Shown piece after piece: positions 1 through 64,000 of a stretch of 64,000 bases of DNA. The DNA is from Patescibacteria group bacterium (GTDB lineage: Bacteria; Patescibacteriota; Minisyncoccia; Phycocordibacterales; UBA9973). Below the pieces are notes generated by a model. That model made no database searches and was not told the DNA's origin. It saw nothing but the letters and a program-made list of their open reading frames with translations. The stretch covers positions 28,450-92,449 of the forward strand of contig JAZJXT010000002.1 of assembly GCA_040390725.1 (NCBI GenBank), in the 5' to 3' direction. The translations under genes and the position numbers were made by a program. Numbering within the stretch: the stretch's first letter is position 1; each line of letters starts with the position of its first letter.

Positions 1-183
1 CAGTTTCATCCAGAAAGTTCTCCCGGCCCACTCGATACTGATTGGATTTTTGATTACTTTTTAGAAAAGGCGGGGATTTCGCCGAAGCTTAAAAATTTTC
101 TGGCGGACAAAACGGGGCCAGTGCCCGCAGGCGAAAACTTTCAATCTTCAGCGAAATCTAAATACAACAATTATGAAAAATAA
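1..183 (+). CDS. carA: carbamoyl-phosphate synthase small subunit, C-terminal fragment (5' end outside window)
   Basis: Frame-1 translation QFHPESSPGPLDTDWIFDYFLEKAG... matches the conserved CarA C-terminus (FHPE..PGP.D...F..F). TAA at 181-183 overlaps the carB ATG at 173 (translational coupling). Confidence 0.6.
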   Translation, partial: QFHPESSPGPLDTDWIFDYFLEKAGISPKLKNFLADKTGPVPAGENFQSSAKSKYNNYEK

Positions 184-3100
184 ATTTAAAAAAATAATAG
201 TATTAGGGTCAGGAGCTTTGAAGATAGGTGAAGCTGGGGAATTTGATTATTCTGGTAGTCAGGCAATCAAAGCGCTCAAAGAAGAAAAGATAAAAGTTAT
301 TTTGGTAAATCCAAACATCGCGACTTATCAGACTTCGAAAACTTTGGCAGATGAAGTTTACTTTTTGCCGGTCAACGCTTATTTCGTAGAAAAAATAATT
401 AAAAAAGAAAAGCCTGACGGTATAATGCTTTCCTTCGGCGGGCAGACGGCCTTGAATTGCGGGCTTGATTTAGATAAAAAAGGAATTTTGAAAAAATATA
501 ATGTGCAAGTTTTAGGCAGTCCGGTGGCGTCTATTGAACTCACTGAAGACAGGCAGATGTTCGCAGAACATTTGAAAAAAATCGGCATACCTATTCCGCC
601 TTCCGGCGCGGCGGTGAATTTGGAAGAAGCAAAAGTTATTGCGAAAAAAATCGGCTATCCACTTATGGTGCGCGCGGCATTTGCTCTCGGGGGGCAAAAA
701 TCCGGAGTGGTTTATAATGACATCGAACTAAAAGAAATAGTCGAAGGCGCTTTAGCTATTTCAAATCAAGTTCTGATAGAAAAATATTTGCATCATTTTA
801 AAGAAGTTGAATACGAAGTTGTGCGTGATAAATTCGACAATACTGTGACGGTTTGTAATATGGAAAATTTAGACCCGCTAGGCATTCACACGGGGGATTC
901 TATCGTCGTCGCGCCGAGTCAGACTTTGAATAATAATGAATACCACGGATTGCGCGAAGCAAGTATAAAAATAGTTAAAAGTTTGGGAATAGTCGGTGAA
1001 TGCAATGTGCAGTATGCTTTAAATCCGAAACCAAAAAATGGCGAACCTGATTATTTTGTTATCGAAGTAAATGCCAGACTTTCACGATCATCAGCACTTG
1101 CTTCAAAAGCGACAGGTTATCCGCTCGCATATGTCGCTGCAAAGCTCGCGCTAGGGAAAAGTTTACTTGAAATACAAAATAAAATTACAAAAGTGACGCA
1201 GAGTTTTTTTGAACCGGCGCTGGATTATGTGGTGGTGAAAATGCCTCGATGGGATTTGATAAAATTCAAAGGCGCGGAGGAAAAAATAGGGTCTGCAATG
1301 AAGTCCGTCGGTGAAGTGATGGCAATAGGGAGAAGTTTCGAAGAAGCATTGCAAAAAGCTGTGCGAATGCAGTCAGGAATTTTAGAAAGTGTGACCGACA
1401 GTGATTTTATAGATAAAGCTGAACAGAAAAAATATGTAGATACGCCGACGCCGAGGAGGCTTTTTGCTGTTGCGGGTGCGTTGCTAGATGGGCAAAGCGT
1501 TGAATCTTTGCACGACACTACCGGTATTGATAATTGGTTCCTATCCAGAATAGAAAGTATCGTAAAAGCGGAAAAAGAATTTATAAAAAATAAAAAGTTA
1601 GATAAAGAAATTTTTACAGAATTAAAACAACTTGGTTTTTCAGATAAAAAAATAGGACAGCTTTGTGGAAAAACAGAATTTGAAATTCGCAAAATACGAA
1701 AAAATTTCAAAGTTTTGCCTTCGGTATTCGCTATCGATACTTTGGCGGGGGAGGTGCCGGCCAAGACGAATTATTTATATATGACATATCACGGTGGGCA
1801 TCACGACGTAGCCCCGCTCGGTCAGAATGCCATAGCAGTCCTCGGTAGCGGGCCGTATCATATCGGTTCATCGGTGGAATTCGATTGGTCTTCAGTCTAT
1901 GCGAATTTGGCTTTGAAAAAACACGGTAAGAAATCAATAATAGTTAATTGCAATCCGGAAACTGTTTCGACTGACTATGATATGTCGGACAGATTGTATT
2001 TCGAAAATATTTCTTTTGAAACTGTTTCAGATATTTATGAATTCGAAAAGGCGGGCGGGCTGATAATCTCTGTCGGTGGGCAAAGACCGAATAATTTGGC
2101 GAAAAAACTTTCGAAAGAAGGATTTAAAATTTTAGGCACAAAAGCCGAAGACATAGACCGCGCGGAAGACAGAAATAAATTCTCAGCATTGTTAGATAAA
2201 TTAAATATTCTTCAGCCGAAATGGCAGAGTTTTGTAAATATAAAAGATGCGGAGAAATTCGTAGACGAAGAGGGTTTCCCAGTTTTGGTGCGTCCTTCAT
2301 ATGTTCTCTCTGGTAGTGCAATGCGGATTTGTTATAACAAAAATGAACTATATGATTTTGTGACCAAGGCCTCGATACTTTCTCCGGAATATCCTGTCAC
2401 TATTTCCAAATTTATGGAAAATGCTAAAGAATTGGAATTCGATGCTGTTGCGCAAAAAGGGGAAGTGATGATTTATGGGATTTCCGAACACGTAGAAAAT
2501 GCCGGAGTGCACTCTGGAGATGCTACGATAGTTTATCCGACGCAGAGAGTTTACGCTTCGACGGAATTCCAATTGCGAGAAATTTCTAAAAAAATATCTC
2601 ACGAATTAAAAATCACCGGACCATTTAATATACAATTTTTAGTCAAAGACAACAGACCATTTGTTATCGAAGTAAATGTGCGTGCATCGAGAACTTTGCC
2701 ATTTCTTTCCAAGGCAATGGATACGAATTTCCCGGAGATAGCTGTGGATGCATTTTTAGGCAAAGCGAAAAAACACGAATATGTGTATCCGAAAAGTGTC
2801 TTGGTAAAATCTTCACAGTTTTCATTCTCACGTTTACTCGGCGCTGACCCTGTGCTCCGAGTAGAAATGTCTTCGACTGGTGAAGTGGCTTGTTTTGGAA
2901 AAGATTATGATGAAGCATTATTAAAATCAATCCTCTCTGCGAATAAATTTGATTTCAATAAAAAGGCAGTTCTGTTTTCTCTAGGTGGCACGGTGAATAA
3001 AGCAAAATTTTTGGAAGCCGCGCAAACTATATCAAGCCTTGGTTATAAAATTTATGCGACTGATTCTACTGCGGAATTCTTTAAAAATAATGGCGTAGAA

Positions 3101-3382
3101 GCGCAGACTGTCAGCAAGGCATCGGAGCAATCACCCAATACGCTCGATGTGATAGACGGCAAAAAGGTGGCATTTGTGGTAAACTTGAGTGAGACGAAAA
3201 ATAGTGAGAGTAAAAAAGCAGACAATATAAATACCGACGGTTTCCGTATCCGCCGAGCGACAGTCGATAATCAAATTCCATTATTTACTGACCTTCACCT
3301 CGCGCGCGCATTTGTGAAAGCTCTCGCGCATTATAATATAGAAGATTTGGAAATAAAAAGTTATAGAGAATATATAGATTAA
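173..3382 (+). CDS. carB: carbamoyl-phosphate synthase large subunit
   Basis: 1069-aa ORF. N-terminus IIVLGSGALKIGEAGEFDYSGSQA; two ATP-grasp halves; MGS-like C-terminal domain. Confidence 0.95.
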   Translation: MKNKFKKIIVLGSGALKIGEAGEFDYSGSQAIKALKEEKIKVILVNPNIATYQTSKTLADEVYFLPVNAYFVEKIIKKEKPDGIMLSFGGQTALNCGLDLDKKGILKKYNVQVLGSPVASIELTEDRQMFAEHLKKIGIPIPPSGAAVNLEEAKVIAKKIGYPLMVRAAFALGGQKSGVVYNDIELKEIVEGALAISNQVLIEKYLHHFKEVEYEVVRDKFDNTVTVCNMENLDPLGIHTGDSIVVAPSQTLNNNEYHGLREASIKIVKSLGIVGECNVQYALNPKPKNGEPDYFVIEVNARLSRSSALASKATGYPLAYVAAKLALGKSLLEIQNKITKVTQSFFEPALDYVVVKMPRWDLIKFKGAEEKIGSAMKSVGEVMAIGRSFEEALQKAVRMQSGILESVTDSDFIDKAEQKKYVDTPTPRRLFAVAGALLDGQSVESLHDTTGIDNWFLSRIESIVKAEKEFIKNKKLDKEIFTELKQLGFSDKKIGQLCGKTEFEIRKIRKNFKVLPSVFAIDTLAGEVPAKTNYLYMTYHGGHHDVAPLGQNAIAVLGSGPYHIGSSVEFDWSSVYANLALKKHGKKSIIVNCNPETVSTDYDMSDRLYFENISFETVSDIYEFEKAGGLIISVGGQRPNNLAKKLSKEGFKILGTKAEDIDRAEDRNKFSALLDKLNILQPKWQSFVNIKDAEKFVDEEGFPVLVRPSYVLSGSAMRICYNKNELYDFVTKASILSPEYPVTISKFMENAKELEFDAVAQKGEVMIYGISEHVENAGVHSGDATIVYPTQRVYASTEFQLREISKKISHELKITGPFNIQFLVKDNRPFVIEVNVRASRTLPFLSKAMDTNFPEIAVDAFLGKAKKHEYVYPKSVLVKSSQFSFSRLLGADPVLRVEMSSTGEVACFGKDYDEALLKSILSANKFDFNKKAVLFSLGGTVNKAKFLEAAQTISSLGYKIYATDSTAEFFKNNGVEAQTVSKASEQSPNTLDVIDGKKVAFVVNLSETKNSESKKADNINTDGFRIRRATVDNQIPLFTDLHLARAFVKALAHYNIEDLEIKSYREYID

Positions 3383-3403
3383 GAAATAAAAATAAAAGAT
3401 AAC

Positions 3404-4324
3404 ATGGTTAAGCATATTTTAAACACAAAACAATTTACGAAGGATGAAGTGGAGCAGATTTTTTCTATGGTTCCTAAAATGGAAAAAATCTGCTCTGGAA
3501 GTGTGAAAGAAAAACCATTGGAAGGAAAAATAATAGCTACTATTTTTTTCGAACCATCTACTCGCACGCGACTTTCTTTTGAGACTGCGGCTCTCCGCCT
3601 CGGCGCGCAAGTTATCTCTTCGGAAAATGCATCTGCTAATTCTTCTGCGAAGAAGGGTGAAACAGCTGAAGACACCGCTCGAATTCTTTCTTGTTTTGCT
3701 GATGCGATAGTGGTGCGTCATTCTGAAGTTGGCTCAGTCGAGAAGATGGCAAGTGCAGCGACTAAGTCTATGATTAATGCGGGCGATGGTACCAATCAAC
3801 ACCCGACTCAAGGATTGCTCGACCTTTATACAATAAAAAAAGAACTCGGGAAATTGGAAGGTCTTTCCATAGCTTTTGTAGGTGATGTTTTAAATAGTCG
3901 AACTGTTCGTTCACTGTTGCCACTCCTCGCTCTTTACGGCGATAATACTATTTATCTTTTCCCTGTGGGCGGGCAAACTCTTACTGAAGAATATAAAAAT
4001 TATTTGCGTGAACACAAAGTAAAATTTGAAGAAGCAGAAAGCTTGTTAGAAATTTTACCAAAACTCGATGTGTTGTATATGACACGTTTACAAAAAGAGC
4101 GTTTCACCAATCCTGAAGATTACGAAAAAGAAAAAAATTATTTTATTTTAAAACCCGAGCATGTTCAGAAAATGAAAAAAGATTCTATCATTATGCATCC
4201 TCTTCCTCGAGTAGAGGAAATTGATCCTGCTGTCGACTCTGATCCTCGTGCCGCATATTTCCGCCAAGTTCAAAACGGGCTTCTTGTTCGTATGGCATTA
4301 TTACTTTATGTTTTTGGAATTTAA
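3404..4324 (+). CDS. pyrB: aspartate carbamoyltransferase catalytic subunit
   Basis: STRTRLSFE, HPTQGLLDL and HPLPR motifs. Immediately downstream of carB. Confidence 0.9.
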   Translation: MVKHILNTKQFTKDEVEQIFSMVPKMEKICSGSVKEKPLEGKIIATIFFEPSTRTRLSFETAALRLGAQVISSENASANSSAKKGETAEDTARILSCFADAIVVRHSEVGSVEKMASAATKSMINAGDGTNQHPTQGLLDLYTIKKELGKLEGLSIAFVGDVLNSRTVRSLLPLLALYGDNTIYLFPVGGQTLTEEYKNYLREHKVKFEEAESLLEILPKLDVLYMTRLQKERFTNPEDYEKEKNYFILKPEHVQKMKKDSIIMHPLPRVEEIDPAVDSDPRAAYFRQVQNGLLVRMALLLYVFGI

Positions 4325-4335
4325 TATAAAAAAAT

Positions 4336-4378
4336 CACCCCGCTTTGCTGTTTTGATTTAAGCAAGGCAGGGTGGTGT
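4336..4378 (-). terminator. imperfect GC-rich hairpin between convergent pyrB and a minus-strand hypothetical; U-rich only on the minus-strand side
   Basis: caccccgctttgct...agcaaggcagggtggtg arms, preceded on the + strand by an A-run (a U-run for the minus-strand transcript). Confidence 0.35.
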
Positions 4379-4381
4379 GAA

Positions 4382-4705
4382 TTAATTTCCCCTTAGAAAG
4401 GGTATGATTAGGGTATGTTCAATGCTCGGGCACGGTGTCTCATCGTTTGTTTTTAAAACTTTGTGTTTTAAGCCATCCTCAGAGGGATAATCTAAAAAAA
4501 CATGCACCTCATCGTCTATCTTAATAAGAAACATTAATGCCCCATTTCTTTTAGGGTTTTTCTCCTCAATTTCTTTAAGGTATCCTTCTATATATTGTCT
4601 ATTTAGACAATATATTTTTAGCTTTTCTTTAAAAGGCAACAACATTGTTGCTACGGTCCGTCCTTGGACGTGACATTCTTCGGTGTACAGGGGGTCGTCG
4701 TTCAT
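4382..4705 (-). CDS. hypothetical protein (107 aa)
   Basis: ORF only; no recognisable motif. Confidence 0.4.
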   Translation of the reverse strand: MNDDPLYTEECHVQGRTVATMLLPFKEKLKIYCLNRQYIEGYLKEIEEKNPKRNGALMFLIKIDDEVHVFLDYPSEDGLKHKVLKTNDETPCPSIEHTLIIPFLRGN

Positions 4706-4865
4706 ATCTTTTATTTTAAAATTTAAGTGAAAAAATCAAAATCCCCAAAGATTTAGGAACTTGAATTTTTCCACTAAATTTTTTAAATCAAAAAATTTTA
4801 CCCGAATACAATCATAAGGAGCCTTCCATTTAAGGATATTAGTCTTTTATAGCAGAAAGTCAAAT

Positions 4866-5942
4866 TTAGGATTTTTCCAACATATTGAAAACTTTTTCGT
4901 TGGTTAGAACCATCTCGGCGTGCATTTTTGCTCGTTCTGGGTCGGCATCTTTGTAGTGTTCTAGGATATGCGCAACTTCATTCGCAACTTGTTCATCGTC
5001 GGCTTTGATATTTTCTATTTTAGCTATATCGTTTAAAATAAGAGCAAGCTTGGCTTTTTTCTCACCATCTTTGCGGAATTCTTTTTTCAAATCTTCAACT
5101 GTTTTGTTTAAGTGCTTTAAATACTCATCGAATTTCAAACCCATTTGAGTGATGTCGGATTCCATTTTATATAATATTTTACCGACTTCAGATTCAATTA
5201 AAATTTCCGGTAAATCCGCCTTAGTTTCTTCGATTATTTTTTCAATAATTTTTAGACGAGTTTTTTCTTTCGCTTGATTTACTTTTTCGAGCTTTATATT
5301 CTCGCGAAGTTTTTCAGTAAAATCAGCCACGTCCTTGAAGGGTCCGAGAGCTTGCACAAAATCATTATTAAAAGGCGGAAGCTCAGGGGCAAGATTTTTC
5401 TCTTCTTCGGTGGGTGTATGCACTGTGCCGTCTTCGTGAGTGTGAGGTTCTTTCATGTGCATTTTCGGCGCGCGGGATTTGCGGATATCCATAATAGTGT
5501 TTTCCACATCTTCATCAGTCACTTCCACATTTTTTTCTGCATCTGTGGTGTCGGCAATTATTTTCTTTGAGATTTTTTTGTAATCAGGAAGTTTCATTTC
5601 CGGCAAGATTGCGGTTTTGATTTTAAAAGTCAAAGGGTTATTGCGGGCGAGTTTTGTAATCATTATTTCCGGACGGCTGATAGCATCAATTTTATTTTCT
5701 TCCAAAATTTTCGGATAATATTCTGCTAAAGCCATCTCTGCCATTTCTTCCAAAACTCTTATTTCTGGGATATTAGCAGTTAAGATATTCTCTGGGGCTT
5801 TGCCTTTCCTAAAGCCATCCATCTCGAAATTCTCGCCAAGTTTCTTTAAAGCGTTTTTATAATAAGCCTCAAAAACACCGGACTCTATTTCACCCTCCAT
5901 TTCCACCATACTTTGTGGCAATTTGTTTATTTTTATTTGCAT
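4866..5942 (-). CDS. tig: trigger factor (short form, 358 aa)
   Basis: N-terminal ribosome-binding signature GFRKGKAP. Overall TF-like N- and C-domains. Shorter than the canonical ~430 aa (reduced or absent PPIase domain). Confidence 0.8.
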   Translation of the reverse strand: MQIKINKLPQSMVEMEGEIESGVFEAYYKNALKKLGENFEMDGFRKGKAPENILTANIPEIRVLEEMAEMALAEYYPKILEENKIDAISRPEIMITKLARNNPLTFKIKTAILPEMKLPDYKKISKKIIADTTDAEKNVEVTDEDVENTIMDIRKSRAPKMHMKEPHTHEDGTVHTPTEEEKNLAPELPPFNNDFVQALGPFKDVADFTEKLRENIKLEKVNQAKEKTRLKIIEKIIEETKADLPEILIESEVGKILYKMESDITQMGLKFDEYLKHLNKTVEDLKKEFRKDGEKKAKLALILNDIAKIENIKADDEQVANEVAHILEHYKDADPERAKMHAEMVLTNEKVFNMLEKS

Positions 5943-5978
5943 AGGGCTATCCTATACTAAAATAGACTTTTTTTCAAA

Positions 5979-6063
5979 TTTCTACTATAACAAACATATG
6001 TCGACTATCGTAGAAAAGCAAATTGTCTACTATGTCTACATATGGAAGGATAGTAGACAATTT
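5979..6063. promoter_or_regulatory. cluster of GTCTAC-containing repeats including a perfect 14-bp inverted repeat aaattgtctactat / atagtagacaattt (6020-6033 / 6050-6063)
   Basis: Read directly. Additional half-sites tttctactata (5979-5989) and atgtctacata (6033-6043). Located upstream of tig (minus strand) and downstream of ppa. Confidence 0.4.
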
Positions 6064-6084
6064 TGGTGTTTTCGCATGTGGGCA

Positions 6085-6142
6085 TTAAGCAAGAACGGTT
6101 CTTGCTTAAATAGAACTGGGCAACAAACCCTTCAGCGGGTTT
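6085..6142 (-). terminator. two tandem perfect hairpins downstream of ppa (minus strand)
   Basis: ttaagcaagaac g gttcttgcttaa (6085-6109, 12-bp stem) and aaaccc ttcagc gggttt (6125-6142), followed by a G9 homopolymer at 6144-6152. Confidence 0.45.
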
Positions 6143-6175
6143 AGGGGGGGGGTTAAAATAGCAAACATTTATAAT

Positions 6176-6757
6176 TTATTTCTCCAATTTCGGCGCGTAT
6201 TCTTTTTGGTATCTTTCAGCGCATTCTTTGATCACTTTTATCGCTTCTTCTTTTTCGTGAAAAGTTTCCACGACACCGGTGCCGGGCTTTTTCATAGCTT
6301 TGTAATTCTCCCAATAGTATTTGGTTTCTTTTTCCCAATATTCACCGAGGTCTTTATAACTTTTTATGTGATCTGATCTTTTGTCGTCATTTAATACCGC
6401 GATTATTTTGTCGTCTACTTCTCCGCCGTCTATAAATTTCATTATGCCTATTATGCGCGCTTCTACTAATGAACCCGGCACGAGTGGCTCGCTGATGTTT
6501 ACTATTTCTACGTCTAGAGGGTCATTATCTTGATCCCAAGTTTGAGGGATAGCTCCGTAAGTAAAAGGATATGCGAGTGAAGAATATCCGACGCGGTCGA
6601 GTTTGAGTTGTCCGCTTTCTGTTATTATTTCATATTTATTTATTGAACCGGCTGAGACTTCGACAATTACATTTACAACATCATCTTTTGCAAAAGGCGA
6701 AATGACGTGTAAAAGGTTGAGCATGTATTTACTTGGGGGAACGTTTATGTTTGCCAT
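6176..6757 (-). CDS. ppa: inorganic pyrophosphatase (family I)
   Basis: DNDPLDV and EIV motifs. 193 aa. Confidence 0.9.
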   Translation of the reverse strand: MANINVPPSKYMLNLLHVISPFAKDDVVNVIVEVSAGSINKYEIITESGQLKLDRVGYSSLAYPFTYGAIPQTWDQDNDPLDVEIVNISEPLVPGSLVEARIIGIMKFIDGGEVDDKIIAVLNDDKRSDHIKSYKDLGEYWEKETKYYWENYKAMKKPGTGVVETFHEKEEAIKVIKECAERYQKEYAPKLEK

Positions 6758-6827
6758 AGGATTATTATACTTTAATCAAAAAAAAATGCAAAATTTTAAT
6801 TAAATGTATTTATGATACACTTAGGCT

Positions 6828-7313
6828 GTGAATAAAAATACTTTTGCATACATTGATGCTTCAAATTTAAAGTTTGGCGTAAAACAAAGTGGTTGGGATC
6901 TTGATTACAAATCATTCAGGTCTTGGCTTCGTGATAAATTCGGTGTTTCTAAGGCGATACTTTTTATGGGACTTATGCCTGACAATTTTGAATTATATAA
7001 TCATTTGCAAAGCATAGGTTATGATATTTCTTTTAAACCTACTATTACTAGCAAGGAAGGCAAGACAAAAGGAAATGTGGATGGTGAACTTATTTTAACC
7101 ATTGCAAAAGATTTTTTTGAAAATAATTTAGAGAGCGCTGTGCTCGTAGCTGGTGATGGGGATTATCATTGCATTGTGGAATTCTTAAAAGAAAAAAATA
7201 TACATATTAGTATTGTGTCTCCAAACAGAAAATATTTGTCGCTTTTATTGAAAAGAACGAATGTGCCTATAATTATTCTTGATAAATTTATTGAGAAACT
7301 AAAGATAAAATAA
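6828..7313 (+). CDS. NYN-domain (LabA/PIN-like) protein
   Basis: AYIDASNL ... GNVDGEL ... VLVAGDGDY acidic-residue pattern of NYN/LabA-like nucleases. Confidence 0.7.
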   Translation: MNKNTFAYIDASNLKFGVKQSGWDLDYKSFRSWLRDKFGVSKAILFMGLMPDNFELYNHLQSIGYDISFKPTITSKEGKTKGNVDGELILTIAKDFFENNLESAVLVAGDGDYHCIVEFLKEKNIHISIVSPNRKYLSLLLKRTNVPIIILDKFIEKLKIK

Positions 7314-7317
7314 AAAA

Positions 7318-7356
7318 GCCCCCAGATATGCCGTGACATATCAGGGGTCTTTTTCT
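7318..7356 (+). terminator. rho-independent terminator
   Basis: gcccccagatatg-ccgtgac-catatcaggggtc stem (one mismatch) followed by tttttctt. Confidence 0.6.
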
Positions 7357-7439
7357 TGTTTATGAGTATATATTATCATATGTAAAAAATGATGCAAGTT
7401 TTTGCTTTATAATTAAAATTTTGTTATTATTTTATTCAT

Positions 7440-7925
7440 ATGGATGAATCTTGGGTGCCACAACCGTTAAAAGAAGATAATAGACCTGATTATATCAAAA
7501 ATAATGAGGTCAGTACTGGCGAAATAGAATATGGCGGGAAAAAATATTTTTTTACTGTTTTAAAAAAGGAAGTGGGACCAAAAACATTACCTGGTTTTTT
7601 AGGTAAAGATGGCGAACATTTTTTTATTTCAGAAGAAGCGCCTGAAAAATTTAGAGTCTTACAATTAACTCATGAGATTATTGAGTTTACAGAGCTAGAA
7701 GGCAAAAAGGGGAGATGCCTTGAAGCATTAAAACGGGAACTTTTATTAGTACCAGATGAGATTAGAAAGGAATACATTGAATATCGAAGAAATCTTTTTA
7801 ATAATTTAATTCAATATTACAAGAAATTATTAGAAGATAAAAAATTAGAACAGAAAATAAAAGAAAGTTATGAAGATATTGAGAAGGAAATGAAGGGAAG
7901 CTATGAGTATTTGTGTACTTTATAA
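7440..7925 (+). CDS. hypothetical protein (161 aa)
   Basis: ORF only; charged C-terminal half. Confidence 0.4.
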   Translation: MDESWVPQPLKEDNRPDYIKNNEVSTGEIEYGGKKYFFTVLKKEVGPKTLPGFLGKDGEHFFISEEAPEKFRVLQLTHEIIEFTELEGKKGRCLEALKRELLLVPDEIRKEYIEYRRNLFNNLIQYYKKLLEDKKLEQKIKESYEDIEKEMKGSYEYLCTL

Positions 7926-7942
7926 TTAAGTAATTTATTCTG

Positions 7943-9112
7943 CTACTCTTCTTTTGCCACTTCTTCAGTTTCAACTTTATCTCCGTCAGTTTTTGCAACA
8001 GTTTTACCGTCACCTTTTATGTCTATTCTCCAGCCGGTTAATTTTGCGGCTAGGCGCACATTTTGTCCGCCTTTACCGATAGCGAGTGAGAGCTGATCAT
8101 CAGCGACTTCTACTACTGCTTTGTGTTCTTTTTCATCAACATCAATAGAGAGAACTTTGGCAGGGGAAAGGGAATTGGTAATAAATTCTTTTGGATCCGC
8201 AGACCAAGGAATGATATCTATTTTTTCTCCGCCGAGTTCGGCTGTGACAGTATTCACGCGAGCTCCTCTTTGGCCGACGCAAGAACCTACTGGGTCAATG
8301 TGTTCGTCATTTGAGTGAACGGTTATTTTCGAACGAGCTCCAGCTTCGCGAGCGATGGATTTTATTTCCACTACTCCGCTGGCAATTTCTGGCGCTTCAA
8401 TGGCGAAAAGTTTTTCCAAGAATTTCGGATGCGTACGAGAAAGGCGAAGGTTGATGCCTCTTGGGGTGTCTTCGACAGAATACAAATACACGCGAATTCT
8501 TTGACCACGCTGTAAATATTCTCCGGGGATTTGTTCTTCGGCTGGCAAAATACCTGTCGCTCTGGAAAAATCAATGTATGCATTGCCTCGTTCTATTTTT
8601 TGGACAACACCGGAAATTATTTCTCCTTCTTTTATGCCGTATTCATCAATGATAGATGTGCGTTCTGCTTCACGGATTCTTTGGATAATGACTTGTTTTG
8701 CAGTTTGAGCGGCGATGCGTCCATAATCTTCTTTTGCTTCGAGGGCAAAAATGATTTCATCGTTAAGCTCTGCGCCTTTTTTTATTTTCTTCGCATCTTC
8801 GAGTAAGATGTGGTGTTCGTCGTTGAAATAAGGGCGTTCGTCTTCGTCTTTTACTTCGTAATCTTTTTCATCTTCATTTTTTTCATCCATTCGGACGATA
8901 GTGTCATCAACGACGATTTTGATTTGGAAAAAATCGGTCTTACCTGTTTCCATGTCGAATTTCGCGCGGATGATTTGTCCTTTTTTGCCGTAATCTTTTT
9001 TGTACGCGGCGGCCATGGCTTGTTCGATAGCGTCCAATATTTTTTCTTTTGGAATTTTCCTTTCTTGTTCCAATTGTTCTAATGCTGATTTGAATGTTTT
9101 TATGTCTAACAT
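7943..9112 (-). CDS. nusA: transcription termination/antitermination factor NusA
   Basis: N-terminal NusA domain (MLDIKTFKSALEQLEQERKIPKE), S1 domain, and two KH domains (GQRGARVNTV..; AIGKGGQNVRLAAKLTGW). Confidence 0.9.
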   Translation of the reverse strand: MLDIKTFKSALEQLEQERKIPKEKILDAIEQAMAAAYKKDYGKKGQIIRAKFDMETGKTDFFQIKIVVDDTIVRMDEKNEDEKDYEVKDEDERPYFNDEHHILLEDAKKIKKGAELNDEIIFALEAKEDYGRIAAQTAKQVIIQRIREAERTSIIDEYGIKEGEIISGVVQKIERGNAYIDFSRATGILPAEEQIPGEYLQRGQRIRVYLYSVEDTPRGINLRLSRTHPKFLEKLFAIEAPEIASGVVEIKSIAREAGARSKITVHSNDEHIDPVGSCVGQRGARVNTVTAELGGEKIDIIPWSADPKEFITNSLSPAKVLSIDVDEKEHKAVVEVADDQLSLAIGKGGQNVRLAAKLTGWRIDIKGDGKTVAKTDGDKVETEEVAKEE

Positions 9113-9228
9113 AATTGATTTTGTTATATTTTTTAATAAAAAAAGCCCTGTTCTGCAGGACTTTACTGCACCCAGTATAGCATATTAAAATTTTTTACAC
9201 AAGTTATCCACAATGGCTCTATTATTGA

Positions 9229-9594
9229 TTGTCTTTTTGCTTGGTTTGGTTGTATAATATAAACAATATGTCTAAACGAAGTTTTATTGTGTTACTTATA
9301 TCTTTTATTGTTGTTGCTATTTTCGTGTTTTTATATTTTTATATAAATAATCAAGGTATTTTTAATCCAAATTCTTCCAATACTGCTGTAGTTCCAGCCT
9401 CAAATTCAAATGTATCATCTACACCTCAAATAGTGAAAGAGCTCACCGAGTATACACCACCGTCAAAAGACTTAAAAAGCACAAAACAAATCACTAAAGA
9501 GCTCTATTCATTTAAGGTTTCCACTGCTACTAAAACTTCTTCACGAACAGATTTATTAAAAGCATTACAAAGTGTTCAGCCTTCAAGTAATTAA
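9229..9594 (+). CDS. small membrane-anchored Ser/Thr-rich protein
   Basis: N-terminal TM (FIVLLISFIVVAIFVFLYFYI) then a low-complexity S/T-rich tail. Confidence 0.4.
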   Translation: MSFCLVWLYNINNMSKRSFIVLLISFIVVAIFVFLYFYINNQGIFNPNSSNTAVVPASNSNVSSTPQIVKELTEYTPPSKDLKSTKQITKELYSFKVSTATKTSSRTDLLKALQSVQPSSN

Positions 9595-9600
9595 AAAACC

Positions 9601-11094
9601 ATGAATAATAATTTTCAAAAACTTTTAACTTCCGGGATCATTGTTTCATTATTTTTTGTTTTTTTTGGTTTTTATAATTCCGTCAGCTCGAGCGCCATTG
9701 GACGAGGCTCGGGATATGCTTGGTCTGCCAATGATGGTGACGGCATGGGGTGGCTTTCTTTTAATTGTACTTCGGGTGGAAATTGCGGTGATACAAACTA
9801 TGAAGTTACCGCAGATAGAACCACTGGTGATATGACTGGGTATGCTTGGTCTCCTAATTACGGTTGGATTAAATTTGGAGGTTTGTCAGGCTTCCCGACG
9901 GGCGGAGGCACTACTCCTGCCAATGCAAAGCTTGATTATCATACCGGCATCATGACGGGTTGGGCTAGGTTTTGTTCGGTGGCTGCGACTCCTTCACTTT
10001 GTTCAGGATGGCCTGGAACCAATAATACTAATGGAGGATGGGATGGCTGGGTGAGTTTGAATGGTACTGGATATGGAGTCAGCAAGTCAGGTACTAATTT
10101 TACAGGTTTTGCTTGGGGTGGGGCTGATGTTGTCGGCTGGATTGATTTTTCAAATGTTTCTATACGTTATCCTCACAGTCCTGCTTCGGATCCTTTTGTT
10201 ATTTTGACTGTTAATAATCAGACGAATACTGAAGCAGACCCAGTCTTGGTTAATTCCGGAGAGCCATTTGTGTTGAGGTGGGATAGTGAAAATTCTAGTT
10301 CTTGTAATGGTGATTGGACTACTGATGCATTGACTATGCCGGCAGGGTCAGCGATATTGTCAGTAATTACAGACAAGCCTTTACCGAAAACTTACACCAT
10401 TTCTTGTGTTGGACAATCTGGAACCACTGATAGTGTTGTCAATGTCAGTATTGTGCCTTCTGACGTTGTGAATGCTGTTCCAAAACTTAATTTTTACTCT
10501 TCTCCTAATAATTACGTTCTTCTTCCAAATACTAAAACGACCTTGAAGTGGAATTCAAACGTTGCTATGGCTTGTAAGGCAGATAATGCTATTCAAAATA
10601 TTCGATCATCTTCCTCATGGTCTGGTAATGTAGGTGATTTATCTGCTTCGAATTCTTTCCAAAATTCTCTTGTAGTTGATGTTCCAGACAATACTCCATC
10701 TACCGAATATGGCATAGTTTGTACTGATGAAAGTGGTGCAGAATTTAAAAAGCAGGTTTATGTTTCTCAACAATTCCCTCCTGAAGGATTTAATATCGGA
10801 TATGATGCAGTGGATCCAACATCACATACCACCATGCTTCGCTTGAAAGATATCTTTAATCTTACTAGCAGTGATTGTACTACTACGGCATCCGTAGTAG
10901 GTACTGGATGGGATGGCACCATAAAGAGTGATGGTTCTGAGGTAAAGACTGTGACTGTTCCTGGAAGTGGCGCGACTTATACAGCTACATGTACTGGGTT
11001 GAATTCCGGGCTTCCTGTCATTAGATTTATTTCCTTGAAACAAGACAGTACCGCCGGCTCAACACAAATATCACCTTCATATATTGAACATTAA
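9601..11094 (+). CDS. secreted/membrane-anchored repeat protein (497 aa) with GYAWS...GWI.F repeats
   Basis: Signal anchor LLTSGIIVSLFFVFFGFY. Repeated GYAWSANDGDGMGWLSF / GYAWSPNYGWIKFGG / GFAWGGADVVGWIDFS units. Cys-rich C-terminal half. Confidence 0.55.
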   Translation: MNNNFQKLLTSGIIVSLFFVFFGFYNSVSSSAIGRGSGYAWSANDGDGMGWLSFNCTSGGNCGDTNYEVTADRTTGDMTGYAWSPNYGWIKFGGLSGFPTGGGTTPANAKLDYHTGIMTGWARFCSVAATPSLCSGWPGTNNTNGGWDGWVSLNGTGYGVSKSGTNFTGFAWGGADVVGWIDFSNVSIRYPHSPASDPFVILTVNNQTNTEADPVLVNSGEPFVLRWDSENSSSCNGDWTTDALTMPAGSAILSVITDKPLPKTYTISCVGQSGTTDSVVNVSIVPSDVVNAVPKLNFYSSPNNYVLLPNTKTTLKWNSNVAMACKADNAIQNIRSSSSWSGNVGDLSASNSFQNSLVVDVPDNTPSTEYGIVCTDESGAEFKKQVYVSQQFPPEGFNIGYDAVDPTSHTTMLRLKDIFNLTSSDCTTTASVVGTGWDGTIKSDGSEVKTVTVPGSGATYTATCTGLNSGLPVIRFISLKQDSTAGSTQISPSYIEH

Positions 11095-11186
11095 AAATAG
11101 CATGGTATACTTATTATTATAAAAATAAAATTATTATCAAAAAATTATTAGCCCCGACGCAAGTCGATTAAAATATTAAAAAAATT

Positions 11187-14100
11187 ATGAGTCACAAAAT
11201 AAAAACAGCTTTAAAATCAATATTCGTTCTCTCTATGGTCGTGTTGTCAGCGCATGCTTTTGCAGTATGGACACCGCCACCAGCAGGGATACCTCCAGCC
11301 AACAATACTACGGCTCCTGTGAATGTGGGTTCTGTGACTCAATATAAAACCGGTGGGCTCGTCGTCGGAGGTTTTCGTTCTACTGGGCCTGCATTTTTTG
11401 ATGATACTGTGCAATTCAAACAGGTGACGACTTTGCCTGATTGTACTGCGACTGATTCTAGCGGTAATTTTATATACAAAGGGGCACAAATATACTACAA
11501 CGGCAGTATGGAATTTTGTAATGGAGTTACTTGGTCAGTAGTAGGCACCAAAGATTGGCTGACTACAGCAATGGGCAATATTTACTATACAAATGCCGGC
11601 AATGTAGGTATCGGTACGCAAACTCCAGCTACCAAACTCGACGTAGTGGGAACCATTACATCAACTGGCTTGAATGTCGTAGGCAATACGGCGACAACTG
11701 GTTTGACTACGGGTGCAACTGGGCTCACAGTTAGCGGACCACTTTCTATTCCTGACGGTGCATCAGCAGGGAAGGTTTTGACTTCTGATGCTGCTGGTAC
11801 TGCAACATGGCAAGGCTTAATTGCATCTTGGAGTCTTTCTGGCTCTAGTCTTTTCCCTACAGATTTTGCAAATGACAATGTCGGCATCGGCACTGATAGT
11901 CCTGCTGAACGCTTGCAAGTCAGTGGAGGTAATATTTTGACAGATAATAAATGGGCATTTGAAGCTAAAAATGCTTCGGGTGTAAAAGAGGCTTGGATGT
12001 GGCCTAGATATACTGATAATGTAATGTACACTAATTATGGTGCAAATGGTTGGAATATTCGCGACAACGGTGGAGCTCCTGTTATGTTTATGGACAAGAA
12101 TGATAATGTTGGCTTAGGTAATATTCTTCCAACTAATAAACTTTCTGTGACCGGGAATGCGGACTTCTCGGGTAATGTTGGGATAGGAACAAAAACTCCA
12201 AGCGCTCAGCTTTCTGTACTTGGTAATATTGCGATAGTAAGAGATCCAGGTTTTACAAATTACTCCCCAGGATCATCTTTGTCTCTTGAGTCTTGGAGTG
12301 ATGGAACTTCCACTAGTCATGATGATGATGTAGGGGCACAAGTTAGCGCTGCTGATTGGCTGGCTGGTACTGATGGTGCTCCGGGCACAGATAAAATTGT
12401 AAAGTATGCTTGTCCTTCCGGTAGTGGTGGTAGTACTTATCATAATGATTATTACAGAATTGACCTCGGTTCAGGAGCTTATGATTATCGAAAAATCAGT
12501 GATGTTTTTTGTGTTGCCGGTACAGATAAATTCTCTTTGAGAACCGACAGAGGCAATTTGCAATTTTTAGATACTAATTCTAATCCTAAATTTATTATGA
12601 CTCAGTCAGGTAATGTCGGTATCGGCGTCACTGCTCCTGCTGTAAAGCTTGACGTAAACGGCGCAGTAAAATTCGGCGATGATACTACGATTGTTTGTGA
12701 TACCACTCATCCGCAAAACGCAGGAATACAGAGATATGACAAAGTAGATAATATAATGAAAGCTTGTAACGGCACCACATGGATAGCTGTCGGAGCAAAT
12801 GCTGCACCTTCATCTTCACTCTGGTCTGCAGGTACGGGTGATGATGTTTTCAAAACACTAAATACTGGCAATACTGGTATCGGAACCCAAACTCCAGCAG
12901 CAAAATTGCATTTGAGCGGAGGTAATTTCTTGATGGATAATAGCGCGACTTTGCAAGCTTACAATCACGCTGTGCCGGCGATGATTAATGATTGGATGTG
13001 GCCTAGATACCATGATCCTGTTTCCGGTACTGACATCATGTACACTAATTTTGATGTAAATGGATGGAGCATTCGCAACAATACTGCGCACCCTGTGATG
13101 TTTATGAAAGACAATGGCAATGTCGGTATCAACACAATAAACCCGGTAAACAAGCTTTCAGTTAACGGAGATGTTAATATCGGTGATTCTATAATTCCTG
13201 GAAAGCTCGGTATAAATACCACGACTCCTACTTCTTCTTTGGATGTAAATGGAGACATCACTGCTTCTAGGGGTGTTTCACTTGTGAATAGTTCAGCGCT
13301 TAGTTTTTATTCTGGCACAAAGGGAACAAGTGTATATGAGCTTCCATATTTGCCTGCGACGGGCAATGATACTTGTGGCACTTTAAATTCTGATACTGAT
13401 GGTGATGGCAGTGTTGTTCCAAACAACGATCGTGTCATGTGTGATGGTTTAATTTCAGGACCTAGATGTTATGATCGTGTTCATCAAAGCACTGGAGATG
13501 TGGGCGCTTATGTGACATGTGTGGCTGATGCGGGTACTTATACTATTGCAAACAATACTAATAATTTACAATTTTCAAATGGCACAGGCACTAATGCGGG
13601 TGTCAGAGTCACTTTAGATAAAGACGGCAAGATGGGCGTGGGTACGACGATTCCACAGGCAAAACTCGACGTCAACGGCGGAATTAAATTCGGTTTAGAT
13701 GGCTTGGCTACGGATACTATTTGTACTGTTGCCGGTGTGCAGAGGTACAATGGTGCTATGCAATATTGTGATGGAACAAATTGGGTTCCTGTCGGGTCTC
13801 CTATGTTTTGGAATGTTATCGGTACGGGTTCTGACCTCGCTACTATAAATACTGGTAATGTCGGCATCGGTACGGGCACGAATCCTCCATTAGCAAAGCT
13901 TGATGTAAATGGTGCAGTTAAATTCGGTGATCAAACTGTTGTAAAAGATATTACTACTCCAAATTCAAATGTGCCGGGCTTTCCAAATGTCACTTGTAAT
14001 GTAGCCGGTACCCAGAGATACAATTCTGTTTCTGCAAAGATGGAATCTTGCGATGGTCATTATTGGTCAAGCGTTGGAGATAAATCTCTTTGGAATGCTG

Positions 14101-17100
14101 ACACGACTGGTGTCATGGTTTCTTTGGCTACTCCTGGACAAAAAGTCGGTATCGGCACAGCTACTCCTCATTCTGCTCTCGAAGTTGTCGGTAATTTACA
14201 AATCACAAGCCCTATCAGTGGTCCTAGTTCCAACAGTATAATTTTAGGAAGTGGAAAGTATGACAATTATGGTGGATGGCCTCTTATTCCAATGCTGACA
14301 ACTTCTGGTGATCCATTACCAGCAGACCCTGGATCAAGTGCGGATACTTGTGACAGTAATGAAAATGCTGTATATAGTTGTCCGGATAGTGTTACAAAGA
14401 ATTGTACAGATGTTACTTCGGGTACATTTAAGTCTTCCACTAGTAGTGCTCCTAGGGACGCATGGTATAAGCGAGATGTGTCTTGTGTTTCTCCTGATGA
14501 GCCTTTATATCAAATACAAAATAATTCTGGGGATTTGAAATTCATAAATAATAATGGTCCGCAAGTTACAGTTAATCAAAATGGCAATGTCGGCATAGGC
14601 ACTACCACTGCTCCGGGTGCAAAACTCGATGTAAACGGTGGCATCAAATTCGGCCTTGATGGTTTGGCTACGGATACTACTTGTACTGTTGCCGGTGTGC
14701 AGAGATATAATCCTGCTAATTCAAATGGAATGCAATTTTGTGATGGCTCACACTGGAAAGATGTCGGTTCTCCTGCTACATGGAATGAAGTTGCTGGTGT
14801 GCTTTCTCCATTTACTCTGACAGATAAAATCAGTATTGGTAATGTTGCTCCTTTTGAAATAGATCCAGGCAATGTTTCTTCAAATTCCTCAAATGCTGGA
14901 TTCCTTCGTTTTGGTGATAATTCTGGATGGAAATTCCATTTTGGAAGAGCTAAAGAATCCACTTCTTCCGGTTTCAATACTGACACTACCGGTTCTATTA
15001 TGACGATGCAAGACAATGGCAATGTGGGTATTGGTACTACATCTCCGAAGGCAAAATTTGAAGTTGCAGGAAATAGTGGAGATGACTTAATTAACATTAG
15101 AAATCTTTCTACCAGTCAGCCAAATGCAACTTCTTGGGCATTGCGTCCGGTTACAAATAGTAAGACTGCTTATGCTACAGATTTGCAATTCTTCGAACAC
15201 GGACTAGACGGAGCTAGAGTTACCTTCCAAGGTAATGGTGGAAATGTAGGTATCGGTACGACAAATCCTACCGCTAGGCTCGATGTTGCCGGAGCAGTTA
15301 AATTCGGTGATGAGCACGTAGTTACTACTTGTGATTCTACTACGAATGGTACACAAAGGTATAATAGTTCTGGAGTAATGCAATGGTGTAATGGTGTAAA
15401 CTGGCAGAGTTATGGTAGTGGTGTGGGCTGGATAGCTAATGGCAATGATATTTATAATGGTAACAATGCTGGAAATGTAGGGATAGGCACCGGAGCAACT
15501 CCTGTAAAAAATAAACTTTTTGTTAATGGTGATGTTGGTACTTCTGCTTCTATTATTAGTGGCGGTATGATGTATTTGCAAGGCAATGATTATGAACATT
15601 TAGGTAATTTGAAATATGTCAGCCAAGGAATCTTTCTCGGAGGAGATGGATTGAGTCATGGAGATATTTCATGGCTTCCAAATTCCAATACCCTTAACCT
15701 AGGTACAGGTGATGATCCTACAAAGGCAGCTAATTATCCTGATCAATATGGCCCTGTAAATCTTTCCTTGGGTGGACAAATCAGAATCGGTGGCTCTACT
15801 GCGGTTTTTGATTACAATGGACACAGTGTTACTACTGTCCCTCATCCTCCTACGAAGGGGCAAGTTTTGACAGCGTTAGATTCTACCGGTCTTGCTTCTT
15901 GGCAAGCACCCCAAGCTGGCCCTTGGTCAGTTGTAGGTGATGATATTTCAAATTCAAATACCGGAATGGTTAAAGTGAATGGTTCAATAGCTACAATATT
16001 GGGATTAAATAATAATGCGAACATCAGCCAGTATGATTTGGGAGCAAACAAGATTGGTGCCGCTACTTCTATTTATTCTTATGGACGCATTTGTGCCGGA
16101 AATAATTGGGGAACTTGTGACAGTGCTACTCAGTCCGGTGTAGTTATAGAATCTTCCGGTCAAGGTAAATTTGGAGCCGTTGATATTTCTGGGAATGGGC
16201 CGTCATACTTTGCTGCCGGGAATCTCGGAGTAGGCACAAATTCTCCTAACGCTAAACTTGATGTGAGCGGTGATGTGCAGGTTTCAGATGGTGTTTCTGT
16301 GGTAGATAGCTCAGCGGTTAGTTTTTATTCCGGTGATAAACATATCAACTCTCATACGGATTGGACTAATAAAAGTTCAAATAGTGCGACGCGTACCCCT
16401 GATACTTGTCCTGGTGCTGATACAAAACTTAAATTTGAGTGTATAGGTTCTAATACTGTGAATTCTTGTACAGACACCGCTGATTATCAGGAATATACTT
16501 CCGGACAACTTACCTTTGATGGTTGGGCAACTCGCACAGTTTCTTGTGTGGCTACTACCGGTGTTTATTCTGTAAAGAATAATAATAGCACTTTGCAATT
16601 CTTGAATGATAAAGGCACTGCTAAGTTAACTTTGGATCAAAATGGCAATTTGGGTGTAGGTGGCAATGTTAGTCTAGGGGCTGGCGGTAGTCTTCTTCAG
16701 ACTTCACCATTATACTTACTCGGTGATGCTAATGGATATACTGCTCTTAATTTAGACCCTAGCCAGTACGCCAGCCAGGGTATTCGTTTCGGAGGAGATG
16801 GAAAATCTCACGGAGACATGGCATGGATTCCAGGCTTAAATACATTTTATCTTGGAACAGGAGATAATCCGCAAGATATGCTCACAGGTGTTCCAAATAG
16901 ATACGGTCCGGCTAATCTTACTTTGGCGGGTGCTCTATCTATCGGCGGGCAAATTACAATTGCCGGCGGTTCCCCTGGTGCCGGAAAAGTTTTGACATCA
17001 GACAGTACAGGTAAGGCGACTTGGCAACAGCTCCCTCCTTCATCTGTATCTCCTTGGCTAGTAGGAACGAATCCAAACACACATAATACTACTATTAGTA

Positions 17101-17372
17101 CTGCGGCTAATACTGAAGTTACAGTAAATGGAAATTTGACAATTGCTAATGGCGCTAATGGGGTCCTTACTACTTCGGGAGATATTAACGCTGGTCAGAA
17201 TTTAAATGTTGCAGGAAGTTTAATTTTACTAAAAAAGTGTTACACTAATGATAAAAAAACTACTTTTACTAATTTCTATGGTACTAGTACCCCGAATCTA
17301 TATGGTAGAGCACTTTTTTTAAATGGAGATGGCAGTATTTACCCACAGCATGTAGATGGTTGTGATAACTAA
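11187..17372 (+). CDS. giant secreted tail-fibre-like repeat protein (2061 aa)
   Basis: Signal peptide (LKSIFVLSMVVLSAHAFA). At least 15 'GNVGIGT.TP.AKLDVNG' units. About six copies of the C...G.QRYN...C.G..W..VG module. Large internal duplications (WMWPRY...VMFM twice; GDG.SHGD..W.P..NT..LGTGD..YGP.NL twice; G.VLTSD..G.A.WQ three times). Confidence 0.7.
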   Translation: MSHKIKTALKSIFVLSMVVLSAHAFAVWTPPPAGIPPANNTTAPVNVGSVTQYKTGGLVVGGFRSTGPAFFDDTVQFKQVTTLPDCTATDSSGNFIYKGAQIYYNGSMEFCNGVTWSVVGTKDWLTTAMGNIYYTNAGNVGIGTQTPATKLDVVGTITSTGLNVVGNTATTGLTTGATGLTVSGPLSIPDGASAGKVLTSDAAGTATWQGLIASWSLSGSSLFPTDFANDNVGIGTDSPAERLQVSGGNILTDNKWAFEAKNASGVKEAWMWPRYTDNVMYTNYGANGWNIRDNGGAPVMFMDKNDNVGLGNILPTNKLSVTGNADFSGNVGIGTKTPSAQLSVLGNIAIVRDPGFTNYSPGSSLSLESWSDGTSTSHDDDVGAQVSAADWLAGTDGAPGTDKIVKYACPSGSGGSTYHNDYYRIDLGSGAYDYRKISDVFCVAGTDKFSLRTDRGNLQFLDTNSNPKFIMTQSGNVGIGVTAPAVKLDVNGAVKFGDDTTIVCDTTHPQNAGIQRYDKVDNIMKACNGTTWIAVGANAAPSSSLWSAGTGDDVFKTLNTGNTGIGTQTPAAKLHLSGGNFLMDNSATLQAYNHAVPAMINDWMWPRYHDPVSGTDIMYTNFDVNGWSIRNNTAHPVMFMKDNGNVGINTINPVNKLSVNGDVNIGDSIIPGKLGINTTTPTSSLDVNGDITASRGVSLVNSSALSFYSGTKGTSVYELPYLPATGNDTCGTLNSDTDGDGSVVPNNDRVMCDGLISGPRCYDRVHQSTGDVGAYVTCVADAGTYTIANNTNNLQFSNGTGTNAGVRVTLDKDGKMGVGTTIPQAKLDVNGGIKFGLDGLATDTICTVAGVQRYNGAMQYCDGTNWVPVGSPMFWNVIGTGSDLATINTGNVGIGTGTNPPLAKLDVNGAVKFGDQTVVKDITTPNSNVPGFPNVTCNVAGTQRYNSVSAKMESCDGHYWSSVGDKSLWNADTTGVMVSLATPGQKVGIGTATPHSALEVVGNLQITSPISGPSSNSIILGSGKYDNYGGWPLIPMLTTSGDPLPADPGSSADTCDSNENAVYSCPDSVTKNCTDVTSGTFKSSTSSAPRDAWYKRDVSCVSPDEPLYQIQNNSGDLKFINNNGPQVTVNQNGNVGIGTTTAPGAKLDVNGGIKFGLDGLATDTTCTVAGVQRYNPANSNGMQFCDGSHWKDVGSPATWNEVAGVLSPFTLTDKISIGNVAPFEIDPGNVSSNSSNAGFLRFGDNSGWKFHFGRAKESTSSGFNTDTTGSIMTMQDNGNVGIGTTSPKAKFEVAGNSGDDLINIRNLSTSQPNATSWALRPVTNSKTAYATDLQFFEHGLDGARVTFQGNGGNVGIGTTNPTARLDVAGAVKFGDEHVVTTCDSTTNGTQRYNSSGVMQWCNGVNWQSYGSGVGWIANGNDIYNGNNAGNVGIGTGATPVKNKLFVNGDVGTSASIISGGMMYLQGNDYEHLGNLKYVSQGIFLGGDGLSHGDISWLPNSNTLNLGTGDDPTKAANYPDQYGPVNLSLGGQIRIGGSTAVFDYNGHSVTTVPHPPTKGQVLTALDSTGLASWQAPQAGPWSVVGDDISNSNTGMVKVNGSIATILGLNNNANISQYDLGANKIGAATSIYSYGRICAGNNWGTCDSATQSGVVIESSGQGKFGAVDISGNGPSYFAAGNLGVGTNSPNAKLDVSGDVQVSDGVSVVDSSAVSFYSGDKHINSHTDWTNKSSNSATRTPDTCPGADTKLKFECIGSNTVNSCTDTADYQEYTSGQLTFDGWATRTVSCVATTGVYSVKNNNSTLQFLNDKGTAKLTLDQNGNLGVGGNVSLGAGGSLLQTSPLYLLGDANGYTALNLDPSQYASQGIRFGGDGKSHGDMAWIPGLNTFYLGTGDNPQDMLTGVPNRYGPANLTLAGALSIGGQITIAGGSPGAGKVLTSDSTGKATWQQLPPSSVSPWLVGTNPNTHNTTISTAANTEVTVNGNLTIANGANGVLTTSGDINAGQNLNVAGSLILLKKCYTNDKKTTFTNFYGTSTPNLYGRALFLNGDGSIYPQHVDGCDN

Positions 17373-17420
17373 TTAGCAAGTAGCTCGTAAGGATTTTTCT
17401 TACGCTTGTGTTGTTCTTAC

Positions 17421-17449
17421 AAAAAAATCCCCATGACGGGGATTTTTTT
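17421..17449 (+). terminator. rho-independent terminator after the giant gene
   Basis: aaaaaaatcccc atgac ggggattttttt: perfect stem flanked by an A-run and a T-run (bidirectional). Confidence 0.6.
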
Positions 17450-17463
17450 GGTATAATAAGTGT
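17449..17463 (+). promoter_or_regulatory. extended -10 (TGgTATAAT) abutting the pilB start codon; a leaderless or near-leaderless pilB mRNA is possible
   Basis: tataat at 17452-17457 with TG at 17449-17450; ATG at 17464. Confidence 0.3.
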
Positions 17464-19215
17464 ATGCAAGTAAATGAAGATCAGTTAAAAAAATTTATTT
17501 TGGAAGCAGGGCTTGTGACGCGGACGGATTTGGAAGAAGTCGCAGAGAAAGAGGTAAAGACAAATCAAAAATTTGGCAATATTTTATTGTCAGAAGGAAA
17601 AATTTCTGAAACAGATTTAAAAAGAATGGAAGCTTTGGTTTTAGGAATTCCATTTGTGAATTTGGCAAATGAAAAAATAGATTTTTCTGTTATATCTTTG
17701 GTTCCCGAACCTATCGCTCGCAATCACAATATTATTGCTTATAAAAAAAGTGACAAGGGTCTCGAGGTTGCGATGTTTGATGTGGATGATTTACCTGTGA
17801 TTGATTTCGTAAAGAAACATTCCGGTTTGAAAATATTGCCTAGGCTTACTGATAGTTCTTCTATCAAAACTGCTTTGGCGCAATACGGCAAAACTTTGCA
17901 AATGGAATTTGATGATATTATTCAAAAAGAAAATTCTTCTTTCAAGAAAATAAATGAGATAGAAGATGGTGAGAAATCAGAAAAAGAATTAAAAGAAATG
18001 GCGGAAGATTTGCCTGTGGTAAAAATAGTCGATTCTTTGATTTCTCATGCCATATTGCAGAATGCTTCCGACGTGCATATCGAGCCGGGGGAAAATAATC
18101 TCGTTGTGCGATACCGAATAGACGGTATATTGCATGATGCTATGACTTTGACAAAAAGTGCGGCTAGCGGGGTCACCGCTAGAATAAAAGTTTTAGCCAA
18201 TTTGAAACTAGACGAAAAAAGATTACCTCAAGATGGCAGATTTAAAATAGAAAAAAATGGAGATAAAGTTTCCTTTCGTGTTTCCACCTTGCCGACTTTT
18301 TATGGAGAGAAAACTGTTATTAGAATTTTGAAAGAAGGCGCACATGGATTTTCTTTGGAAGGCCTCGGTTTTCACGGTGAAGGATTGGAGAGGATTCACA
18401 ATTCTTTGAAACAAAGAATAGGTATGGTATTGGCTACGGGCCCTACGGGCTCGGGTAAAACAACAACTCTCTATACGATGCTCGATATTTTAAACAGGCC
18501 GGAAGTGAATATTTCCACCGTTGAAGATCCTATCGAATATCAAATGCCGAGAGTAAATCAAACGCAAGTAAAACCGGAAATAGGAATGACTTTTGCAAAT
18601 GGCTTGCGCAGTTTATTGCGACAAGATCCTGATATAATAATGGTGGGGGAGATACGTGACGGAGAAACTGCCGGACTCGCAGTGAATGCATCTCTTACCG
18701 GGCACTTGGTTCTTTCTACAATCCACACGAATTCTGCTGCGGGTGCGATACCGAGACTTATAGACATGGGAATATTACCATTTTTGATAATTTCTACGGT
18801 AAAAACAATCATAGCTCAGAGGTTGGTGCGTCAGCTTACAGCAAATAAAGAAAAATATTTTTTATCTGCGGATGAAATAAAAAATTTGGCAAAAATTATA
18901 GATTTGGACAGGATGCTCCAAATGTTAAAAAATGAAAAAGTCGTAGGAGTGAAAGACACTTGGGAGAAAATTCCTTTTTATAAAGCAGTACCGAGCAGTG
19001 AAACACCTGACGGGTATTCAAATCGTATAGGTATTCACGAAGTTTTAAAAATGTCTCTGGCTATAAAAGAAATAATTACTCGCGGAGGAAGCCAAGACGA
19101 GATAGAGAAACAAGCAAAAGAAGAAGGCATGATGACAATATTAGAAGATGGAGTTTTCCAGTCAGTCTTGGGCAATACGACACTGGAAGAAGTATTTAGA
19201 GTTGTTTCAGAATAA
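17464..19215 (+). CDS. pilB: type IV pilus assembly ATPase PilB/GspE
   Basis: GspE_N-like N-terminus; Walker A GPTGSGKTTTLY; Asp and His boxes. Confidence 0.9.
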   Translation: MQVNEDQLKKFILEAGLVTRTDLEEVAEKEVKTNQKFGNILLSEGKISETDLKRMEALVLGIPFVNLANEKIDFSVISLVPEPIARNHNIIAYKKSDKGLEVAMFDVDDLPVIDFVKKHSGLKILPRLTDSSSIKTALAQYGKTLQMEFDDIIQKENSSFKKINEIEDGEKSEKELKEMAEDLPVVKIVDSLISHAILQNASDVHIEPGENNLVVRYRIDGILHDAMTLTKSAASGVTARIKVLANLKLDEKRLPQDGRFKIEKNGDKVSFRVSTLPTFYGEKTVIRILKEGAHGFSLEGLGFHGEGLERIHNSLKQRIGMVLATGPTGSGKTTTLYTMLDILNRPEVNISTVEDPIEYQMPRVNQTQVKPEIGMTFANGLRSLLRQDPDIIMVGEIRDGETAGLAVNASLTGHLVLSTIHTNSAAGAIPRLIDMGILPFLIISTVKTIIAQRLVRQLTANKEKYFLSADEIKNLAKIIDLDRMLQMLKNEKVVGVKDTWEKIPFYKAVPSSETPDGYSNRIGIHEVLKMSLAIKEIITRGGSQDEIEKQAKEEGMMTILEDGVFQSVLGNTTLEEVFRVVSE

Positions 19216-19216
19216 A

Positions 19217-20434
19217 ATGAAATTTTTTTACACTGCAAAATTACAAAATGGAGAAATTTTAAAAGGAGAAATGGATTCTTCAGATCGTTTTACTCTTTCA
19301 CGCGAGTTGCGAACACGCGGGTATATTCCTTTGTCTGTTTCAGCAAGGGGAGTAAATTCTTTTGATGTAATGAAAGAATTTACTCGTATTTTTGGCCGTA
19401 TTAAAGTCTCTGAGCAAGTTATTTTAACCAAGAATTTAGGCAACATGCTCAAGGCCGGGTTGGCATTGTCTCGCGCATTGTCTGTTTTGGAAAAACAAAC
19501 AACAAATGAAACATTAAGAAAAATTTTAATAGCACTTACAGGGGAAATAAATTCAGGTGGGACATTTTCTTCCGGGTTATCAAAATTTCCAAAAGTTTTT
19601 TCAAAACTTTTTGTTTCGATGGTTCGCGCCGGCGAGGAGTCGGGCAATCTCGCCGGCGCATTGGCTGAAGTCGGTGCGAATTTGGAGAAATCAAATGCTT
19701 TGACTAAAAAAATAAAGGGTGCGCTCATTTATCCGGGAGTTATTCTCTCTGCTATGGTTGTCGTCGGAGTATTGATGTTTGCGTTCGTGGTGCCGACGCT
19801 TGCAAAAACTTTCATTGAGCTCGGCGTAGCATTGCCGGCATCTACTCAGTTTATAATATTTTTAGGTAATTTCTTTTCAAATTATTTAATTTTATCTTTT
19901 GCTTTGATTATTGGTTTTGTTTTCGGCATCGTGGCTCTTTTCCGAGCGTCTTTCATGGCTAGGCCCATTGATTTTGTAGTTTTGCGTATTCCAATTATTA
20001 GTAATTTGGCCAAGGAATTAAATACTGCCCGCACAGCGAGGACCATCGCATCGCTTATTATTTCCGGAGTTCCCATTACCCGCGCAGTGCAAATAGCCGA
20101 AGATGTGGTTCAAAATGTATATTATAAAAAAGTTTTAAAGGATGCGCGCATAGCCATAGAAAAAGGTGCGCCATTTTCGGAAGTTTTTACAGAACATCCG
20201 GAACTTTATCCGGTGATGATGTCGGAGATGGTAGAAGTCGGAGAAGAGACGGGCAAGCTTTCCGATATGTTGCTCGAGATTGCTGTTTTTTATGAAAATG
20301 AAATAGAAAATAAAACAAAAAATCTATCCACTATCATAGAACCATTTTTGATGATAATAATCGGTACAGGAGTAGGATTTTTTGCAGTGTCTATGATCAC
20401 ACCTTTGTACTCTATACTTAATAATATAAATTAA
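19217..20434 (+). CDS. pilC: type IV pilus inner-membrane platform protein PilC/GspF
   Basis: Starts MKFFYTAKLQNGEIL at the ATG (19217) two nt after the pilB stop; the 19148 start in the ORF track overlaps pilB and is rejected. Two GspF repeats with TM segments. Confidence 0.9.
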   Translation: MKFFYTAKLQNGEILKGEMDSSDRFTLSRELRTRGYIPLSVSARGVNSFDVMKEFTRIFGRIKVSEQVILTKNLGNMLKAGLALSRALSVLEKQTTNETLRKILIALTGEINSGGTFSSGLSKFPKVFSKLFVSMVRAGEESGNLAGALAEVGANLEKSNALTKKIKGALIYPGVILSAMVVVGVLMFAFVVPTLAKTFIELGVALPASTQFIIFLGNFFSNYLILSFALIIGFVFGIVALFRASFMARPIDFVVLRIPIISNLAKELNTARTARTIASLIISGVPITRAVQIAEDVVQNVYYKKVLKDARIAIEKGAPFSEVFTEHPELYPVMMSEMVEVGEETGKLSDMLLEIAVFYENEIENKTKNLSTIIEPFLMIIIGTGVGFFAVSMITPLYSILNNIN

Positions 20435-20435
20435 A

Positions 20436-20903
20436 ATGAGAAATTTTTATCAAAAGGGAATAACATTAGTTGAGACTTTGGTTGCAGTGGCTATCATTGT
20501 TCTCATTCTTGCTATTGTTTTGCCTTCTTTTAATACAATAAAAAAAAATAATATTTTGAAAAGTACCACTGAAGATATTTTTTCAGCTCTGGACAATGCT
20601 CATTCACAGACTCTCTCGTCTGTGAGTTCGTCCACGTATGGGGTGCACTTTCAGTCTGATAAAGTTGTGATTTTTAAAGGCACAGTTTATTCATCGAATG
20701 ATGTAAATAATAAAACTGTAAATATAAACTTTCCGGCAAGTATTTCAAATGTAAATTTTAATAGTGTGAGTGCAATTTCCGGTGATATATACTTTGCTCA
20801 TCTGACTGGAGTGCCGAGCAAGACCGGTACGGTGACCATTGCTGTTTCTTCCAGTACAAAAATAATTACGATTTCAGCAACGGGGAATTTTAGTATAAAT
20901 TAA
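20436..20903 (+). CDS. prepilin-type N-terminal cleavage/methylation domain protein (pilin/pseudopilin)
   Basis: KG|ITLVETLVAVAIIVLILAIV: class III signal with Glu+5. Confidence 0.8.
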   Translation: MRNFYQKGITLVETLVAVAIIVLILAIVLPSFNTIKKNNILKSTTEDIFSALDNAHSQTLSSVSSSTYGVHFQSDKVVIFKGTVYSSNDVNNKTVNINFPASISNVNFNSVSAISGDIYFAHLTGVPSKTGTVTIAVSSSTKIITISATGNFSIN

Positions 20904-20905
20904 TC

Positions 20906-21343
20906 ATGATAAATTTTCTTAAAAATATAAAAGAAAAAAGAAATAAAGCCGGATTTTTAATGGTTGAAGTCATTGTGGCTATTTCTATTATTACCGCTTC
21001 TGTTTTGTCAGCGATGGCAGTCGCCCAAAAGGCAGTATCTATTTCCAGACAATCAGTTCATTCCGCACAAGCCGCATTCTTATTGGAAGAAGGTTCAGAG
21101 AATGCCCGAATATCGAGAGATAATGCATGGGCCAATGTTGCAAGCATAAACACAACAGAGACAATAGGTATTTTTACAAGGACGGTGGTGGCTTCTAGTG
21201 TATTGCGAAATGTGACGACGGGAGCTATTGGCTCCGGAGTCAGTGATGCCAATACAAAATTAATAACTGTCACGGTTTCTTGGAAGGAGGGAGCTACGAC
21301 TTTATCAAAAACTTTACCATTTTATTTGGTAAATATTTTTTAA
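20906..21343 (+). CDS. prepilin-like protein
   Basis: AG|FLMVEVIVAISIITASVL. Confidence 0.7.
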   Translation: MINFLKNIKEKRNKAGFLMVEVIVAISIITASVLSAMAVAQKAVSISRQSVHSAQAAFLLEEGSENARISRDNAWANVASINTTETIGIFTRTVVASSVLRNVTTGAIGSGVSDANTKLITVTVSWKEGATTLSKTLPFYLVNIF

Positions 21344-21350
21344 TAATTAT

Positions 21351-21866
21351 ATGCAAATATTTTTCAAAAATAAAAAATTAATAAATAGCGGCGGGTATGC
21401 TTTGGTGGAAACTATTTTTTACATTGCTATTTTAGGTATTCTTTCTACGGCTGTTATCAGTGCTTTGGTGACTATGGGAAAAACATTCAAAGAAACTGTC
21501 GCACAAACGGCATTATTGCAAAGTTCCTCTATTATGGAAAGAATGTCCAGAGAAGTACGGCAAGACTATAGCGCAACTTTAGTCAGTTCAACTGATTTAA
21601 TCTTAAAAGATTCCGCCGGAGTAAATAAAACGGAATTCAAGCTTTCTGGTACTGATTTGCAATTATTGGAAGGTTCCGGTTTAACTTTTACCGGTAACTT
21701 GAATTCTCCAAATGTTACAGTTACAGCTTTGAGTTTTACACAGATTACAACCACACAAGGAAAAGCATTTAAAGTGGTCATGTCAGTCAGATACACTTTA
21801 GGGTCAGTTGTTCGCACTGCGGATTTTTATGATACAGTTACATTGAGGGGAAGTTATGTGCATTAA
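21351..21866 (+). CDS. prepilin-like protein
   Basis: GG|YALVETIFYIAILGILSTAV. Confidence 0.7.
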   Translation: MQIFFKNKKLINSGGYALVETIFYIAILGILSTAVISALVTMGKTFKETVAQTALLQSSSIMERMSREVRQDYSATLVSSTDLILKDSAGVNKTEFKLSGTDLQLLEGSGLTFTGNLNSPNVTVTALSFTQITTTQGKAFKVVMSVRYTLGSVVRTADFYDTVTLRGSYVH

Positions 21867-21868
21867 TT

Positions 21869-23188
21869 ATGAAAATAAAAAATAAAAAAATAAAATATAA
21901 TTCCGGCGCGGCGATGCTCATATCTGTGATATTTTTTCTTTTTATTTCTTTGGCGATTATTGCCGGACTTGTTTCTCCTTCAGTGCGAGAATTTAAAATT
22001 GCCAGGGATTATTTGCAGTCCAGGCAAAGTTTCTTTTTGTCTGAATCTGCTATTGAAGATTCTTATTATCGTATAAATAATAGCTTGCCACTTGGTTCGA
22101 CAGATACTTTGACTATCGGCAGTACTACGGCGACAGCTACTATTGTGGCTGACGATGTTAATAATAAAACCATTACATCTCTTGGTGATTTATCTTCAAG
22201 ACAAAGAACAAATCAATTAAAAATAAATTCCAATTCTTCGGTAGTTTTTGCTTATGGAACACAGGCAGGTGAGGGGGGAATTATTTTTTTACAGAATACA
22301 GGATTAGTCGGTAATTTGTATTCCAATGGACCTATTGCGGGATATAGTAATGCTTATGTGACAGGTAATGCGTATGCTGCTGGCAGTTCAGGAACAATCA
22401 CTACGAGTGGCGGTTCTTTTTGCATAGGGGGTTTTACTTCAAATAATCATTGTACATTAAATTCTAGTGATGCTCATGCTCATACAATAACAGGGACGAC
22501 AGTAGCAGGTACTCTATACTGCCAAACAGGTTCTTCTAATAGTACTTCTTGCAATACAACCCAAGCAGACCCGGCAGTTATTTCTTTGCCTGTAACTGAT
22601 GCAAATATTACTACATGGAAACACGATGCTGCTACAGGAACTATTATTAATGGTGATTATACTGTCTCTGCGGATACTACTCTCGGCACAGCAAATGCCA
22701 CGGAAATTACTGGAAATCTTACAGTGAATAGCCGTACTACTCTTACAATTGCAAATACTATTTATGTTGTTGGAAATATTGTAATTAACGGTGATTTACA
22801 AATGGCATCTATTTACGGACCACACAGCGCAGTGATTATTGCAGATGGCTTGATTTCAACTGGTGGAGGTGTTCATGTTTATGATTCCGGAACTGCTGGG
22901 AGCTATGTAATGTTACTTTCAACTAGCACTTGCGATGAAAATACTTCTACTGGCCCTTGTAGCGGGCATAATGCTATGGATATAGGAAATAGCTCTGATA
23001 TTATGATTATTAATGCGCAGAATGGAACTGTTTATATGGCTAATGGCGGAAACGCAAAAGAAGTTGTTGGACAAAAAATACGCTTAAAGAATAATACTGT
23101 TGTTACTTATGGTACTGGTTCCACTACTGCTAATTTTTTGAGTGGTATTGGTAATGTTTGGCGGGTTTCGAGCTGGCTCGAGATATAA
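21869..23188 (+). CDS. large pilin-like / pilus-associated protein (439 aa)
   Basis: Pilin-like hydrophobic N-terminus SGAAMLISVIFFLFISLAIIAGLV lacking Glu+5. Thr/Gly/Asn-rich C-terminal beta-rich domain. Confidence 0.5.
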   Translation: MKIKNKKIKYNSGAAMLISVIFFLFISLAIIAGLVSPSVREFKIARDYLQSRQSFFLSESAIEDSYYRINNSLPLGSTDTLTIGSTTATATIVADDVNNKTITSLGDLSSRQRTNQLKINSNSSVVFAYGTQAGEGGIIFLQNTGLVGNLYSNGPIAGYSNAYVTGNAYAAGSSGTITTSGGSFCIGGFTSNNHCTLNSSDAHAHTITGTTVAGTLYCQTGSSNSTSCNTTQADPAVISLPVTDANITTWKHDAATGTIINGDYTVSADTTLGTANATEITGNLTVNSRTTLTIANTIYVVGNIVINGDLQMASIYGPHSAVIIADGLISTGGGVHVYDSGTAGSYVMLLSTSTCDENTSTGPCSGHNAMDIGNSSDIMIINAQNGTVYMANGGNAKEVVGQKIRLKNNTVVTYGTGSTTANFLSGIGNVWRVSSWLEI

Positions 23189-23210
23189 AAAGTTATGATA
23201 TAATAGGTGA

Positions 23211-23975
23211 ATGAAGAAGATAGTTATAGGCAATTGGAAAATGAATCCGCTTTCTAGTAAAGAAGCGGAGAAAATTTTTTCCGGTATTGTTAAAAATTTA
23301 AAAGTTAAAAAAACAGAGGTGGTTATTTGCCCGCCGTTTTTGTATTTGGAAAAGCTGGGGAAAATTTCAAAGAAAGTTTCCTTGGGAGCACAGAATGCTT
23401 TTACAGAAGATGGTGGTGCGTACACTGGGGAAGTTTCTGTAAAAATGCTCGCGAATATGGGTGTGAAGTATGTGATATTAGGACATTCAGAAAGGCGCAG
23501 TCCGCCGGCCGGCGGAGGGGAATCTAATCAAGATGTAAATAAAAAAATAAAAGCATCACTATCTGTTGGGCTTATTCCGGTAGTTTGTATTGGAGAAAAA
23601 GAACGGGATGAAAATCACGAGTATTTGAATTTTGTGCGTGAACAAGTCGAGCAAGGTTTTACAGGAATTTCCAAGAATTTAATTTCAAATATTATTATTG
23701 CTTATGAGCCTGTATGGGCTATCGGCAAGAATGCAAAGAGAGAGGCGTCTCCTGCGGAGTTTCGCGAGATGAGTATTTTTATCAGGAAAATTTTGTCTGA
23801 TAAATTTGGCGCAAAAAATATTGAAAAAATCAGAATTATTTACGGTGGTTCCGCGCATCCGGAAAATGTTGCTGGATTTTTAGCAGAAGGCGCGGATGGT
23901 TTTTTGCCAGGCAGGGATAGTTTGGATCCGAAGAAGTTTTTATCAATTGTTAATACAACAGAAAGTATCTTTTAA
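23211..23975 (+). CDS. tpiA: triosephosphate isomerase
   Basis: IGNWKMN, ILGHSERR and AYEPVWAIG motifs. Confidence 0.9.
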   Translation: MKKIVIGNWKMNPLSSKEAEKIFSGIVKNLKVKKTEVVICPPFLYLEKLGKISKKVSLGAQNAFTEDGGAYTGEVSVKMLANMGVKYVILGHSERRSPPAGGGESNQDVNKKIKASLSVGLIPVVCIGEKERDENHEYLNFVREQVEQGFTGISKNLISNIIIAYEPVWAIGKNAKREASPAEFREMSIFIRKILSDKFGAKNIEKIRIIYGGSAHPENVAGFLAEGADGFLPGRDSLDPKKFLSIVNTTESIF

Positions 23976-24069
23976 AAACCGCACATAATTTTCTGCTGAA
24001 AATTTGCTATGTTCGGCTCGTCAGCCTGCGCAATGCTTTTTAAAAAATACTTTCTGTTTTCTTAAAGTT

Positions 24070-25218
24070 ATGAATAGTATAAAAAGTTTAAAAAACATAA
24101 AAGGTAAAAAAGTTCTTGTGAGAGTTGATTTCAATGTGCCTGTTTTGAACGGTAAGGTGGAAGACGATTTCCGAATACAAAAAGCATTGCCAACAATTAA
24201 ATTTTTACAGAAAAAAGGCGCGAAAGTTATTTTAATAACGCACTTGGGTAAAGGCGGGGAAACTCTTTTGCCGGTGGAAAAAGTTTTGAATAAATATGTA
24301 AAAGCTGTTTTTGTGGCTGATATTGTGGGAGAAAAAGCAGAAAATGCTGTGGATGCTATGAAAAATGGTGATGTAATTTTGTTAGAAAATTTACGTAATA
24401 ATGACGGCGAGAAAAATTGTGATAAAACTTTTGCGAAAAGTTTGGCAAAATTCGGGGATATTTATGTGAATGAAGCCTTTCCTGTGTCACACAGAGCTGA
24501 TGCTTCTATTGTTTTGTTGCCGAAGCTTTTGCCGGCGTATGCGGGTTTGCAGTTAGAAAATGAAGTGAAAAATCTTTCGAAAGTTTCCAAGAGCGTAAAG
24601 CATCCATTTCTTTTTATTTTAGGCGGTGCGAAATTTTCTACCAAGATGCCTTTGATTAAAAAATATTTAAAAACTGCGGACAATATTTTTGTTGGCGGAG
24701 CATTAGCGAATGATTTTTTGAAAGCGAAGGGTTATGAAGTTGGCAAATCTTTGACGGACAATGGTGATTTTGGAATTAAGAAATTTATAAATAATAAAAA
24801 ACTTATTTTACCGGTGGATGCTGTAGTCACCTCACCCCAGCCCTCTCCTTATAAAGGAGAGGGGGAATTCGTAAATAAAAAAGCAAGTGAAGTAAAAAAA
24901 GATGAAATTATTTTAGATGTCGGCAGTGAATCAGTAAAAAATTTAGCACCGATTATTAAAAAAGCAAAAATGATTCTCTGGAATGGGCCTTTGGGAAAAT
25001 ATGAAGAAAAAGAATGCAGAGCGACAAAAGAAGTTTTGAAAATGGTGATGAATTCAAAAGCTCAAGTGACTATAGGTGGCGGAGACATAGTCGCTGTTTT
25101 ATCTCAAATGAAAATTAATACTGACAAAAGAAAAAATTTATTTGTATCTACTGGCGGAGGAGCAACTCTCGACTTTCTTGCTAATGGCACCTTGCCAGGA
25201 ATTAAAGCGTTAAAATAA
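24070..25218 (+). CDS. pgk: phosphoglycerate kinase
   Basis: VLVRVDFNVP and ILWNGPLG motifs. Start moved to the ATG at 24070 (MNSIKSLKNIKGKKVLVRVDFNVP). Contains the in-frame palindromic insert at 24828-24865. Confidence 0.9.
   Translation: MNSIKSLKNIKGKKVLVRVDFNVPVLNGKVEDDFRIQKALPTIKFLQKKGAKVILITHLGKGGETLLPVEKVLNKYVKAVFVADIVGEKAENAVDAMKNGDVILLENLRNNDGEKNCDKTFAKSLAKFGDIYVNEAFPVSHRADASIVLLPKLLPAYAGLQLENEVKNLSKVSKSVKHPFLFILGGAKFSTKMPLIKKYLKTADNIFVGGALANDFLKAKGYEVGKSLTDNGDFGIKKFINNKKLILPVDAVVTSPQPSPYKGEGEFVNKKASEVKKDEIILDVGSESVKNLAPIIKKAKMILWNGPLGKYEEKECRATKEVLKMVMNSKAQVTIGGGDIVAVLSQMKINTDKRKNLFVSTGGGATLDFLANGTLPGIKALK
24828..24865 (+). repeat. RPE-like palindromic element, copy 1 (in-frame within pgk; encodes TSPQPSPYKGEGE)
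   Basis: cacctcaccccagccctctccttataaaggagaggggg; core is a perfect 10-bp inverted repeat ccctctcctt/aaggagaggg. Identical reverse-complement copy at 62919-62955 and a 2-mismatch copy at 57294-57329. Confidence 0.6.
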
Positions 25219-25303
25219 ATTTTTGTCATTTTAAAAAATTGACAAATTACTAGATATATATTAATCTTCTTCTTAGAAACATTCTTTGAAAAGGAAAGTT
25301 GAA

Positions 25304-25753
25304 GTGTTAATACGTCAGCTGAAATTCGGCTTATGTTTTAACATTTTAACTATATTATTAATTATGAACACGATTTCTAAAGAAAACACCGCTATTGTCG
25401 CAAGCGTGCTCAATGAAGAAAATATTGAGACCCTTGCTGTTGCTCTAGGGCAGCAAATCTTGCCTTTTTTTAAAGCAAAATCATATTTGGAAAAATTCAA
25501 GTCCCCTGCTCTTAAGCACGTAGTATTTTTTAGAGATGGAACACAAACATCTGATATTAAATTTCATATTTACGATCAAAAAGGGAATGAAAGAGTTGAG
25601 TTTGATTATTTTATTTCTGTGAAGGATAGCTTGACTCATAATTTTTATGGTCAGGACTCTTTCAAAGATGCAGGCTCTATCTTGGAAAGAGAATTTCTTC
25701 TTTCTGTTTCTTTTTATTGGTTTGAGTTGGCTTTAAAGAAGGATAAAAAATAA
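25304..25753 (+). CDS. hypothetical protein with N-terminal hydrophobic segment
   Basis: GTG at 25304 preceded by AAGGAAAG (25291-25298); alternative start ATG 25364. No recognisable domain. Confidence 0.4.
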   Translation: MLIRQLKFGLCFNILTILLIMNTISKENTAIVASVLNEENIETLAVALGQQILPFFKAKSYLEKFKSPALKHVVFFRDGTQTSDIKFHIYDQKGNERVEFDYFISVKDSLTHNFYGQDSFKDAGSILEREFLLSVSFYWFELALKKDKK

Positions 25754-25772
25754 TTGATTACTAGTATCTCGG

Positions 25773-25803
25773 CTGATTTCTGAAAGGGAATCAGTCATTT
25801 TTT
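25773..25803. terminator. weak hairpin + T-run between convergent genes
   Basis: ctgatt ... aatcag stem then tcattttttttat. Confidence 0.35.
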
Positions 25804-26199
25804 TTATACTTTTGCAATAATTTTTTCAGCAACTTCTAATTTTACTGTTTTGTTAATGCAGTCCACAATAGCAGTATATTTAAATTTTTCCATAAAACTT
25901 ATTCCCATTAACGGTCGGTTGTTTGAAATTAAAACAGTGACAAGCAATTCTTGTCCTTCCATATATGCAATAGCAGAAGCTGTTTGGAGAACAACAATTC
26001 CTCCGTTTGCATTTTCAACTTTTTCAATGCCATCTATTTTTAATCCCAATTCCTGGGCAATCTTGGGCGTGACAACTAAATCTCCGGTAAATCCCGTATC
26101 AACTACAAAATACGGAGTTTGAACGGACTGACCCCATAATATTACTGTCGGGACATAAGGTAAGGGATGTTTTAAATCATCAAATTTTCCTGTTACCAT
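25804..26199 (-). CDS. retropepsin-like (clan AA) aspartic protease
   Basis: FVVDTGFTGDLVV active-site D-T-G motif; ~130-aa size typical of the bacterial retropepsin-like family. Confidence 0.65.
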   Translation of the reverse strand: MVTGKFDDLKHPLPYVPTVILWGQSVQTPYFVVDTGFTGDLVVTPKIAQELGLKIDGIEKVENANGGIVVLQTASAIAYMEGQELLVTVLISNNRPLMGISFMEKFKYTAIVDCINKTVKLEVAEKIIAKV

Positions 26200-26200
26200 A

Positions 26201-26473
26201 TTATTTATTTTGGAAAAGATGAGAGATAGTTTCCGCTGTATCTGAACCGATTTTTACCACATAAAATATATTATCAGGGTGTTCCATTTTTGCATTTCTT
26301 ACTGCTTCTGCTGATGTATCACCTAAATATACTTTCTTACTACCAGTATCAATAGCCAAGAATTTACCATTCTCGGCAGGCTGATAGTTATTTTTAACGG
26401 ATTCATATATTTCTACTCCGTCAGTTACTATTTTTTCTATATTGTTGGTTTTGAGTAATTCGTCTGTGCTCAT
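26201..26473 (-). CDS. small hypothetical protein (90 aa) adjacent to the aspartic protease, probably co-transcribed
   Basis: 1-nt intergenic gap with the protease gene; contains AIDTGSKKVYLGD. Confidence 0.4.
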   Translation of the reverse strand: MSTDELLKTNNIEKIVTDGVEIYESVKNNYQPAENGKFLAIDTGSKKVYLGDTSAEAVRNAKMEHPDNIFYVVKIGSDTAETISHLFQNK

Positions 26474-26530
26474 AGTCCAAGTATATTACATTACCGCTTG
26501 CCATTCAACAAGTAGGCAGTGTGGATAAGA

Positions 26531-26941
26531 TTAAAGTTTTGAAGTAATTTTTTCTGAAATAGATTTCATTTCGCCGTCTTCATAAGGGCGTTTGCCGTGC
26601 CAGGGTTCGAAACCATCGTTGGAGAAGCGGGGTATGACATGAATGTGCGAGTGAAAAACCAATTGTCCGGCGGCGTGATTGTTATTCATTGCTATATTTA
26701 TGCCGTCAGCTTTTACGGCATCTTTGATTGCAAGTGATATTTTTTTGGCGACTTTTATCATATCTGCCATTACTTCTTCGGGCGTTTCATAAATATTTGG
26801 GTAGTGTGTCTTAGGAATGACGAGCGCGTGGCCTATGTTTACCGGAGCAATGTCTAAAAAAGCGAGAGTTTTATCGTCCTCGTAAATCTTTGTGCTGGGA
26901 ATTTTACCCTCTATAATTTTGCAAAAAATGCATTCTTCCAT
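26531..26941 (-). CDS. HIT-family (histidine triad) nucleotide hydrolase
   Basis: HSHIHVIP histidine triad; N-terminal CIFCKI. Confidence 0.85.
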   Translation of the reverse strand: MEECIFCKIIEGKIPSTKIYEDDKTLAFLDIAPVNIGHALVIPKTHYPNIYETPEEVMADMIKVAKKISLAIKDAVKADGINIAMNNNHAAGQLVFHSHIHVIPRFSNDGFEPWHGKRPYEDGEMKSISEKITSKL

Positions 26942-26978
26942 AATTTAATTATACTAAATATGTGTTAGAATTGCATCT

Positions 26979-28727
26979 ATGCAACAAAGTGAGTTATTGA
27001 TGAAATTATTAGAAAAAAGAGGCATAACTATCCCTGCCGAAATTGAGAAATTTTTAAACTCCAGCTACGAGAGCGATATGCACGACCCTTTTTTAATGCG
27101 CGATATGGAAAAAGCTTGCGTGCGGATTTTTGAGGCGATGGAAGCCAAAGAAAAAATACTGGTTTATGCGGATTATGATTGCGATGGCATTCCGGGCGCG
27201 GTTATTTTAAATGATTTTTTTAATAAATTAAATTATCAAAACTTTGAGGTGTATATTCCGCAGAGGAATTCCGAGGGATATGGTTTGAATTTGGAAGCGG
27301 TAAAAAAAATGGATGAGGATAGGGTGAAACTTTTGATTACTATTGATTTAGGTATCACAGCCGTGGCGGAAATAGCTCAAGCGGAAGTGTATGGCATAGA
27401 CGTGATAATTACTGACCACCATATTCCTCATGAAGTATTGCCGAGGGCTTATGCTATTTTGAATCCAAAAGTTGATAACTATCCGGAGAAAATGTTGTGC
27501 GGGTCTGGGGTTGTTTTTAAATTAGTGCAAGGGTTTTTGAAAAAGTATGGCGATTACTATCGCGGGGGCGGAGTTTATAATTTTTTGCCTGCGGAACTCG
27601 CCTCCGCTTCGCTACAGCTCAAACAGTCCTCGTCTGCAAAATTACAAACTCCGCCCCCGCGAGACTGGGAGAAATGGCTTCTCGATATGGCAGGGCTCGC
27701 TACACTTTCTGATATGGTGCCGTTATTGGGTGAGAACAGGGCGATTGCGAGTTTTGGAATAAAAGTTTTTAGGAAATCTCCGCGTCCGGGTTTGCAAAAA
27801 CTTTTAGCGAAAATGAATATAGAGCAGAAATATATTTCGGAAGACGATATAGGTTTTATGGTAACGCCACGACTCAATGCAGCATCAAGAATGGATGATC
27901 CGCGTCGAGCTTTTGAATTACTGGCTACGCAAGATGAAACGGAAGCCGGAGTATTGGCAAACCATTTGACGAAAATAAATGATGACAGGAAAAAAATCGT
28001 TGCGGGGATAATGAAAGATGTAAATAAAAAATTCGACAAAAGAGAAATAAAAAATGTGATAGTGATAGGGCATCCGGAGTGGCGGGTCGGGGTTCTCGGT
28101 TTGGTTGCGGGGAAAATTTGTGATGAACATAAAAAGCCGGTTTTCGTGTGGGGGAAAGATGAAAATGATTGCATTAAAGGCTCGTGTCGTTCTGACGGTT
28201 CTGTATCTGTGGTGGAACTTATGACGGAAACAAAAGAATATTTCTTGGATTTCGGCGGACACGAAGGCGCAGGAGGTTTTACTGTGCACAGTGAAAAAAT
28301 ACATTTCTTGGAAGAAAATTTATCTCAATCTTTTCAAAAAATTATAGAGAAAACTATAGTTAAAGAAAAAGTATCGCTTCCAGGCTTTGATGTTAAATTA
28401 AATTTAGGTGATGTAAATATGAAAAATTGGAAAGAGATAGAAAAAATGGCGCCATTTGGTTGTGAAAATCCAAAACCAGTTTTTCTTTTTGAAAATGTAA
28501 AAATAGAAAAATTAAAAAAATTTGGAAAAAACAATTCACAAGAACATTTGGAGATTATTTTTTCTGATGCTACAGGTAAAGCTAAAGCGATTGCATTTTT
28601 CTCCGGCTTGGAATCTTTCAAAAAATCATTAGCCGAAAATTTAAATGTAAACTTATTGGCAACTTTTGATTTATCCCGTTTCCTAAGGAGAGAAGAGCTA
28701 AGATTAAGAATTGTTGATATTTTTTAA
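26979..28727 (+). CDS. recJ: single-stranded-DNA-specific exonuclease RecJ
   Basis: DHH motifs (YADYDCDGI, ITDHH) and DHHA1 region (GGHEGAGG). Contains a 102-bp in-frame palindromic insert at 27561-27662. Confidence 0.9.
   Translation: MQQSELLMKLLEKRGITIPAEIEKFLNSSYESDMHDPFLMRDMEKACVRIFEAMEAKEKILVYADYDCDGIPGAVILNDFFNKLNYQNFEVYIPQRNSEGYGLNLEAVKKMDEDRVKLLITIDLGITAVAEIAQAEVYGIDVIITDHHIPHEVLPRAYAILNPKVDNYPEKMLCGSGVVFKLVQGFLKKYGDYYRGGGVYNFLPAELASASLQLKQSSSAKLQTPPPRDWEKWLLDMAGLATLSDMVPLLGENRAIASFGIKVFRKSPRPGLQKLLAKMNIEQKYISEDDIGFMVTPRLNAASRMDDPRRAFELLATQDETEAGVLANHLTKINDDRKKIVAGIMKDVNKKFDKREIKNVIVIGHPEWRVGVLGLVAGKICDEHKKPVFVWGKDENDCIKGSCRSDGSVSVVELMTETKEYFLDFGGHEGAGGFTVHSEKIHFLEENLSQSFQKIIEKTIVKEKVSLPGFDVKLNLGDVNMKNWKEIEKMAPFGCENPKPVFLFENVKIEKLKKFGKNNSQEHLEIIFSDATGKAKAIAFFSGLESFKKSLAENLNVNLLATFDLSRFLRREELRLRIVDIF
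27561..27662 (+). repeat. 102-bp element with 20-bp terminal inverted repeats inserted in-frame in recJ
   Basis: cgcgggggcggagtttataa (27561-27580) vs ttacaaactccgcccccgcg (27643-27662): 19/20 complementary. 102 bp = 34 codons, encoding RGGGVYNFLPAELASASLQLKQSSSAKLQTPPPR. Confidence 0.55.
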
Positions 28728-28779
28728 CGAGTTTTTTTGCTTATTTTTAGGAGGTTTGATATAGTTTACTTGTAAATAT

Positions 28780-29502
28780 ATGCTTGAATTTATACCAAAT
28801 GAGTTTCCAAAAAAGAATAGAAATCTTCCACCTGAAAGTGAGATCCTTTGGAGTGGTGGAGGAAGTCCATTAGTAGATGAGAATAAAGAAGATTTTGAAC
28901 TAATGTTAGTTAATAAGACTATTGAGTTAATTGAACAAAATCCAAATTTAGCGTTTATTCTTTCCGGAAATGGTAATGTTATAGATAAAAACGACAAAAG
29001 AAGAAATGGCGGTAAGGATTATTTTTTCGACAAAAAACAACAAAAAATGGCTCCTTATCCAAAGGATAGTTTGTATCAAGGATTAGATTTTAATATTCTT
29101 GATATTCCTGGTAATAAAAATGGAGAATTAAAAACCTTTGGGATGTATTGGAATTTTTTAAAAGCATATAAAAAAAATTTTTCACATGAAAAACAACAAT
29201 TACCTTTTAATATTATTAGTTTAAGATTGCCATTTAAAGCATTAACAGATAATCCTTATTGCATAGAAAATAGACCAAGCACTCATTTATCATTTGGATT
29301 AATGTATCCTAATAATAAACCTGAAATCTTTGATTCTTTTGGAGAAGAAAAAATAAAAGAATATTTAAAAAATCCAGATACAGATGAAGCAAAAAAATTT
29401 CTTTTAAAATTATTTGATACCTGTGCTAAAAAATGGATTCCAGAATATTGGAATTTTTATATTGGGCAACTGAATTTATATAAAAAGAATATACAAAAAT
29501 AA
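28780..29502 (+). CDS. hypothetical protein (240 aa), very AT-rich
   Basis: ORF only; Lys/Asn-rich; no recognisable domain. Confidence 0.4.
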   Translation: MLEFIPNEFPKKNRNLPPESEILWSGGGSPLVDENKEDFELMLVNKTIELIEQNPNLAFILSGNGNVIDKNDKRRNGGKDYFFDKKQQKMAPYPKDSLYQGLDFNILDIPGNKNGELKTFGMYWNFLKAYKKNFSHEKQQLPFNIISLRLPFKALTDNPYCIENRPSTHLSFGLMYPNNKPEIFDSFGEEKIKEYLKNPDTDEAKKFLLKLFDTCAKKWIPEYWNFYIGQLNLYKKNIQK

Positions 29503-29505
29503 TTT

Positions 29506-29973
29506 ATGCAAAATGAAAAGATAATTATTTATACAGATGGCGCAGCGAGGGGGAATCCGGGTCCGGCTGGATGGGGGGTTGTTATTATTTCTGGTGATAA
29601 ACTTTTTGAAGTTGGTGGAAGAGCTGATAATGCCACTAATAATCAAATGGAACTTTCTGCGCCTATTGGTGCTTTGAAATATTTGAAAAATAAAAATTTT
29701 ACAGGCGAAGTGGAGATTTTTTGTGATTCGAAATATGTGATATTGGGCATTACAGAATGGATTTTTAATTGGCAGAAAAATAATTGGCGAAATTCTGCGA
29801 AAAAGCCGGTTCTAAATAAAGAGCTTTGGCAGGAACTTTATGATCTCGTAAAAGACTTTAAAATAAAATGGACTTATGTGGAAGGGCACGCGGGCATAAA
29901 ATACAATGAACGGGCGGATGTGATAGCTACGAGTTTTGCTGACGGGGAACCGGTAGAGCTTGCCGGCAATTAA
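29506..29973 (+). CDS. rnhA: ribonuclease HI
   Basis: IIIYTDGAARGNPGPAGWGVVI ... CDSKYV ... ERADVIA. Confidence 0.9.
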   Translation: MQNEKIIIYTDGAARGNPGPAGWGVVIISGDKLFEVGGRADNATNNQMELSAPIGALKYLKNKNFTGEVEIFCDSKYVILGITEWIFNWQKNNWRNSAKKPVLNKELWQELYDLVKDFKIKWTYVEGHAGIKYNERADVIATSFADGEPVELAGN

Positions 29974-32139
29974 ATGCGAGATAAAATATTTTATTTTACT
30001 TGTTTTGGTTTCGCCCTAGGAGTGCTTTTGCGCTCTTTTGTTTTTGTGAATTTTTATACGGCTATTTTTGCCGGAGTGATTGCTGTTTTTCTTTTATTAT
30101 TTTTCACTTTGATTTCTAAAAATAATCAGGGCATAGTCGCCAGTATTTTTATCATAACTTTTTCACTGGGAATTATACGTTTTCATATTGCCGACGAGCC
30201 TGCACCGTATATTTATGAGTCTCAAGTCGGCAGTAGTGTAGAATTCTCCGGTGAAATAATCGACGAGCCGAGCATTAAAGAAAAAAATATCAGTTTAACT
30301 GTACTTTTGGCTCCTCAAGGTTCTGCCTCGGGCTTACTAGAGGCAAAACCTTTTCCCGCCAAAACAGAAATTTTAATCACTACTGATTTTGCAGGGGATT
30401 ATAAATATGGTGATGAAATAAATTTCAAGGGTAAGCTAGAAAAACCGGAGAACTTTATGACGGATCAAGGGAAGGAATTTGATTATGTAAATTATCTGCG
30501 TAAAGATGGGATTTTTTATGTGATGAAATATCCAAAAATTGAAGTTATTTCACGCGGGCATGGGAACTTTTTAAAAAATATTTTATTTTCTGCGAAAGAA
30601 AAGTTTTTAGAAAAAATGAATATGGCAATATCTGAGCCGGAGTCATTGTTAATGGGCGGGCTTATCTTGGGAGAGAAATCTTCATTTAGTCAGGCATTGC
30701 GACAATCTTTCGTAAATACCGGCACGATACATATAGTAGCTCTTTCTGGATATAACGTGACCATTGTCGCTGAATGGATTATGAAACTCTTCTCATTCTT
30801 GCCGAAAAATTTAGGCATAGGAATGGGTATTTTGTCTGTGATTCTTTTTATAATAATGTCAGGCGGGAGTTCTACGGCTATTCGCGCCGGAGTGATGGCA
30901 GTTTTGGCACTCTTCGCTCGTGCGACAGGGAGGAATTATGATGTAGGGCGAGCATTAGTACTCGCCGGGATAATAATGATTTTATTTAATCCTTTTGTTT
31001 TGGCTTTTGATGTGTCTTTTCAACTTTCTTTTATCGCTACCATTGCTGTGATTTTCTTGTCGCCGAGAATTGAAAAATATTTTCTTTGGGTGCCCAAGCG
31101 TTTTGAGTTGCGGGATATTATTTCTGTCACCTGCGCGGCGTATATTTTTGTTCTTCCTTTTATTTTATACAAAATGGGTAATTTGTCGCTCGTAGCGTTG
31201 CCGGCGAATATTATGATTTTGCCTTTTATTCCTATTACGATGATATTTGGTTTTCTCACAGGTTTTGCCGGAATTATTTGGCATTTCTTGGCTTTGCCTT
31301 TCGGCTATGTTTCGTATTTTTTATTGCATTACGAACTCAGCACTATTAGTTTCTTTTCAAATTTACCTTTTGCGTCATTTTCTATCCCTAATTTTCCATT
31401 AATTTTAACTTTAGTAATTTATGCATTTATGCTCTGGAAAATTTTTAGGTATCCTTTGCCGGAAAAAAAAGAAGAAATTAAAAAAGAGAAAAAATTCAGA
31501 ATAAACGATATTTTAAAATCTAAATTTAAGTTTTTAATTTTGTTATTTATTTGTTCGGTAATTATTTTAAGTAGTTTTTATTTTTATTATTCAAACAGAG
31601 AACAAAATAATATTGCTGAGCAAAAACTGCAAGCACTTTTATTAAAAACTCCGACGCATCTTCTTGTTCTTGAATCAAGGGATAAAGACAACGATTGTCG
31701 GGTTAGGGGGCCTTTGCCTGATCCTGATTGCAGTCCGGGGGCAGTATTTACCGATAAAACATTGGAACAAATATGCGTGCGTGGGTATACAAAAACTGTC
31801 CGTAATGTTTCTACGAATTTAAAAAAGAAAATTTATGCCGAATATAGTATAGCGTATCCGGCACCAAAAGGTTCTTACGAAGTAGACCACATTATTCCTC
31901 TTGAACTCGGAGGTAGTAATGACATATCAAATTTATTTCCAGAATCAGCCGAGCCTATGCCAGGCTTTCGTGAGAAAGATTTAGTAGAAAATTATTTGCA
32001 CCAAGAATCTTGCGCCGGCAACGTCGCCTTGTCTGTCGCGCAATATCAAATAGCCACTGACTGGCTAGCTGTTTATAATAGCTTGAGTCCTGATCAAATC
32101 ACCGCATTAAAAAATCAATATCACAATTGGTCGTATTAA
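29974..32139 (+). CDS. comEC: ComEC/Rec2 DNA-uptake channel protein with a C-terminal HNH-nuclease-like domain
   Basis: DUF4131/OB region, then the competence domain (LMGGLILGEKS...VNTGTIHIVALSGYNVTIV, multiple TMs). The C-terminal ~150 aa has YEVDHIIPLELGGSNDISNLFP (HNH-like) in place of the beta-lactamase-like domain. Confidence 0.8.
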   Translation: MRDKIFYFTCFGFALGVLLRSFVFVNFYTAIFAGVIAVFLLLFFTLISKNNQGIVASIFIITFSLGIIRFHIADEPAPYIYESQVGSSVEFSGEIIDEPSIKEKNISLTVLLAPQGSASGLLEAKPFPAKTEILITTDFAGDYKYGDEINFKGKLEKPENFMTDQGKEFDYVNYLRKDGIFYVMKYPKIEVISRGHGNFLKNILFSAKEKFLEKMNMAISEPESLLMGGLILGEKSSFSQALRQSFVNTGTIHIVALSGYNVTIVAEWIMKLFSFLPKNLGIGMGILSVILFIIMSGGSSTAIRAGVMAVLALFARATGRNYDVGRALVLAGIIMILFNPFVLAFDVSFQLSFIATIAVIFLSPRIEKYFLWVPKRFELRDIISVTCAAYIFVLPFILYKMGNLSLVALPANIMILPFIPITMIFGFLTGFAGIIWHFLALPFGYVSYFLLHYELSTISFFSNLPFASFSIPNFPLILTLVIYAFMLWKIFRYPLPEKKEEIKKEKKFRINDILKSKFKFLILLFICSVIILSSFYFYYSNREQNNIAEQKLQALLLKTPTHLLVLESRDKDNDCRVRGPLPDPDCSPGAVFTDKTLEQICVRGYTKTVRNVSTNLKKKIYAEYSIAYPAPKGSYEVDHIIPLELGGSNDISNLFPESAEPMPGFREKDLVENYLHQESCAGNVALSVAQYQIATDWLAVYNSLSPDQITALKNQYHNWSY

Positions 32140-32147
32140 ATAAAATT

Positions 32148-32744
32148 TTATTTTGCTGCTAAAAAGTTATTTTCAATAACTTCCCAGTTTAGATTTTCAA
32201 AAAATGCTTCGATGTATTTTTTCTTTTCGCTTGTTGCATAGTCGTAGACATAAGCATGTTCCCACATATCAATTCCTAAAACCCAAGACAGTCCGTTTAG
32301 TTGGCCCAAGTGTTGCTCGTCTATCCATGCTGGCACGAGTTGCTCTGTTTGTTTATCCCAGTAAATTACCGCCCAGCCTATTCCTCTGGTCATCGCAAGA
32401 GTTTTAAATCCACCGAGCCATGCTTCCATTGTGCCTGCTTGTTTTTCCATTTCTTTTTTGAGTTCCGAATTTTCTGGCAATGATTTTGCTCCACCTTCTA
32501 GCGAGGAGAAATAATATTCATGATTACGCATACCATTAAATTCAAATCCGACTCGGCGCATAAGTTCTCCGACAACATATGTATTTTTTTCTGGATCACT
32601 TGTCATAAGTTCACCGACTTTTTCATAAATTAAATTTATATTTTTTACATAGCCTGCGTAGAGCTTTAAATGCTCCTCGATATTTTTTTTAGAGATGCCT
32701 TTTAATTCCGCAATATTAAACTTTCGTTCGTCAAATTTTTCCAT
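32148..32744 (-). CDS. Fe/Mn superoxide dismutase
   Basis: HEYYFSSL, DMWEHAYVYDY and WIDEQH motifs. Confidence 0.9.
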   Translation of the reverse strand: MEKFDERKFNIAELKGISKKNIEEHLKLYAGYVKNINLIYEKVGELMTSDPEKNTYVVGELMRRVGFEFNGMRNHEYYFSSLEGGAKSLPENSELKKEMEKQAGTMEAWLGGFKTLAMTRGIGWAVIYWDKQTEQLVPAWIDEQHLGQLNGLSWVLGIDMWEHAYVYDYATSEKKKYIEAFFENLNWEVIENNFLAAK

Positions 32745-32820
32745 ATATTTTATATTTGCTTATTTTTTTACAGTTACTTATAATACACTAATTATACATT
32801 AATTATTTAAGAATTAAAAT

Positions 32821-34065
32821 ATGAAAGACAAAAAAATCGAGCAAGCTATAAAAGGCGAAGCCAAGAGGCAATCAGAAGGTTTGGAACTTATTCCATCGGA
32901 AAACTATGTTTCCGCTGATGTTTTGACTGCAAATGGGTCTATTTTTACCAATAAATACTCTGAAGGGTACCCAGGCAGGCGCTATTATGGAGGGCAAGAT
33001 TTTACTGATACTGTGGAACGTCTCGCTATCGAGCGTGTTTGTAAACTTTTTAAATGTAAATTTGCTAATGTTCAGCCTCACTCCGGTGCACCGGCGAACC
33101 TCGCTGTATATGCGGCGCTTCTCGAGCCGGGGGATACAGTTCTCGGAATGGATCTTTCGCACGGAGGGCATTTGACGCATGGGCACCCTATGACTTTGCC
33201 AGCAAAGATTTATAAATTCGTCACTTATAAAATGAAGAATCCTGACACGGGTGAGATTGATTATGAAGATATGCTAAGAGTAGCAAAAGAAACTAAACCA
33301 AAATTAATCATTGCCGGATTTTCTGCATACTCTCGTACTCTTGATTATAAAAAATTCGTGGATATCGGGCGTGAAGTCGGAGCTATAACTATGGCAGACA
33401 TGGCGCACATCGCGGGGCTCATAGCGGCGGGAGCACTTAGGAATCCTTTTGATGATGGTTTTGATATTATTACTTCGACAACGCACAAGACCTTGCGTGG
33501 ACCTCGCGGAGGAATTATTTTGACTCGTGAGAGTGAAGAGATTGCTAAAAAAATAGATAAAGCTATTTTCCCCGGCATCCAAGGCGGTCCGCATATGCAT
33601 ACTATCGCTGCGAAGGCTGTGGCTTTCGGAGAAGCTCTTACTCCTGCATTTAAAAAATATGCAAAACAAATTTTGAAAAATGCGAAAGCGATGGAGAAAG
33701 TGATGAAGAAAAATAATGTGCGAATGATCGGTGGAGGTACTGATAACCATTTGATACTTGCTGATGTTTTTGGATCCCTCGGCGTCACAGGAAAAGAAGC
33801 GCAGACTGTTCTCGATGAAGTCGGTATCACACTTAATATGAACTCTATCGCAGGAGATACTAGAAAACCGCTCGATCCTTCTGGTATTCGTTTTGGTACG
33901 CCGGCTATCACTACTCGAGGATTTAAAGAAAAAGAATGTACGCTAGTAGCAGAGCTTCTGCTTGAAACTTTGAGAAACAAAGACAATAAAAAGAAAAAAG
34001 AAGAAATCTCCAAAAAAATAAAACAACTCGCAAAGAAATTCCCAATACCTAAAAAGTTTGTATAA
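32821..34065 (+). CDS. glyA: serine hydroxymethyltransferase
   Basis: LELIPSENYVS, TTTHKTLRGPRGG (PLP lysine region). Confidence 0.95.
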   Translation: MKDKKIEQAIKGEAKRQSEGLELIPSENYVSADVLTANGSIFTNKYSEGYPGRRYYGGQDFTDTVERLAIERVCKLFKCKFANVQPHSGAPANLAVYAALLEPGDTVLGMDLSHGGHLTHGHPMTLPAKIYKFVTYKMKNPDTGEIDYEDMLRVAKETKPKLIIAGFSAYSRTLDYKKFVDIGREVGAITMADMAHIAGLIAAGALRNPFDDGFDIITSTTHKTLRGPRGGIILTRESEEIAKKIDKAIFPGIQGGPHMHTIAAKAVAFGEALTPAFKKYAKQILKNAKAMEKVMKKNNVRMIGGGTDNHLILADVFGSLGVTGKEAQTVLDEVGITLNMNSIAGDTRKPLDPSGIRFGTPAITTRGFKEKECTLVAELLLETLRNKDNKKKKEEISKKIKQLAKKFPIPKKFV

Positions 34066-34129
34066 TTTAACACAATTTCTCTGTTTTATAAAATTAGTTT
34101 TTTAGCATTTTTTTTGCTATATTTTCTAT

Positions 34130-34834
34130 ATGGTAAAAAAGGGCAAACTCATAGTAATAGATGGTACGGATGGTAGTGGAAAGGCTACACAGACTGATTT
34201 ATTGATTAAACAGCTAAAAAAAGAGGGAAAAAAGGTGAAAGTTGTGGATTTCCCGGAATATTATGATAATTTTTTTGGTGATTTTATCGGACACTGTCTC
34301 TCCGAGCAGTATTTTAATTTTGTGAAAGTGCATCCCAAGATAGCTTCGGTGCTTTACGCTGCGGATCGTTTTGAGTCAAAAGAAAAAGTGGAGAGTTGGC
34401 TGAAAGAAGGCAATATAGTTATTGCAAACAGATACGCGAGCGCAAACCAAATACATCAAGGCGGGAAAATTTCAAATACAAAAAAGCGTGAAGCATTTAT
34501 CAAATGGCTGGATGAGATGGAATATAAAGTTTTTAAAATTCCTCGTCCCGATGCGGTATTTTATTTGAGTGTGCCTATATCTATAGTTTTGAAATTAATA
34601 AAAGAAAGAAATAATGGAAAAAGGCGAAAATATTTAGGCAAGAAAAAAACAAACAAAACTGATGTGCACGAAAAAGATGTGCACTTTTTGGAGAATTCTA
34701 GAAAGAGCGCATTATGGCTCGCCAAGACGCAAAAAAATTGGATAAAAATCGAGTGTGTGAAAAATGGAGATTTACTGTCTAGAGAAATTATCCATCAAGA
34801 AATTTACGAAAAAATTAAAAAAGTTTTGAAATAA
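34130..34834 (+). CDS. tmk: thymidylate (dTMP) kinase
   Basis: P-loop IVIDGTDGSGKATQ, DRY-like ADRF, extended LID region. Confidence 0.75.
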   Translation: MVKKGKLIVIDGTDGSGKATQTDLLIKQLKKEGKKVKVVDFPEYYDNFFGDFIGHCLSEQYFNFVKVHPKIASVLYAADRFESKEKVESWLKEGNIVIANRYASANQIHQGGKISNTKKREAFIKWLDEMEYKVFKIPRPDAVFYLSVPISIVLKLIKERNNGKRRKYLGKKKTNKTDVHEKDVHFLENSRKSALWLAKTQKNWIKIECVKNGDLLSREIIHQEIYEKIKKVLK

Positions 34835-34838
34835 ATTT

Positions 34839-35261
34839 ATGAAAATAAAAGTTAAAAAATTAAAAGATGGGGCGAAGTTACCGACTTATCATCATCCGGG
34901 TGATGTCGGTATGGATATGTATGCCATGGAGGAAATTATTGTTGGCCCTGGTGAGCACGCGCGTATATGGCACGGTTTTGCTTTGGAATTCCCGATAGGA
35001 TATGGCGCATTGGTCATGGATAAGGGCAGTATTTCAAAGGCAGGATTGCATACTATGGGGGGAGTTTTTGATGCCGGGTATAGGGGTGAATACAATACGC
35101 ATTTGGTAAATTTATCTGACAAGCCTTATACTATAGAAGTGGGGGATAAAGTTTCGCAACTTGTGATCACACCTATTGTTGTTGCTGACTTAGAAGAAGT
35201 TGATTCACTTAGCGAGTCGGCTCGCGGTGAGGGAAGGTTTGGGAGTACGGGTAAAAAATAA
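34839..35261 (+). CDS. dut: dUTP diphosphatase
   Basis: Five dUTPase motifs including C-terminal RGEGRFGSTG. Confidence 0.9.
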   Translation: MKIKVKKLKDGAKLPTYHHPGDVGMDMYAMEEIIVGPGEHARIWHGFALEFPIGYGALVMDKGSISKAGLHTMGGVFDAGYRGEYNTHLVNLSDKPYTIEVGDKVSQLVITPIVVADLEEVDSLSESARGEGRFGSTGKK

Positions 35262-35262
35262 A

Positions 35263-37050
35263 ATGAGTATAAAAAATAAGCTAGAAAATTTAATAAAAGA
35301 TGCGTTAAAAAAGTTAGAAATGAATTCGCCAGACGGCGAAGTTAATTTTGTCGTAGAACATCCGGAAGATTTTAAGAATGGGGATTACTCTACGAATGTG
35401 GCATTGGTTTATGCTAAGAAATTAAAAATGAAACCTGTTGATTTGGCGGAGAAAATTTTAGCAGAACTTTATGAAGATACAGATGAAAAGGGCATTAAGG
35501 GTGTGGAAAATATAGAGATAGCCGGCGCGGGGTTTATAAATTTTTATTTAACACGTGAATTTTTCAGTGATTCTATAAAAGATATTTTACACAAGAATGA
35601 AGACTGGGGCAGGAATAATTTATTGGAAGGAAAAAAAGTAATGGTGGAATACACTCAGCCGAATCCTTTCAAGCCTTTTCACATAGGGCATTTGATGAGC
35701 AATGCCATCGGAGAGTCAGTTTCGAGAATTGTAGAATTCTCCGGCGCGAAAACTATCCGTGCGAATTATCAGGGTGATGTTGGTCCGCATATTGCGAAAG
35801 CGATTTATGGGATTATGAAAGACCCTGAGTACTTAGAGGCAAGACCTCTCAGTAGAGGTCTTGCCTCTAAGTCGGCATCTTGGATTGGGGAGTGTTATTC
35901 AAAAGGCAGTGATTTGTATGACAATGATCCGGAAGCAAAAAAAGAAATTGATGTAATAAATAAAAAAGTTTACGACAAGAGCGATGAAGAAATAAATAAA
36001 GTTTATGATTGGGGGAGGAAAGTCACCCTCGAAGCATTTGAAGAACTTTATAAAATTCTCGGCACGAAATTCGACTATTATTTTTTTGAAAGCGAGATGG
36101 CACCGATAGGTGAAAAAATTGTCCGCGCAAATGTGCCGAATGTTTTTGAAGAATCCGACCCCACACCAGAGCAAGCTCAGTACGGGGCAAGAGGCGCTAT
36201 TATTTTTCGTGCTGAGAAGTATAACCCTAAATTGCATACGCGAGTGTTCTTAACTTCACAAGGCATACCGCTTTATGAGACGAAGGAAATAGGTTTGACG
36301 ATGACGAAATTTGAAAAAGAAAATCCTGATATTTCTATTGTTGATACAGCTATTGAGCAAGGCGAATATATGAAAGTTGTTCAGCAGGCTATCGCACTCA
36401 TGCATCCGGAATTGGAAAAGAAAATGTTGCATATCACGCACGGTATGATGCGCCTCGCATCGGGCAAAATGTCTTCCCGAAAAGGTAACGTAGTCACAGG
36501 TGAGTCATTGTTGCGAGATTCTATGGATGTCGTATTGGAAAAAATCCAAGATAGAGATTTTACCGAAGAAGAAAAGAAAAAAGTCTCAGAAGTCGTCGGC
36601 GTGTCGGCGCTCAAATATTCTATTTTGCGTTCTTCTGTCGGCTCGGATATTGTTTATGATTTTGATAAATCAATTTCGTTTGAAGGGGATTCCGGCCCAT
36701 ATTTACAATATTCCGCTATCCGCGCGAAATCAATCCTCGCAAAAGCCAAAAGTGAAAATTTGGAGGCTAAACCTCCAAAAGAAGTTCCAGAACAAATTTC
36801 AGATTTAGAAAAAATTCTTTATCGTTTCCCCGAAGTTGTCGCGCGCTCATATGAAGACCTCGAACCGCACAATATCGCCACATATTTGACCGAGCTTTCA
36901 TCATCCTTCAATTCTTTTTACGCCAATACACAAATCTTAAACAATGAAGATAAATTTTCTTCATATTATTTAGCACTCACCAAAGCATTTTTCATCACAA
37001 TGCAAAACGGCCTTTGGCTTTTGGGAATTAAATTGCCGGAGAGGATGTAA
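35263..37050 (+). CDS. argS: arginyl-tRNA synthetase
   Basis: Start at the ATG at 35263 (MSIKNKLENL), 1 nt after the dut stop. PNPFKPFHIGHLMSNAIG (HIGH), DALR-type C-terminus. Confidence 0.9.
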   Translation: MSIKNKLENLIKDALKKLEMNSPDGEVNFVVEHPEDFKNGDYSTNVALVYAKKLKMKPVDLAEKILAELYEDTDEKGIKGVENIEIAGAGFINFYLTREFFSDSIKDILHKNEDWGRNNLLEGKKVMVEYTQPNPFKPFHIGHLMSNAIGESVSRIVEFSGAKTIRANYQGDVGPHIAKAIYGIMKDPEYLEARPLSRGLASKSASWIGECYSKGSDLYDNDPEAKKEIDVINKKVYDKSDEEINKVYDWGRKVTLEAFEELYKILGTKFDYYFFESEMAPIGEKIVRANVPNVFEESDPTPEQAQYGARGAIIFRAEKYNPKLHTRVFLTSQGIPLYETKEIGLTMTKFEKENPDISIVDTAIEQGEYMKVVQQAIALMHPELEKKMLHITHGMMRLASGKMSSRKGNVVTGESLLRDSMDVVLEKIQDRDFTEEEKKKVSEVVGVSALKYSILRSSVGSDIVYDFDKSISFEGDSGPYLQYSAIRAKSILAKAKSENLEAKPPKEVPEQISDLEKILYRFPEVVARSYEDLEPHNIATYLTELSSSFNSFYANTQILNNEDKFSSYYLALTKAFFITMQNGLWLLGIKLPERM

Positions 37051-37054
37051 ATAT

Positions 37055-37558
37055 ATGGAATTTAAAATAATAAAATTACCAAAAGAAAGATGGGAGGAAT
37101 ATAAAAAACTTCGTATTTTTGCAGTCACTGTCGATACTTTGGCTTTTTGGACAACACCTGAGGAGGATAAAAAAAGAACAGATGAGGATTGGATGAAAAA
37201 CCTCGGTGATAATTCACCACAGCCAATGTTCTTTATTGAGAGTAATGGTGAGCTTGTTGGGATGATTAGAGTTGCAATAAATTCAGGAGAAAAAGTAAAA
37301 CATAATGCTTTTATTTATTCTTTTTTTGTAAAACCGGAAATGCGTGGTATGGGTGCAGGTAAAGCTTTGCTCGAACAAGCGATTTCTTTTTTGAAAGAAC
37401 ACAATGTAAAGAATGTTTATTTAAACGTGACAGTTACTCAAGAAAATGCAATAAGATTATATAAAAAATGGGGATTTAAAGTTATTGGTAAGTATAAAAA
37501 TATTTTAAATTATGAGGGTAAATATTACGATGAGGATATTATGTGTTTGAGTTTGTAA
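37055..37558 (+). CDS. GNAT-family N-acetyltransferase
   Basis: VKPEMRGMGAGKALLEQAI acetyl-CoA-binding motif. Confidence 0.75.
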   Translation: MEFKIIKLPKERWEEYKKLRIFAVTVDTLAFWTTPEEDKKRTDEDWMKNLGDNSPQPMFFIESNGELVGMIRVAINSGEKVKHNAFIYSFFVKPEMRGMGAGKALLEQAISFLKEHNVKNVYLNVTVTQENAIRLYKKWGFKVIGKYKNILNYEGKYYDEDIMCLSL

Positions 37559-37604
37559 AAGTAAATCTTTTACAAAAAGATTTAAAATGTAGTATCATAG
37601 ACGA

Positions 37605-39230
37605 ATGACTCAAGCAGAAGCACTGAATATTTTGAAGACGGGGGCGAATGTTTTTTTGACTGGGGAACCTGGTGCGGGGAAAAGTTATACGATAAATTCT
37701 TTTGTGGAATATTTGCGCGAGAGGGATATAGAGCCGGCGATAACAGCGAGCACGGGAATAGCCGCGACGCATATAGGCGGGATGACTATACATTCTTGGA
37801 GCGGTATAGGCATCAGGAAAAAACTCGATCAATATGATTTGGATAAAATAGCGAGCAGTGAATATATTGCGCGCAGGGTGCGGAGGACGCGCGTTTTGAT
37901 AATTGATGAAATTTCAATGCTGACGGCGGACATGCTCGATATGATAGACGCGGTGTGTAGGGAAGTGAAACAAAGCTCCGAGCCTTTCGGCGGAATGCAG
38001 ATAGTTTTGGTGGGAGATTTTTTCCAACTTCCGCCGATTGTGAAAAATGATACGGACGAAAAACAAAAAACTCTTTTAGTGGAAAAGAAGAAGAGCGTTT
38101 TTGCTTATGATTCAAATGCTTGGGCTCGGGCGGGACTGGTAATGTGCTATCTGACGGAACAACACAGGCAGGATGACAAAGATTTCTTGGATTTTCTTTC
38201 CGCTATTCGCGCGGATAAAATAAATGACGAGCATATGGAATACGTGACGGCGCGACAGACTATTTTAGACGATGTGCCGGATAATGTGACGAAATTATTC
38301 ACGCATAATTTTAATGTGGACACGGTGAATAATATGGAATTGGAAAAAATTACGGAAGAGAAAAGAAAATTCGAAATGATTTCCGAAGGACGCGACGCAT
38401 TGGTGATGGCATTGAAAAAAGGATGCCTCTCGCCGGAGAATTTGGAACTCAAAATAGGCGCGGTGGTGATGTGCACGAAAAATAATCAAAAAGAAGGATA
38501 TGTGAACGGCACATTGGGCATAGTGGAAGATTTTGACGAATTCACCGGCTATCCGATAATTAAAAAAAGAAATGGCAAAAGTATAAATGTTTCTCCGCTT
38601 GACTGGGTGGTGGAAGAAAATGGAAAAATTTTGGCGATGATTTCGCAAGTGCCTTTGCGCCTGGCATGGGCGATGACGGTGCATAAAAGCCAAGGGATGT
38701 CGCTCGATGCGGCTATTATGGATTTGTCGCAAGTCTTTGAATACGGGCAGGGGTATGTGGCGCTCTCTCGCGTGCGCAGGCTTTCCGGACTTTATCTTCT
38801 CGGCATAAATGAGCGTGCATTCAAAGTGCATCCGGAAATTTTAGAAAAAGATATTTTCTTTAAAGAGCAATCAGCCGAAGCGGTAAAAGTCTTCGGCAAA
38901 CTTTCCGAAAGTGAACTTCAAAAAATGCATGATAATTTTGTGTTGGCTAGTGGAGGGGAAGTAAAGATAGAGTATAAAAGAGAAGAGCAGATGCGCGCGC
39001 CGAGTACGGCGCGCGCCCTGGATAATTCTGAAAGTTCTCCAGTTAAACCTTTTGAAAAAATAAGAGAACAACACCCCAATGCTTATCGTCCTTGGGATAA
39101 AATACAAGACGAAGAATTAGAAAAATTATTCAGCGAAGGAGTACCAACAGCTGACCTTATGAAAAAATTTGGCAGGAAAAAAGGAGGAATAACTGCCAGA
39201 CTTGAAAAACTTGGTTTAGTTAAATCATGA
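37605..39230 (+). CDS. PIF1/RecD-family ATP-dependent DNA helicase with C-terminal HTH-like tail
   Basis: Walker A GEPGAGKSY, ASTGIAA, DEISML, and the PIF1 signature region. Confidence 0.8.
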   Translation: MTQAEALNILKTGANVFLTGEPGAGKSYTINSFVEYLRERDIEPAITASTGIAATHIGGMTIHSWSGIGIRKKLDQYDLDKIASSEYIARRVRRTRVLIIDEISMLTADMLDMIDAVCREVKQSSEPFGGMQIVLVGDFFQLPPIVKNDTDEKQKTLLVEKKKSVFAYDSNAWARAGLVMCYLTEQHRQDDKDFLDFLSAIRADKINDEHMEYVTARQTILDDVPDNVTKLFTHNFNVDTVNNMELEKITEEKRKFEMISEGRDALVMALKKGCLSPENLELKIGAVVMCTKNNQKEGYVNGTLGIVEDFDEFTGYPIIKKRNGKSINVSPLDWVVEENGKILAMISQVPLRLAWAMTVHKSQGMSLDAAIMDLSQVFEYGQGYVALSRVRRLSGLYLLGINERAFKVHPEILEKDIFFKEQSAEAVKVFGKLSESELQKMHDNFVLASGGEVKIEYKREEQMRAPSTARALDNSESSPVKPFEKIREQHPNAYRPWDKIQDEELEKLFSEGVPTADLMKKFGRKKGGITARLEKLGLVKS

Positions 39231-39243
39231 TTCGTGATATCAT

Positions 39244-39274
39244 TACAACATTATCAATAATGTCATAATGTACA
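39244..39274. promoter_or_regulatory. ACATTAT/ATAATGT palindrome and direct repeats immediately upstream of the ArsR-like regulator (candidate autoregulatory operator)
   Basis: acattat ca ataatgt (39248-39263), then a second ataatgt (39266-39272); 12 nt before the ATG. Confidence 0.35.
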
Positions 39275-39284
39275 AAGTAAAAAT

Positions 39285-39560
39285 ATGAAAAAGGGAATTA
39301 ATTATAAATATTTGGAAAGAATAATAAAAGGCGGAGCTAATCATCGCCGACTCCAAATACTTTTTCTCTTGGAAAAGAATCCGGGCCTGTCTGTGGAGTT
39401 GGTGTCTGAAATGTTGAATGTAAACTTCGTTACCATAGCTAGTCATTTACAGAAATTGCATCACTCCGGTCTTATTACTAAAAAATACATCGGGCGAACA
39501 GTTATTCACGATATCACGCCGAGAGGAAAGAACATTATGACATTATGTAGAATGTTGTAA
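39285..39560 (+). CDS. ArsR/SmtB-family winged-helix transcriptional regulator
   Basis: HRRLQILFLLEKNPGLSVELVSEMLNVNFVTIASHLQKLHHSGLI. Confidence 0.65.
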   Translation: MKKGINYKYLERIIKGGANHRRLQILFLLEKNPGLSVELVSEMLNVNFVTIASHLQKLHHSGLITKKYIGRTVIHDITPRGKNIMTLCRML

Positions 39561-39628
39561 TGTGGATTTTGAAATAGTTATCCCCATATTTCTTTCCCTA
39601 ATTTTCGAGTAAGTTATATAATTTAGCA

Positions 39629-42600
39629 ATGTTCAAAATTAAATACTCGAAGTTTTTGTTTCTATTTTTTACTTTCTCTGTCGCCGTTGGCATTTTTTCT
39701 TTTTCACATCAGGCTTTCGCTTCGACTGTTGTGACTGACGATATTATTGATGATACGACTTGGACTCTGGATGGCAGTCCGTATTTGGTGGATGGTTATG
39801 TGCCTGTTTATTCTACGCTTACCATAGAGCCGGGCGTAGTAGTGCAAAATGGCAGTTTAGATATTTTTGGAACTTTAAAGGCCGAAGGCACGAGCGACCA
39901 GCATATTTCTTTTACTTCATCTATAATTTATTTTGACGGATCTACAGGATCTTCCTTAAAATATATTGATATTTCTCACGAGCATGTCGGGATGTCTTTT
40001 TGGGCTAGTGATGCATCTATTTCAAATATTAATGCGCAGTATAATGATACGGATTTATATATAGAAGGAGGTAGTAGTATTTCTATTTCTGATTCTAGTT
40101 TTTCCAATGCGAAATACGATTCTATTTATATAGAGGACGGTTCTTTGAGTGCAAATAATTTAACAATTGAGGGAGGGTCGCAATATTATGAAGCAGTCCG
40201 GGTGCGGTTTGGTCAGGTTTCTATGGTTGATTCAGTTATTCAAAATATACCTGACGGCGAAGCTTTGGCTGTCGGTAGACTTAGCAATGTAGACCTGGAG
40301 AGAACAAATATTAAAAATGTGGGCAGAGGATTCTGGGTTGATGAGAGTAGTACTACGAATATAAATGATTCTACTTTGGACAACACTTACGTTTACGCTT
40401 TTGCTTGCGCATCTTTTAATGCTGATAATAGTATATTTAAAAATAGTATTTGGGGCGCGATTATTGATTTTGGACAAGGATGTGAATTTAACATTGTAAA
40501 TAGTAAATTTATAAATAATCAAGACGGATTTTATATTTTTAACAATGGAAGTTATCCGGAATCTGTCTACAATATTTCCAATTCTGAAATTTCCGGCAAC
40601 ACACAATACGGAGTTTATTCTCAAGCTTCGTATCCTGTAGATTTTACAAAAACTTGGTGGGGCGATGCATCCGGTCCGCAACATCCGGACTTAAACTCCA
40701 CCGGCCTTGGCAACGCAGTTTCTGATGGCGTCCTTTTTGACCAGTGGTGCAAAAATGAAACTTGTAAAACAAAAACCCCGGTGATAATTATTCCGGGAAT
40801 CTTAGGGTCAATTCTTTCTAAGAATTATGGGGATAGTAGCGAGATGTGGCCGAATATAAATACATTACTCACTTCTTTCTTTGATGGATTTATGGATGAT
40901 TTGGCTTTGCAGGCGGACGGCACCGAAGACCCGGCCATGCCTGTGAGCGTCGGCGATATTTTGCGCAAGGTTGATGTATTGGGTAATACTGTCACAGATA
41001 CTTGGTCAGGACTTATAGATAAATTAACTACATCTGTGATCGGCGGATATGTCGAAGGCACCGACCTTTTTGTTTTTCCTTATGATTGGCGCAAGAGTGA
41101 TGCAGATACAGCAGTGCTTTTGAAAGATAAAATTGACGCAGTGCTGGCACAAACAGGCGCGGAAAAGGTGGATATTATTTCACATTCAATGGGTGGGCTT
41201 ATTGCCGAGAAATATATTGCGGATAACGGTAAAGATAAAATAAATAAATTATTTTTCATAGGCACGCCTCACCTCGGCGCGCCAAAGGCATTCAAGGCTT
41301 TGATGTATGGGGATGATATGAATATAAAATTTGGAAGTTATAGTGTTCTTTATCCAGCTGAAATGAAAAAGATTTCTCAAAATATGCCGTCTGCTTTTGA
41401 TTTATTACCGAGTCGTATTTATGTGGATGGTAATCCGAATGCGAGTATAGTTTTGCCGAATCAATATGTCTATGACGCAGTCGCAGGTAAATGGCTCAAT
41501 TATGATGAGACGAAAAATTTTATGATTACGGATGGCAGGAATGCGGATATTTTTCCACAAGCGGATGACTTGCATCAAGTAGTGGATAAAGTAGACCTGA
41601 GCGGAGTGGATGTTTATAATTTTGCCGGTTGTGGGATGACGAAAACTCTTTCTACCATTACTGCTAAAAAAGAAAAATCCTGGACTTCGCTTTGGCAAAA
41701 AGTCGTGGATGATTATGATTTAGGTTTTACCAATGGTGATGAGACTGTGCCACTGATTTCCGCTTCCGGTCAGTATCAAAATCAATATTTTATAAAAGGC
41801 GCGACTCATTCAGAGTTGCCATCTACTGCTGGAGTGCCAGAAACTATTTTAGCTTTGCTTTCGGGGGATGCTGTTCCTATGGAAACAAATATTTCTACTG
41901 ATAGTAATAATTTCTGTGATGTGACAGGGCGTGTAGTTTCTACACATAGTCCTGTGACTATGCATATTTATGATGACAATGGACACCACACAGGACCGAC
42001 AGATAATGGCGACATAGAATACGGCATTCCTGGTGTGTCGTATGATGTGATAGGGGGTGATGCTTTTGCGTTCTTGCCTGAAGGTGGTAATTATAAAGTA
42101 GTAAATAAAGCGACGGACACGGGAGCGTATGATTTTTATATAAAAGATATAGGGGCGAATGATGCAATAACAAATGAAACATATTTTAATGAAATTCCTC
42201 TCACGAATTTGGCATCAAGTTCAGAAATAGATTTTACACCTTCAGGTAATGATTATAAAATTAAAATGGATCAAGATGGCGATAATACTTTTGAAAAAGA
42301 ATTTGCGCCATCGTCCAGCCTGGGTGCAACGCAAGCAAATGATTTAACTGCGCCGGAAACTACAGCGAGTGTCGCAGGCAGGAATCTTTCTTTTTCTTCG
42401 ACTGATGAAAATTCCGGAGTATTAAAAACAGAGTATTCTATTGATGATGGTGTTAGTTGGGTTTTATATAATTCTGCATTCAATGCATCAGGAAAAACTG
42501 TGAAATATTTTTCTACTGATAAGGCTGGCAATATTGAGAGTATAAAAGAAATAATAGTGCCGAAACGTCATACTGCGTATGTTGAAGATGTAGTGGAAGA

Positions 42601-42958
42601 CCCTAAGCCGGTTGAAAATCAAGAAGTCGCTCATTCTTCAGAATGCAGTGGGTGTAATGTTTTATCTCAAAATCCTGTTGAAATAACTCCTATTGCAAAG
42701 GAAATTGTTGCCGTGGCTACAGTAACATCGGATAAAATAATTATTCCCGAGCAGAAAAAAGTTTTATCTAAAAATCAAAAAACTATTGTCAAATCTGAGC
42801 AAGTTTTTAAAGCTAGCAAGGAGGTGGCAAAAAATGCTAAAATAGAAGTATTGCCGGAAATGATTACGGCGTCAGCCATAAATGCCGACAATAGCGCAGG
42901 ATTTTGGAGCAGAGTCGGGAATTTTATTAAAAGCATATTTTACAGAAAGAAAAAATAA
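39629..42958 (+). CDS. large secreted protein (1109 aa): parallel beta-helix repeats + lipase/esterase (alpha/beta-hydrolase) domain + Ig-like 'DKAGN' module
   Basis: Signal peptide ending HQAFA|ST. Beta-helix-type repeats (residues ~60-330). Lipase motifs PVIIIPGILGS, IISHSMGGLIAEKY (GxSxG), GTPHLGAP. C-terminal YSIDDGVSWVLY...STDKAGNIE. Confidence 0.7.
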   Translation: MFKIKYSKFLFLFFTFSVAVGIFSFSHQAFASTVVTDDIIDDTTWTLDGSPYLVDGYVPVYSTLTIEPGVVVQNGSLDIFGTLKAEGTSDQHISFTSSIIYFDGSTGSSLKYIDISHEHVGMSFWASDASISNINAQYNDTDLYIEGGSSISISDSSFSNAKYDSIYIEDGSLSANNLTIEGGSQYYEAVRVRFGQVSMVDSVIQNIPDGEALAVGRLSNVDLERTNIKNVGRGFWVDESSTTNINDSTLDNTYVYAFACASFNADNSIFKNSIWGAIIDFGQGCEFNIVNSKFINNQDGFYIFNNGSYPESVYNISNSEISGNTQYGVYSQASYPVDFTKTWWGDASGPQHPDLNSTGLGNAVSDGVLFDQWCKNETCKTKTPVIIIPGILGSILSKNYGDSSEMWPNINTLLTSFFDGFMDDLALQADGTEDPAMPVSVGDILRKVDVLGNTVTDTWSGLIDKLTTSVIGGYVEGTDLFVFPYDWRKSDADTAVLLKDKIDAVLAQTGAEKVDIISHSMGGLIAEKYIADNGKDKINKLFFIGTPHLGAPKAFKALMYGDDMNIKFGSYSVLYPAEMKKISQNMPSAFDLLPSRIYVDGNPNASIVLPNQYVYDAVAGKWLNYDETKNFMITDGRNADIFPQADDLHQVVDKVDLSGVDVYNFAGCGMTKTLSTITAKKEKSWTSLWQKVVDDYDLGFTNGDETVPLISASGQYQNQYFIKGATHSELPSTAGVPETILALLSGDAVPMETNISTDSNNFCDVTGRVVSTHSPVTMHIYDDNGHHTGPTDNGDIEYGIPGVSYDVIGGDAFAFLPEGGNYKVVNKATDTGAYDFYIKDIGANDAITNETYFNEIPLTNLASSSEIDFTPSGNDYKIKMDQDGDNTFEKEFAPSSSLGATQANDLTAPETTASVAGRNLSFSSTDENSGVLKTEYSIDDGVSWVLYNSAFNASGKTVKYFSTDKAGNIESIKEIIVPKRHTAYVEDVVEDPKPVENQEVAHSSECSGCNVLSQNPVEITPIAKEIVAVATVTSDKIIIPEQKKVLSKNQKTIVKSEQVFKASKEVAKNAKIEVLPEMITASAINADNSAGFWSRVGNFIKSIFYRKKK

Positions 42959-42962
42959 AAAC

Positions 42963-43310
42963 ATGAAAGACCAAATAAATAATTTTTTTCATACGGACAA
43001 ATGGTGGGGGAAGACCATTTTTATAATTTTGATTTATGCAGTTTATTGGTGCGTGTTTTATGGAGTTTGGTTTTTAATTCCACCTGATAATTTTGATAAA
43101 AATACTGATATAAGTGGAATTTTGTTTTTAATACTTAATTTAGCAGTTGTGCCTATTATTAGTTTTTTCATTCCGTATTTTATAAAAAAACTTTTTACGA
43201 TAAATAAAGTAGTATTGTATGTCTTACATAGTTTTCTTTTATTAATATCTGTTGCATTATTTATATTTTTAGCTATTATCTCAGCTTTATCTCATATTCA
43301 AATTGGTTAA
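42963..43310 (+). CDS. small polytopic membrane protein
   Basis: Start at the ATG at 42963 (MKDQINNFFHTDKWW); three hydrophobic segments. Confidence 0.45.
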   Translation: MKDQINNFFHTDKWWGKTIFIILIYAVYWCVFYGVWFLIPPDNFDKNTDISGILFLILNLAVVPIISFFIPYFIKKLFTINKVVLYVLHSFLLLISVALFIFLAIISALSHIQIG

Positions 43311-43393
43311 TTCGTAAGAACAGTCTCTGTGCGGTTAATAAAATGCTTATTTACCAAAATACCCAGTAAATACTGGATATTTTGTATTTTTAC

Positions 43394-43422
43394 TTGACTT
43401 TTAGGTTGTAAGGTGCTATACT
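43394..43422 (+). promoter_or_regulatory. sigma70-type promoter TTGACT-N17-TATACT
   Basis: ttgact (43394-43399), 17-nt spacer, tatact (43417-43422); ~145-nt leader before the lipoprotein ATG at 43569. Confidence 0.5.
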
Positions 43423-43568
43423 TTGCATAGTATTTTGCTCGTTGAAAAACATATTGATATTTTCCCTATATTAACTAAGTTCACTATTAAATTAGCGATT
43501 TCAGTTAATACAGGGAAATGCCGAACACCCTTTTCCAAAGTAGGCACTTATGTCAATTTCATACACCA

Positions 43569-44168
43569 ATGAAAAAATTCATTTTAATTTCAACCGTGGC
43601 TTTCTTTATGGTTCTGGCTTTAACAAGTTGTTCAGATAATAAAGAAGAAAAATCAGTAAAACAGGAGGCACTTGCTGTGGGGGTAGTAAAAACAGAAACC
43701 CCTAAGGTTTCTGTTTCAGAAATATCCTCAAGCGAATTACTTTCAAAAATTGATACTTCAAAAATTAAAACCTTCGATGACTATTACGCTTTGAAGCAAA
43801 AACTTTTTGACGAGTATTATGCATTAAAGCAAGAGTCATTCGATGATTATTACAGCAATAAACATCGTGCTTTTGATCAGTATTGGACTAAAAAACAAAA
43901 TGCTTTGATGGTTGTTCGTGAAAAACATAATTCAAAGTATCTTGAATGGTTGGATACTGAAAAGATGAGTAGGTATGATAAGCAGATGGTAATTGAAAAA
44001 TCACCTGAGTTTGCTGATTATATTTTGGTTGAAAAAACTGAATATAAAAAGTATGAAGAAATTGAAAAATCTTTATACGTCGCATATGAGCAAATCGAGC
44101 AGGGTAGTTATAAAGAATATACCCAAAAAGAACAGTTAGCTTATAAGGCATATCAGATTAATCATTGA
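43569..44168 (+). CDS. lipoprotein with FDDYYALKQ repeats
   Basis: Lipobox LALTS|C; repeated FDDYYALKQKLFDEYYALKQESFDDYYSNK; Tyr/Glu/Lys-rich. Confidence 0.55.
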   Translation: MKKFILISTVAFFMVLALTSCSDNKEEKSVKQEALAVGVVKTETPKVSVSEISSSELLSKIDTSKIKTFDDYYALKQKLFDEYYALKQESFDDYYSNKHRAFDQYWTKKQNALMVVREKHNSKYLEWLDTEKMSRYDKQMVIEKSPEFADYILVEKTEYKKYEEIEKSLYVAYEQIEQGSYKEYTQKEQLAYKAYQINH

Positions 44169-44184
44169 GGAAATTCTCAAGAAG

Positions 44185-44217
44185 TAGCCTACCATTTATT
44201 GGTAGGCTCTTTTTTTT
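44185..44217 (+). terminator. rho-independent terminator
   Basis: agcctacc atttatt ggtaggct followed by cttttttttt. Confidence 0.65.
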
Positions 44218-44315
44218 GCTATTGCAGTTATGGTATTAGCTCGGTTTTTGTTCTTTTAATAATGATTTGTGGGAAGAAATGAGCCGTTGGCGGGGGAATT
44301 TGTTATAATAAAAAT

Positions 44316-44903
44316 ATGGAAATTTTAAAAATTATTTTTGCCGTTTTAGGAACAGTCGTTTTTATTTTTGGCTATGTTCCGTATTTTCGTGATATATTTA
44401 AAAAGCGTACAAAGCCTCACGCGTACACTTGGTTGATTTGGTCTATCACTCAAGGCACGGCTGCCGCAGGAATTTTATATGGAGGCGGAGGTGTCGGCGC
44501 TACCCAATTAATCGTCGGCTTGATTCTTGTTTTTTTGGTTTTTGTTTTATCTCTTAAATATGGAACAAAAAATATCACTTGGCATGACACGGTCCTATTG
44601 ATTTTAGCCTTGATTGCAGTATTTGTCTGGTGGCAATTACACGATGCCGCGCTCTCTATGTTAATGGTTACAGGCATAGACGCGCTCGGATATATTCCAA
44701 GCTATAGAAAATCTTGGCAAAATCCCTGGGATGAAACTTTATCTTCTTGGCTTATTTTTTCTGTCGGAAATGTGTTTGCGATAATGGCTCTTGAAAAATA
44801 TAATCTTTTAACCTTTTCCTATCTTTTAATGAGCATAACTTTGAATATAATTATGATTTTTTTGTGCGCATGGCGAAGACGGAGGATACCAAAGCCGGCG
44901 TAG
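44316..44903 (+). CDS. polytopic membrane protein (195 aa), unknown function
   Basis: 5-6 predicted TM segments; Gly-rich loop GILYGGGGVGA. Confidence 0.45.
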   Translation: MEILKIIFAVLGTVVFIFGYVPYFRDIFKKRTKPHAYTWLIWSITQGTAAAGILYGGGGVGATQLIVGLILVFLVFVLSLKYGTKNITWHDTVLLILALIAVFVWWQLHDAALSMLMVTGIDALGYIPSYRKSWQNPWDETLSSWLIFSVGNVFAIMALEKYNLLTFSYLLMSITLNIIMIFLCAWRRRRIPKPA

Positions 44904-44977
44904 ATTTAAAAAACTCGCATCTTTTTAATGTAAATAATCATTTGTAATTCAGCCCTATTTTGTGCTATATTTCAGTA

Positions 44978-47900
44978 ATGTCTGAAGAAAAAAATAATAA
45001 AAATACAAAATCAATAAATGCAGAGAGGGAGGAGAAAATTCTGAAATTCTGGGCGGAAAATAAAATTTTTGAAAAATCTATTGAAAAAGAAGCGCCGAAG
45101 GGGAATTATGTTTTTTATGATGGTCCGCCTTTTGCAACGGGGTTGCCACACTACGGGCATATCTTGGGAAGCACTGTGAAAGATGTCATCGGGCGGTATC
45201 AGACGATGCGTGGATTCCGTGTGCCTAGGCGTTGGGGTTGGGATTGTCACGGTTTGCCTATTGAAAATATCGTGGAAAAAGATTTGGGAATTTCCGGACG
45301 GAAAGCCATTGAAGAATTTGGTATTGATAAATTTACCGAGCACGCGCGGAGTAAAGTGCTGACTTATGTGGAAGAATGGCGAAAGACTGTGAACCGCATG
45401 GGGCGATGGGTGGATTTTGATAATTCTTATAAGACAATGGACAATACTTTTATTGAAAGTGTGTGGTGGGCGCTCGGCGAATTGCATAAAAAAGAATTGT
45501 TGTATGAGGGTGTGCGAGTACTCGCGTATTGTCCGAGGTGTGAGACGCCTATCGCAAATTCTGAAATTGCGATGGATAATAGTTATAAAGATATTACTGA
45601 TATTTCTGTGTACGTGAAGTTTAAGATAATCACCGACCAAGAAATTTCTAGGTCCTCGGGTCGCGTCGCTTCTGAGGTTTTTCCTGCGGAAAAACAAACG
45701 AAGCTAGCTCAACCAGACGCTAAAAATTCCTTGGTCGGCTCGTATCTTTTAGCTTGGACGACGACGCCGTGGTCTTTGCCGGGGGATACTGCTCTAGCGA
45801 TAAATAAAAATATAAAATATGTGAAAGTTGAACACAATGGCGAATTTTATATTTTGGCGGAAGATAGAATAAAATTCGTGCCGACATTGAAAGATATAGA
45901 ATTTAAAAAAGGAGAAAATATGTGGGATGTAAATGCGGAGGAACTTATTGGTAAAAGTTACGAACCGCCTTTTGATTATTATAAAAATGCAGACTTGCCG
46001 CACAAAGAAAATATTTGGAAAATTTGGCATGCAGATTTTGTGACTATTGATGCGGGTACGGGTATAGCGCACGAGGCGCCGGCTTTTGGTGAGGAAGATA
46101 TGAACTTGGCAAAGGAAAATAATATTCCTTTTATTCGACATGTCGAGCCGAACGGAGTTTTCTCAAAAGAAGTGACGGATTTCGCTGGAACAAAAGTAAA
46201 ACCAAAAGAAGACCATCAGTCGGGAGATGTTTTGATAATAAAATATTTAGCAGGGAAAGGTTTGCTTTTTGCGAAAGAAAAAATAATCCACTCGTATCCG
46301 CATTGTTATAGATGTGATACGCCTTTGCTTTATTACGCTTTGCCGTCGTGGTTTGTAAATATTCAAAAAGTAAAAAATGATTTGCTTGAAAAAGCGCAAG
46401 AGATGAACTGGATTCCGGCGCATTTAAAAGACGGACGTTTTAAAAACATAATGGAAAACGCGCCGGATTGGACTATTTCTAGGAATAGATATTGGGCAAG
46501 TCCTTTGCCTATTTGGAAATCAGAAAGTGGAAAAATAATGATGGTGAGTTCACTCGAAGATTTGAGAAATAAAACAAAAAAATCAGGAAATAAATTTTTC
46601 GTAATGCGTCACGGGGAAGCAGATCATAACGTGAAACAGCTTTGCAGTAGTGGACCAAATGACCCGCATCATTTGACGGAAAATGGAAAAGCAAAGGCAA
46701 AAGAATCCGCCCAGAAATTAAAAAATGAAAAAATAGACTATATATATGTATCGCCATTTGTGCGCACAAAAGAAACAGCAGAAATTGTCGCAAAAGAAAT
46801 AGGTTTATCCTCGGATAAAATAATTATAGATAATCGTTTACATGAAGTAAATTGGGGGGATTTTGATGGTAAAACTTTTGCAGAAGGCATGGCTTTTGTT
46901 AAAGAAAAAATGATGACCGCAGATGTACCATTGCCAAATGGCGAGTGTTGGCAGGATGTGAAAAATAGAGTGGGGGATTGTATTTACGACGTTGATTCAA
47001 AACATAAAAATTCTAATATTTTATTTGTCGGGCATGGAGGCACATTGGAAATCTTGCCAACTATTGCAAAAGGTTTTAACCAAACAGAAACTATGCAAGA
47101 AGTAATGCGGACAGTAGGAGGGAAAGTTTATGTCCCTGGAGAATTTTATGAATTAAATTTTGTTTCCATACCGCATAATGCAAAATATGAACTCGACCTG
47201 CACCGACCTTATATAGATGCAATAATTTTGGCAGACGAAAAAGGAGAAGAGTATAAAAGAATTCCTGAAGTTATCGATTGTTGGTTTGAGTCCGGCTCGA
47301 TGCCTTTTGCGCAGGACCATTTTCCATTTGAGAATCCAAATTGGCAGAAAGAAAATTTCCCCGCAGGTTTCGTGGCGGAATACATAGCGCAGACGAGGAC
47401 ATGGTTTTACTATACGCATGCAATTTCTACGATGCTCTTTGAGCATGCGCCATTTAAAAATGTCGTGACCACTGGCACAGTGCTCGCGGAAGACGGCAGT
47501 AAAATGTCTAAATCAAAAAATAATTTCCCTGACCCTTGGATATTGTTTGAAAAATACGGCGTGGATGCTTTGCGTTTTTATTTGATGTCTAGTCCTTTGA
47601 TGAAAGGGGAAGATGTGAACTTCTCTGAAAAATCTGTGCAGGAAATCTCCAGTAAAATAATAGGCCGACTCGATAATGTTTTTGCTTTTTATGAATTATA
47701 CAGAGACAGAAATTTAGAAAGTGAAAATGCAAAACCTGAAAGTAAAAATGTTTTGGATATTTGGATTCTATCTCGATTGGAACAATTGATTTCTGAAGCA
47801 ACAAAAAATATGGAAGCTTATGATTTGGCTTTGGCGACGCGACCTTTTGAATTATTTATGGAAGACCTTTCGACTTGGTATTTGCGTCGTTCACGCGAGA

Positions 47901-48568
47901 GATTAAAAGATGGTGACAAAGATGCCAGACAAACTTTATATTTTGTTTTGAAAAATACTGTAAAATTACTCGCTCCTTTTACACCGTTTATTTCGGAAGA
48001 TATTTGGGCAAAATTAAGAAACGAAAACGATGTAGAGAGTGTGCATTTAGCTGAATGGCCAGAAGTATCAGTGGTTAATATTTCTACGGATGAAATGCAA
48101 ATTGCAAAGATGCAGATTGTAAGAAATTTTGTTTCTCTTGGCTTAAAAGAAAGACAAAAAGCGGGAATCCCTGTCAGGCAACCGCTTAAATCAATCAGTG
48201 TTTCAAATATGGTTTTAGAAAGTTATTACAAAGATCTTATTAAAGATGAGTTGAATGTAAAAGAAGTTTTGGAAATATCTTTAAATGAAGGTGAAGTAAA
48301 ACTTGATACAGAAATAACTCCAGAATTAAAAATGGAAGGGGATTATCGCGAGCTAGTGCGAGCTGTGCAAGACATGCGAAAAGCAAAAGGTTTAATGCCG
48401 AGCGATATTATTACGTTGACTATTGATACTGATACAAAAGGTCAAGAAATAATAAATAAATTTAAAGAAGAATTCTTGAAAGTTGTCGGCGCGAAAGAAA
48501 TAATGTTTGGCGAAAATGATGGAATGGAAGTAAAAATTGATTCTCTAATTTTTAAGATTAAAATATAA
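44978..48568 (+). CDS. ileS: isoleucyl-tRNA synthetase carrying an internal histidine-phosphatase-like domain
   Basis: PPFATGLPHYGHILG (HIGH), KMSKSKNN, WTISRNRYWASPLPIW, zinc knuckles CPRCETP/CYRCDTP. ATG at 44978. Residues ~520-740 form an RHGE...HGG phosphatase-like insertion. Confidence 0.9.
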   Translation: MSEEKNNKNTKSINAEREEKILKFWAENKIFEKSIEKEAPKGNYVFYDGPPFATGLPHYGHILGSTVKDVIGRYQTMRGFRVPRRWGWDCHGLPIENIVEKDLGISGRKAIEEFGIDKFTEHARSKVLTYVEEWRKTVNRMGRWVDFDNSYKTMDNTFIESVWWALGELHKKELLYEGVRVLAYCPRCETPIANSEIAMDNSYKDITDISVYVKFKIITDQEISRSSGRVASEVFPAEKQTKLAQPDAKNSLVGSYLLAWTTTPWSLPGDTALAINKNIKYVKVEHNGEFYILAEDRIKFVPTLKDIEFKKGENMWDVNAEELIGKSYEPPFDYYKNADLPHKENIWKIWHADFVTIDAGTGIAHEAPAFGEEDMNLAKENNIPFIRHVEPNGVFSKEVTDFAGTKVKPKEDHQSGDVLIIKYLAGKGLLFAKEKIIHSYPHCYRCDTPLLYYALPSWFVNIQKVKNDLLEKAQEMNWIPAHLKDGRFKNIMENAPDWTISRNRYWASPLPIWKSESGKIMMVSSLEDLRNKTKKSGNKFFVMRHGEADHNVKQLCSSGPNDPHHLTENGKAKAKESAQKLKNEKIDYIYVSPFVRTKETAEIVAKEIGLSSDKIIIDNRLHEVNWGDFDGKTFAEGMAFVKEKMMTADVPLPNGECWQDVKNRVGDCIYDVDSKHKNSNILFVGHGGTLEILPTIAKGFNQTETMQEVMRTVGGKVYVPGEFYELNFVSIPHNAKYELDLHRPYIDAIILADEKGEEYKRIPEVIDCWFESGSMPFAQDHFPFENPNWQKENFPAGFVAEYIAQTRTWFYYTHAISTMLFEHAPFKNVVTTGTVLAEDGSKMSKSKNNFPDPWILFEKYGVDALRFYLMSSPLMKGEDVNFSEKSVQEISSKIIGRLDNVFAFYELYRDRNLESENAKPESKNVLDIWILSRLEQLISEATKNMEAYDLALATRPFELFMEDLSTWYLRRSRERLKDGDKDARQTLYFVLKNTVKLLAPFTPFISEDIWAKLRNENDVESVHLAEWPEVSVVNISTDEMQIAKMQIVRNFVSLGLKERQKAGIPVRQPLKSISVSNMVLESYYKDLIKDELNVKEVLEISLNEGEVKLDTEITPELKMEGDYRELVRAVQDMRKAKGLMPSDIITLTIDTDTKGQEIINKFKEEFLKVVGAKEIMFGENDGMEVKIDSLIFKIKI

Positions 48569-48570
48569 TT

Positions 48571-49179
48571 ATGAAAAAATTAGTACTTTTTGATTTTGAT
48601 GGGGTGTTGGTGGACACTTTGAATATTTGCTACACCATTAGTAGTGAAGTAAATGAGTGTATGGATATAGAAGAATATAAAAAGTTTTTTGAAGTTAATA
48701 TAAATGATGCACTAAGAAAAGATGGAAGCAAGAGGATACTTAATCCTAATTTTCATGAAAGATTTTTAGATAATATACGGAAAGTAAAAATCCCGGAAAT
48801 TTTGAAAGTGACATTAAGAGATTTATCTAAAAAATATAAAATTTTTATTGTGTCTTCAACTTCTACGGAAACTTTAAAACATGTATTAGCTATTGAAGAG
48901 GTGTCTCAATATTTTACAGAGCTATTGGGTAGAGATGTTCACGCAAGTAAAGTTGTAAAAACAAAAATGCTTTTGGAAAAATATAATGTTAAGCCCACAG
49001 ATGCGGTATTTATTACCGATACTACTGGGGACATAAAGGAGGCAAGAGAGTGCGAGGTAGAATCCATCGCGGTGACTTGGGGTTTTCATGAAGAGGAAAC
49101 ATTAAAAAAAGCCAATCCGGCAAAAATAATAAACAATCCGGAATACTTACTCGGTGCGATAGAAGATATGTTAAAATAA
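48571..49179 (+). CDS. HAD-superfamily hydrolase (phosphatase)
   Basis: LVLFDFDGVLVDT motif I; motif II/III pattern (VSST...TDTTGD). Confidence 0.8.
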   Translation: MKKLVLFDFDGVLVDTLNICYTISSEVNECMDIEEYKKFFEVNINDALRKDGSKRILNPNFHERFLDNIRKVKIPEILKVTLRDLSKKYKIFIVSSTSTETLKHVLAIEEVSQYFTELLGRDVHASKVVKTKMLLEKYNVKPTDAVFITDTTGDIKEARECEVESIAVTWGFHEEETLKKANPAKIINNPEYLLGAIEDMLK

Positions 49180-49180
49180 G

Positions 49181-49765
49181 TTGATGCATCACATTTATCA
49201 CACAGAAGGAATAATTTTAGGTAGTAAGGCTTATGGCGAAGCGGGGAAATGTTATTACATTTTTACAAAAGATTTAGGGATGATTTTTGCTTCGGCGCAG
49301 GGGGTGCGGAAAATTTCTTCGAAACTTCGCTATGTTCTGCAAGATTTTTCTTATATAAAATTAGATTTGGTAAGGGGGAAAGATTTTTGGCGATTAACGA
49401 GTGCTTCGAAAACAAATGCTTTGGAAAATATTTCTAAAAATCCGGAAACTTTTGCCGTCGTTTTCAATGTGTCGCGACTTTTAAAACGTCTGCTCGCCGG
49501 TGAGGAAAAAAATGAGATATTATTTACTGACTTAATAAATGGATTTTCTGTTTTGGAAAAAGCAGAAAACAAAGAAGATTTGCAAAATATCGAAGCGATA
49601 ATAGTTTTGCGTGTATTACACAACTTGGGTTACATAGGTGGAAGTGAAAAACTCAGCGCCCTAATACAATCGCCATTTGAAGAAAATCTTATTTTTGAAG
49701 CCGGAAAAAGCCGAACAAAAATGCTTTCTGAAATCAATAAGGCTCTCAAGGAAACACATTTGTAA
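49181..49765 (+). CDS. recO: DNA repair protein RecO
   Basis: N-terminal OB-fold signature TEGIILGSKAYGEAGKCYYIFTKDLGMIFASAQGVRK. Confidence 0.7.
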   Translation: MMHHIYHTEGIILGSKAYGEAGKCYYIFTKDLGMIFASAQGVRKISSKLRYVLQDFSYIKLDLVRGKDFWRLTSASKTNALENISKNPETFAVVFNVSRLLKRLLAGEEKNEILFTDLINGFSVLEKAENKEDLQNIEAIIVLRVLHNLGYIGGSEKLSALIQSPFEENLIFEAGKSRTKMLSEINKALKETHL

Positions 49766-49820
49766 GTCTTTGTTCTCCGGGAGATTTTTATAATCTTGTT
49801 TAGGGTGTTATACTTAAGAA

Positions 49821-51746
49821 ATGCTAGAGAATGATAATGAAAAGCTTAATAGATTGGAAGACCTAAAGATGAGGCTTGTCAGCAAGGGTTATAGGCCAGA
49901 AGGTCCTCGTCGTGAAATATTTATTCCTCACCGAAAACAAGAAGTGCCGGATTCTTGGAAAAAAGAAGAAGATGATGATGAAAGCATGGAGGATAAATTT
50001 TTTACTAAAACATCAATGTTCAAGAAATTTTTTATTTTTTCAATTATTTTTTTTGTTTTGGCTTGCGGGCTCGCTTCTTACTTTTTCTTTTTTGGAGGAA
50101 ACACAGTTTCAAATGACAATATAGACATAGCTGTTTTGGGTAATACTTTTACTGCCGGCGGGGAAGAGCTCCCTTTGCAGATTGAGATTACAAATAAAAA
50201 TAATACTGATCTTCAACTAGTGGATATGGTTCTAGAATACCCAAAGGGCACTGCTGACCAGTCTGGCAATACGGAACATTTTCGTCAATCACTGGGCACT
50301 ATTCCTGCCGGTTCTATTCATACGGAAAATGTTAAAATAATTTTGTTTGGTGAACAAAACAGTATTCAGCCGGTAAAAATTTCTCTCGAGTATCGAGTCG
50401 AAGGTTCTAATGCAATTTTTGTTAAGGAAAAAGATTATGAAGTTTCTATCAGCTCAGCGCCCATCAACCTTTCCGTCGATGCGCCTGCTGAAGTCAGCCC
50501 AAATCAAGATGTCACTTTAAATATTAAAGCGACTTTAAATGCTACAAAAACTGCTTCAAAAATGTTGCTCAAAATAGATTATCCGATAGGTTTTCAATTT
50601 GAAAATGCGACTCCTAGTCCTTTTTCAGGGAATAATGTTTGGAATCTAGGAGACCTTGCCCCAGGGTCAGAGACCAGTATTTCAGTGACTGGCAAGATGG
50701 TAGATGTATCAGAAGGGGAAGATAAAACTTTTCATATTTGGAGCGGTTCACAGAGTGAGACAGATAAATCTGTGATCGGGGTTGTATTTAGTTCTTTGGG
50801 GCAAACAATAAATATCAAGAAACCATTTATCGCGGCGCAACTTTTTGTAAATGGTGTGTACCAGAGAGAGTACGCAGCAGATTCCAAAACCCCTATTCGG
50901 GGTGAGATACGTTGGGTAAATAATTTACCCGTAAAGATGAACGATCTTGTTATCAAAGCTAAAATTTCCGGCAATGCGATGGATAGAAAAACAATTACTT
51001 CCAGTCAAGGATTTTATGATTCCACTCAAGACACGATAGTCTGGGATAAAAATTCTGACAATAATTTTTCTGAAGTTTCCCCGGGTGACAGAGGCACGGT
51101 TTCATTTTCTGTTTTACCTTTGCCTCTTTTTTCTGGAGGTGGGATGTTGGTTGATCCTAGTATCAAAATCGATGTTTCTATCGCAGGCAAGCAAGCTCTA
51201 TCAGGTAATGCTTTGCAAGAATTAAATAATTCAGAATCTAAAATCGTGAGAATAATTTCTGACGTAGGGTTTGCAAATAAAGCATTGTATTATTCAGGAC
51301 CTTTTACCAATACCGGACCTATTCCGCCAAAGGTGGAAAAAGAAACGACATATACTATAGTATGGTCTCTTTCTAACACTGCGAATAATATTTCCAAAGC
51401 GCAAGTGAGGGCTACTTTGCCAGAGTGGATAAATTTTGTCGGACACATTTCTCCTGACACCGAAGATTTAACTTTTAATTCTGGAACAAAGGAAATTGTT
51501 TGGAATGTCGGTGGTATTCCAAAGGGTACAGGTATTACCGAGGCTGATAGGGAAGTTGCTTTTCAAGTTTCGCTTACGCCATCACTTTCACAAGTGGGCA
51601 CTGCTCCGGTTATTATCAACGATGCCACTTTGACCGGACACGATGATTTTGCTAATGTGGATGTGCGGGTAAACAAAACGTCCCTCAATACAAAGCTATC
51701 GAGTGATTCAGCGGCAGGGATCGGTTCGGAGAGAGTGTCTGAGTAG
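49821..51746 (+). CDS. membrane-anchored extracytoplasmic protein (641 aa), unknown function
   Basis: Charged N-terminus, single TM (FFIFSIIFFVLACGLASYFFFF), then a long beta-rich ectodomain. Confidence 0.5.
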   Translation: MLENDNEKLNRLEDLKMRLVSKGYRPEGPRREIFIPHRKQEVPDSWKKEEDDDESMEDKFFTKTSMFKKFFIFSIIFFVLACGLASYFFFFGGNTVSNDNIDIAVLGNTFTAGGEELPLQIEITNKNNTDLQLVDMVLEYPKGTADQSGNTEHFRQSLGTIPAGSIHTENVKIILFGEQNSIQPVKISLEYRVEGSNAIFVKEKDYEVSISSAPINLSVDAPAEVSPNQDVTLNIKATLNATKTASKMLLKIDYPIGFQFENATPSPFSGNNVWNLGDLAPGSETSISVTGKMVDVSEGEDKTFHIWSGSQSETDKSVIGVVFSSLGQTINIKKPFIAAQLFVNGVYQREYAADSKTPIRGEIRWVNNLPVKMNDLVIKAKISGNAMDRKTITSSQGFYDSTQDTIVWDKNSDNNFSEVSPGDRGTVSFSVLPLPLFSGGGMLVDPSIKIDVSIAGKQALSGNALQELNNSESKIVRIISDVGFANKALYYSGPFTNTGPIPPKVEKETTYTIVWSLSNTANNISKAQVRATLPEWINFVGHISPDTEDLTFNSGTKEIVWNVGGIPKGTGITEADREVAFQVSLTPSLSQVGTAPVIINDATLTGHDDFANVDVRVNKTSLNTKLSSDSAAGIGSERVSE

Positions 51747-51784
51747 TTGGTTAAGAATTATAAATTAAAAATTAAGATTTACTA

Positions 51785-53008
51785 ATGATAAATAAAAATG
51801 ATGATAATTTAATGGAGAAAATAGTTTCGCTTTGTAAAAGGCGCGGTTTTGTTTTTCCCGGTTCAGAAATATACGGAGGGTTTGCTGGTTTTTATGATTA
51901 TGGGCATCTCGGCCTAGCATTACAGAATAATATAAAGAATTCTTGGTGGAAAAAATTTGTGGATAATAGGCGCGATATGTACGGTATAAATTCCGCGATA
52001 ATTTTGAATCCAAAAGTTTGGGAGGCGACGGGGCACGTGGCGAATTTTGCGGATCCGCTCGACGGCAAAGCTTTTAATACTATGTTAACAACTAACGTAG
52101 GTGCCGGAGAAGAATCAACCTTATCATATCTGCGCCCGGAGACTGCTCAGGGAATATTTGTTAATTTTAAAAATACTGTAGATGCGTATCATCCGAAGCT
52201 TCCTTTTGGCATGGCGCAAATCGGCAAGGCATTCAGGAATGAAATTGCTCCGCGGGATTTTACTTTTAGGCAGAGAGAATTTGAACAGATGGAAATAGAA
52301 TATTTTGTACGCGCTGAAGATTGGGAAAAATATTTTACTTATTGGCAAGATGAAGTGAATGAATGGATAGAAGAAATAGGGCTCGATATGAGCAAAATGC
52401 ACGAGCTCGAAGTAGAAGAAGCTGACCGTGCACATTATTCAAAAAGAACGATAGATTTTGAGTTTGATTTTCCTTTTGGCAGGAAAGAACTTTTTGGTTT
52501 GGCGTATCGTTCTGATTTTGATTTAAAAACTCACAAGATTGAATATGTGGATGAAGATGCAGGAGGAAAGATTATCCCGCATGTCATAGAGCCGTCTTTT
52601 GGGTTGGACCGCGCATTTTTGGCTTTGCTTATTTCCGCTTACACGGAAGATAATTCCAAAGACGAAATGCGTCCGTATTTGAAATTCAAGCCAAGCATCG
52701 CACCGATTATTTGTGCAGTTTCACCTTTACTAAAAAATAAACCTGAGCTAGTAGAGTATGCGAATGTAAAAGTTTTTGCTATGCTCAAAGCTGAATTTGG
52801 CAGAGTGGCTTGGGATGACAATGGTAATATCGGCAAACGCTATCGCCGACAAGATGAAATCGGCACGCCATTTTGCATAGTTATAGATTTTGAGACACTG
52901 GAAGGCGACACAAAAGATACCGTAACAATCCGCGACCGCGATACTGGCGAGCAGGAGAGAGTGAAAGTTTCCGAACTTGTGGGGTATATAAAAAGTAAAT
53001 TGGAATAA
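51785..53008 (+). CDS. glyQS: glycyl-tRNA synthetase (alpha2 dimeric type)
   Basis: RRGFVFPGSEIYGGFAGFYDYGHLG class II motif 1; FRNEIAPR motif 2. Confidence 0.85.
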   Translation: MINKNDDNLMEKIVSLCKRRGFVFPGSEIYGGFAGFYDYGHLGLALQNNIKNSWWKKFVDNRRDMYGINSAIILNPKVWEATGHVANFADPLDGKAFNTMLTTNVGAGEESTLSYLRPETAQGIFVNFKNTVDAYHPKLPFGMAQIGKAFRNEIAPRDFTFRQREFEQMEIEYFVRAEDWEKYFTYWQDEVNEWIEEIGLDMSKMHELEVEEADRAHYSKRTIDFEFDFPFGRKELFGLAYRSDFDLKTHKIEYVDEDAGGKIIPHVIEPSFGLDRAFLALLISAYTEDNSKDEMRPYLKFKPSIAPIICAVSPLLKNKPELVEYANVKVFAMLKAEFGRVAWDDNGNIGKRYRRQDEIGTPFCIVIDFETLEGDTKDTVTIRDRDTGEQERVKVSELVGYIKSKLE

Positions 53009-53009
53009 A

Positions 53010-53447
53010 ATGATAGAAAATTACAAAAATGTAATAATTGCACCTTCTTTTGAACACTTAAGTGCGTTGCAGAAAGAAGAGGATTTTAAAAAAATAAATA
53101 AAAATAGGCTTATTAAAATTGAAGAAAATCTTGTTGCTGTTGAGATGATAATGATAGAAATAGAAGAGGATATAAGTGATCAAGAACATAAGATTAAAAA
53201 TTTAAAATTTATTACAAAGGATAATGACGAAAGTAGTAAAATTAAATTGCGGAGTGCAAAAAGTGTTTTAAGAAATTTTAAAAATGAATTGGCGAAAAGT
53301 ATTTCTCTCAGAAATGACCTTCTTAATTCTATTGATGAAATTAAGTTACAAAATGATATTGCCTCGTTAAATTTAGAGGAGGTTGAAAAACAAATAAAAA
53401 CATTTAAAGAAAATTTATTAAATATATCAAAAGGTTCACAGAATTGA
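53010..53447 (+). CDS. hypothetical coiled-coil protein
   Basis: ORF with heptad-like charged repeats. Confidence 0.4.
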   Translation: MIENYKNVIIAPSFEHLSALQKEEDFKKINKNRLIKIEENLVAVEMIMIEIEEDISDQEHKIKNLKFITKDNDESSKIKLRSAKSVLRNFKNELAKSISLRNDLLNSIDEIKLQNDIASLNLEEVEKQIKTFKENLLNISKGSQN

Positions 53448-53450
53448 AAT

Positions 53451-54719
53451 ATGAAATTCAAAAAAATAATTTTAAAGAATGGGCTCAGGGTGGTGATGGT
53501 GCCGATGAAGGATAACCCGACGGCGACTGTTTTGGTGTTGGTGGAAACGGGTTCTAAATACGAAAATAAAAAGAATAATGGCATATCACATTTCTTGGAG
53601 CATATGTGTTTTAAGGGTACGGAGAAAAGGCCGAAGGCTATAGATATTTCAAAAGAATTGGATGCACTCGGCTCGCAATATAATGCATTTACGGCGCAGG
53701 AATACACAGGCTATTATGCTAAAAGTGATGCTCGACATTTCAAACAGATTTTCGATATTGTTTCTGACATTTATTTGAATTCCACTTTCCCCGATGCAGA
53801 AATTGAAAAAGAAAAAGGCGTGATAATCGAGGAAATAAATATGTACGAAGATATGCCTAGCAGGCATGTGCAGGATTTGTTTATGGAATTACTTTATGGT
53901 GACCAACCGGCAGGATGGAATATTGCAGGGGAGAAAGAAAATATTTTAAAAATGAAACGCAGTGATTTTGTCGATTATAAAAAAGCACATTACGTACCGG
54001 AAGCGACGGTGATGATAGTCGCAGGGAAAGTGACGGAGAAAGAAATAATGCAAGAAGTTAAAAAAGTTTTCGGAAAAATTCCAAGAAGCAAGAAACATGG
54101 AAAATTAAAAGTAAAAGAAAAACAAACAAAGCCGGAAGTTTTGGTGAAATTTAAAAAGACGGATCAGACGCATTTTGTGCTAGGTGTGCGAACTTATGAT
54201 TTATTTAATAAAAAAAATGTGGCGCTGGCTGTGCTCGGGGGGATACTAGGTGGGGGAATGAGCTCCAGGCTTTTCCAAAAACTGCGCGAGGAAATGGGTG
54301 TGGGGTATTATGTGCGCGCTTATAATGATGCGTATACTGACCACGGAGTTTTTCAAATTTCCGCCGGAGTGGACAATAAAAGAATCGATGAAGTTATCCA
54401 AGCGGTTCTTTTGGAATGTATAAAACTTAAAATAGAAAAAGTTTCCGAAGAAGAAATGAATAAAGTAAAAGAATGCTTGATAGGTAATATGAAGCTTTCT
54501 TTGGAATCGAGTGATGATATTGCCAATTTTTATGGCGGTCAGGAACTCTTGAAAAAAGAAATAAAATTAGCAGAAGACAAAGCGCAGGAAATCCGCAAAG
54601 TCACAGCAGAACAAATAAAAGACTTGGCTAATAAAATTTTCACAACCAAAATGCTTAACTTGGCAGTCATAGGACCATTTAAAGAAAAAGCTAAGTTTGT
54701 AAAAATTCTAAAATTTTAG
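53451..54719 (+). CDS. M16-family (insulinase/pitrilysin-like) zinc peptidase
   Basis: Inverted zinc motif HFLEHM; distal E...E; two-domain M16 layout. Confidence 0.85.
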   Translation: MKFKKIILKNGLRVVMVPMKDNPTATVLVLVETGSKYENKKNNGISHFLEHMCFKGTEKRPKAIDISKELDALGSQYNAFTAQEYTGYYAKSDARHFKQIFDIVSDIYLNSTFPDAEIEKEKGVIIEEINMYEDMPSRHVQDLFMELLYGDQPAGWNIAGEKENILKMKRSDFVDYKKAHYVPEATVMIVAGKVTEKEIMQEVKKVFGKIPRSKKHGKLKVKEKQTKPEVLVKFKKTDQTHFVLGVRTYDLFNKKNVALAVLGGILGGGMSSRLFQKLREEMGVGYYVRAYNDAYTDHGVFQISAGVDNKRIDEVIQAVLLECIKLKIEKVSEEEMNKVKECLIGNMKLSLESSDDIANFYGGQELLKKEIKLAEDKAQEIRKVTAEQIKDLANKIFTTKMLNLAVIGPFKEKAKFVKILKF

Positions 54720-54757
54720 ATTTTCCTAATTTATTATGTTTGTGTTATAATGCTCTC

Positions 54758-55834
54758 ATGCATGAGAATGGAAAAATGACTACTGTTTCTGTCAGCACCA
54801 ACACCATGATCCGGGCTGTTTTGGTCGGATTGGGATTTTTTCTCATATACTTATTGAGAGATTTGGTTTTGGTTATTTTGACTTCTATCGTCATAGCTTC
54901 ATTTGTGGAGTCTGCTGTTCCAAAGTTTAAAAAAATAGGATTAGGGCGCGTATCCGGAGTTTTTCTTTTGTATCTTATTTCTCTTTTGATTTTGGCTGCC
55001 CTGTTTTATCTTTTTGCCCCGCTTCTCATCACTGAGTTATATAATTTCTCAACATTGCTTTCGTCTTATCTTCCAGATTCCAATTTGCTGAATTTTTTCC
55101 AAAATGACGCTTTTTCCGGGGCTAAAAATATAGTGACGAGTCTTTCACATAATTTTTCTTTAGAGACATTATTGGCGACTTCAAAAGCCTTTGTCGCAAA
55201 CTTGGCCGGTGGATTTTTCCAAACTCTTTCTTCTGCCTTTGGAAGTATTTTTAATGTGACGATGATTATTGTTATTTCTTTTTATCTTTCGATTCAAGAA
55301 AAGGGTATAGAAAACTTTTTGCATATTGTTGTGCCACCAAAACATGAAAATTATGCCGTGGATTTATGGGAACGTTCTCGAAGAAAAATCGCGCTCTGGA
55401 TAAAAGGACAAATGTTATTGGGTCTTCTTATCGCTATTTTAATATATTTATTGCTTTCACTTTTAGGCATATCATACGCGCTTTTGTTGGCTTTACTTAC
55501 CGGCATGATGGAGCTCGTGCCTTATGGGATGCTGATAGCCATGGTCCCGGCGGTCGGCCTCGGATATTTATCAGGAGGATTTACGGGTTCATTTATGGTT
55601 TTAGGCGCATACCTTATTATTCATCAATTTGAAGTTTATTTATTATCTCCTTTGATTGTCAGAAAGGTGACAGGGCTTTCTCCGCTCGTGGTTATACTTG
55701 CGGTGCTCATTGGTTTTGACTTGGCGGGGTTTTGGGGGCTTATTCTTGCTATTCCTTCCGCTGTAGTTATTATGGAATTTTTAAATGATGTTGAAAAAGA
55801 CAAACTTTTTGCCCGTATTAGCCATGAAAAATAG
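54758..55834 (+). CDS. AI-2E family transporter (PerM/UPF0118)
   Basis: Eight predicted TMs with an AI-2E-like pattern. Start uncertain (ATG 54758 or 54776; the ORF track uses TTG 54740). Confidence 0.7.
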   Translation: MHENGKMTTVSVSTNTMIRAVLVGLGFFLIYLLRDLVLVILTSIVIASFVESAVPKFKKIGLGRVSGVFLLYLISLLILAALFYLFAPLLITELYNFSTLLSSYLPDSNLLNFFQNDAFSGAKNIVTSLSHNFSLETLLATSKAFVANLAGGFFQTLSSAFGSIFNVTMIIVISFYLSIQEKGIENFLHIVVPPKHENYAVDLWERSRRKIALWIKGQMLLGLLIAILIYLLLSLLGISYALLLALLTGMMELVPYGMLIAMVPAVGLGYLSGGFTGSFMVLGAYLIIHQFEVYLLSPLIVRKVTGLSPLVVILAVLIGFDLAGFWGLILAIPSAVVIMEFLNDVEKDKLFARISHEK

Positions 55835-57290
55835 TTTTTACCTTACAACCACATTGCCTTATGTAAATGCAGATCTGCATTTAGGGCATGCGCTTGAATT
55901 TGTGCGTGCAGATGTCATCGTGAGATATAAAAAACTCGCAGGCTTTGATGTGTATTTTAATACCGGCACGGATGAACACGGTATGAAGATATTTGAAAAG
56001 GCTAAAGAGAAAAATATTTCTGCACAAGAATTTGTAGATCAAAGTTTTTTAAATTTTAAAGAATCGGTTAAAATTTTCGGCATGGTTGATGATTTGCATT
56101 ATATACGCACTACTGATAAAAAACATGAAAACATTGCGAAAGATTTTTGGATGAAATGTTTTAACAATGGGTATATTTACAAGAAAAATTATGAGACGAA
56201 ATATTGCGTGGGCTGTGAATCAGAAAAGACTGATTCTGACCTCGTAAATGGCGAATGCCCTGATCATCCAGGTAAAAAGCTCGAAATAATCCAAGAAGAA
56301 AATTACTTTTTTAAGTATAGTGAATTTACTGATAAGTTAAATAAATTTTATGCTGAGCGTCCTGATTTTGTCGTGCCGGATTTTCGTTTTAATGAAATAA
56401 AAGCTTTTGTCGAAAGAGGATTGCAGGATTTTTCTATTTCAAGATTGAAAACAAAAATGCCTTGGGGGATAGAAGTGCCGAACGATAGTGACCATGTGAT
56501 GTATGTGTGGTTCGATGCTTTGACGAATTATATCTCGACTTTGGCAGATGATGGAGTAGATACTCTCGATGCACTGGTTGCTAGTGAAAAATTCCAAAAA
56601 TATTGGGTTAATGGAAATCCGACGCAATATTGCGGGAAAGATAATTTACGTTTTCAGTCTGCGATGTGGCAAGCGATGCTCATGTCTGTAAATATTCCTA
56701 ATTCGCATCAGATAGTTATCAATGGATTTATTACCGGTGACGGGGGAGTAAAAATGTCTAAAAGCTTGGGTAATGTTGTAGACCCCAAAGATATTGTAGC
56801 CGAATATGGCATTGATGCTTTGCGATACTTTTTACTCTCAGAAGTTTCTTCTTTTGAAGATTCGCCTTTTACTATCGAGCGTTTTAAAGAATGTTATAAT
56901 GCCAAACTCGCGAATGGTTTGGGTAATTTAACGAGCAGAATTATGAAAATGGCAGAGACTAATTTAATTTCACCAGTTTCCATAGATGATAATTTTTATC
57001 CGAAGTTAGACGTAGGAGTTGATTTAGAAATGTTTGACTTATCCAATGCTATGAAAAAAATTTGGGCGTACATGAGTACTATGGATGGTCACATACAAGA
57101 CAAACAACCTTTTAAATTAATTAAAACAGATAAAGAAAACGGAGTTAAAGAGATTACAATACTTACACAAATGCTTTTTTGTGTTGCCAAAGAGCTTGCT
57201 TCTTTTATGCCTGAAGCTTCGGAAAAAATATTAAAATTGATTAAAGAAAATAAGAAGCCTGAGCAGCCTTTATTTCAGAGGAAAGATTAA
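55824..57290 (+). CDS. metG: methionyl-tRNA synthetase (short form)
   Basis: ATG at 55824 (MKNSFYLTTTLPYVNADLHLGHA; HLGH); zinc knuckle CVGCE; KMSKSLGN. Confidence 0.9.
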   Translation: MKNSFYLTTTLPYVNADLHLGHALEFVRADVIVRYKKLAGFDVYFNTGTDEHGMKIFEKAKEKNISAQEFVDQSFLNFKESVKIFGMVDDLHYIRTTDKKHENIAKDFWMKCFNNGYIYKKNYETKYCVGCESEKTDSDLVNGECPDHPGKKLEIIQEENYFFKYSEFTDKLNKFYAERPDFVVPDFRFNEIKAFVERGLQDFSISRLKTKMPWGIEVPNDSDHVMYVWFDALTNYISTLADDGVDTLDALVASEKFQKYWVNGNPTQYCGKDNLRFQSAMWQAMLMSVNIPNSHQIVINGFITGDGGVKMSKSLGNVVDPKDIVAEYGIDALRYFLLSEVSSFEDSPFTIERFKECYNAKLANGLGNLTSRIMKMAETNLISPVSIDDNFYPKLDVGVDLEMFDLSNAMKKIWAYMSTMDGHIQDKQPFKLIKTDKENGVKEITILTQMLFCVAKELASFMPEASEKILKLIKENKKPEQPLFQRKD

Positions 57291-57293
57291 GAA

Positions 57294-57329
57294 CCTCACC
57301 CCAACCCTCTCCTTATTAAGGAGAGGGGG
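57294..57329 (+). repeat. RPE-like palindromic element, copy 2 (intergenic, metG-tatD)
   Basis: cctcaccccaaccctctccttattaaggagaggggg; 2 mismatches to copies 1 and 3; perfect 10-bp stem. Confidence 0.55.
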
Positions 57330-57343
57330 AGGAAGAAAAGATT

Positions 57344-58222
57344 ATGACACCAAAATACATCGACATACATTCACATACGAATTTCAAAGCCTTTGATGAA
57401 GATAGGGAGGCAGTACTTCAGCGTGCTTTGGACACTGAGACTTGGGTTATAAATGTCGGCACGCAGATAGACACTTCTAGGTTTGCAGTAGAAATGGCAA
57501 ACAAATATAGTGAAGGCATTTATGCAATTATTGGGCTTCACCCTATACATACCGGCGCATCGTATCACGATACAAAAGAGCTCGGTGAAGAAGGGAAAGC
57601 ATTTACTTCGCGCGGGGAAGTTTTTGAAAAAGAAAAATATCGGGAACTTTTACGCGACCCGAAAGTCGTCGGCATCGGCGAATGCGGACTTGATTATTAC
57701 AGATGCACTACGGAAACAATCTCAAAACAAAAACAAGCATTCATAGAGCAGATAGAACTTGCGAATGAATTTAATAAACCTTTGATGTTGCATATTCGAA
57801 ATAATCCAAACGTCCACCCCGCCATAAATGGCACCCCTCAAGAGGGGAATTTAAATGCAAGTGCTTATTTTGATGCATTGGAAATTTTAAAAGCTCATGC
57901 GAAAGTAAAAGGGGACGTGCATTTCTTTGCTGGAAGCTGGGAAGAGGCAAAAGGTTTTATTGAACTTGGTTTTACATTGTCTTTTACCGGAGTGATAACA
58001 TTTACTCATGATTATGACGAAGTCGTCCGCAATACTCCACTCGATATGATAATGTCCGAGACTGATTCACCGTACATTACCCCTGTGCCGTATCGAGGCA
58101 AGCGCAATGAACCTGTGTATGTTTCAGAAGTTGTAAAAAAAATTGCGGAAATAAAAGGTTTACCTGAAAATGAAGTATCTAAGGCTATCATTGCAAACGC
58201 CAAAAGGGTATTCGGGATTTAA
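57344..58222 (+). CDS. tatD: TatD-family metal-dependent hydrolase/DNase
   Basis: IDIHSHT, GECGLDY and MSETDSPY motifs. Confidence 0.85.
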   Translation: MTPKYIDIHSHTNFKAFDEDREAVLQRALDTETWVINVGTQIDTSRFAVEMANKYSEGIYAIIGLHPIHTGASYHDTKELGEEGKAFTSRGEVFEKEKYRELLRDPKVVGIGECGLDYYRCTTETISKQKQAFIEQIELANEFNKPLMLHIRNNPNVHPAINGTPQEGNLNASAYFDALEILKAHAKVKGDVHFFAGSWEEAKGFIELGFTLSFTGVITFTHDYDEVVRNTPLDMIMSETDSPYITPVPYRGKRNEPVYVSEVVKKIAEIKGLPENEVSKAIIANAKRVFGI

Positions 58223-58266
58223 GGCAATAATTTGCATTTTAAAAGTTTTCTGCTATTATAGGATTC

Positions 58267-58767
58267 ATGCAAGAAATGGAAAATAAAGATGAAAATATGG
58301 ATGGAGATGCTCGAGTTTATGAAGTCGGGTATCTTTTAGCGCCTACTATTCCAAGCGAAGAAGTCGCTAGTGTTTATGGTAATCTAAAAGAACTCATTAA
58401 CTCTTTGGGTGGTCAGGTAATAGCAGACGAGATGCCTAGGCAGATAAATTTGGCTTACCAAATGCTCCATGTTTTTCAGAATAAGAGACAAAAATTCGAC
58501 ACAGCGTATTTTGGCTGGATGAAGTTTTCTGTGGTTCCTGCAAAAGTCGCCGAGCTCAAGAAGAGTTTAGATTTAGACCCAAACTTTATCAGATTTTTAA
58601 CTATGAAGACTGTTAAAGAAAATACTTTAGCTACAAAGAAATTTGTACGTCCTGATATGGCAAAACGAAAACCTTTTACTGCAAAGAAAGAGGGTGAGAC
58701 AGAAGAAGTTGTAGAAATCAATAAAGAAGAGTTGGATAAAGAAATCGAAGCGATGGTGTCAGCTTAA
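58267..58767 (+). CDS. rpsF: 30S ribosomal protein S6 (with N- and C-terminal extensions)
   Basis: RVYEVGYLLAPT...LGGQV...RQINLAYQM core; operon context rpsF-ssb-rpsR. Exact start uncertain. Confidence 0.7.
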   Translation: MQEMENKDENMDGDARVYEVGYLLAPTIPSEEVASVYGNLKELINSLGGQVIADEMPRQINLAYQMLHVFQNKRQKFDTAYFGWMKFSVVPAKVAELKKSLDLDPNFIRFLTMKTVKENTLATKKFVRPDMAKRKPFTAKKEGETEEVVEINKEELDKEIEAMVSA

Positions 58768-58782
58768 AAATTTTAAAATATT

Positions 58783-59244
58783 ATGTATTTAAACAAAGCA
58801 ATTGTAATAGGAAATCTAACCCGCGACCCGGAACTTCGTTCTTTGCCGTCTGGGATCAAGGTCTGTACATTTTCTCTTGCTACAAATCGTGTTTGGAAAG
58901 ATAAAAATGGCGCGAAACAAGAATCTGCGGATTATCACAATGTTGTAGTATTCGGACGCCAAGCAGAAACAGTTGCTCAATACATGAAAAAAGGGAATTC
59001 AATTTTAGTAGAAGGCAGAATGCAGACACGCAGTTGGGATGACAAAACTTCTGGCGAGAAAAAATATCGTACAGAAATAGTCGCCGACAGAACACAATTC
59101 GGACCGAAAGGGGGAGCAGCGCCAAGCGGAGGTACTAGTATGGGTTCTGGTCAGACACACACACCGACAGGAGCGAGCGCAGAGGAAACAGACAGCATCG
59201 AGTATCCAGAAGAAGATATTAACCCAGAAGATATACCATTTTAA
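58783..59244 (+). CDS. ssb: single-stranded DNA-binding protein
   Basis: OB-fold (NKAIVIGNLTRDPELR); Gly/Ser-rich linker; acidic C-terminal tip EDIPF. Confidence 0.9.
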   Translation: MYLNKAIVIGNLTRDPELRSLPSGIKVCTFSLATNRVWKDKNGAKQESADYHNVVVFGRQAETVAQYMKKGNSILVEGRMQTRSWDDKTSGEKKYRTEIVADRTQFGPKGGAAPSGGTSMGSGQTHTPTGASAEETDSIEYPEEDINPEDIPF

Positions 59245-59257
59245 TTAATTAATAAGT

Positions 59258-59298
59258 CCCGATGTCGGACATATGGGAACCATATGTCCGACATCGGG
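59258..59298 (+). promoter_or_regulatory. perfect 19-bp inverted repeat (3-nt loop) between ssb and rpsR
   Basis: cccgatgtcggacatatgg gaa ccatatgtccgacatcggg; 13 nt upstream of the rpsR ATG. Confidence 0.5.
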
Positions 59299-59311
59299 GC
59301 AAAAAATACTT

Positions 59312-59512
59312 ATGAAACAAGATTACTTTTCAGCAAACAATATAAAATTTATAGACTATAAGGATATTGAAATCCTAAAGAAATTTTTGAACCCAAACGG
59401 CAAAATAATGAGCCACAAGCGTACTGGTGTAACAGCTAAAAACCAGCGCGCTCTAGCTACTGCTGTTAAGCGTGCTCGCTTTTTCGGACTCTTACCTTTT
59501 GTCGCTAAATAA
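59312..59512 (+). CDS. rpsR: 30S ribosomal protein S18
   Basis: [28 protein letters not shown]. Start at the ATG at 59312 (the ORF-track start lies inside the hairpin). Confidence 0.85.
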
Positions 59513-59604
59513 GATTTCTATATAAAGTTACTTTCTGGCTAGCATTAAATTTATTTTAATGATATTATGCAGTTATTATAATTTAAATAATTAACAAAAA
59601 TTAC

Positions 59605-60279
59605 ATGAAAAATACATCATTTTTTGAACAAGTTTCAGCGATTATTAAAGAAAAGTCTATATTAAACCACCCTTTTTATAAGTGTTGGCAAATGGGCAAG
59701 CTGACAAAGGAAGAAATGCAGGATTATACAAAGCAATATTATCACTTAGAAAATGCTTTTCCTCGTTTTATGTCCGGTATTCACACCAATTGCGAAAATG
59801 CAGATATGCGTCAAAATATGTTGAAAGATTTAATCGGCGAAGAAGGCGAAGCCACAAATCATGTCAATCAATTATTTGCTTTTGGAAAAGCATTCGGTTT
59901 ATCAAAAGAAGAACTTATGAACTCTAGGGCGAATCAAAATACAACTGATGCTATTAATACAATTTTGTCTTTGACTCAAGATAAAGATATCAATAAAGGT
60001 TTGGCTGCGCTTGCGACCTATAAAGAACAAATTGCGAAAGTCGCCGTGACAAAAGAATTCGGCTTGAAAGAATTTTATGGAGTAGAGGGCGACGAAGCTT
60101 TGCAATTCTTCCGAACTCACGCAAAGAAAAATGTCATTTGGCACGAAATGCTCGATGAGATGATAAATGATAAAGAACAACCTATTGCATTAAATTCTGT
60201 TGGGACTCTTTGTGATGCATGGTGGCACTATTTGGATGGCGTTACTACTCCTGCGATGAGAGAAATGGTTTGTGCTTAA
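59605..60279 (+). CDS. heme-oxygenase-like fold protein of the PqqC/TenA/CADD family
   Basis: HPFYKCWQMGKLTKEEMQDYTKQYYH... helical pattern with conserved E/H positions typical of the family. Confidence 0.55.
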   Translation: MKNTSFFEQVSAIIKEKSILNHPFYKCWQMGKLTKEEMQDYTKQYYHLENAFPRFMSGIHTNCENADMRQNMLKDLIGEEGEATNHVNQLFAFGKAFGLSKEELMNSRANQNTTDAINTILSLTQDKDINKGLAALATYKEQIAKVAVTKEFGLKEFYGVEGDEALQFFRTHAKKNVIWHEMLDEMINDKEQPIALNSVGTLCDAWWHYLDGVTTPAMREMVCA

Positions 60280-60291
60280 TTAGATTTTCTA

Positions 60292-60996
60292 ATGCAAATC
60301 AAAGCGATAAAAACAAAAGTTTTCAAAGAAAACGAAGACTTGTTTTTATTTGTGCTCAAATATATAAAAAAAATTCCGGAGAATTCTGTGCTAGTAGTTA
60401 CTTCAAAAATTGTTTCTTTGGCTGAAGGCAGGGCAGTGCCATTGAAAGATGAAAAACAAAAAATAAAAATAATAAAACAAGAAAGTTCTTTCGCGCTAAA
60501 AACAAAAATAACTTGGCTCACTATTAAGGATGGGATGGTGATGGCCGCCGCTGGTGTGGATGAATCAAATGCTGACGGGAAATTAATTTTACTGCCAAAA
60601 GATAGTTTCAAATCTGCGGAAATTTTGCGTAAAAAATTGATGCAGAAATTTAAAGTAAAAAATATTGGTGTATTAATTACTGATTCTAGGCTGATGCCCC
60701 TGCGCGCAGGAGTCGTCGGTGTCGCGCTCGGTTATGCAGGATTTAAAGGCATTAAAAATTATATCGGGAAACGCGACATTTTCGGTAGGAAATTCAAAAT
60801 GGAGCAGACGGACGTGGCAGATAGTTTAGCGACTGCAGCGGTATTGTGTATGGGGGAAGGGGCTGAATGCCAACCGTTGGCTTTGATGACGGACGTGCCG
60901 GCCGTTTTTACAAATAAAATAAACAAGAAAGAATTAATAATAGATCCGAAAAAGGACTTGTATCTGCCTTTGTTTGGGAGTATATTAAAGAAATGA
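60292..60996 (+). CDS. CofE-like gamma-glutamyl ligase family protein
   Basis: VVTSKIVSLAEGR...AAAGVDESNADGK...LITDSRLMPLRAGVVGVALGYAGF pattern of F420-0:gamma-glutamyl ligase (CofE) homologues. Confidence 0.55.
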   Translation: MQIKAIKTKVFKENEDLFLFVLKYIKKIPENSVLVVTSKIVSLAEGRAVPLKDEKQKIKIIKQESSFALKTKITWLTIKDGMVMAAAGVDESNADGKLILLPKDSFKSAEILRKKLMQKFKVKNIGVLITDSRLMPLRAGVVGVALGYAGFKGIKNYIGKRDIFGRKFKMEQTDVADSLATAAVLCMGEGAECQPLALMTDVPAVFTNKINKKELIIDPKKDLYLPLFGSILKK

Positions 60997-61499
60997 AAAA
61001 GGTTGTCAAAAAAATGGTGAAAAGTAAAAGACCGTCTTGGGATGAGTATTTTTTGCAAATGGCAGAGCTGGTGGGTACTAGAGGCACGTGCGACAGGGGG
61101 CACGCCGGTATTGTGATTGTGAAAGATAAAAGAATGCTCGCGACTGGGTATGCAGGTTCACCTGTGGGCTTAGCGCATTGCGATGATGTCGGGCACGAGA
61201 TGCATATGGTGACAAATGAAGATGGTTCGTGTTCACAACATTGCGTGCGCACTACGCATTCGGAAACCAATGCCATTGCGAACGCCGCGCGTTTCGGTGT
61301 TTCCGTAGATGGAGCGACTATGTATTCTACGATGGTGGCTTGTTATGCTTGCGCGAAAGTCGTCGTAAATGCGGGGATAAAAAGATTTGTAGCATTGAAG
61401 GACTATCACAAAAGCGCCAATACAAAAAAGATTTTCAGAGAAGCAGGAATAAAATTGGAAATAATAAATAAAGAAATTACTAAATACCCAAATCAATAA
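60993..61499 (+). CDS. dCMP deaminase (cytidine/deoxycytidylate deaminase family)
   Basis: HSETNAI and ...CYACAKV zinc-binding motifs. Start overlaps the upstream stop (ATGA). Confidence 0.85.
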   Translation: MKKVVKKMVKSKRPSWDEYFLQMAELVGTRGTCDRGHAGIVIVKDKRMLATGYAGSPVGLAHCDDVGHEMHMVTNEDGSCSQHCVRTTHSETNAIANAARFGVSVDGATMYSTMVACYACAKVVVNAGIKRFVALKDYHKSANTKKIFREAGIKLEIINKEITKYPNQ

Positions 61500-61509
61500 T
61501 CTAAATAAA

Positions 61510-61836
61510 ATGATAGATCTCAAACAATTACAAAAAGAAATAATGCAAAATAAGTTAGAGAAGGGTTTTAATACTGATGTGACCCATGAATTTTGTCGAG
61601 CCTACGAAGAACTCTCGGAGGCATTTTCAAAATATAATAAAGGTCAAGACGGGATAGCCGAAGAATTTGCAGATGTCGCCATATTTTTACTAGGTATGTG
61701 CGAAACACTAGGTTTTGATTTGGAGAAAGAAATAAAAAATAAAGTTCAAAAAAATAAAAATAGAAAATATAGAAAAGAAAAATCACCAGACGGCAAAGAT
61801 ATTTTTATACGTATAAAGACCGACGAAGATCCTTAG
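61510..61836 (+). CDS. MazG-like nucleoside triphosphate pyrophosphohydrolase (small)
   Basis: EELSEA...EEFADVAIFLLGMCETLGFDLE...K...KNRKY EExxE/ExxD pattern. Confidence 0.6.
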   Translation: MIDLKQLQKEIMQNKLEKGFNTDVTHEFCRAYEELSEAFSKYNKGQDGIAEEFADVAIFLLGMCETLGFDLEKEIKNKVQKNKNRKYRKEKSPDGKDIFIRIKTDEDP

Positions 61837-61884
61837 AAAATTGTCTACTCTCACTATCATATGAGTTTCATAGTAGACAAAATT
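61837..61884. promoter_or_regulatory. inverted repeat aaaattgtctact-N20-agtagacaaaatt (same motif as at 6020-6063)
   Basis: Read directly; upstream of the 62064 gene, immediately after the MazG-like stop. Confidence 0.4.
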
Positions 61885-61911
61885 AATTACAGTTTTTTGT
61901 TAAGTGCACCA

Positions 61912-61940
61912 TTGACATTAAAAGTTTTATATGCTACATT
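61912..61940 (+). promoter_or_regulatory. candidate promoter TTGACA-N17-TACATT
   Basis: ttgaca (61912-61917), 17-nt spacer, tacatt (61935-61940). Confidence 0.35.
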
Positions 61941-61985
61941 TTTTGTGATGCTAGTTCGTTGAAAAGATCTTGTTTTTGATGAAAA

Positions 61986-62039
61986 TTTTGAAAACTATCA
62001 TAACAACTATTTACTTGGTTTGTATGATAGTTTTCAAAA
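61986..62039 (+). promoter_or_regulatory. perfect 17-bp inverted repeat in the 5' leader of the 62064 gene
   Basis: ttttgaaaactatcata -N20- tatgatagttttcaaaa. Confidence 0.4.
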
Positions 62040-62063
62040 TTAATTTCACAAATTCAAATCAAA

Positions 62064-62630
62064 ATGAAAAGAATAGTTATCATGGCTGTAATCAGCTTGA
62101 GTATTTGTTTATCCGTTTTTTCTCAGGAAAATAAAAATGGATGGTTTGCAAATCTTCAAACGCAAACAGGTGACAGTATTAGGTTATACTTAATTTCTAA
62201 TATAAGTGTAGCTTATACAAAACAGTTCAATAATGTTGCAAAAGCAGCTGGACCTTTAACAAAAAGTGATGACGAAATTTTTAAGGTTGCTGAGCTCTAC
62301 AAGGCACCAGAGAAAGATTCGATTGAAACAGTTGTTTTAGTTAACTTTCCTAATGGTGATGGAAGTTGGTCTAAAGCTCTCAGCTGGGGAGTTAAGAATA
62401 ATCTTCGTATAACAGACCCACACCTTGTTTTTGCAATCGCAGAGAAGTTCCCAAAGCTTAACTGGAAACCTCCTTTTGGTAGTTGGACATACCTTATTGA
62501 GACAACAGGTTGCACTTTTAATGAAAGTAGACAAATGTGCTGTGTTTTGTTTAATGGTTTGGATAGAGCATCTTTATTGCTTTACCAAAAAGCCGGGCAA
62601 AAAAATACCTGGTTTGCTTTTCGAAAATAA
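62064..62630 (+). CDS. secreted hypothetical protein (188 aa)
   Basis: Signal peptide MKRIVIMAVISLSICLSVFS|QE; no recognisable domain. Confidence 0.45.
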   Translation: MKRIVIMAVISLSICLSVFSQENKNGWFANLQTQTGDSIRLYLISNISVAYTKQFNNVAKAAGPLTKSDDEIFKVAELYKAPEKDSIETVVLVNFPNGDGSWSKALSWGVKNNLRITDPHLVFAIAEKFPKLNWKPPFGSWTYLIETTGCTFNESRQMCCVLFNGLDRASLLLYQKAGQKNTWFAFRK

Positions 62631-62657
62631 AAAGTAATTTAAAAAAGAGAAATCTTC

Positions 62658-62688
62658 CCTGTAATAAAATACAGGGTTTTTTATTTTT
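62658..62688. terminator. bidirectional rho-independent terminator between convergent genes
   Basis: ccctgta ataaaa tacaggg followed by ttttttatttttt; A-run upstream. Confidence 0.6.
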
Positions 62689-62694
62689 TAAAAA

Positions 62695-63243
62695 TTACTT
62701 TTTTTCATAAACCACAAAAGAATACGGCAAGGGGTTTTTGTCGTCGGGTTGGTGATTTTCGCGCCAGGTTTCTTTCCAGATGTTTTTATCTATTGCAGGG
62801 AAAAACACATCGGCAGTTTTGTCTTCGGCACTTATTTCTGTGATGTCTAGGTGCGTCGCCACTGTATTTATGGCTTGTCGGTAAATATCCGCTCCGCCTA
62901 TTATGTAAACTTTTTCTTCCCCCTCTCCTTTATAAGGAGAGGGCTGGGGTGAGGTGCTTACTTTTTTAACTGCCTCCTCTAAAGAATGCACTACGTCTAT
63001 GCCGAGGCGTAGATAGCTTTTATCTCGTGTGATTATTATATTTCTGCGGGATGGCAAAGGTCGTCCAAGTTCGCCAGAAGGGCTTTTGCCCAATGATTCA
63101 AAAGTTTTCCTGCCCATTATTACCGGATGCCCCAAAGTTTTATCTCGAAAATATTTTTGATCTGCCGGCATTTTCCAAACTAAATCATTACCCTTGCCGA
63201 GCTCATTATTTTTTCCTATGGCTGCTATTAGTGAAATTATCAT
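62695..63243 (-). CDS. folA: dihydrofolate reductase
   Basis: MIISLIAAIGKNNELGKGNDLVWKMPADQKYFRDKTLGHPVIMGRKTF. Contains the in-frame palindromic insert (STSPQPSPYKGEGEE). Confidence 0.9.
   Translation of the reverse strand: MIISLIAAIGKNNELGKGNDLVWKMPADQKYFRDKTLGHPVIMGRKTFESLGKSPSGELGRPLPSRRNIIITRDKSYLRLGIDVVHSLEEAVKKVSTSPQPSPYKGEGEEKVYIIGGADIYRQAINTVATHLDITEISAEDKTADVFFPAIDKNIWKETWRENHQPDDKNPLPYSFVVYEKK
62919..62955 (-). repeat. RPE-like palindromic element, copy 3 (in-frame within folA)
   Basis: Reverse complement is cctcaccccagccctctccttataaaggagagggg, identical to the pgk copy; same orientation relative to its host gene. Confidence 0.6.
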
Positions 63244-63264
63244 AAGTTTAAAATGCTTAATTTT

Positions 63265-64000
63265 TTAAACCGCAATCGGGGCTTTGATGCCTTCGTGCGG
63301 ATTGTAATCAATTAATTCAAAATCTTCTATAGTAAAATCTTCTATATTTTTTTTATTTGGATTTATTTTCATTTTCGGTAATGGGCGTATGTCACCACGG
63401 CGGGAGAGTTGCAGTTTGGCTTGTTCTAAATGATTGGAATACAAATGCACATCACCTCCGGTCCAGACAAATTCTCCGGCTTCGAGTCCGCAGATTTGCG
63501 CCATCATCATGGTGAATACGGAATACGATGCGATATTGAAAGGCAAACCTAAAAAAGTATCGCAGCTTCTTTGGTAAAGCTGGCAAGATAATTTTCCATC
63601 AGCTACATAAAATTGAAAAAAACAATGACACGGAGGCAGGCCGGCTTTTGACATCTCTTCAATGTCGGCTACATTCCAAGCGGATACAATCAGTCGGCGA
63701 GAGTCGGGAGTATTTTTAATTTGTTCAATGACATTTTTTAATTGGTCAATGTGTTTTCCATTTGGCGCTGGCCAATTCCTCCATTGGTATCCGTAAATAG
63801 GTCCGAGGTTGCCATATTCTTTTGCAAAATTTTCATCAGTTTTTACTTTTTCCACAAATTCCGCCATACCTTTTTTCCATTCTTCACCATTGATTTTCGG
63901 AATTGGTAAATTATTTCTTTTCAAATACGCTTTGTAAGGCCATTCATCCCAAATGTGCACATTGTTGTCCGCAAGATATTTTAAATTCGTATCGCCTCGC
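63265..64000 (-). CDS. thyA: thymidylate synthase (ThyA), N-terminus beyond window end
   Basis: [23 protein letters not shown] (catalytic Cys), DVHLYSNH. The ORF continues upstream past 64000 (IWDEW region is internal in ThyA). Confidence 0.9.

Follow-up and report, generated by a model that had tools for sequence, protein, structure and literature searches.

What might a patescibacterium do with a large exported protein in which a parallel beta-helix is joined to a lipase? Patescibacteria (CPR) account for a large part of bacterial diversity. According to earlier reports, they do not synthesise lipids (PMC7242380, PMC11665869); CPR bacteria are described as being without complete fatty-acid and phospholipid synthesis, yet with ordinary acyl-lipid membranes that are enriched in lysolipids, possibly through phospholipase A (PMC7242380). 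Here, we describe a gene that bears on the question of where such lipids come from.

The window, i.e. the whole 64-kb stretch of DNA that was analysed, contains at positions 39629-42958 of the forward strand an open reading frame with an ATG start and a translation of 1109 aa. The protein is identical to NCBI MES2023404.1, whose record name is ‘MAG: alpha/beta fold hydrolase [Patescibacteria group bacterium]’. An earlier note, made from the letters alone, had described it as a secreted fusion of a beta-helix, a lipase and an Ig-like module. We recovered exactly this ORF and located every motif quoted for it: PVIIIPGILGS (384-394), IISHSMGGLIAEKY (516-529), GTPHLGAP (545-552), YSIDDGVSWVLY (936-947) and STDKAGNIE (962-970). 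The domain HMM searches suggested at that time returned matches to the LCAT, Beta_helix, PGAP1 and OmpL47-type models, all well beyond chance. The overall anatomy stands, but a second sandwich (757-905), a putative C-terminal anchor and a linked downstream membrane gene had been overlooked. From the N-terminus, the order is signal peptide, beta-helix, LCAT domain, sandwich, OmpL47-type domain, linker and amphipathic helix. The features are as follows:

39629..42958, + strand: whole gene, encoding a 1109-aa multidomain LCAT-family hydrolase, predicted to be exported (ORF listing, Pfam, NCBIfam)
39629..39721, + strand: predicted Sec-type signal peptide, residues 1-31, read by eye from the sequence; helix 5-24 in the model
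39725..40768, + strand: right-handed parallel beta-helix, residues 33-380, with conserved N-cap and C-cap and a fast-evolving core
40769..41884, + strand: LCAT/LPLA2-type alpha/beta-hydrolase domain, residues 381-752; contains PYDWR (484-488) and the N-terminal subdomain specific to LCAT (W407)
41186..41188, + strand: Ser520 codon, nucleophile in the H-S-M-G-G elbow, invariant in 65/65 and aligned with AHSMG of LPLA2
41738..41740, + strand: Asp704 codon, triad acid in N-G-D-E-T-V-P, invariant in 65/65
41807..41809, + strand: His727 codon, putative triad base in G-A-T-H-S-E-L, from invariance in 65/65 and position in the model
41897..42343, + strand: family-specific beta-sandwich, residues 757-905, strongly conserved (C763..HSPV..IYD..GNHTGP..IE)
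42344..42574, + strand: OmpL47-type Ig-like beta-barrel, residues 906-982, with the ‘DKAGN’ motif (NCBIfam NF047446)
42578..42901, + strand: disordered linker, residues 984-1091, pLDDT 30-42, poorly conserved
42902..42955, + strand: C-terminal amphipathic helix and basic end (FWSRVGNFIKSIFYRKKK), modelled as a helix over residues 1092-1108 (pLDDT ~58)
42963..43310, + strand: partner gene, 115 aa, three predicted TM helices, starting 5 nt past the lipase stop codon

Sequence comparison gives good support for an enzyme of the LCAT/LPLA2 type. Pfam LCAT (PF02450) matches residues 405-598 with an E-value of 5.4e-21 and 75.7 bits against a cut-off of 21, and the homologues score likewise. PGAP1, Lipase_2 and Abhydrolase_1 also match around the nucleophile elbow; the PGAP1-like match (PF07819, 30.2 bits against 24.3) is limited to profile positions 73-137 of 233 (residues 499-556), the clan-wide elbow region, and lies beneath the stronger LCAT match. 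The core that the earlier note had called LCAT/PGAP1-like, with its elbow and GTPHLGAP, is borne out by the LCAT model. LPLA2 is matched by a profile of the family at 1e-14, in an alignment that pairs the Ser and Asp motifs, and both LPLA2 and LCAT match the full domain of 320-370 residues, LCAT-specific subdomain and PYDWR included. The W407 region aligns with ‘IWLNLELLLPVIIDCWIDN’ of LPLA2, PYDWR 484-488 aligns with the PYDWR of LPLA2 and LCAT, and the overall fold of the LCAT family is present with its cap and membrane-binding subdomains.

The catalytic triad, whose completeness the earlier note had singled out as decisive, is intact: S520, D704 and H727 are invariant in all 65 aligned sequences, as are PYDWR and W407. 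The family motif ‘NGDgTVP’ around Asp704 aligns with ‘GDGDGTV’ of human LPLA2. In a search of the hydrolase C-terminal third (residues 655-760) against PDB only noise was returned, and the LPLA2 His was not aligned; it is the invariance of His727 and its place in the model, in the loop past the last core strand (E718-723) and at the start of helix 727-732, that suggest its equivalence to the triad His of LPLA2.

The closest known enzymes are LPLA2 (group XV PLA2, PDB 4x90) and LCAT (PDB 5txf/4xx1), both of PF02450. They have in common with the query the AHSMGG elbow, PYDWR, the GDxTV acid motif and a Trp-containing N-terminal subdomain, which in LPLA2 and LCAT binds membranes or lipoproteins. 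They are also secreted, contain disulfides and act at lipid interfaces, all of which is predicted for the query. However, both are soluble eukaryotic glycoproteins with a single domain (~380-420 aa), whereas the query domain lies inside a predicted bacterial surface protein of 1109 aa that adds a beta-helix, a sandwich probably held by another disulfide (C668-C763), as well as an Ig-like domain and a putative membrane tail. A fold does not by itself specify the substrate, and glycerophospholipid is the putative one here.

The N-terminal module matches Pfam Beta_helix (PF13229) above the gathering threshold (E 4e-9), and its fold, too, is that of a beta-helix. It had been estimated at ~270 aa; the module is present, but spans about residues 33-380 (~340 aa). 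The description ‘pectate-lyase-like’ holds for the right-handed beta-helix fold and not for the family or its catalytic columns: at E<=1, none of the pectate-lyase families of Pfam matches anywhere in the protein, nor does a Pfam glycosidase HMM, and the beta-helix carries no conserved catalytic or Ca-binding site of the pectate-lyase kind. Both caps are conserved (N-cap DTxWT..SPY, C-cap NWWGDASGP). Between them, none of the 235 columns of the core (residues 101-335) is at least 90% conserved, compared with 50 of 370 in the lipase domain, and median identity among homologues is 20% in the beta-helix versus 47% in the LCAT domain. The homologue alignment reveals no conserved candidate catalytic or ligand-binding residues in the core.

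Relatives that keep the LCAT domain and sandwich swap the beta-helix for DUF5018, an RCC1 propeller or unknown modules. Among its best structural neighbours are non-enzymatic adhesins, NosD and depolymerases; the neighbours include Vag8, PfbA, pertactin and EtpA on the adhesin side, phage receptor-binding proteins, capsule depolymerases, alginate lyases and phage tailspikes. Because its core lacks conserved columns, because it is replaceable and because adhesins are among its neighbours, we infer that the beta-helix is a non-catalytic stalk or adhesin. The closest known counterparts are beta-helix surface adhesins (Vag8, PfbA, pertactin), phage receptor-binding proteins (Andhra gp15, PDB 8egr; K1 capsule lyase) and NosD. 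Like the module of phage receptor-binding proteins, it is N-terminal, outward-facing and rapidly diverging. It differs from these counterparts in having no evident trimerisation or autotransporter elements, and in being fused in cis to a lipase instead of being carried on a virion or an outer-membrane barrel. PHROGs gave no match for the lipase, so that the resemblance to phage tail proteins is one of fold and not of sequence. The earlier note had imagined polysaccharide binding by the beta-helix, coupled to attack on or remodelling of a host envelope. Both may apply, and both gain plausibility because the organism belongs to the Patescibacteria, a group reported to be without lipid synthesis (PMC7242380, PMC11665869).

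Past the lipase, where one beta-sandwich had been described, there are two modules: the family-specific sandwich (757-905), followed by the OmpL47-type domain (906-982). A C668-C763 disulfide probably staples the former to the hydrolase domain; in one homologue, both cysteines are lost together. The latter is the ‘DKAGN’ Ig-like module already recognised from the letters, now confirmed by NCBIfam NF047446 on residues 918-975 (E 2.3e-12, 47.2 bits against a cut-off of 40). OmpL47-type domains are common Ig-like spacers in surface proteins. The DxAGN motif is common to the query domain and the Leptospira surface protein OmpL47, and the query has the domain in single copy. Since it is missing from 8/64 relatives (present in 56/64), the domain is accessory and lies outside the conserved core.

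The cysteines of the tail (C1006/C1009) were correctly noted, although their setting is a disordered linker of ~110 aa that ends in an amphipathic helix (1092-1109). Alignment occupancy is 0.41 over residues 981-1075, and ITASAINADNS (1079-1089), a motif of the family, closes the linker. In many homologues, the tail has three parts, L(T/S)A(S/N)(V/A), a TM helix and KRFIKL, with the TM helix and basic end at the position that corresponds to the terminal helix of the query, and the TM-type tails of homologues have a mean hydrophobicity of 0.70-0.83. The terminal helix of the query has a mean hydrophobicity of 0.01 and a hydrophobic moment of 0.63, which 7% of shuffles reach. NCBIfam sorting-signal/CTERM models, of the LPXTG, PEP-CTERM and PGF-CTERM kinds and the like, match neither the query nor seven homologues, and the ‘TASA/TASV + TM’ tail occurs in no other ORF of the window or of 88 fetched loci. 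The C-terminal helix may act as a membrane anchor. In the query itself, tethering is uncertain because the helix is amphipathic and not TM, with a moment marginally above that of shuffles, and the protein may be released.

Read from the sequence, the N-terminus has the make-up of a signal peptide: a basic n-region (MFKIKYSK), a hydrophobic core and AFA|S, with predicted cleavage after A31. An N-terminal hydrophobic segment is found in 61/64 homologues. The protein has eight Cys, which form four candidate pairs when grouped by sequence proximity. With its predicted signal peptide and pairable cysteines, the 1109-aa protein reads as a Sec-exported one, in agreement with the secretion proposed earlier.

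Directly downstream lies the gene for MES2023405.1, annotated ‘hypothetical protein’, with a conserved N-terminal FHTDKWWGKT motif. Homologues of this three-TM protein are encoded directly 3' of the lipase at further loci (L001-L004, L006, L085, L086, L087 and the P0006 locus), with four tandem copies at L006. In the converse search from the small protein, a protein of 1165-1214 aa was directly upstream in 3/3 loci; two of these are beta-helix-LCAT proteins and the third (L089) is a 1205-aa contig-end gene without a Pfam record. The partner adjoins the lipase in 11 loci examined, differing neighbourhoods included, and this strict linkage is new here. The partner family is tiny, with 28 clusters in one clade and no Pfam or PHROG match.

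The wider genomic context was taken from the loci of relatives. The lipase gene is surrounded by housekeeping genes (ArgRS, SHMT, thymidylate kinase, IleRS, RecO and similar), and gene order is partly syntenic with relatives, SHMT and ArgRS being close by in several genomes; for these reasons, mobile-element or prophage cargo was ruled out. Among the neighbours scanned, there was no lipid transporter or acyl-activating gene, and no T6SS genes from 28.8 to 57.3 kb. The upstream ArsR-type HTH gene (39285-39560) is not linked to the lipase in relatives, where only two stray HTH matches were seen, and the downstream lipoprotein (43518-44168) and DUF5336-like membrane protein (44316-44903) are likewise unlinked. 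Scans of the window with tRNA and Rfam models were empty, and a promoter/terminator scan stayed at background level. A weak terminator-like site lies at 43363-43376, past the small three-TM gene.

Our tentatively preferred reading, to which we give not quite an even chance, is that of a Sec-exported, surface-tethered serine phospholipase A or acyltransferase of the LCAT/LPLA2 family that acts on host or neighbour membranes. After removal of the signal peptide behind A31, the C-terminal amphipathic helix would keep the protein attached to the membrane of the symbiont itself, perhaps together with the three-TM partner, and the ~110-aa linker would cross the wall. The beta-helix, LCAT domain, disulfide-stapled sandwich and Ig-like domain would form a rigid array, in which the beta-helix, as stalk or variable adhesin, would reach or bind the surface of the neighbouring (host) cell. 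The LCAT domain could then dock on the bilayer via its LCAT-specific N-terminal subdomain, where Ser520, activated by His727/Asp704, would attack a glycerophospholipid acyl ester to give an acyl-enzyme. Transfer of the acyl group to water would yield lysolipid and fatty acid; alternatively, it could pass to an acceptor lipid. These products would be building blocks usable by a symbiont of a lysolipid-rich group reported to make no lipids, and the same reaction would also weaken the target membrane.

Three other explanations were weighed against this one. It is unlikely, though worth taking seriously, that the two genes are an antagonistic pair of lytic toxin and immunity protein, in which the lipase, in the manner of T6SS Tle phospholipases, permeabilises or kills hosts or competitors to free nutrients in general and the three-TM protein shields the producer's membrane. 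PF02450-type lipases are known as T6SS cargo (PMC3942780), and one proposal in the literature is that phospholipases of Patescibacteria compromise host envelopes (PMC11665869). The small gene linked tightly 3' of the lipase, in four tandem copies at L006, recalls toxin-immunity pairs, and the varying N-terminal modules recall polymorphic toxins. A precedent for bacteria using the same fold against the membranes of other bacteria is Tle4/TplE (PA1510), the T6SS antibacterial phospholipase of Pseudomonas aeruginosa (PDB 4r1d, the Tle4-Tli4 complex), which also has a dedicated small partner gene alongside. However, Tle4 is T6SS-delivered, has no signal peptide and has a soluble periplasmic immunity partner, while the query starts with a Sec signal peptide and has no T6SS genes in its scanned neighbourhood, extra domains, a putative C-terminal anchor and a three-TM partner. 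With neither T6SS delivery nor a Tli4-type immunity protein, only the fold is common to the two. The known Tli immunity proteins block the active site as soluble periplasmic proteins or as lipoproteins, a task for which a short-looped three-TM protein exposes little surface. Since the partner is limited to one clade (28 clusters) and the lipase family, with 815 clusters, is far wider, most family members would be without immunity, and the stable, syntenic housekeeping context is not that of a variable toxin island. The toxin reading is compatible with the preferred one and differs mainly in purpose.

Lysolipids have been proposed to ease curvature stress in tiny CPR cells (PMC7242380), and the enzyme could remodel the outer leaflet of the symbiont's own envelope in cis, making lysolipids for curvature or re-acylating scavenged ones, with the beta-helix as an S-layer-like structural part. 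The putative anchor would place it at its own membrane, the context is housekeeping and syntenic, and the co-encoded membrane protein could serve as an acceptor-side partner. Besides hydrolysis, LCAT and LPLA2 also catalyse transacylation. A flexible linker of ~110 aa and a rigid beta-helix of ~340 aa would, however, be odd for acting on the anchoring membrane, the fast-evolving, swappable N-terminal module resembles adaptation to a variable external target, and the module of LCAT domain and sandwich recurs in presumably free-living Chloroflexota with lipid synthesis of their own; we judge this role quite unlikely. Very unlikely is a carboxylesterase for a non-membrane substrate, either an extracellular PHA depolymerase/cutinase-like enzyme or one that deacylates or deacetylates a surface polysaccharide or lipoglycan bound by the beta-helix, itself perhaps an active depolymerase. 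PhaZ7, an extracellular PHB depolymerase, and Bacillus/Burkholderia lipases were weakly matched in NCBIfam and PDB searches, but these matches cover about 30-60 residues at the elbow as against the whole 320-370-residue domain for LPLA2/LCAT. The depolymerases, lyases and tailspikes among the structural neighbours of the beta-helix are likewise offset by the missing pectate-lyase and glycosidase HMM matches and by a core devoid of conserved candidate catalytic residues.

The LCAT domain and the sandwich together are the core that the family conserves. This family is uncharacterised and large, with 815 clusters at 50% identity (E<1e-30), and most of it comes from Patescibacteria, to which nearly all close relatives of the lipase belong. 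Homologues occur in Saccharibacteria (loci L009-L018), a group with cultivated members. The core, in part with OmpL47, also turns up in Chloroflexota that presumably live freely (Kouleothrix, Anaerolineae) and in a few further groups; it is therefore not confined to organisms with a lifestyle of lipid auxotrophy. Literature searches found no published description of the family in CPR, Patescibacteria or Saccharibacteria.

If this is only a generic secreted lipase, the result is an ordinary improvement over the annotation "alpha/beta fold hydrolase". A bolder and rather doubtful proposal is that this family, with its varying N-terminal targeting module, its LCAT-like domain and stapled sandwich, its C-terminal tether and, in the present clade, its dedicated three-TM partner, is the lipid-acquisition machinery still missing for Patescibacteria. 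It would act as a surface transacylase or phospholipase A, drawing acyl chains or lysolipids straight out of the host membrane at the contact site and passing them to the symbiont membrane; if true, this would explain both the lipid auxotrophy and the lysolipid-rich membranes of the group. Because the family is large, conserved, predicted to be exported and catalytically intact, with an LCAT/LPLA2 fold, homologues in Saccharibacteria and an identified nucleophile, S520, from which a clean catalytic mutant is easily designed, it could make the question of the lipid source of Patescibacteria testable. The family is thus a testable, as yet unproven, candidate for how such symbiotic bacteria may cut lipids out of the membranes of other cells.

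The ORF encoding the lipase lies at 39629..42958 (+) and runs from an ATG for 1109 codons, exactly as the earlier note had given it, and the peptide motifs quoted there were all found, at residues 384-394, 516-529, 545-552, 936-947 and 962-970. The domains it had proposed (beta-helix, LCAT/PGAP1-like lipase, OmpL47-type) are each matched far above chance by curated HMMs. Pfam gives LCAT PF02450 (E 5.4e-21, 75.7 bits against a cut-off of 21) and Beta_helix PF13229 (E 4e-9), with PGAP1, Lipase_2 and Abhydrolase_1 also matching around the nucleophile elbow, and NCBIfam gives the OmpL47-type barrel NF047446 (E 2.3e-12). The sequence is already deposited, under a generic automatic name only, as the identical MES2023404.1, 'MAG: alpha/beta fold hydrolase [Patescibacteria group bacterium]'. 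An AlphaFold2 model computed from 65 homologues (mean pLDDT 86, above 90 throughout the folded parts) places the parts of the protein as follows:

Residues 5-24: signal-peptide helix
Residues 33-~375: right-handed beta-helix
Residues 384-750: alpha/beta-hydrolase
Residues 763-900: beta-sandwich
Residues 905-980: second small sandwich, the OmpL47-type domain
Residues 984-1091: disordered stretch
Residues 1092-1108: terminal helix

Five features of the hydrolase are invariant in the 65-sequence alignment (65/65): H519-S520-x-G522-G523, G703-D704-x-x-V707, H727, Y485-D486-W487-R488 and W407. The lipase family profile matches human LPLA2 (4x90) with E 1.1e-14, pairing AHSMGG with AHSMGN, PYDWR with PYDWR, 'NGDgTVP' with 'GDGDGTV', and the W407 region with the N-terminal 'IWLNLELLLP...' segment. 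By structure, too, LPLA2 is the PDB entry that matches the lipase best (Foldseek E 1.5e-13, TM 0.75 on the target); matches to Bacillus lipases, Burkholderia lipases and PhaZ7 are confined to the elbow region. Sequence alignment did not yield an equivalence between His727 and the LPLA2 histidine; its invariance and its modelled position after the last core strand point to His727 as the triad histidine. An incomplete triad, which the earlier note would have counted against its lipase core, was not observed, Ser520, Asp704 and His727 all being invariant. Judged by sequence and model, the catalytic domain is predicted to be a complete LCAT/LPLA2-type enzyme, and we are highly confident of its predicted class, an LCAT-type serine phospholipase A or acyltransferase.

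The N-terminus, with three Lys, a hydrophobic core and then AFA|S, can be read as a Sec signal peptide, predicted to be cleaved after A31, and the same feature is present in 61 of 64 homologues. By sequence proximity, the eight Cys can be grouped into four pairs (260/285, 374/379, 668/763 and 1006/1009). C668 and C763 are each kept in 64 of the 65 aligned sequences, and the sole exception, the homologue P0021, has neither. This pattern fits a putative disulfide stapling the sandwich to the hydrolase; it would also fit an extracellular location. Export of the lipase is strongly expected.

Many homologues (alignment of proteins P0003-P0069) end in a tripartite tail composed of L(T/S)A(S/N)(V/A)xxS with about 10 residues after it, a TM helix and KRFIKL-like basic residues; a crude classifier assigned the TM helix and basic end to 25 of 65 tails. 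The query and its closest relatives retain the motif (ITASAINADNS, 1079-1089 in the query), but an amphipathic aromatic helix, FWSRVGNFIKSIFYRKKK, replaces the TM helix; the corresponding window positions are 42863-42955. This helix has a hydrophobic moment of 0.63, a value reached by 7% of shuffles, and a mean hydrophobicity of 0.01, compared with 0.70-0.83 for TM-type tails. Though the tail resembles a sorting signal, none of the curated sorting-signal/CTERM models matches it, and it is absent from all other ORFs in the window and in the fetched loci. Our reading is that the tail anchors the protein in the membrane and that the folded part stays outside, held by a long flexible tether; for the query itself this is uncertain.

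The description of the beta-helix as 'pectate-lyase-like' holds for its fold only. No pectate-lyase family in Pfam matches the lipase at E<=1, and none of the 235 columns of the beta-helix core (residues 101-335) reaches 90% conservation, so it is not a pectate lyase in a testable sense. In this core the sequences have a median of 20% identity to the query, against 47% in the LCAT domain, where 50 of 370 columns reach 90% conservation; conservation within the beta-helix is limited to its N- and C-terminal caps. DUF5018 stands in for it in a Saccharibacterium relative that keeps LCAT and sandwich, and unassigned N-terminal regions do so in other such relatives. A protein of Kouleothrix aurantiaca (Chloroflexota; locus L027, 3074-6553) keeps LCAT, sandwich and OmpL47 and carries an RCC1-type beta-propeller and CarboxypepD_reg instead, which shows that the N-terminal module is exchanged outside Patescibacteria too. 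Since the module is fast-evolving, swappable and distal, we infer that it is a stalk, or a targeting and adhesion module.

About 70 full-length relatives came up in a word-indexed search, and those that carry a name are Patescibacteria, Paceibacterota, Minisyncoccia or Nomurabacteria. Scanning one genome per GTDB species gave 362 relatives, the best of them from Nomurabacteria, Paceibacterota, Falkowbacteria, Saccharibacteria, Yanofskybacteria, Moranbacteria and other Patescibacteria; among the more distant ones are stand-alone LCAT-like proteins of ~480 aa from Acidobacteriota, Proteobacteria and Streptomyces. Homologues with LCAT plus sandwich also occur in Saccharibacteria (the clade of loci L009-L018), some of which can be cultivated. 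According to domain HMMs built from the alignment, LCAT plus sandwich is the invariant core of the family, found wherever a Patescibacteria locus has the complete gene, and also in a few Chloroflexota and others; beta-helix and OmpL47 domain are both optional parts. Searched exhaustively by HMMER at E<1e-30, query residues 381-905 returned 815 clusters (50% identity); both LCAT and sandwich are covered in all of the top 150. At one locus (P0262, ENA ERZ1426829), a 1214-aa gene and a 1165-aa beta-helix-LCAT gene stand in tandem upstream of one 3-TM partner gene, which suggests that the lipase has expanded by paralogy.

This small partner (window 42963-43310, +; MES2023405.1, 'hypothetical protein') is 115 aa long, is predicted to have three TM helices, carries the conserved motif FHTDKWWGKT at its N-terminus and starts 5 nt past the lipase stop codon. 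All close relatives examined (L001/L002, L003/L004, L085, L086, L087, the P0006 locus and L006) have homologues of 111-119 aa directly 3' of the lipase gene, and the genes around the pair vary among several of these loci. One Paceibacterota genome (L006, 9187-10741) has four tandem, diverging partner copies directly after the lipase gene. In the reciprocal direction, all three loci reached from the partner have a 1165-1214-aa gene directly upstream, beta-helix-LCAT in two and, in L089, a 1205-aa contig-end gene without a Pfam record. The partner family comprises only 28 clusters, has no Pfam or PHROG match, and was not detected adjoining more distant lipase homologues. Lipase and partner are a clade-specific two-gene module, in which the partner may anchor the tail, confer immunity or act as a lipid acceptor.

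The surroundings are housekeeping genes, with RNase H, ComEC, SOD, SHMT, thymidylate kinase, ArgRS, GNAT, PIF1 helicase and a small ArsR-type HTH upstream, and a lipoprotein, a membrane protein, IleRS, HAD hydrolase and RecO downstream; SHMT and ArgRS are near the lipase gene in relatives too. GC content is 32-42% throughout, and the window has no tRNA or Rfam matches. Among the neighbours scanned between 28.8 and 57.3 kb no T6SS genes turned up, and the surroundings bear no signs of a mobile element. In the IleRS (1202 aa, 44960-48568, +) the class-I catalytic domain is split in two by a complete histidine-phosphatase domain (His_Phos_1 in Pfam, E 1.4e-34, residues 547-707, RHG motif), an unusual insertion for an aaRS. 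The ORF at 43518-44168 (+) probably encodes a lipoprotein, an internal start giving MKKFILISTVAFFMVLALTSC with a lipobox-like LTSC; its body has many repeated 'DDYYALKQ/EYYALKQ' segments. It matches no Pfam family, and the fetched loci contain no homologue of it. The gene for a ComEC competence channel (Competence domain + DUF4131; 29974-32139, +) adjoins that for an Fe/Mn superoxide dismutase (32148-32744, -), and DNA-uptake genes are enriched in Patescibacteria according to a 2024 perspective (PMC11665869). A type IV pilus gene set follows two orphan secreted proteins, which may be further host-interaction surface proteins, within 9601-23188 (+):

9601-11094 (+): orphan secreted protein, 497 aa, without Pfam match
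11187-17372 (+): orphan secreted protein, 2061 aa, without Pfam match
17464-19215 (+): PilB-like ATPase
19148-20434 (+): PilC-like platform protein
20436-20903 (+): pilin with N-methylation motif, then two pilin-like ORFs

On the best-supported reading, the lipase is exported, is probably tethered to the surface and acts as a serine phospholipase A or acyltransferase of the LCAT type; its non-catalytic beta-helix would present the enzyme towards other cells. The motive for a host-lipid role comes from the literature on CPR bacteria, which are without complete lipid synthesis and enriched in lysolipids, possibly via phospholipase A and host-derived (PMC7242380). The full host-lipid scenario is tentative, and Chloroflexota that are presumably free-living also have the core module, a reason for caution about any role tied strictly to symbiosis. 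An antagonistic toxin of the Tle kind, for which the small partner would provide immunity, overlaps the main reading in part and seems unlikely. Remodelling in cis of the symbiont's own membrane is slightly less likely still, and a non-lipid esterase or bifunctional depolymerase is the most improbable of these alternatives.

The fold and chemistry of the lipase domain are already familiar from LCAT, LPLA2 and Tle4. We found no description of this lipase family in the literature, and what is new is the architecture, in which a putative targeting module, LCAT domain, apparently stapled sandwich, Ig-like domain and presumed anchor are combined, together with the size of the family, its phyletic concentration in Patescibacteria and its dedicated 3-TM partner. 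The interest of the family would be much higher if a role in lipid acquisition were demonstrated.

Follow-up and report, generated by a model that had tools for sequence, protein, structure and literature searches.

The window analysed here, a stretch of 64,000 nucleotides from a Patescibacteria group bacterium, contains an uninterrupted plus-strand frame, ileS (44960–48568), that encodes a type-2 (eukaryote/archaea-like) isoleucyl-tRNA synthetase (IleRS) with a phosphatase nested inside it; all features of ileS located below lie on the same strand. The product has 1202 residues when read from a TTG codon, and 1196 from the ATG at 44978 that NCBI uses as the start; the latter form is identical to MES2023408.1. 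It scores 837.3 bits on the NCBIfam equivalog model for ileS (TIGR00392, cut-off 621.4) and so belongs to that family, and Pfam recognises tRNA-synt_1 (E = 2e-127) in two stretches divided by a His_Phos_1 match, together with Anticodon_1 and DUF5915. These results bear out the initial annotation, which had proposed a histidine-phosphatase domain inside an IleRS. The HIGH (HYGH, residues 64–67; 45149–45160) and KMSKS (residues 848–852; 47501–47515) signatures are intact and, like WTTTPW, the threonine-rich motif of the CP1 editing domain (residues 266–271; 45755–45772), invariant in the family alignment. The CP1 editing region aligns to residues 216–464 of 8c8u and retains its zinc cysteines. 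Pfam places the anticodon-binding domain (PF08264, residues 933–1078) and the type-2 C-terminal domain (DUF5915, residues 1112–1202) at 47756–48565; the second of these (PF19302) marks a type-2 C terminus (ARD2/ARD3) without a C-terminal zinc-binding domain. The best solved-structure matches are IleRS2 and eukaryotic IleRS. Scores on the mupirocin-resistance models MupA/MupB (NF000257/NF000258) reach 678–705 bits, well below the cut-off of 1900. Judged by sequence, the protein is related to MupA/MupB as an IleRS2 but is not itself an acquired resistance allele; we take it to be the housekeeping type-2 IleRS of the organism, with aminoacylation and editing both predicted.

The extra segment spans residues ~527–738 (46538–47173). 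It is preceded by the CP2–CP3 linker DWTISRNRYWASPLPIW (residues 503–519; 46466–46516), whose yeast equivalent, ARDWNVSRNRYWG, lines the pocket for the tRNA CCA end and reveromycin (PMC7955072); the insertion starts 8 residues past this linker. The proximal CP3 stalk (residues 520–546; 46517–46597) is the former first half of a zinc knuckle in which the cysteines have been replaced (KSESGK), and it ends in a clade-specific KKSGN-K-Y junction that is at least 95% conserved. The distal stalk (residues 736–765; 47165–47254) reads PHN-x-x-YELDLHRPYID and then ILADEKGEEY, which occupies the place of the CxxC in zinc-knuckle IleRS2, and the second half of the Rossmann fold picks up again at KRIPEVIDCWFESGS (residues 766–780; 47255–47299). 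Against 8c8u, the closest solved IleRS2, residues 526–739 align to chain residues 464–480, a net insertion of ~200 residues; 8c8u carries a zinc-knuckle tip of ~15 residues at this site, the zinc cysteines of which are gone in the window protein, and insert-less IleRS2 from CPR and DPANN genomes (41 loci) have the same short connection. Alignment with orthologues thus identifies a true insertion of ~200 residues and not a normal connective peptide.

Across 121 relatives the junction peptides KKSGN and PLPHN-x-x-Y are highly conserved, which hints at a fixed rather than a floppy attachment. Both these junctions and the closeness of the insertion start to a CCA-pocket linker tell against reading the insert as a small-molecule phosphatase. 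In the CP3 nomenclature of PMC7191050, which also describes the structural variability of CP3, the insertion site is the peripheral, variable CP3 of the Rossmann-fold insertion set. The earlier wording 'inside the catalytic core' needs this qualification: the site is not the active-site cleft itself. The CD/CP3 surface appears permissive and exposed, because in human IARS1 it docks the UNE-L domain of LARS1 without clashing with tRNA (PMC13439101). A full-length AlphaFold2 model was too poor (core pLDDT <50 in many segments, pTM 0.52) for placing the phosphatase pocket relative to the synthetic site.

Within the insert, His_Phos_1 (PF00300) matches residues 547–707 (46598–47080; E = 1.4e-34) with 119.9 bits, or 124.4 bits for the insert alone, against a cut-off of 21.7, the strong match that a phosphatase call implies. 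The folded domain reaches residue ~735 (47164). The initial annotation had placed the module at 46540–47200, which is the right region but shifted by one base from the reading frame (46541–47200 would be in frame), and every motif it quoted is present: the two flanking synthetase segments at residues 503–519 and 766–780, RHGEADHN (residues 550–557), SPFVRTKETAE (residues 598–608) and VGHGG (residues 690–694). Counted over the 121 relatives, R550 and H551 of the RHG motif (46607–46612), R602, the second phosphate-pocket arginine (46763–46765), and H692, the second catalytic histidine (47033–47035), are 100% conserved, and E629, the predicted general acid (46844–46846), is 99% conserved; H551 is the predicted phospho-accepting nucleophile. 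All of these residues align with the catalytic positions of PhoE and make up a branch-1 catalytic core, so the catalytic set is whole, as had been claimed. The mean identity of the insert to the query is ~38%, compared with 75–87% for the synthetase core. Because the catalytic residues are kept while the rest of the insert drifts, the domain would be under selection for catalysis as an enzyme and not as a packed structural element, and we infer from this conservation that the phosphatase site is apparently active.

The phosphatase domain alone was predicted by AlphaFold2 at a pLDDT of 92.3 and a pTM of 0.89, and Foldseek superposes it (probability 1.0, rmsd 2.0–2.9 Å) on 4ij6, 1h2e and 6s2q, in agreement with the α/β fold of the superfamily. 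Its nearest solved structures are PspA (4ij6), CobC (6e4b), PhoE (1h2e), GpgP (4pz9) and a riboflavin-pathway HFP (9mmh), all of them capped small-molecule phosphatases of ~200 residues that superpose at 2–3 Å over about 175–185 columns; PspA is the best structural match. Structure prediction thus agrees with the domain call, as the superposition on PspA, CobC and PhoE (pLDDT 92) attests. The cap region is the most variable part of the insert among the 121 relatives. Scores fall below the cut-offs of all the specific models compared: 34 bits against 81.7 for cofactor-dependent phosphoglycerate mutase (TIGR01258, pgm_1), 83–86 against 225 for NF038349 (dPGM_arch), 86.7–91.2 against 162.9 for the α-ribazole phosphatase CobC (TIGR03162), 66–70 against 350 for the phosphoserine phosphatase PspA (NF045917) and 45–49 against 74.5 for SixA (TIGR00249). 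Judging from the type of fold, the substrate would probably be a small phosphorylated metabolite or a nucleotide. The window ORF is confirmed as a type-2 IleRS that carries a complete histidine-phosphatase domain in its CP3 loop.

An artefact, whether by chimeric assembly or by a frameshift that fuses two genes, has virtually no chance of being the explanation and is refuted by the continuous frame, in which IleRS sequence resumes after the insert, by the recurrence of an identical protein in the NCBI and Logan assemblies, which are independent, and by the hundreds of homologous proteins on separate contigs that have the same architecture. The insert is present in 120 of the 120 best database relatives, again on separate contigs, and the fusion is thus common to related genomes; the nested architecture is not rare, being standard for IleRS in a very large clade of uncultured Patescibacteria. 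The initial annotation knew of no such architecture. A full-text literature search found no description of it, and a 2026 survey covering 96,219 IleRS sequences is silent on it, but it is common and has been in UniProt since the CPR genomes of 2015 (A0A0G0DUT0). Annotation pipelines name such proteins only 'class I tRNA ligase family protein' or 'isoleucine--tRNA ligase', leaving the second enzyme hidden. Peregrinibacteria have two tandem copies of the phosphatase domain, and some proteins have three or four; the tandem copies retain the catalytic residues, and in these forms the distal half of CP3 is replaced too. The window itself holds four aaRS genes, of which only that for IleRS has a phosphatase insert. 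An apparent secondary loss of the insert in one locus (L073) proved to be a scaffold gap (a run of N) and no deletion. An HD domain in another protein (P0101) is C-terminal, comes from a single Logan contig with a degraded His_Phos match and is probably a fusion artefact outside the family pattern.

Related lineages encode the phosphatase as a separate gene. Free-standing orthologues in Staskawiczbacteria, annotated as 'histidine phosphatase family protein', score 163–165 bits on an HMM of the insert, in the range of true inserts. At L061, L065, L083 and L084 the free-standing gene is flanked by argS on one side and on the other by an ileS with a zinc knuckle and no insert, and L085 is a partial case of this arrangement; at L081 and L082 a toxin–antitoxin pair and two small ORFs separate the phosphatase from ileS, and at L087 it adjoins ileS on the opposite strand. 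Some other free-standing relatives do not adjoin ileS. Insert-bearing loci have argS upstream (18 of 26) and recO downstream (19 of 26), and none of the 26 has a free-standing copy of the phosphatase within 4 kb. Two loci, L020 and L025, are intermediates with both zinc knuckle and insert, and two others, L087 and L063, have neither zinc cysteines nor insert. In a core-only NJ tree the insert-bearing IleRS are not monophyletic (0 of 100 bootstraps), and L020 and L025 fall among proteins that lack the insert (92% and 97%), which implies that the same domain family entered or left the same loop several times. Such repeated gain or loss at one loop suggests that the covalent linkage to IleRS is itself selected, which would exceed a neutral hitch-hiker model. 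A phylogeny of the domain (164 columns) supports only shallow clades, short of the depth needed to decide between fusion and fission or to count insertions. The Staskawiczbacteria orthologues are strongly basic, with a net charge of +15 to +21, or +8 to +11 per 100 residues compared with +0.5 to +2.8 for the neighbouring ArgRS and IleRS, a charge that is unexpected for a simple metabolite phosphatase. As an argument for RNA binding it is suggestive only: other free-standing relatives and the nested domains are acidic.

On balance, we favour as somewhat probable a model in which a neighbouring phosphatase gene became nested in the permissive CP3 loop and its product remains an active small-molecule phosphatase, with no direct coupling to the synthetase. 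A complete branch-1 histidine phosphatase of the PhoE/CobC/PspA kind would then sit at the CP3 tip, the spot of the zinc knuckle in other IleRS2, and one chain would combine the usual synthetic and editing sites with an independent phosphomonoesterase site. R550, R602 and H692 would make up the phosphate pocket and E629 would be the acid, the reaction passing by way of a phospho-H551 intermediate. The most likely source of the module is the free-standing gene between argS and ileS, and we infer a direction that would run from separate argS, phosphatase and zinc-knuckle ileS genes (Staskawiczbacteria), through nesting in an intact zinc knuckle (L020 and L025) and loss of the zinc ligands, leaving the phosphatase as the body of CP3 (this window and the whole clade), to tandem amplification to 2–4 copies (Peregrinibacteria and others). 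Nesting ensures that the phosphatase is made in a 1:1 ratio with IleRS and in the same place. The model would not require a precise geometric coupling to the aminoacylation site, because separate-gene and multi-copy versions exist. Against this model stands the repeated entry or exit at the same loop, by which the linkage itself would be selected.

Part of the evidence would fit instead a phosphatase that is mechanistically coupled to IleRS, a further functional site acting on something that passes through or is bound by the synthetase. The substrate might be a 3'(2')-phosphate or pyrophosphate carried by the CCA terminus of tRNA-Ile (for end healing, or to undo what a toxin has modified), a product of the reaction (AMP, PPi), an inhibitor that bears a phosphate, or IleRS itself, phosphorylated on one of its residues. 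A tie to ileS that persists whether the phosphatase is an operon neighbour, nested or tandem-nested, a patchy, non-monophyletic distribution that implies repeated gain or retention at the same loop, the conserved junction peptides, an insertion directly after the linker that lines the CCA-end pocket (PMC7955072) and the restriction of the insert to IleRS among the four aaRS in the window all speak for such coupling, and the ribosomal-protein-like charge of the Staskawiczbacteria orthologues is compatible with binding to RNA or IleRS. We nevertheless consider it rather unlikely. The fold is of the capped small-molecule type and not of the open SixA/Sts type, its cap is the most variable region, tandem copies, two to four in number, cannot all be directed at a single site, and the separate-gene version works untethered; other free-standing relatives are acidic or lie away from ileS, there is no obvious reason for IleRS alone to need a phosphatase, and we know of no RNA-end phosphatase in branch 1 of the superfamily. 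The CD/CP3 docking surface of human IARS1 also lies off the tRNA path (PMC13439101). That the covalent linkage is selected since the phosphatase acts on an aminoacylation-linked phospho-substrate is a proposal we hold to be unlikely and put forward tentatively; in its favour, the same CP3 loop has been entered in at least four IleRS lineages and an operon-partner form exists. The substrate would be, for example, a 3'-phosphate or pyrophosphate at the CCA terminus of tRNA-Ile, or a product or inhibitor at the active-site entrance.

Loss of the zinc ligands exactly at the site of the domain, which is now the CP3 body, and replacement of the distal CP3 half in the tandem forms would be accounted for if the domain were mainly structural or regulatory, either a CP3 scaffold in place of the zinc knuckle or a phospho-ligand sensor that tunes IleRS allosterically, with turnover irrelevant; conserved catalytic residues are equally expected of a ligand-binding sensor. 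This seems improbable, given that a purely structural role cannot explain near-complete conservation of the nucleophile, arginines, acid and second histidine at ~38% insert identity, or their retention in both tandem copies; L020 and L025, with insert and zinc knuckle together, indicate that the domain was not acquired as a replacement, and L087 and L063 lack the zinc cysteines without having an insert. We regard it as very improbable that the domain supplies a core metabolic activity for which the genome has no other gene, such as that of a cofactor-dependent phosphoglycerate mutase or phosphoserine phosphatase, with an incidental location in ileS. The window encodes tpiA and pgk (23211–25218) as well as glyA, so that lower glycolysis and serine metabolism exist, no PGM gene was seen within its 64 kb, the dPGM_arch and PspA models match in part, and PspA is the best structural match; yet all the equivalog models (dPGM_arch, pgm_1, PspA and CobC) score far under their cut-offs, and two to four tandem copies would be odd for a glycolytic enzyme. 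The motifs past the catalytic Glu and His are of the PhoE type and not the mutase type, a call that leans partly on what we take to be general features of the superfamily, and the C-terminal tail is absent.

The surroundings of the gene were also considered. A HAD hydrolase gene (48571–49179), which starts 3 nt past the ileS stop, was rejected as a functional partner and is incidental, being absent from 26 of 26 related insert-bearing loci. PADLOC returned no matches that would link the insert to anti-phage defence, and the window holds no tRNA genes or Rfam elements bearing on it. A P-loop kinase-like second insertion in one relative (P0243), considered as a clue to RNA end healing, gave only weak generic kinase matches (APS, shikimate, Pnkp1).

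Aminoacyl-tRNA synthetases are among the most conserved enzymes, and an unrelated, apparently active enzyme nested in the catalytic fold is very unusual, editing domains aside; in a large part of the Patescibacteria, an essential enzyme has this as its standard form. The natural series from separate gene to nested with zinc knuckle, nested without it and tandem arrays allows direct tests of how domain insertions evolve. Coupling to tRNA charging, if it exists, would point to a new level at which translation is quality-controlled or repaired in ultra-small symbionts; an uncoupled phosphatase would be a clean example of an essential host protein capturing a neighbouring gene, and a handle on a housekeeping phosphatase of unculturable organisms. 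Should the linkage be selected for an aminoacylation-linked substrate, the domain would be a new kind of aaRS catalytic site, and a PhoE-type histidine phosphatase would for the first time have a role tied to RNA or translation.

Among known systems, bacterial IleRS2 (8c8u/8c8v; also T. thermophilus 1ile and yeast/Candida 7d5c/6ldk) belongs to the same family end to end. The window protein matches 8c8u at E = 4e-210 and has in common with it HIGH, KMSKS, the CP1 domain with its zinc cysteines, and the anticodon and type-2 C-terminal domains, whereas in CP3 the ~15-residue zinc-knuckle tip of 8c8u gives way to a histidine phosphatase of ~200 residues and four cysteines are lost. The insert shares its fold and full catalytic set with the PhoE/PspA/CobC group (1h2e, 4ij5 and 6e4b; 22–28% identity, rmsd 2–3 Å), but it has no named equivalog, with all NCBIfam scores below cut-offs, is C-terminally shortened (Pfam profile positions 2–162 of 194) and is nested in another enzyme. 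The Staskawiczbacteria free-standing protein (for example, MCX6720809.1) is an orthologue of the insert with the same NKYY-x-RHG N-terminal and GE-x-RELN C-terminal ends; unlike the insert, it is a separate, strongly basic polypeptide whose partner IleRS keeps the zinc knuckle. A precedent for an IleRS that is still curated as such despite an unrelated enzymatic domain is NF040702 (ileS_w_GNAT, 'isoleucine--tRNA ligase, N-acetyltransferase domain-containing'), in which the extra domain is GNAT; the window protein scores 303.6 bits against its cut-off of 1999, lies outside that family and has no Pfam match to a GNAT domain. The bifunctional RNase H/CobC-like acid phosphatase (Rv2228c type, NF005567) also joins a CobC/PhoE-like phosphatase to a nucleic-acid enzyme and ranks in the top three of the NCBIfam phosphatase models that match the insert (83–86 bits, below the 326-bit cut-off), but that fusion with RNase H is end to end and the present one is nested. 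The CP1 editing domains of class Ia synthetases, like the nested phosphatase, place a catalytic domain inside the synthetase Rossmann fold and give two active sites per chain; CP1 occurs universally and its substrates are products of the synthetase itself, whereas the phosphatase is lineage-specific, of unrelated fold, and has a candidate link to aminoacylation only.

The window protein (MES2023408.1) is encoded by an unbroken ileS open reading frame (ORF) at 44960–48568 (+), giving 1,202 aa from a TTG codon; the NCBI gene model begins at the ATG at 44978. Within this isoleucyl-tRNA synthetase (IleRS), the Pfam tRNA-synt_1 match (E = 2e-127) is broken into two stretches, and His_Phos_1 covers aa 547–707 (E = 1.4e-34, 119.9 bits); Anticodon_1 and DUF5915 are likewise matched. 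NCBIfam identifies the protein as ileS (TIGR00392; 837 bits, cut-off 621), and the insert alone (in-frame slice 46541–47200) scores 124 bits against PF00300, far over its gathering score of 21.7. These matches confirm the initial annotation, which had recognized a histidine phosphatase inside IleRS from sequence alone: every motif that it quoted was found in place, and its coordinates were right to within one codon. An assembly artefact is excluded by the unbroken ORF and by the same architecture in the 120 best relatives and other loci. The window protein is a member of both type 2 IleRS and the branch-1 histidine phosphatase superfamily; by NCBIfam, it belongs neither to the MupA/MupB models nor to the curated 'ileS_w_GNAT' class. 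The IleRS part appears functional, in that the signatures HYGH, KMSKS and WTTTPW and the CP1 cysteines are present and invariant across the family. A low-complexity segment of around 35 residues (TDQEISRSSGRVASEVFPAEKQTKLAQPDAKNSLV; window 45632–45739, IleRS aa ~225–260) lies at the editing-domain entry; it is missing in the solved bacterial IleRS2 8c8u, varies in length between relatives and is predicted to be disordered (pLDDT < 50).

The insert aligns with PhoE of B. stearothermophilus (1ebb/1h2e; E = 1e-11) and matches its catalytic positions: RHG, a second Arg (in 'VRTKETAE'), a Glu (in 'HEVNWGD') and a second His (in 'VGHGG'). When the query and its 120 best relatives were aligned with MAFFT, R550, H551, G552, S598, R602 and H692 proved 100% conserved and E629 (99%), R670 (98%) and N557 (94%) nearly so, and consensus at the remaining insert positions is mostly 20–60%; the early claim that all catalytic residues are intact therefore holds. 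On average, relatives share 38% identity with the query over the insert, 87% over the N-terminal core, 75% over the editing/CP region and 80% over the second Rossmann half. Predicted alone with AlphaFold2, the domain gave a confident model (pLDDT 92.3, pTM 0.89), and the best PDB matches found by Foldseek are capped small-molecule phosphatases of around 200 residues (rmsd 2–3 Å over ~175–185 columns): PspA (4ij6/4ij5), CobC (6e4b/6nru), a mycobacterial hydrolase (6s2q), PhoE (1h2e), the riboflavin-pathway HFP (9mmh), GpgP (4pz9) and Rv3214. The insert falls below the NCBIfam cut-off for each of the CobC, dPGM, PspA, SixA and GpmB equivalogs; it is a PhoE/CobC-like group member outside all named phosphatase equivalogs.

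Alignment with 8c8u, the closest solved relative (E = 4e-210), placed query residues 526–739 opposite chain residues 464–480; the query is longer here by a net 200 residues or so, which establishes the extra segment as a true insertion. Where 8c8u has CxxC...CxxC around the site ('WECEGCQH ... LTCPVCSGEMKR'), the window protein reads 'WKSESGK ... ILADEKGEEYKR', so all four zinc ligands have been lost. The junction peptides, KKSGN ahead of strand 1 and PLPHN-x-x-Y behind the domain, are strongly conserved across the 120 relatives. In published IleRS structures this region is named the CP3 subdomain (Candida 473–534, yeast 459–526); it differs structurally between all solved IleRS, with the zinc motif in the Thermus type only (PMC7191050). 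In human IARS1, the catalytic-domain/CP3 surface is where the LARS1 UNE-L domain docks, and there is no clash with tRNA-Ile (PMC13439101). Given this variability and this docking surface, the phosphatase is placed in a peripheral, variable and solvent-exposed subdomain. That subdomain arises from sequence beside the active-site cleft: linker CP2-3 (ARDWNVSRNRYWG in yeast) lines the pocket that reveromycin A occupies as a mimic of the tRNA CCA end (PMC7955072), and its window counterpart just before CP3 is DWTISRNRYWASPLPIW.

A survey of related genomes found the fusion in many GTDB loci and in every one of the 120 best matches drawn from 5.8 billion clustered proteins; all 120 carry PF00133 and PF00300 (61–70% identity, 1,144–1,316 aa). 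By source name they come from Patescibacteria, Paceibacterota, Nomurabacteria, Pacebacteria and Parcubacteria, and they include UniRef100_A0A0G0DUT0 from the 2015 GW2011 genomes. Scanning GTDB species representatives yielded 80 IleRS2 loci, which we classed by anchor BLAST and an insert HMM. One insert at the same site occurs in about 28 loci (Nomurabacteria, Paceibacteria, Taylorbacteria and others) and, in other IleRS lineages, in the Peribacteria loci L024 and L025; two tandem copies occur in six Peregrinibacteria/Peribacteria loci (L031, L032, L034, L041, L049 and L071); and 41 loci, from Falkow-, Morani-, Kaiser-, Uhr- and Magasanikbacteria and DPANN archaea, have none. In the tandem loci R-H, R, E and H are retained in each copy, and the CP3 distal half is replaced. 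An exhaustive representative search added three and four repeats (P0198 and P0125), so that arrays of two, three and four domains occupy the same IleRS site (P0125, P0198, P0160 and the six tandem loci). Zinc-knuckle cysteines still flank the insert in L025 and L020 (class-A-type).

The tandem copies of Peregrinibacteria are divergent paralogues (d1 'VTHAD', d2 'THGG'). P0268, a 260-aa fragment, has His_Phos_1 between CxxxxC ... CxxC ('FFECDNAQCK ... CKLLCKKCNTGH'), a further case of an insert within an intact zinc knuckle. P0243 (1,395 aa) combines the same insert with a second insertion of ~190 aa (residues ~725–925), 30 residues downstream and directly after 'CWFESGSMPYAS', which contains the Walker A motif GACGAGKT and weakly resembles AAA_18/AAA_33, APS kinase, shikimate kinase and Pnkp1, giving a kinase-like and phosphatase pair within a single synthetase. 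In P0101 (1,316 aa), an HD domain (PF01966/PF13023, residues 1117–1184) replaces the usual C-terminus and the His_Phos match is degraded; the sequence comes from just one Logan contig and probably reflects an artefact of fusion or assembly.

Running the insert HMM against all six frames of the loci revealed free-standing versions of the phosphatase. In the Staskawiczbacteria loci L061 (4010–4618) and L065 (3935–4576), the gene precedes by 5 nt an insert-less ileS whose product retains the CP3 cysteines; the products (190–213 aa) score 163–165 bits, the range of true inserts. The order argS, phosphatase, ileS, x, recO is found in L083 (5001–5561) and L084 (5001–5609), also Staskawiczbacteria, with L085 a partial copy; L081 and L082, from one Staskawiczbacteria lineage, share it but have an RHH antitoxin/YafQ-like toxin pair and two small ORFs between phosphatase and ileS (5678–7686). 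The free-standing family comprises at least 120 clusters at 56–83% identity. A more distant relative, P0181 (45% identical to the window insert), sits between argS and a convergent insert-less ileS, and P0184 lies away from ileS. Staskawiczbacteria free-standing proteins have a pI of about 10 and a net charge of +15 to +21 (8–11 per 100 aa), which makes them much more basic than neighbouring ArgRS and IleRS, at 0.5–2.8 per 100 aa; nested domains are acidic (pI 5.6), as are other free-standing relatives. Among 26 insert-bearing loci, argS is upstream in 18, and the downstream neighbours recO, a DUF11-like gene and a class II aaRS are kept in 16–19; a free-standing copy within 4 kb was found in none of the 26. 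In L087 (2682–5609, −), gene calling divides the insert-less ileS adjoining a free-standing phosphatase into two ORFs (412 and 554 aa) near the CP1/CP2 boundary, reflecting either a split IleRS or a frameshift/sequencing error.

In a neighbour-joining tree of 861 core columns, insert region left out, the Peregrinibacteria clade was recovered in 100 of 100 bootstraps, L020 joined proteins lacking the insert in 92 and L025 joined others lacking it in 97; monophyly of insert-bearing proteins was recovered in none. Because of this non-monophyly, the distribution is patchy, and explaining it takes repeated gain, repeated loss or recombination. The simplest reading of the sequences is that a separate phosphatase gene was the older state, that it then nested into CP3, that the zinc ligands were lost after nesting and that certain lineages subsequently duplicated the module. 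Regrowth of a four-cysteine knuckle after excision is implausible, which argues for the separate gene being older; we infer this direction, as the domain tree (164 columns) supports shallow clades only.

What the nested domain does can be read in several ways. Two independent enzymes on a single chain require the fewest assumptions, and we lean modestly towards this: IleRS would operate normally, the phosphatase would hydrolyse a small phosphomonoester through a phospho-H551 intermediate, and nesting would enforce co-expression and co-localization. The intact IleRS, a catalytic set kept despite fast evolution, the permissive site, the neighbouring-gene origin and the variable copy number all argue for it. 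A phosphatase coupled to IleRS function would account for several findings: the domain accompanies ileS in three formats, insert-bearing proteins are not monophyletic, the junction peptides are highly conserved, the insertion comes immediately after the linker of the CCA pocket, and the free-standing Staskawiczbacteria proteins are extremely basic. We nevertheless consider it unlikely, since the fold is of the capped small-molecule kind and its cap varies, arrays hold two to four copies, one gene version acts in trans, other free-standing relatives are acidic and the human CD/CP3 docking surface is off the tRNA path (PMC13439101).

A purely structural or sensor role, to which loss of the zinc knuckle might point, is decidedly improbable, as it poorly fits both conservation of the entire catalytic set and the coexistence of knuckle and insert in L020 and L025. 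It is also improbable that the insert is a missing glycolytic or serine-pathway enzyme: tpiA, pgk and glyA are present and no PGM was found within the 64-kb window, but the equivalog scores are sub-threshold and the motifs are of phosphatase type.

The window has further features of its own. A HAD-family hydrolase gene (HAD_2, E = 6e-19; 48571–49179, +) begins 3 nt past the ileS stop, a second phosphatase-type enzyme in the same apparent operon; it is downstream of ileS in 0 of 26 related insert-bearing loci, where recO is directly next instead. A 7.9-kb block (37605–44903) missing from relatives, in which argS and ileS are ~0.9 kb or less apart, separates argS (35200–37050) from ileS and encodes a Pif1-like helicase, a 1,109-aa LCAT/alpha-beta-hydrolase and beta-helix protein and three small ORFs (one a membrane protein). 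Two ORFs of 497 aa (9601–11094, +) and 2,061 aa (11187–17372, +), for which Pfam gave nothing at E ≤ 1e-5, immediately precede type IV pilus genes (T2SSE, 17464–19215; T2SSF, 19148–20434). Positions 173–4324 (+) encode the carbamoyl-phosphate synthase large subunit, then aspartate/ornithine carbamoyltransferase; such de novo pyrimidine/arginine steps are usually unexpected in such reduced Patescibacteria genomes.

The initial annotation knew of no comparable architecture, and the full-text literature searched likewise contained no description of an IleRS–phosphatase fusion; an IleRS with a histidine phosphatase also goes unmentioned in two surveys from 2026, one covering 96,219 IleRS architectures and the other domain insertions. 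Public sequences with the insert are annotated solely as IleRS or 'class I tRNA ligase family protein'. The fusion is real, widespread and undescribed in the literature searched, and its nearest conceptual relatives are nested CP1 editing domains, GNAT-bearing IleRS and the RNase H/CobC-like fusion of the Rv2228c type.

What the first reader, a model, noticed from the sequence alone, without database searches (positions are those of the whole stretch)
57294..57329. Intergenic copy of the palindromic element between metG and tatD
The same element (2 substitutions, stem still perfect) lies 4 nt after the metG stop and 15 nt before the tatD start. Here it could act as an RNA stem-loop (terminator or attenuator, or mRNA stabiliser). 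This shows the family populates both coding and non-coding DNA, as RPEs and REP/MITE-like elements do. The substitutions (g>a, a>t) preserve the palindrome.
Basis: partly seen in the sequence, partly recalled or inferred. Interest (0 to 1): 0.55.

Follow-up and report, generated by a model that had tools for sequence, protein, structure and literature searches.

The report
Solo BoxC-type triplex repeat insertion
The small palindrome between metG and tatD is a stray copy of a widespread bacterial repeat (BoxC/PIT "triplex motif"). It is not a gene-control signal, but following it shows that this repeat forms the two ends of tiny cassettes that carry a DUF559 nuclease gene, which may explain how the repeat spreads.

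Summary
The 36-nt palindrome at 57294-57329 is real and not chance: the window holds 3 copies where 0 are expected. It is an AT-shifted variant of the BoxC / PIT / "TM" intrastrand-triplex repeat known from E. coli and cyanobacteria. Its parts are a pyrimidine tail, a 2-nt linker and a 10-bp hairpin. I find it in many phyla.

Here it lies in a 53-nt lineage-specific insertion: 40 of 63 related metG|tatD junctions are compact (-4 to +22 nt). There is no U-tract and no terminator call. Sister copies with the same stem sit in frame inside PGK and DHFR. A terminator or attenuator role is therefore not supported. The two substitutions lie in the linker and the loop, so they say nothing about compensation.

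Unexpectedly, 17 related loci hold, directly upstream of tatD, a cassette of about 450 nt or its remnant. The cassette is a DUF559 (Vsr-like) endonuclease gene bracketed by inverted copies of this kind of motif. Of 26 DUF559 genes examined, 22 are flanked this way, against 0 of 125 control intervals. Tail and stem co-vary as a mirror, which is the triplex rule.

Best reading: a solo, non-autonomous end module of DUF559 selfish cassettes. I found no paper describing the DUF559 link. If real, it makes the origin of BoxC/PIT repeats testable.

The parts
57291..57343 (+). 53-nt insertion between the metG stop and the tatD start. It holds the whole repeat unit plus a purine-rich 3' extension.
   Evidence: Closest relatives have nothing here, e.g. 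L294 '...aaggat TAA ATGACACCAAAATA'. 40 of 63 related junctions have -4 to +22 nt.
57293..57302 (+). Tail module ACCTCACCCC. On the complementary G-rich strand it reads GGGGTGAGGT, a mirror of the purine arm (third-strand module of the triplex motif).
   Evidence: Read directly: all 10 positions give allowed purine-motif triplets (G*G-C, A*A-T, T*A-T). The tail was conserved although not specified in the collection scans.
57303..57304 (+). 2-nt linker AA.
57305..57314 (+). Pyrimidine arm CCCTCTCCTT of the hairpin.
57315..57317 (+). Loop ATT.
57318..57327 (+). Purine arm AAGGAGAGGG of the hairpin.
   Evidence: RNA fold, 10-bp stem; -24.1 kcal/mol for the 91-nt context, z = -2.95
57328..57343 (+). 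Purine-rich 3' extension GGAGGAAGAAAAGATT. It resembles the 3' flank of the DHFR copy.
   Evidence: pair I1: 57282-57337 against 62911-62966, 56 nt, 88%
55785..57290 (+). metG (methionyl-tRNA synthetase), the upstream neighbour. Its stop codon abuts the insertion.
57344..58222 (+). tatD (TatD-family hydrolase), the downstream neighbour.
24829..24867 (+). Sister copy, 39 nt, in frame in phosphoglycerate kinase; encodes TSPQPSPYKGEGE.
62917..62955 (-). Sister copy, 39 nt, in frame in dihydrofolate reductase; encodes TSPQPSPYKGEGE in a surface loop.
57812..57850 (+). Diverged composite relative, 39 nt, in frame inside tatD (VHPAINGTPQEGN). It reads tail CCACCCC, mini-hairpin GCCATAAATGGC, then ACCCCTCaaGAGGGG.
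   Evidence: absent from 279-aa TatD orthologues; same architecture in L218 and L241

Best explanation
The element is a solo, non-autonomous copy of a selfish repeat family, the BoxC / PIT / 'TM' intrastrand-triplex motif, here in an AT-shifted variant. It landed in the only place at this locus where an insertion is tolerated: the 0-3 nt between the metG stop and the tatD start. The same module (tail, linker, polypyrimidine/polypurine hairpin) forms the two inverted ends of cassettes of about 450 nt whose only gene is a DUF559 (Vsr-like, ExDGxxH...D) endonuclease. I infer that such a nuclease, encoded elsewhere in the genome, recognises the folded single-stranded motif and mobilises short solo units in trans, much as RAYT transposases are thought to mobilise REP/REPIN elements. 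At this site the copy is transcribed as part of a metG-tatD message and forms a 10-bp hairpin that does not terminate transcription. It has no evolved host function. Shown: family identity, the insertion status, the DUF559-motif association, and the tail/stem covariation. Inferred: that DUF559 is the mobilising enzyme, that the copy arrived as a solo unit, and that it is neutral for expression.
For: Identity: the published TM-ECO pattern (Holder et al. 2015, PMC4666352) hits exactly the three copies, with one mismatch per module, and nothing else in the window.

Insertion: 40 of 63 related metG|tatD junctions are compact, including the closest relatives in the set.

DUF559 link at this junction: 11 junctions, plus 6 loci where metG runs off the contig, carry a DUF559 ORF directly upstream of tatD (Pfam PF04480, E 1e-31 to 1e-33; PDB 3hrl). 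Complete cassettes are bracketed by inverted motifs. L299/L301 carry the same variant with the same left junction, TAAGAACCTCACCCC.

DUF559 link in general: 22 of 26 distinct DUF559 ORFs have a hairpin with a triplex-compatible tail on both sides, against 0 of 125 control intervals. In an independent, protein-selected IMG/VR sample, 7 of 12 stand-alone DUF559 ORFs have polypyrimidine/polypurine hairpins on both sides and 6 have the same arm on both sides, against 0 of 320 controls. In E. coli K-12 the single DUF559 gene ycjD has a degenerate hairpin at its stop and a BoxC 168 nt downstream.

Covariation: 15 distinct purine arms each have a mirrored tail.

Nuclease intact: residues D, ExDG, H, D, R, R and N are invariant.

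Arrival as a solo: the near-identical sister copies lie inside PGK and DHFR, where a whole cassette could never have been tolerated. The DHFR and intergenic copies are also alike beyond the core (56 nt, 88%).
Against: No DUF559 gene lies in the 64-kb window, and the rest of the genome could not be read. None of 120 IMG/VR loci chosen for the motif has DUF559 nearby. No clear target-site duplication or exact unit ends could be defined. In the broad IMG/VR sample most DUF559 flanks lack the tail. In one MAG contig (L144) the DUF559 flank is a different variant from the solos beside it. DUF559 has no demonstrated activity. The direction of the association is not settled: the nuclease may move the motif, or the cassettes may prefer to settle at such motifs. 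The DHFR copy is shared at the same site by distant orthologues and decays by deletion, so some copies are old rather than recently mobile.
Confidence: 0.45

Rival explanations
1. Relic of a resident cassette. A complete DUF559 cassette once sat at this metG|tatD junction, and the nuclease gene and right end were later deleted. What remains is the left end plus its purine-rich leader, fused to the tatD start codon.
For: The junction is a hot spot: 17 of the 21 DUF559 hits in 822 kb of TatD loci are at this junction. A decay series exists at the same site: a truncated ORF with the right end kept (L314/L315) and a 62-nt double-tailed solo (L283). The left junction TAAGAACCTCACCCC is identical to that of the L299 cassette.
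Against: The sister copies in PGK and DHFR cannot be cassette relics, yet they have the same architecture and nearly the same sequence. The 5' AAGAACC also occurs in DHFR copies (L181, P0130), so the shared junction reflects the element's own end. No trace of DUF559 coding sequence remains. The closest relatives in the set have empty sites.
Confidence: 0.25
2. Host regulatory RNA hairpin. The stem-loop acts as a terminator or attenuator between metG and tatD, or protects the metG mRNA 3' end.
For: The hairpin is stable in the transcript (10-bp stem; -24.1 kcal/mol for 91 nt, z = -2.95). It lies exactly between two co-directional genes.
Against: No T/U run follows the stem (GGAGGAAGAAAAGATT), and the scan finds 0 terminator-like sites. 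No Rfam family matches above noise. It is not conserved: 40 of 63 relatives have abutting or overlapping genes. Sister copies with the same stem occur inside essential ORFs. PIT elements showed no promoter or terminator activity in E. coli (reported in PMC4666352).
Confidence: 0.07
3. A structure-driven repeat with no dedicated enzyme. The triplex/hairpin motif spreads or persists through replication slippage, recombination or repair at non-B DNA, perhaps kept as a source of genome plasticity as Holder et al. proposed. On this view DUF559 genes merely tend to sit next to such motifs.
For: Mirror covariation of tail and stem shows selection on a fold rather than on a protein-coding or duplex-binding signal. 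Most solos have no DUF559 nearby. TM sites are hot spots of variation in E. coli (PMC4666352; the fabI-ycjD interval is contiguous in only 3346 of 5426 genomes).
Against: It does not explain why both ends of nearly every small DUF559 gene carry matching inverted copies (22 of 26 against 0 of 125; 6 of 12 against 0 of 320). It does not explain why closely related DUF559 genes share a flank variant (partial). It also does not explain how a roughly 39-nt unit of fixed sequence appears de novo inside many unrelated genes.
Confidence: 0.12
4. Chance palindrome, or an assembly or sequencing artefact.
For: None beyond its short length.
Against: 0 matches in 100 shuffles against 3 observed. The ORFs stay intact around the coding copies. 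The same unit is present in more than 100 independent assemblies from different projects.
Confidence: 0.01

Closest known systems
BoxC / PIT (potential intrastrand triplex) / TM-ECO motifs of E. coli and other bacteria (Holder et al. 2015, PMC4666352, and the earlier work cited there)
   Same: Same three-module architecture and nearly the same sequence: tail CCTCACCCC, short linker, CCCTCTCC...GGAGAGGG hairpin. Every triplet is compatible with the purine motif. Dispersed copies occur singly or as double-tailed palindromes.
   Different: The top of the stem is A/T (CCCTCTCCTT/AAGGAGAGGG), so the strict consensus is missed by one base in each module. The host is a 37% GC Patescibacteria genome. 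Two of the three copies here, and many in other CPR genomes, are in frame inside genes, whereas the E. coli copies are reported as always intergenic. The link to DUF559 is not in that paper, which states that no mobility function was found.
REP / REPIN elements and their RAYT (Y1) transposases
   Same: Short palindromic repeats dispersed in many solo copies. One or a few copies of a small enzyme gene are flanked by inverted copies of the same repeat. The proposed logic is mobilisation in trans of a folded single-stranded hairpin.
   Different: There is no GTAG/CGTC tag. The associated protein is a PD-(D/E)XK, Vsr-like DUF559 nuclease, not a Y1 transposase. The element has a third (mirror) module. 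The Y1-transposase insertions found at this same junction in relatives carry unrelated hairpins (TTACACAGGGGAACCCTGTGTA).
Rickettsia palindromic elements (RPEs) (from my own knowledge: Ogata et al. 2000)
   Same: Palindromic selfish DNA that inserts in frame into housekeeping genes and adds a tolerated surface peptide. It also occurs in intergenic DNA.
   Different: RPEs are about 100-150 bp, restricted to Rickettsia and unrelated in sequence. This unit is about 39 nt, occurs across phyla, and has a candidate partner gene.
Vsr-like / EDxHD homing endonucleases (I-Bth0305I, PDB 3r3p; grouped with VSR/DUF559 in PMC3424549)
   Same: The cassette protein belongs to the same PD-(D/E)XK clade and keeps an ExDGxxH...D motif. 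The cassettes recur at one conserved gene junction, which resembles homing.
   Different: The known examples sit in group I introns or inteins of phage genes. The ones here are free-standing, flanked by hairpin repeats, and accompanied by solo hairpins.
Intrinsic (Rho-independent) terminators
   Same: A G+C-rich hairpin just after a stop codon.
   Different: No U-tract. Not conserved at the site. The same hairpin lies within ORFs.

Membership tests
BoxC / PIT / TM-ECO intrastrand triplex motif | Three modules on one strand: pyrimidine arm, loop of 3-6 nt, purine arm, short linker, then a second purine-rich block | tested here: met
   The minus strand reads CCCTCTCCTT-AAT-AAGGAGAGGG-TT-GGGGTGAGGT.
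BoxC / PIT / TM-ECO intrastrand triplex motif | Match to the published consensus CCCTCNCCC N3-6 GGGNGAGGG N3 GGGNGAGGG | tested here: inconclusive
   With an N5 loop all three copies match with exactly 3 mismatches, one per module, and nothing else in the window matches. The paper allows one mismatched pair, so I file this as a variant and not a strict member.
BoxC / PIT / TM-ECO intrastrand triplex motif | The third block mirrors the purine arm, so that all triplets are G*G-C, A*A-T or T*A-T | tested here: met
   10 of 10 positions, read directly. Across 44 cassette ends with 15 different arms the tail co-varies.
BoxC / PIT / TM-ECO intrastrand triplex motif | Forms an intrastrand triplex as isolated single-stranded DNA | not testable with these tools
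   ViennaRNA models only Watson-Crick hairpins (-11.2 kcal/mol DNA hairpin). CD/NMR data exist only for the E. coli sequence (PMC4666352).
BoxC / PIT / TM-ECO intrastrand triplex motif | Intergenic location (reported as 'always' in E. coli K-12) | tested here: met
   This copy is intergenic. Two of the three copies in the window are coding, so the rule does not hold for the family in this genome.
Intrinsic terminator | G+C-rich stem-loop | tested here: met
Intrinsic terminator | Run of T/U immediately after the stem | tested here: not met
   The stem is followed by GGAGGAAGAAAAGATT, and the scan finds 0 terminator-like sites in 56800-57800.
REP/REPIN-RAYT | Conserved GTAG or CGTC tag at one end of the palindrome (PMC3733652) | tested here: not met
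   Neither tag flanks the hairpin on either strand (read directly).
REP/REPIN-RAYT | Cognate Y1 (IS200-like) transposase flanked by the repeat | tested here: not met
   The genes flanked by this motif are DUF559. The Y1 transposases found at the same junction carry different hairpins.
MITE | Terminal inverted repeats, a target-site duplication, and an autonomous partner with the same ends | tested here: inconclusive
   A candidate partner with the same ends exists (DUF559 cassettes). The solo is a single end, not two fused ends. Direct repeats at the borders (AAAGATTA here, AAAAAGT in DHFR) are A-rich and inexact, so the target-site duplication is not established.
Rickettsia palindromic elements | In-frame insertion into protein-coding genes that keep their function | tested here: met
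   For the sister copies: PGK and DHFR keep full Pfam matches. The DHFR model has pLDDT 90, with the insert as a low-confidence loop. Other CPR genes also carry in-frame copies.
Rickettsia palindromic elements | Length of 100-150 bp and sequence families specific to Rickettsia | tested here: not met
   The unit is about 39 nt and occurs in many phyla. The RPE lengths are from my own knowledge.
DUF559 cassette with hairpin ends (architecture described here) | DUF559 ORF within about 150 nt of the motif | tested here: not met
   A six-frame HMM search finds no DUF559 in the window, so the copy is a solo.

The most novel reading that the evidence does not exclude
BoxC/PIT 'triplex motifs', whose origin and means of spread have stayed unexplained since the 1990s, are the terminal modules and non-autonomous derivatives of a very widespread family of minimal selfish cassettes of about 450 bp. 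The only gene of these cassettes is a DUF559 (Vsr-like PD-(D/E)XK) nuclease that recognises a folded hairpin-plus-mirror-tail (triplex) DNA structure. This would be a REPIN-RAYT-like partnership built on a different enzyme and a different DNA fold. In Patescibacteria these units colonise core genes in frame.
Probability: 0.4. Interest if true: 0.8.

Novelty: new variant of a known kind. Interest (0 to 1): 0.6.

Why it matters
On its own the intergenic copy is ordinary: one more copy of a known repeat, with no sign of a regulatory role. It matters for where it leads.

First, it extends the BoxC/PIT/TM motif to Patescibacteria. There, unlike in E. coli, the motif sits in frame inside essential genes: PGK and DHFR here, and IF-2, PNPase, ValRS, UvrA and ATP synthase gamma in other genomes. 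This is a second clear case of the phenomenon known from Rickettsia palindromic elements. It is also a caution for protein annotation and alignment in CPR genomes.

Second, the orthologous junction in relatives shows what this motif is attached to: small DUF559 nuclease genes bracketed by matching inverted copies, with tail and stem co-varying by the triplex rule. This gives a candidate enzyme for a repeat family for which "no mobility function" had been found. It also gives a candidate substrate for a large domain family of unknown function, which includes E. coli YcjD. Both ideas can be tested directly in E. coli.

Tried and rejected
- **Rfam:** only noise around the site (microRNA models, E >= 0.17).
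- **Terminator and promoter scans:** no terminator, and promoter-like hits no more frequent than in shuffles.
- **'The purine arm gives tatD a Shine-Dalgarno site':** rejected. Only 6 of 51 long ORFs in the window have any SD-like 4-mer upstream, and many have TATAAT just before the ATG, so this genome hardly uses SD.
- **Locating the source contig:** the exact TatD protein (also as P0001) is not on record, so the rest of the 98.9-kb contig could not be searched for DUF559.
- **Target-site duplication and exact ends:** relatives are only 68-77% identical around the junction, and the short A-rich direct repeats at the borders are inexact.
- **Co-phylogeny of DUF559 proteins and flank variants:** only partial. 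Two tight clades are uniform in flank variant, but the common variant occurs in several clades.
- **Clean presence/absence of ycjD+BoxC in E. coli:** the interval is polymorphic (3346 of 5426 genomes contiguous). In O157:H7 the difference is a TetR/RND island that starts about 40 nt before the BoxC, not a precise excision.
- **PGK homologues:** none in the fetched loci. Against T. maritima PGK the element-coded residues align with a variable loop with a net gain of only 3 residues, so the PGK 'insertion' is less clear-cut than the DHFR one.
- **Literature:** no paper in the searchable library links DUF559 or YcjD with BoxC/PIT/triplex repeats, or describes in-frame palindromic elements in CPR. 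Subscription journals are not covered.

Full report
**Observation**

The 36-mer CCTCACCCCAACCCTCTCCTTATTAAGGAGAGGGGG lies at 57294-57329. Upstream is a 501-aa ORF ending in TAA at 57288-57290, a class I methionyl-tRNA synthetase (Pfam tRNA-synt_1g, E 1e-93). Downstream, from 57344, is a TatD-family hydrolase (E 2e-70). A search allowing 3 mismatches finds two more copies, at 24830-24865 (+) and 62919-62954 (-). Each differs from the intergenic copy at the same two positions and they are identical to each other. None is found in 100 dinucleotide-preserving shuffles.

The two differences are G>A at 57304 and A>T at 57317. The stem is 57305-57314 paired with 57318-57327 (10 bp, loop ATT). The first change is therefore in a 2-nt linker and the second in the loop. 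Neither tests compensation. A>T also creates TAT TAA, a stop in the reading frame that both coding copies use.

**Anatomy**

The unit has three modules, not two:
- a pyrimidine tail ACCTCACCCC (57293-57302);
- a 2-nt linker;
- the hairpin CCCTCTCCTT-ATT-AAGGAGAGGG.

On the complementary strand this reads pyrimidine arm, loop, purine arm AAGGAGAGGG, TT, GGGGTGAGGT. The last block is the mirror image of the purine arm, with T or A opposite A and G opposite G. Read directly, all ten positions give triplets allowed in a purine-motif triple helix.

**Identity**

A full-text search for the core sequence led to Holder et al. 2015 (PMC4666352). That paper describes the E. coli BoxC / PIT / 'TM-ECO' motif, CCCTCNCCC N3-6 GGGNGAGGG N3 GGGNGAGGG. 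According to the paper:
- E. coli K-12 has 23 copies, always intergenic;
- earlier work found no promoter or terminator activity;
- the motif is associated with local genome variability;
- no transposase or integrase is associated with it.

With an N5 loop, that pattern matches exactly the three copies in the window, each with three mismatches (one per module), and nothing else. The element is thus an AT-shifted variant of a known family. The top of the stem is T·A/T·A instead of C·G.

**Distribution**

All of them had the unspecified 'CCT' before CACCCC.

The AT-shifted form (CCCCNNCCCTCTCCTT N1-7 AAGGAGAGGG) hit at least 120 stretches in species-representative genomes, again nearly all with the unspecified ACCTCA. 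The hosts include:
- Nostoc, Rivularia and Scytonema;
- many Patescibacteria (Moran-, Nomura-, Falkow-, Uhr-, Doudna-, Komeili- and Magasanik-bacteria, Gracilibacteria, Saccharibacteria);
- Gastranaerophilales, Ignavibacteria, Nitrospirota and Capsulimonadaceae;
- gamma- and delta-proteobacteria.

The window itself is from a Patescibacteria MAG. Its TatD and DHFR are 100% identical to NCBI proteins named 'Patescibacteria group bacterium', on a 98.9-kb contig. The nearest homologues are Nomurabacteria/Paceibacterota.

**The site is an insertion**

I fetched 80 metagenomic loci encoding TatD relatives (69-79% identity). In 63 of them metG is visible directly upstream. The junctions fall into four classes:

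| Junction content | Loci |
|---|---|
| Compact, -4 to +22 nt (typically TAAnATG or an overlap) | 40 |
| DUF559 ORF | 11 |
| IS200-like Y1 transposase (Pfam Y1_Tnp), with its own unrelated hairpins | 7 |
| Other inserts | 5 |

The relative with the most similar MetRS and an empty site (L294, 70%) reads '...aaggat TAA ATGACACCAAAATA'. The window reads '...aaagat TAA [53 nt] ATGACACCAAAATA'. So the 53 nt at 57291-57343 are a lineage-specific insertion into an otherwise contiguous, probably translationally coupled, gene pair.

**What occupies the same junction elsewhere**

In L299/L301 the junction reads as follows (DUF559 Pfam PF04480, E 1e-33):

- TAA-GAACCTCACCCCGACCCCTCTCCTTGTTAAGGAGAGGGG
- an A-rich leader
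- a 115-aa DUF559 ORF
- CCCTCTCCTTAATAAGGAGAGGGCAGGGTGAGGTTCTTA
- ATG of tatD

This is a nuclease gene bracketed by two inverted copies of the very motif found in the window, with an identical left junction. Other loci carry the same arrangement with other motif variants, for example TACCCCCACCC-NN-CCCTCCCCCT...AGGGGGAGG. In each case both ends of a cassette carry the same kind of variant.

The ORF matches PDB 3hrl ('endonuclease-like protein') and the NCBIfam model for E. coli YcjD. It keeps invariant D, ExDG, H, D, R, R and N residues. This is the Vsr-like clade, which also contains the homing endonuclease I-Bth0305I (PMC3424549).

**Strength of the association**

- With a home-made DUF559 HMM on six-frame translations, I found 21 hits in the TatD loci, which were chosen without regard to the motif. 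I found 10 hits in the 120 motif-chosen genome loci.
- Of 26 distinct ORFs, 22 have, within 150 nt on both sides, a polypyrimidine/polypurine hairpin with a triplex-compatible tail (at least 7 of 8 triplets). 25 have one on at least one side.
- Random intervals in the same loci gave 0 of 125 on both sides and 8 of 125 on one side.
- The hosts include Moranbacteria, Ignavibacteria, Kapaibacteria, Gastranaerophilales, Chloroflexi and Gammaproteobacteria.
- Across 44 cassette ends there are 15 different purine arms, each followed by its own mirror tail: 8.9 of 9 compatible with its own arm against 5.6 of 9 with other arms. The own set was pre-filtered at 8 or more, so this illustrates covariation rather than testing it.
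- In a second sample chosen only by protein similarity (IMG/VR), 7 of 12 small stand-alone DUF559 ORFs with enough flank have such hairpins on both sides. 6 have the same arm on both sides. Controls gave 0 of 320. The mirror tail is present in only 2-3 of 19.
- The general rule is therefore 'small DUF559 gene between matching Y/R hairpins'. The tailed (BoxC/PIT) form is one large subset.
- In E. coli K-12 the only DUF559 gene, ycjD, runs into a degenerate hairpin at its stop codon. It has TM-ECO no. 9 of Holder's table 168 nt downstream. With 23 sites in 4.6 Mb, my estimate of the chance expectation for that proximity is about 0.004.
- 17 of the 21 DUF559 hits in the TatD loci lie at the metG|tatD junction, so this junction is a real hot spot.

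**Coding copies**

Both sister copies are 39 nt, in the same frame, and encode TSPQPSPYKGEGE, inside PGK and DHFR ORFs that keep full-length Pfam matches.

In DHFR the peptide lies between helix 88-97 and strand 111-115. An AlphaFold2 model has mean pLDDT 90 overall but about 60 in the block that holds the insert, which marks it as a loop excursion.

Among 120 Nomurabacteria-type DHFRs:
- about 20 carry an element-encoded peptide at this same loop;
- most carry none (161-165 aa);
- others carry short remnants or unrelated palindromic inserts.

A DNA alignment of a carrier and a short form shows an 18-nt in-frame deletion of the hairpin, with a decayed tail left behind. A DHFR orthologue only 55% identical (L181) has the element at exactly the same codon position. 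Its tail and stem are fully conserved while the flanks are 65% identical. Some coding copies are therefore old and decay by deletion.

In other CPR MAGs the element is in frame in IF-2, PNPase, ValRS, UvrA, an RluA-type pseudouridine synthase, ATP synthase gamma (in the opposite-strand frame) and an M16 peptidase. Three different reading frames are used: TSPQPSPYKGEG, PHPNPLLIKERG and PPLLNKERVGVR. What is conserved is the DNA, not a peptide. By my count, about 20 of 33 copies in CPR-named loci lie in stop-free frames of at least 150 aa.

**Function tests at this site**

- No T-run follows the stem and no terminator is called.
- No Rfam family matches.
- The idea that the purine arm donates a Shine-Dalgarno site to tatD fails, because this genome rarely has SD-like sequences (6 of 51 ORFs).
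- The element is not conserved at the junction.
- I conclude it has no evolved regulatory role. Its likely effect is neutral or mildly harmful, since it separates two formerly abutting genes by a hairpin.

**Explanation and rivals**

I commit to the reading that the copy is a solo, non-autonomous end module of DUF559 cassettes that arrived as a short unit (0.45). The main reason is that its near-identical sisters lie inside essential genes, where a whole cassette could never have been. The DHFR and intergenic copies are also alike beyond the core (56 nt at 88%).

The rivals are:
- a relic of a cassette that once sat at this hot-spot junction (0.25);
- structure-driven spread with no dedicated enzyme (0.12);
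- a regulatory hairpin (0.07);
- chance or artefact (0.01).

Caveats:
- That DUF559 is the mobilising enzyme is an inference from architecture.
- No target-site duplication could be established.

**Novelty**

The motif family is known. New here are the AT-shifted variant, its presence in Patescibacteria and its in-frame colonisation of core genes. The DUF559 association would be the important part. I found no paper that makes it, and Holder et al. state that no mobility function was found. The searchable library omits most subscription journals, so priority cannot be excluded.

Noticed in passing
window 57812-57850 (inside tatD): A 39-nt in-frame insert, GTCCACCCCGCCATAAATGGCACCCCTCAAGAGGGGAAT (VHPAINGTPQEGN), is absent from 279-aa TatD orthologues. 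It looks like a composite relative of the same family: tail CCACCCC, a mini-hairpin, then a short CCCCTC/GAGGGG hairpin. L241's TatD has the same insert with a different mini-hairpin sequence that still pairs (GGCTTATCAGCC). L218 (a Gloeobacter-like genome) has the long form CTCACCCC-GCCCTAACGGGC-ACCCCTCTCCTTAGTAAGGAGAGGGG.
   Followed up: partly
L251, L253, L254, L288, L293, L300, L303 (metG|tatD junction): The same junction holds a different mobile element in 7 relatives. It is a 234-aa IS200-like Y1 transposase (Pfam Y1_Tnp, E 1e-7) flanked by TTACACAGGGGAACCCTGTGTA-type hairpins, which makes it RAYT/REP-like. In L251, L253 and L254 an extra membrane-protein ORF is also present.
   Followed up: partly
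DHFR loop, window 62917-62955 and homologues P0122-P0240: This DHFR loop is hypervariable in Nomurabacteria-type genomes. Besides the triplex element it carries other inserts that look palindromic at the DNA level, such as LPAGKAGT and NSHATMDGARHD. The motif MDGARHD also appears as an insert in a TatD homologue (P0005). Several families of in-frame elements therefore seem to circulate in these genomes.
   Followed up: no
window-wide, upstream of long ORFs (e.g. 17464, 44316, 54758, 58267): Shine-Dalgarno-like sequences are rare (6 of 51 ORFs). TATAAT-like boxes often sit 5-12 nt before the ATG, which suggests leaderless or very short-leader mRNAs.
   Followed up: partly
L265, L261, L319, L305, L283 (right ends of cassettes): The right end of the TACCCCCACCC-type cassettes runs into GGGGGTATAAT a few bases before the tatD ATG, a possible outward-facing -10 box. 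In L319 and L305 the cassette end also seems to supply a new ATG and the first residues of TatD.
   Followed up: no
L321 / L322 (E. coli fabI-ycjD-sapF): The ycjD + BoxC interval is contiguous in 3346 of 5426 complete E. coli genomes. In O157:H7 homology stops about 40 nt before the BoxC, and a TetR/RND-efflux island follows.
   Followed up: partly
window 62695-63243 (-), DHFR residues 52-59: A second, 8-residue insertion (GKSPSGEL) relative to homologues and to E. coli FolA, with lower model confidence (block pLDDT 75). No obvious palindrome.
   Followed up: no
window about 9900-16900: Multiple diverged direct repeats of 55-104 nt (families D1-D7), spaced about 1 kb apart, inside very long ORFs (e.g. 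2061 aa from 11187). This is probably a large repetitive surface protein.
   Followed up: no
window 27560-27662: A 25-nt inverted repeat, 96% complementary (TCGCGGGGGCGGAGTTTATAATTTT / AAAATTACAAACTCCGCCCCCGCGA), with arms 53 nt apart. It is G+C-rich for this genome.
   Followed up: no
L161 (Patescibacteria LeuRS locus): The leucyl-tRNA synthetase reading frame contains the element (PHPSPLLGKERG). A second copy (LTPTLSLVRRG) lies just upstream, next to a run of N, so two copies sit close together at one gene's 5' end.
   Followed up: no
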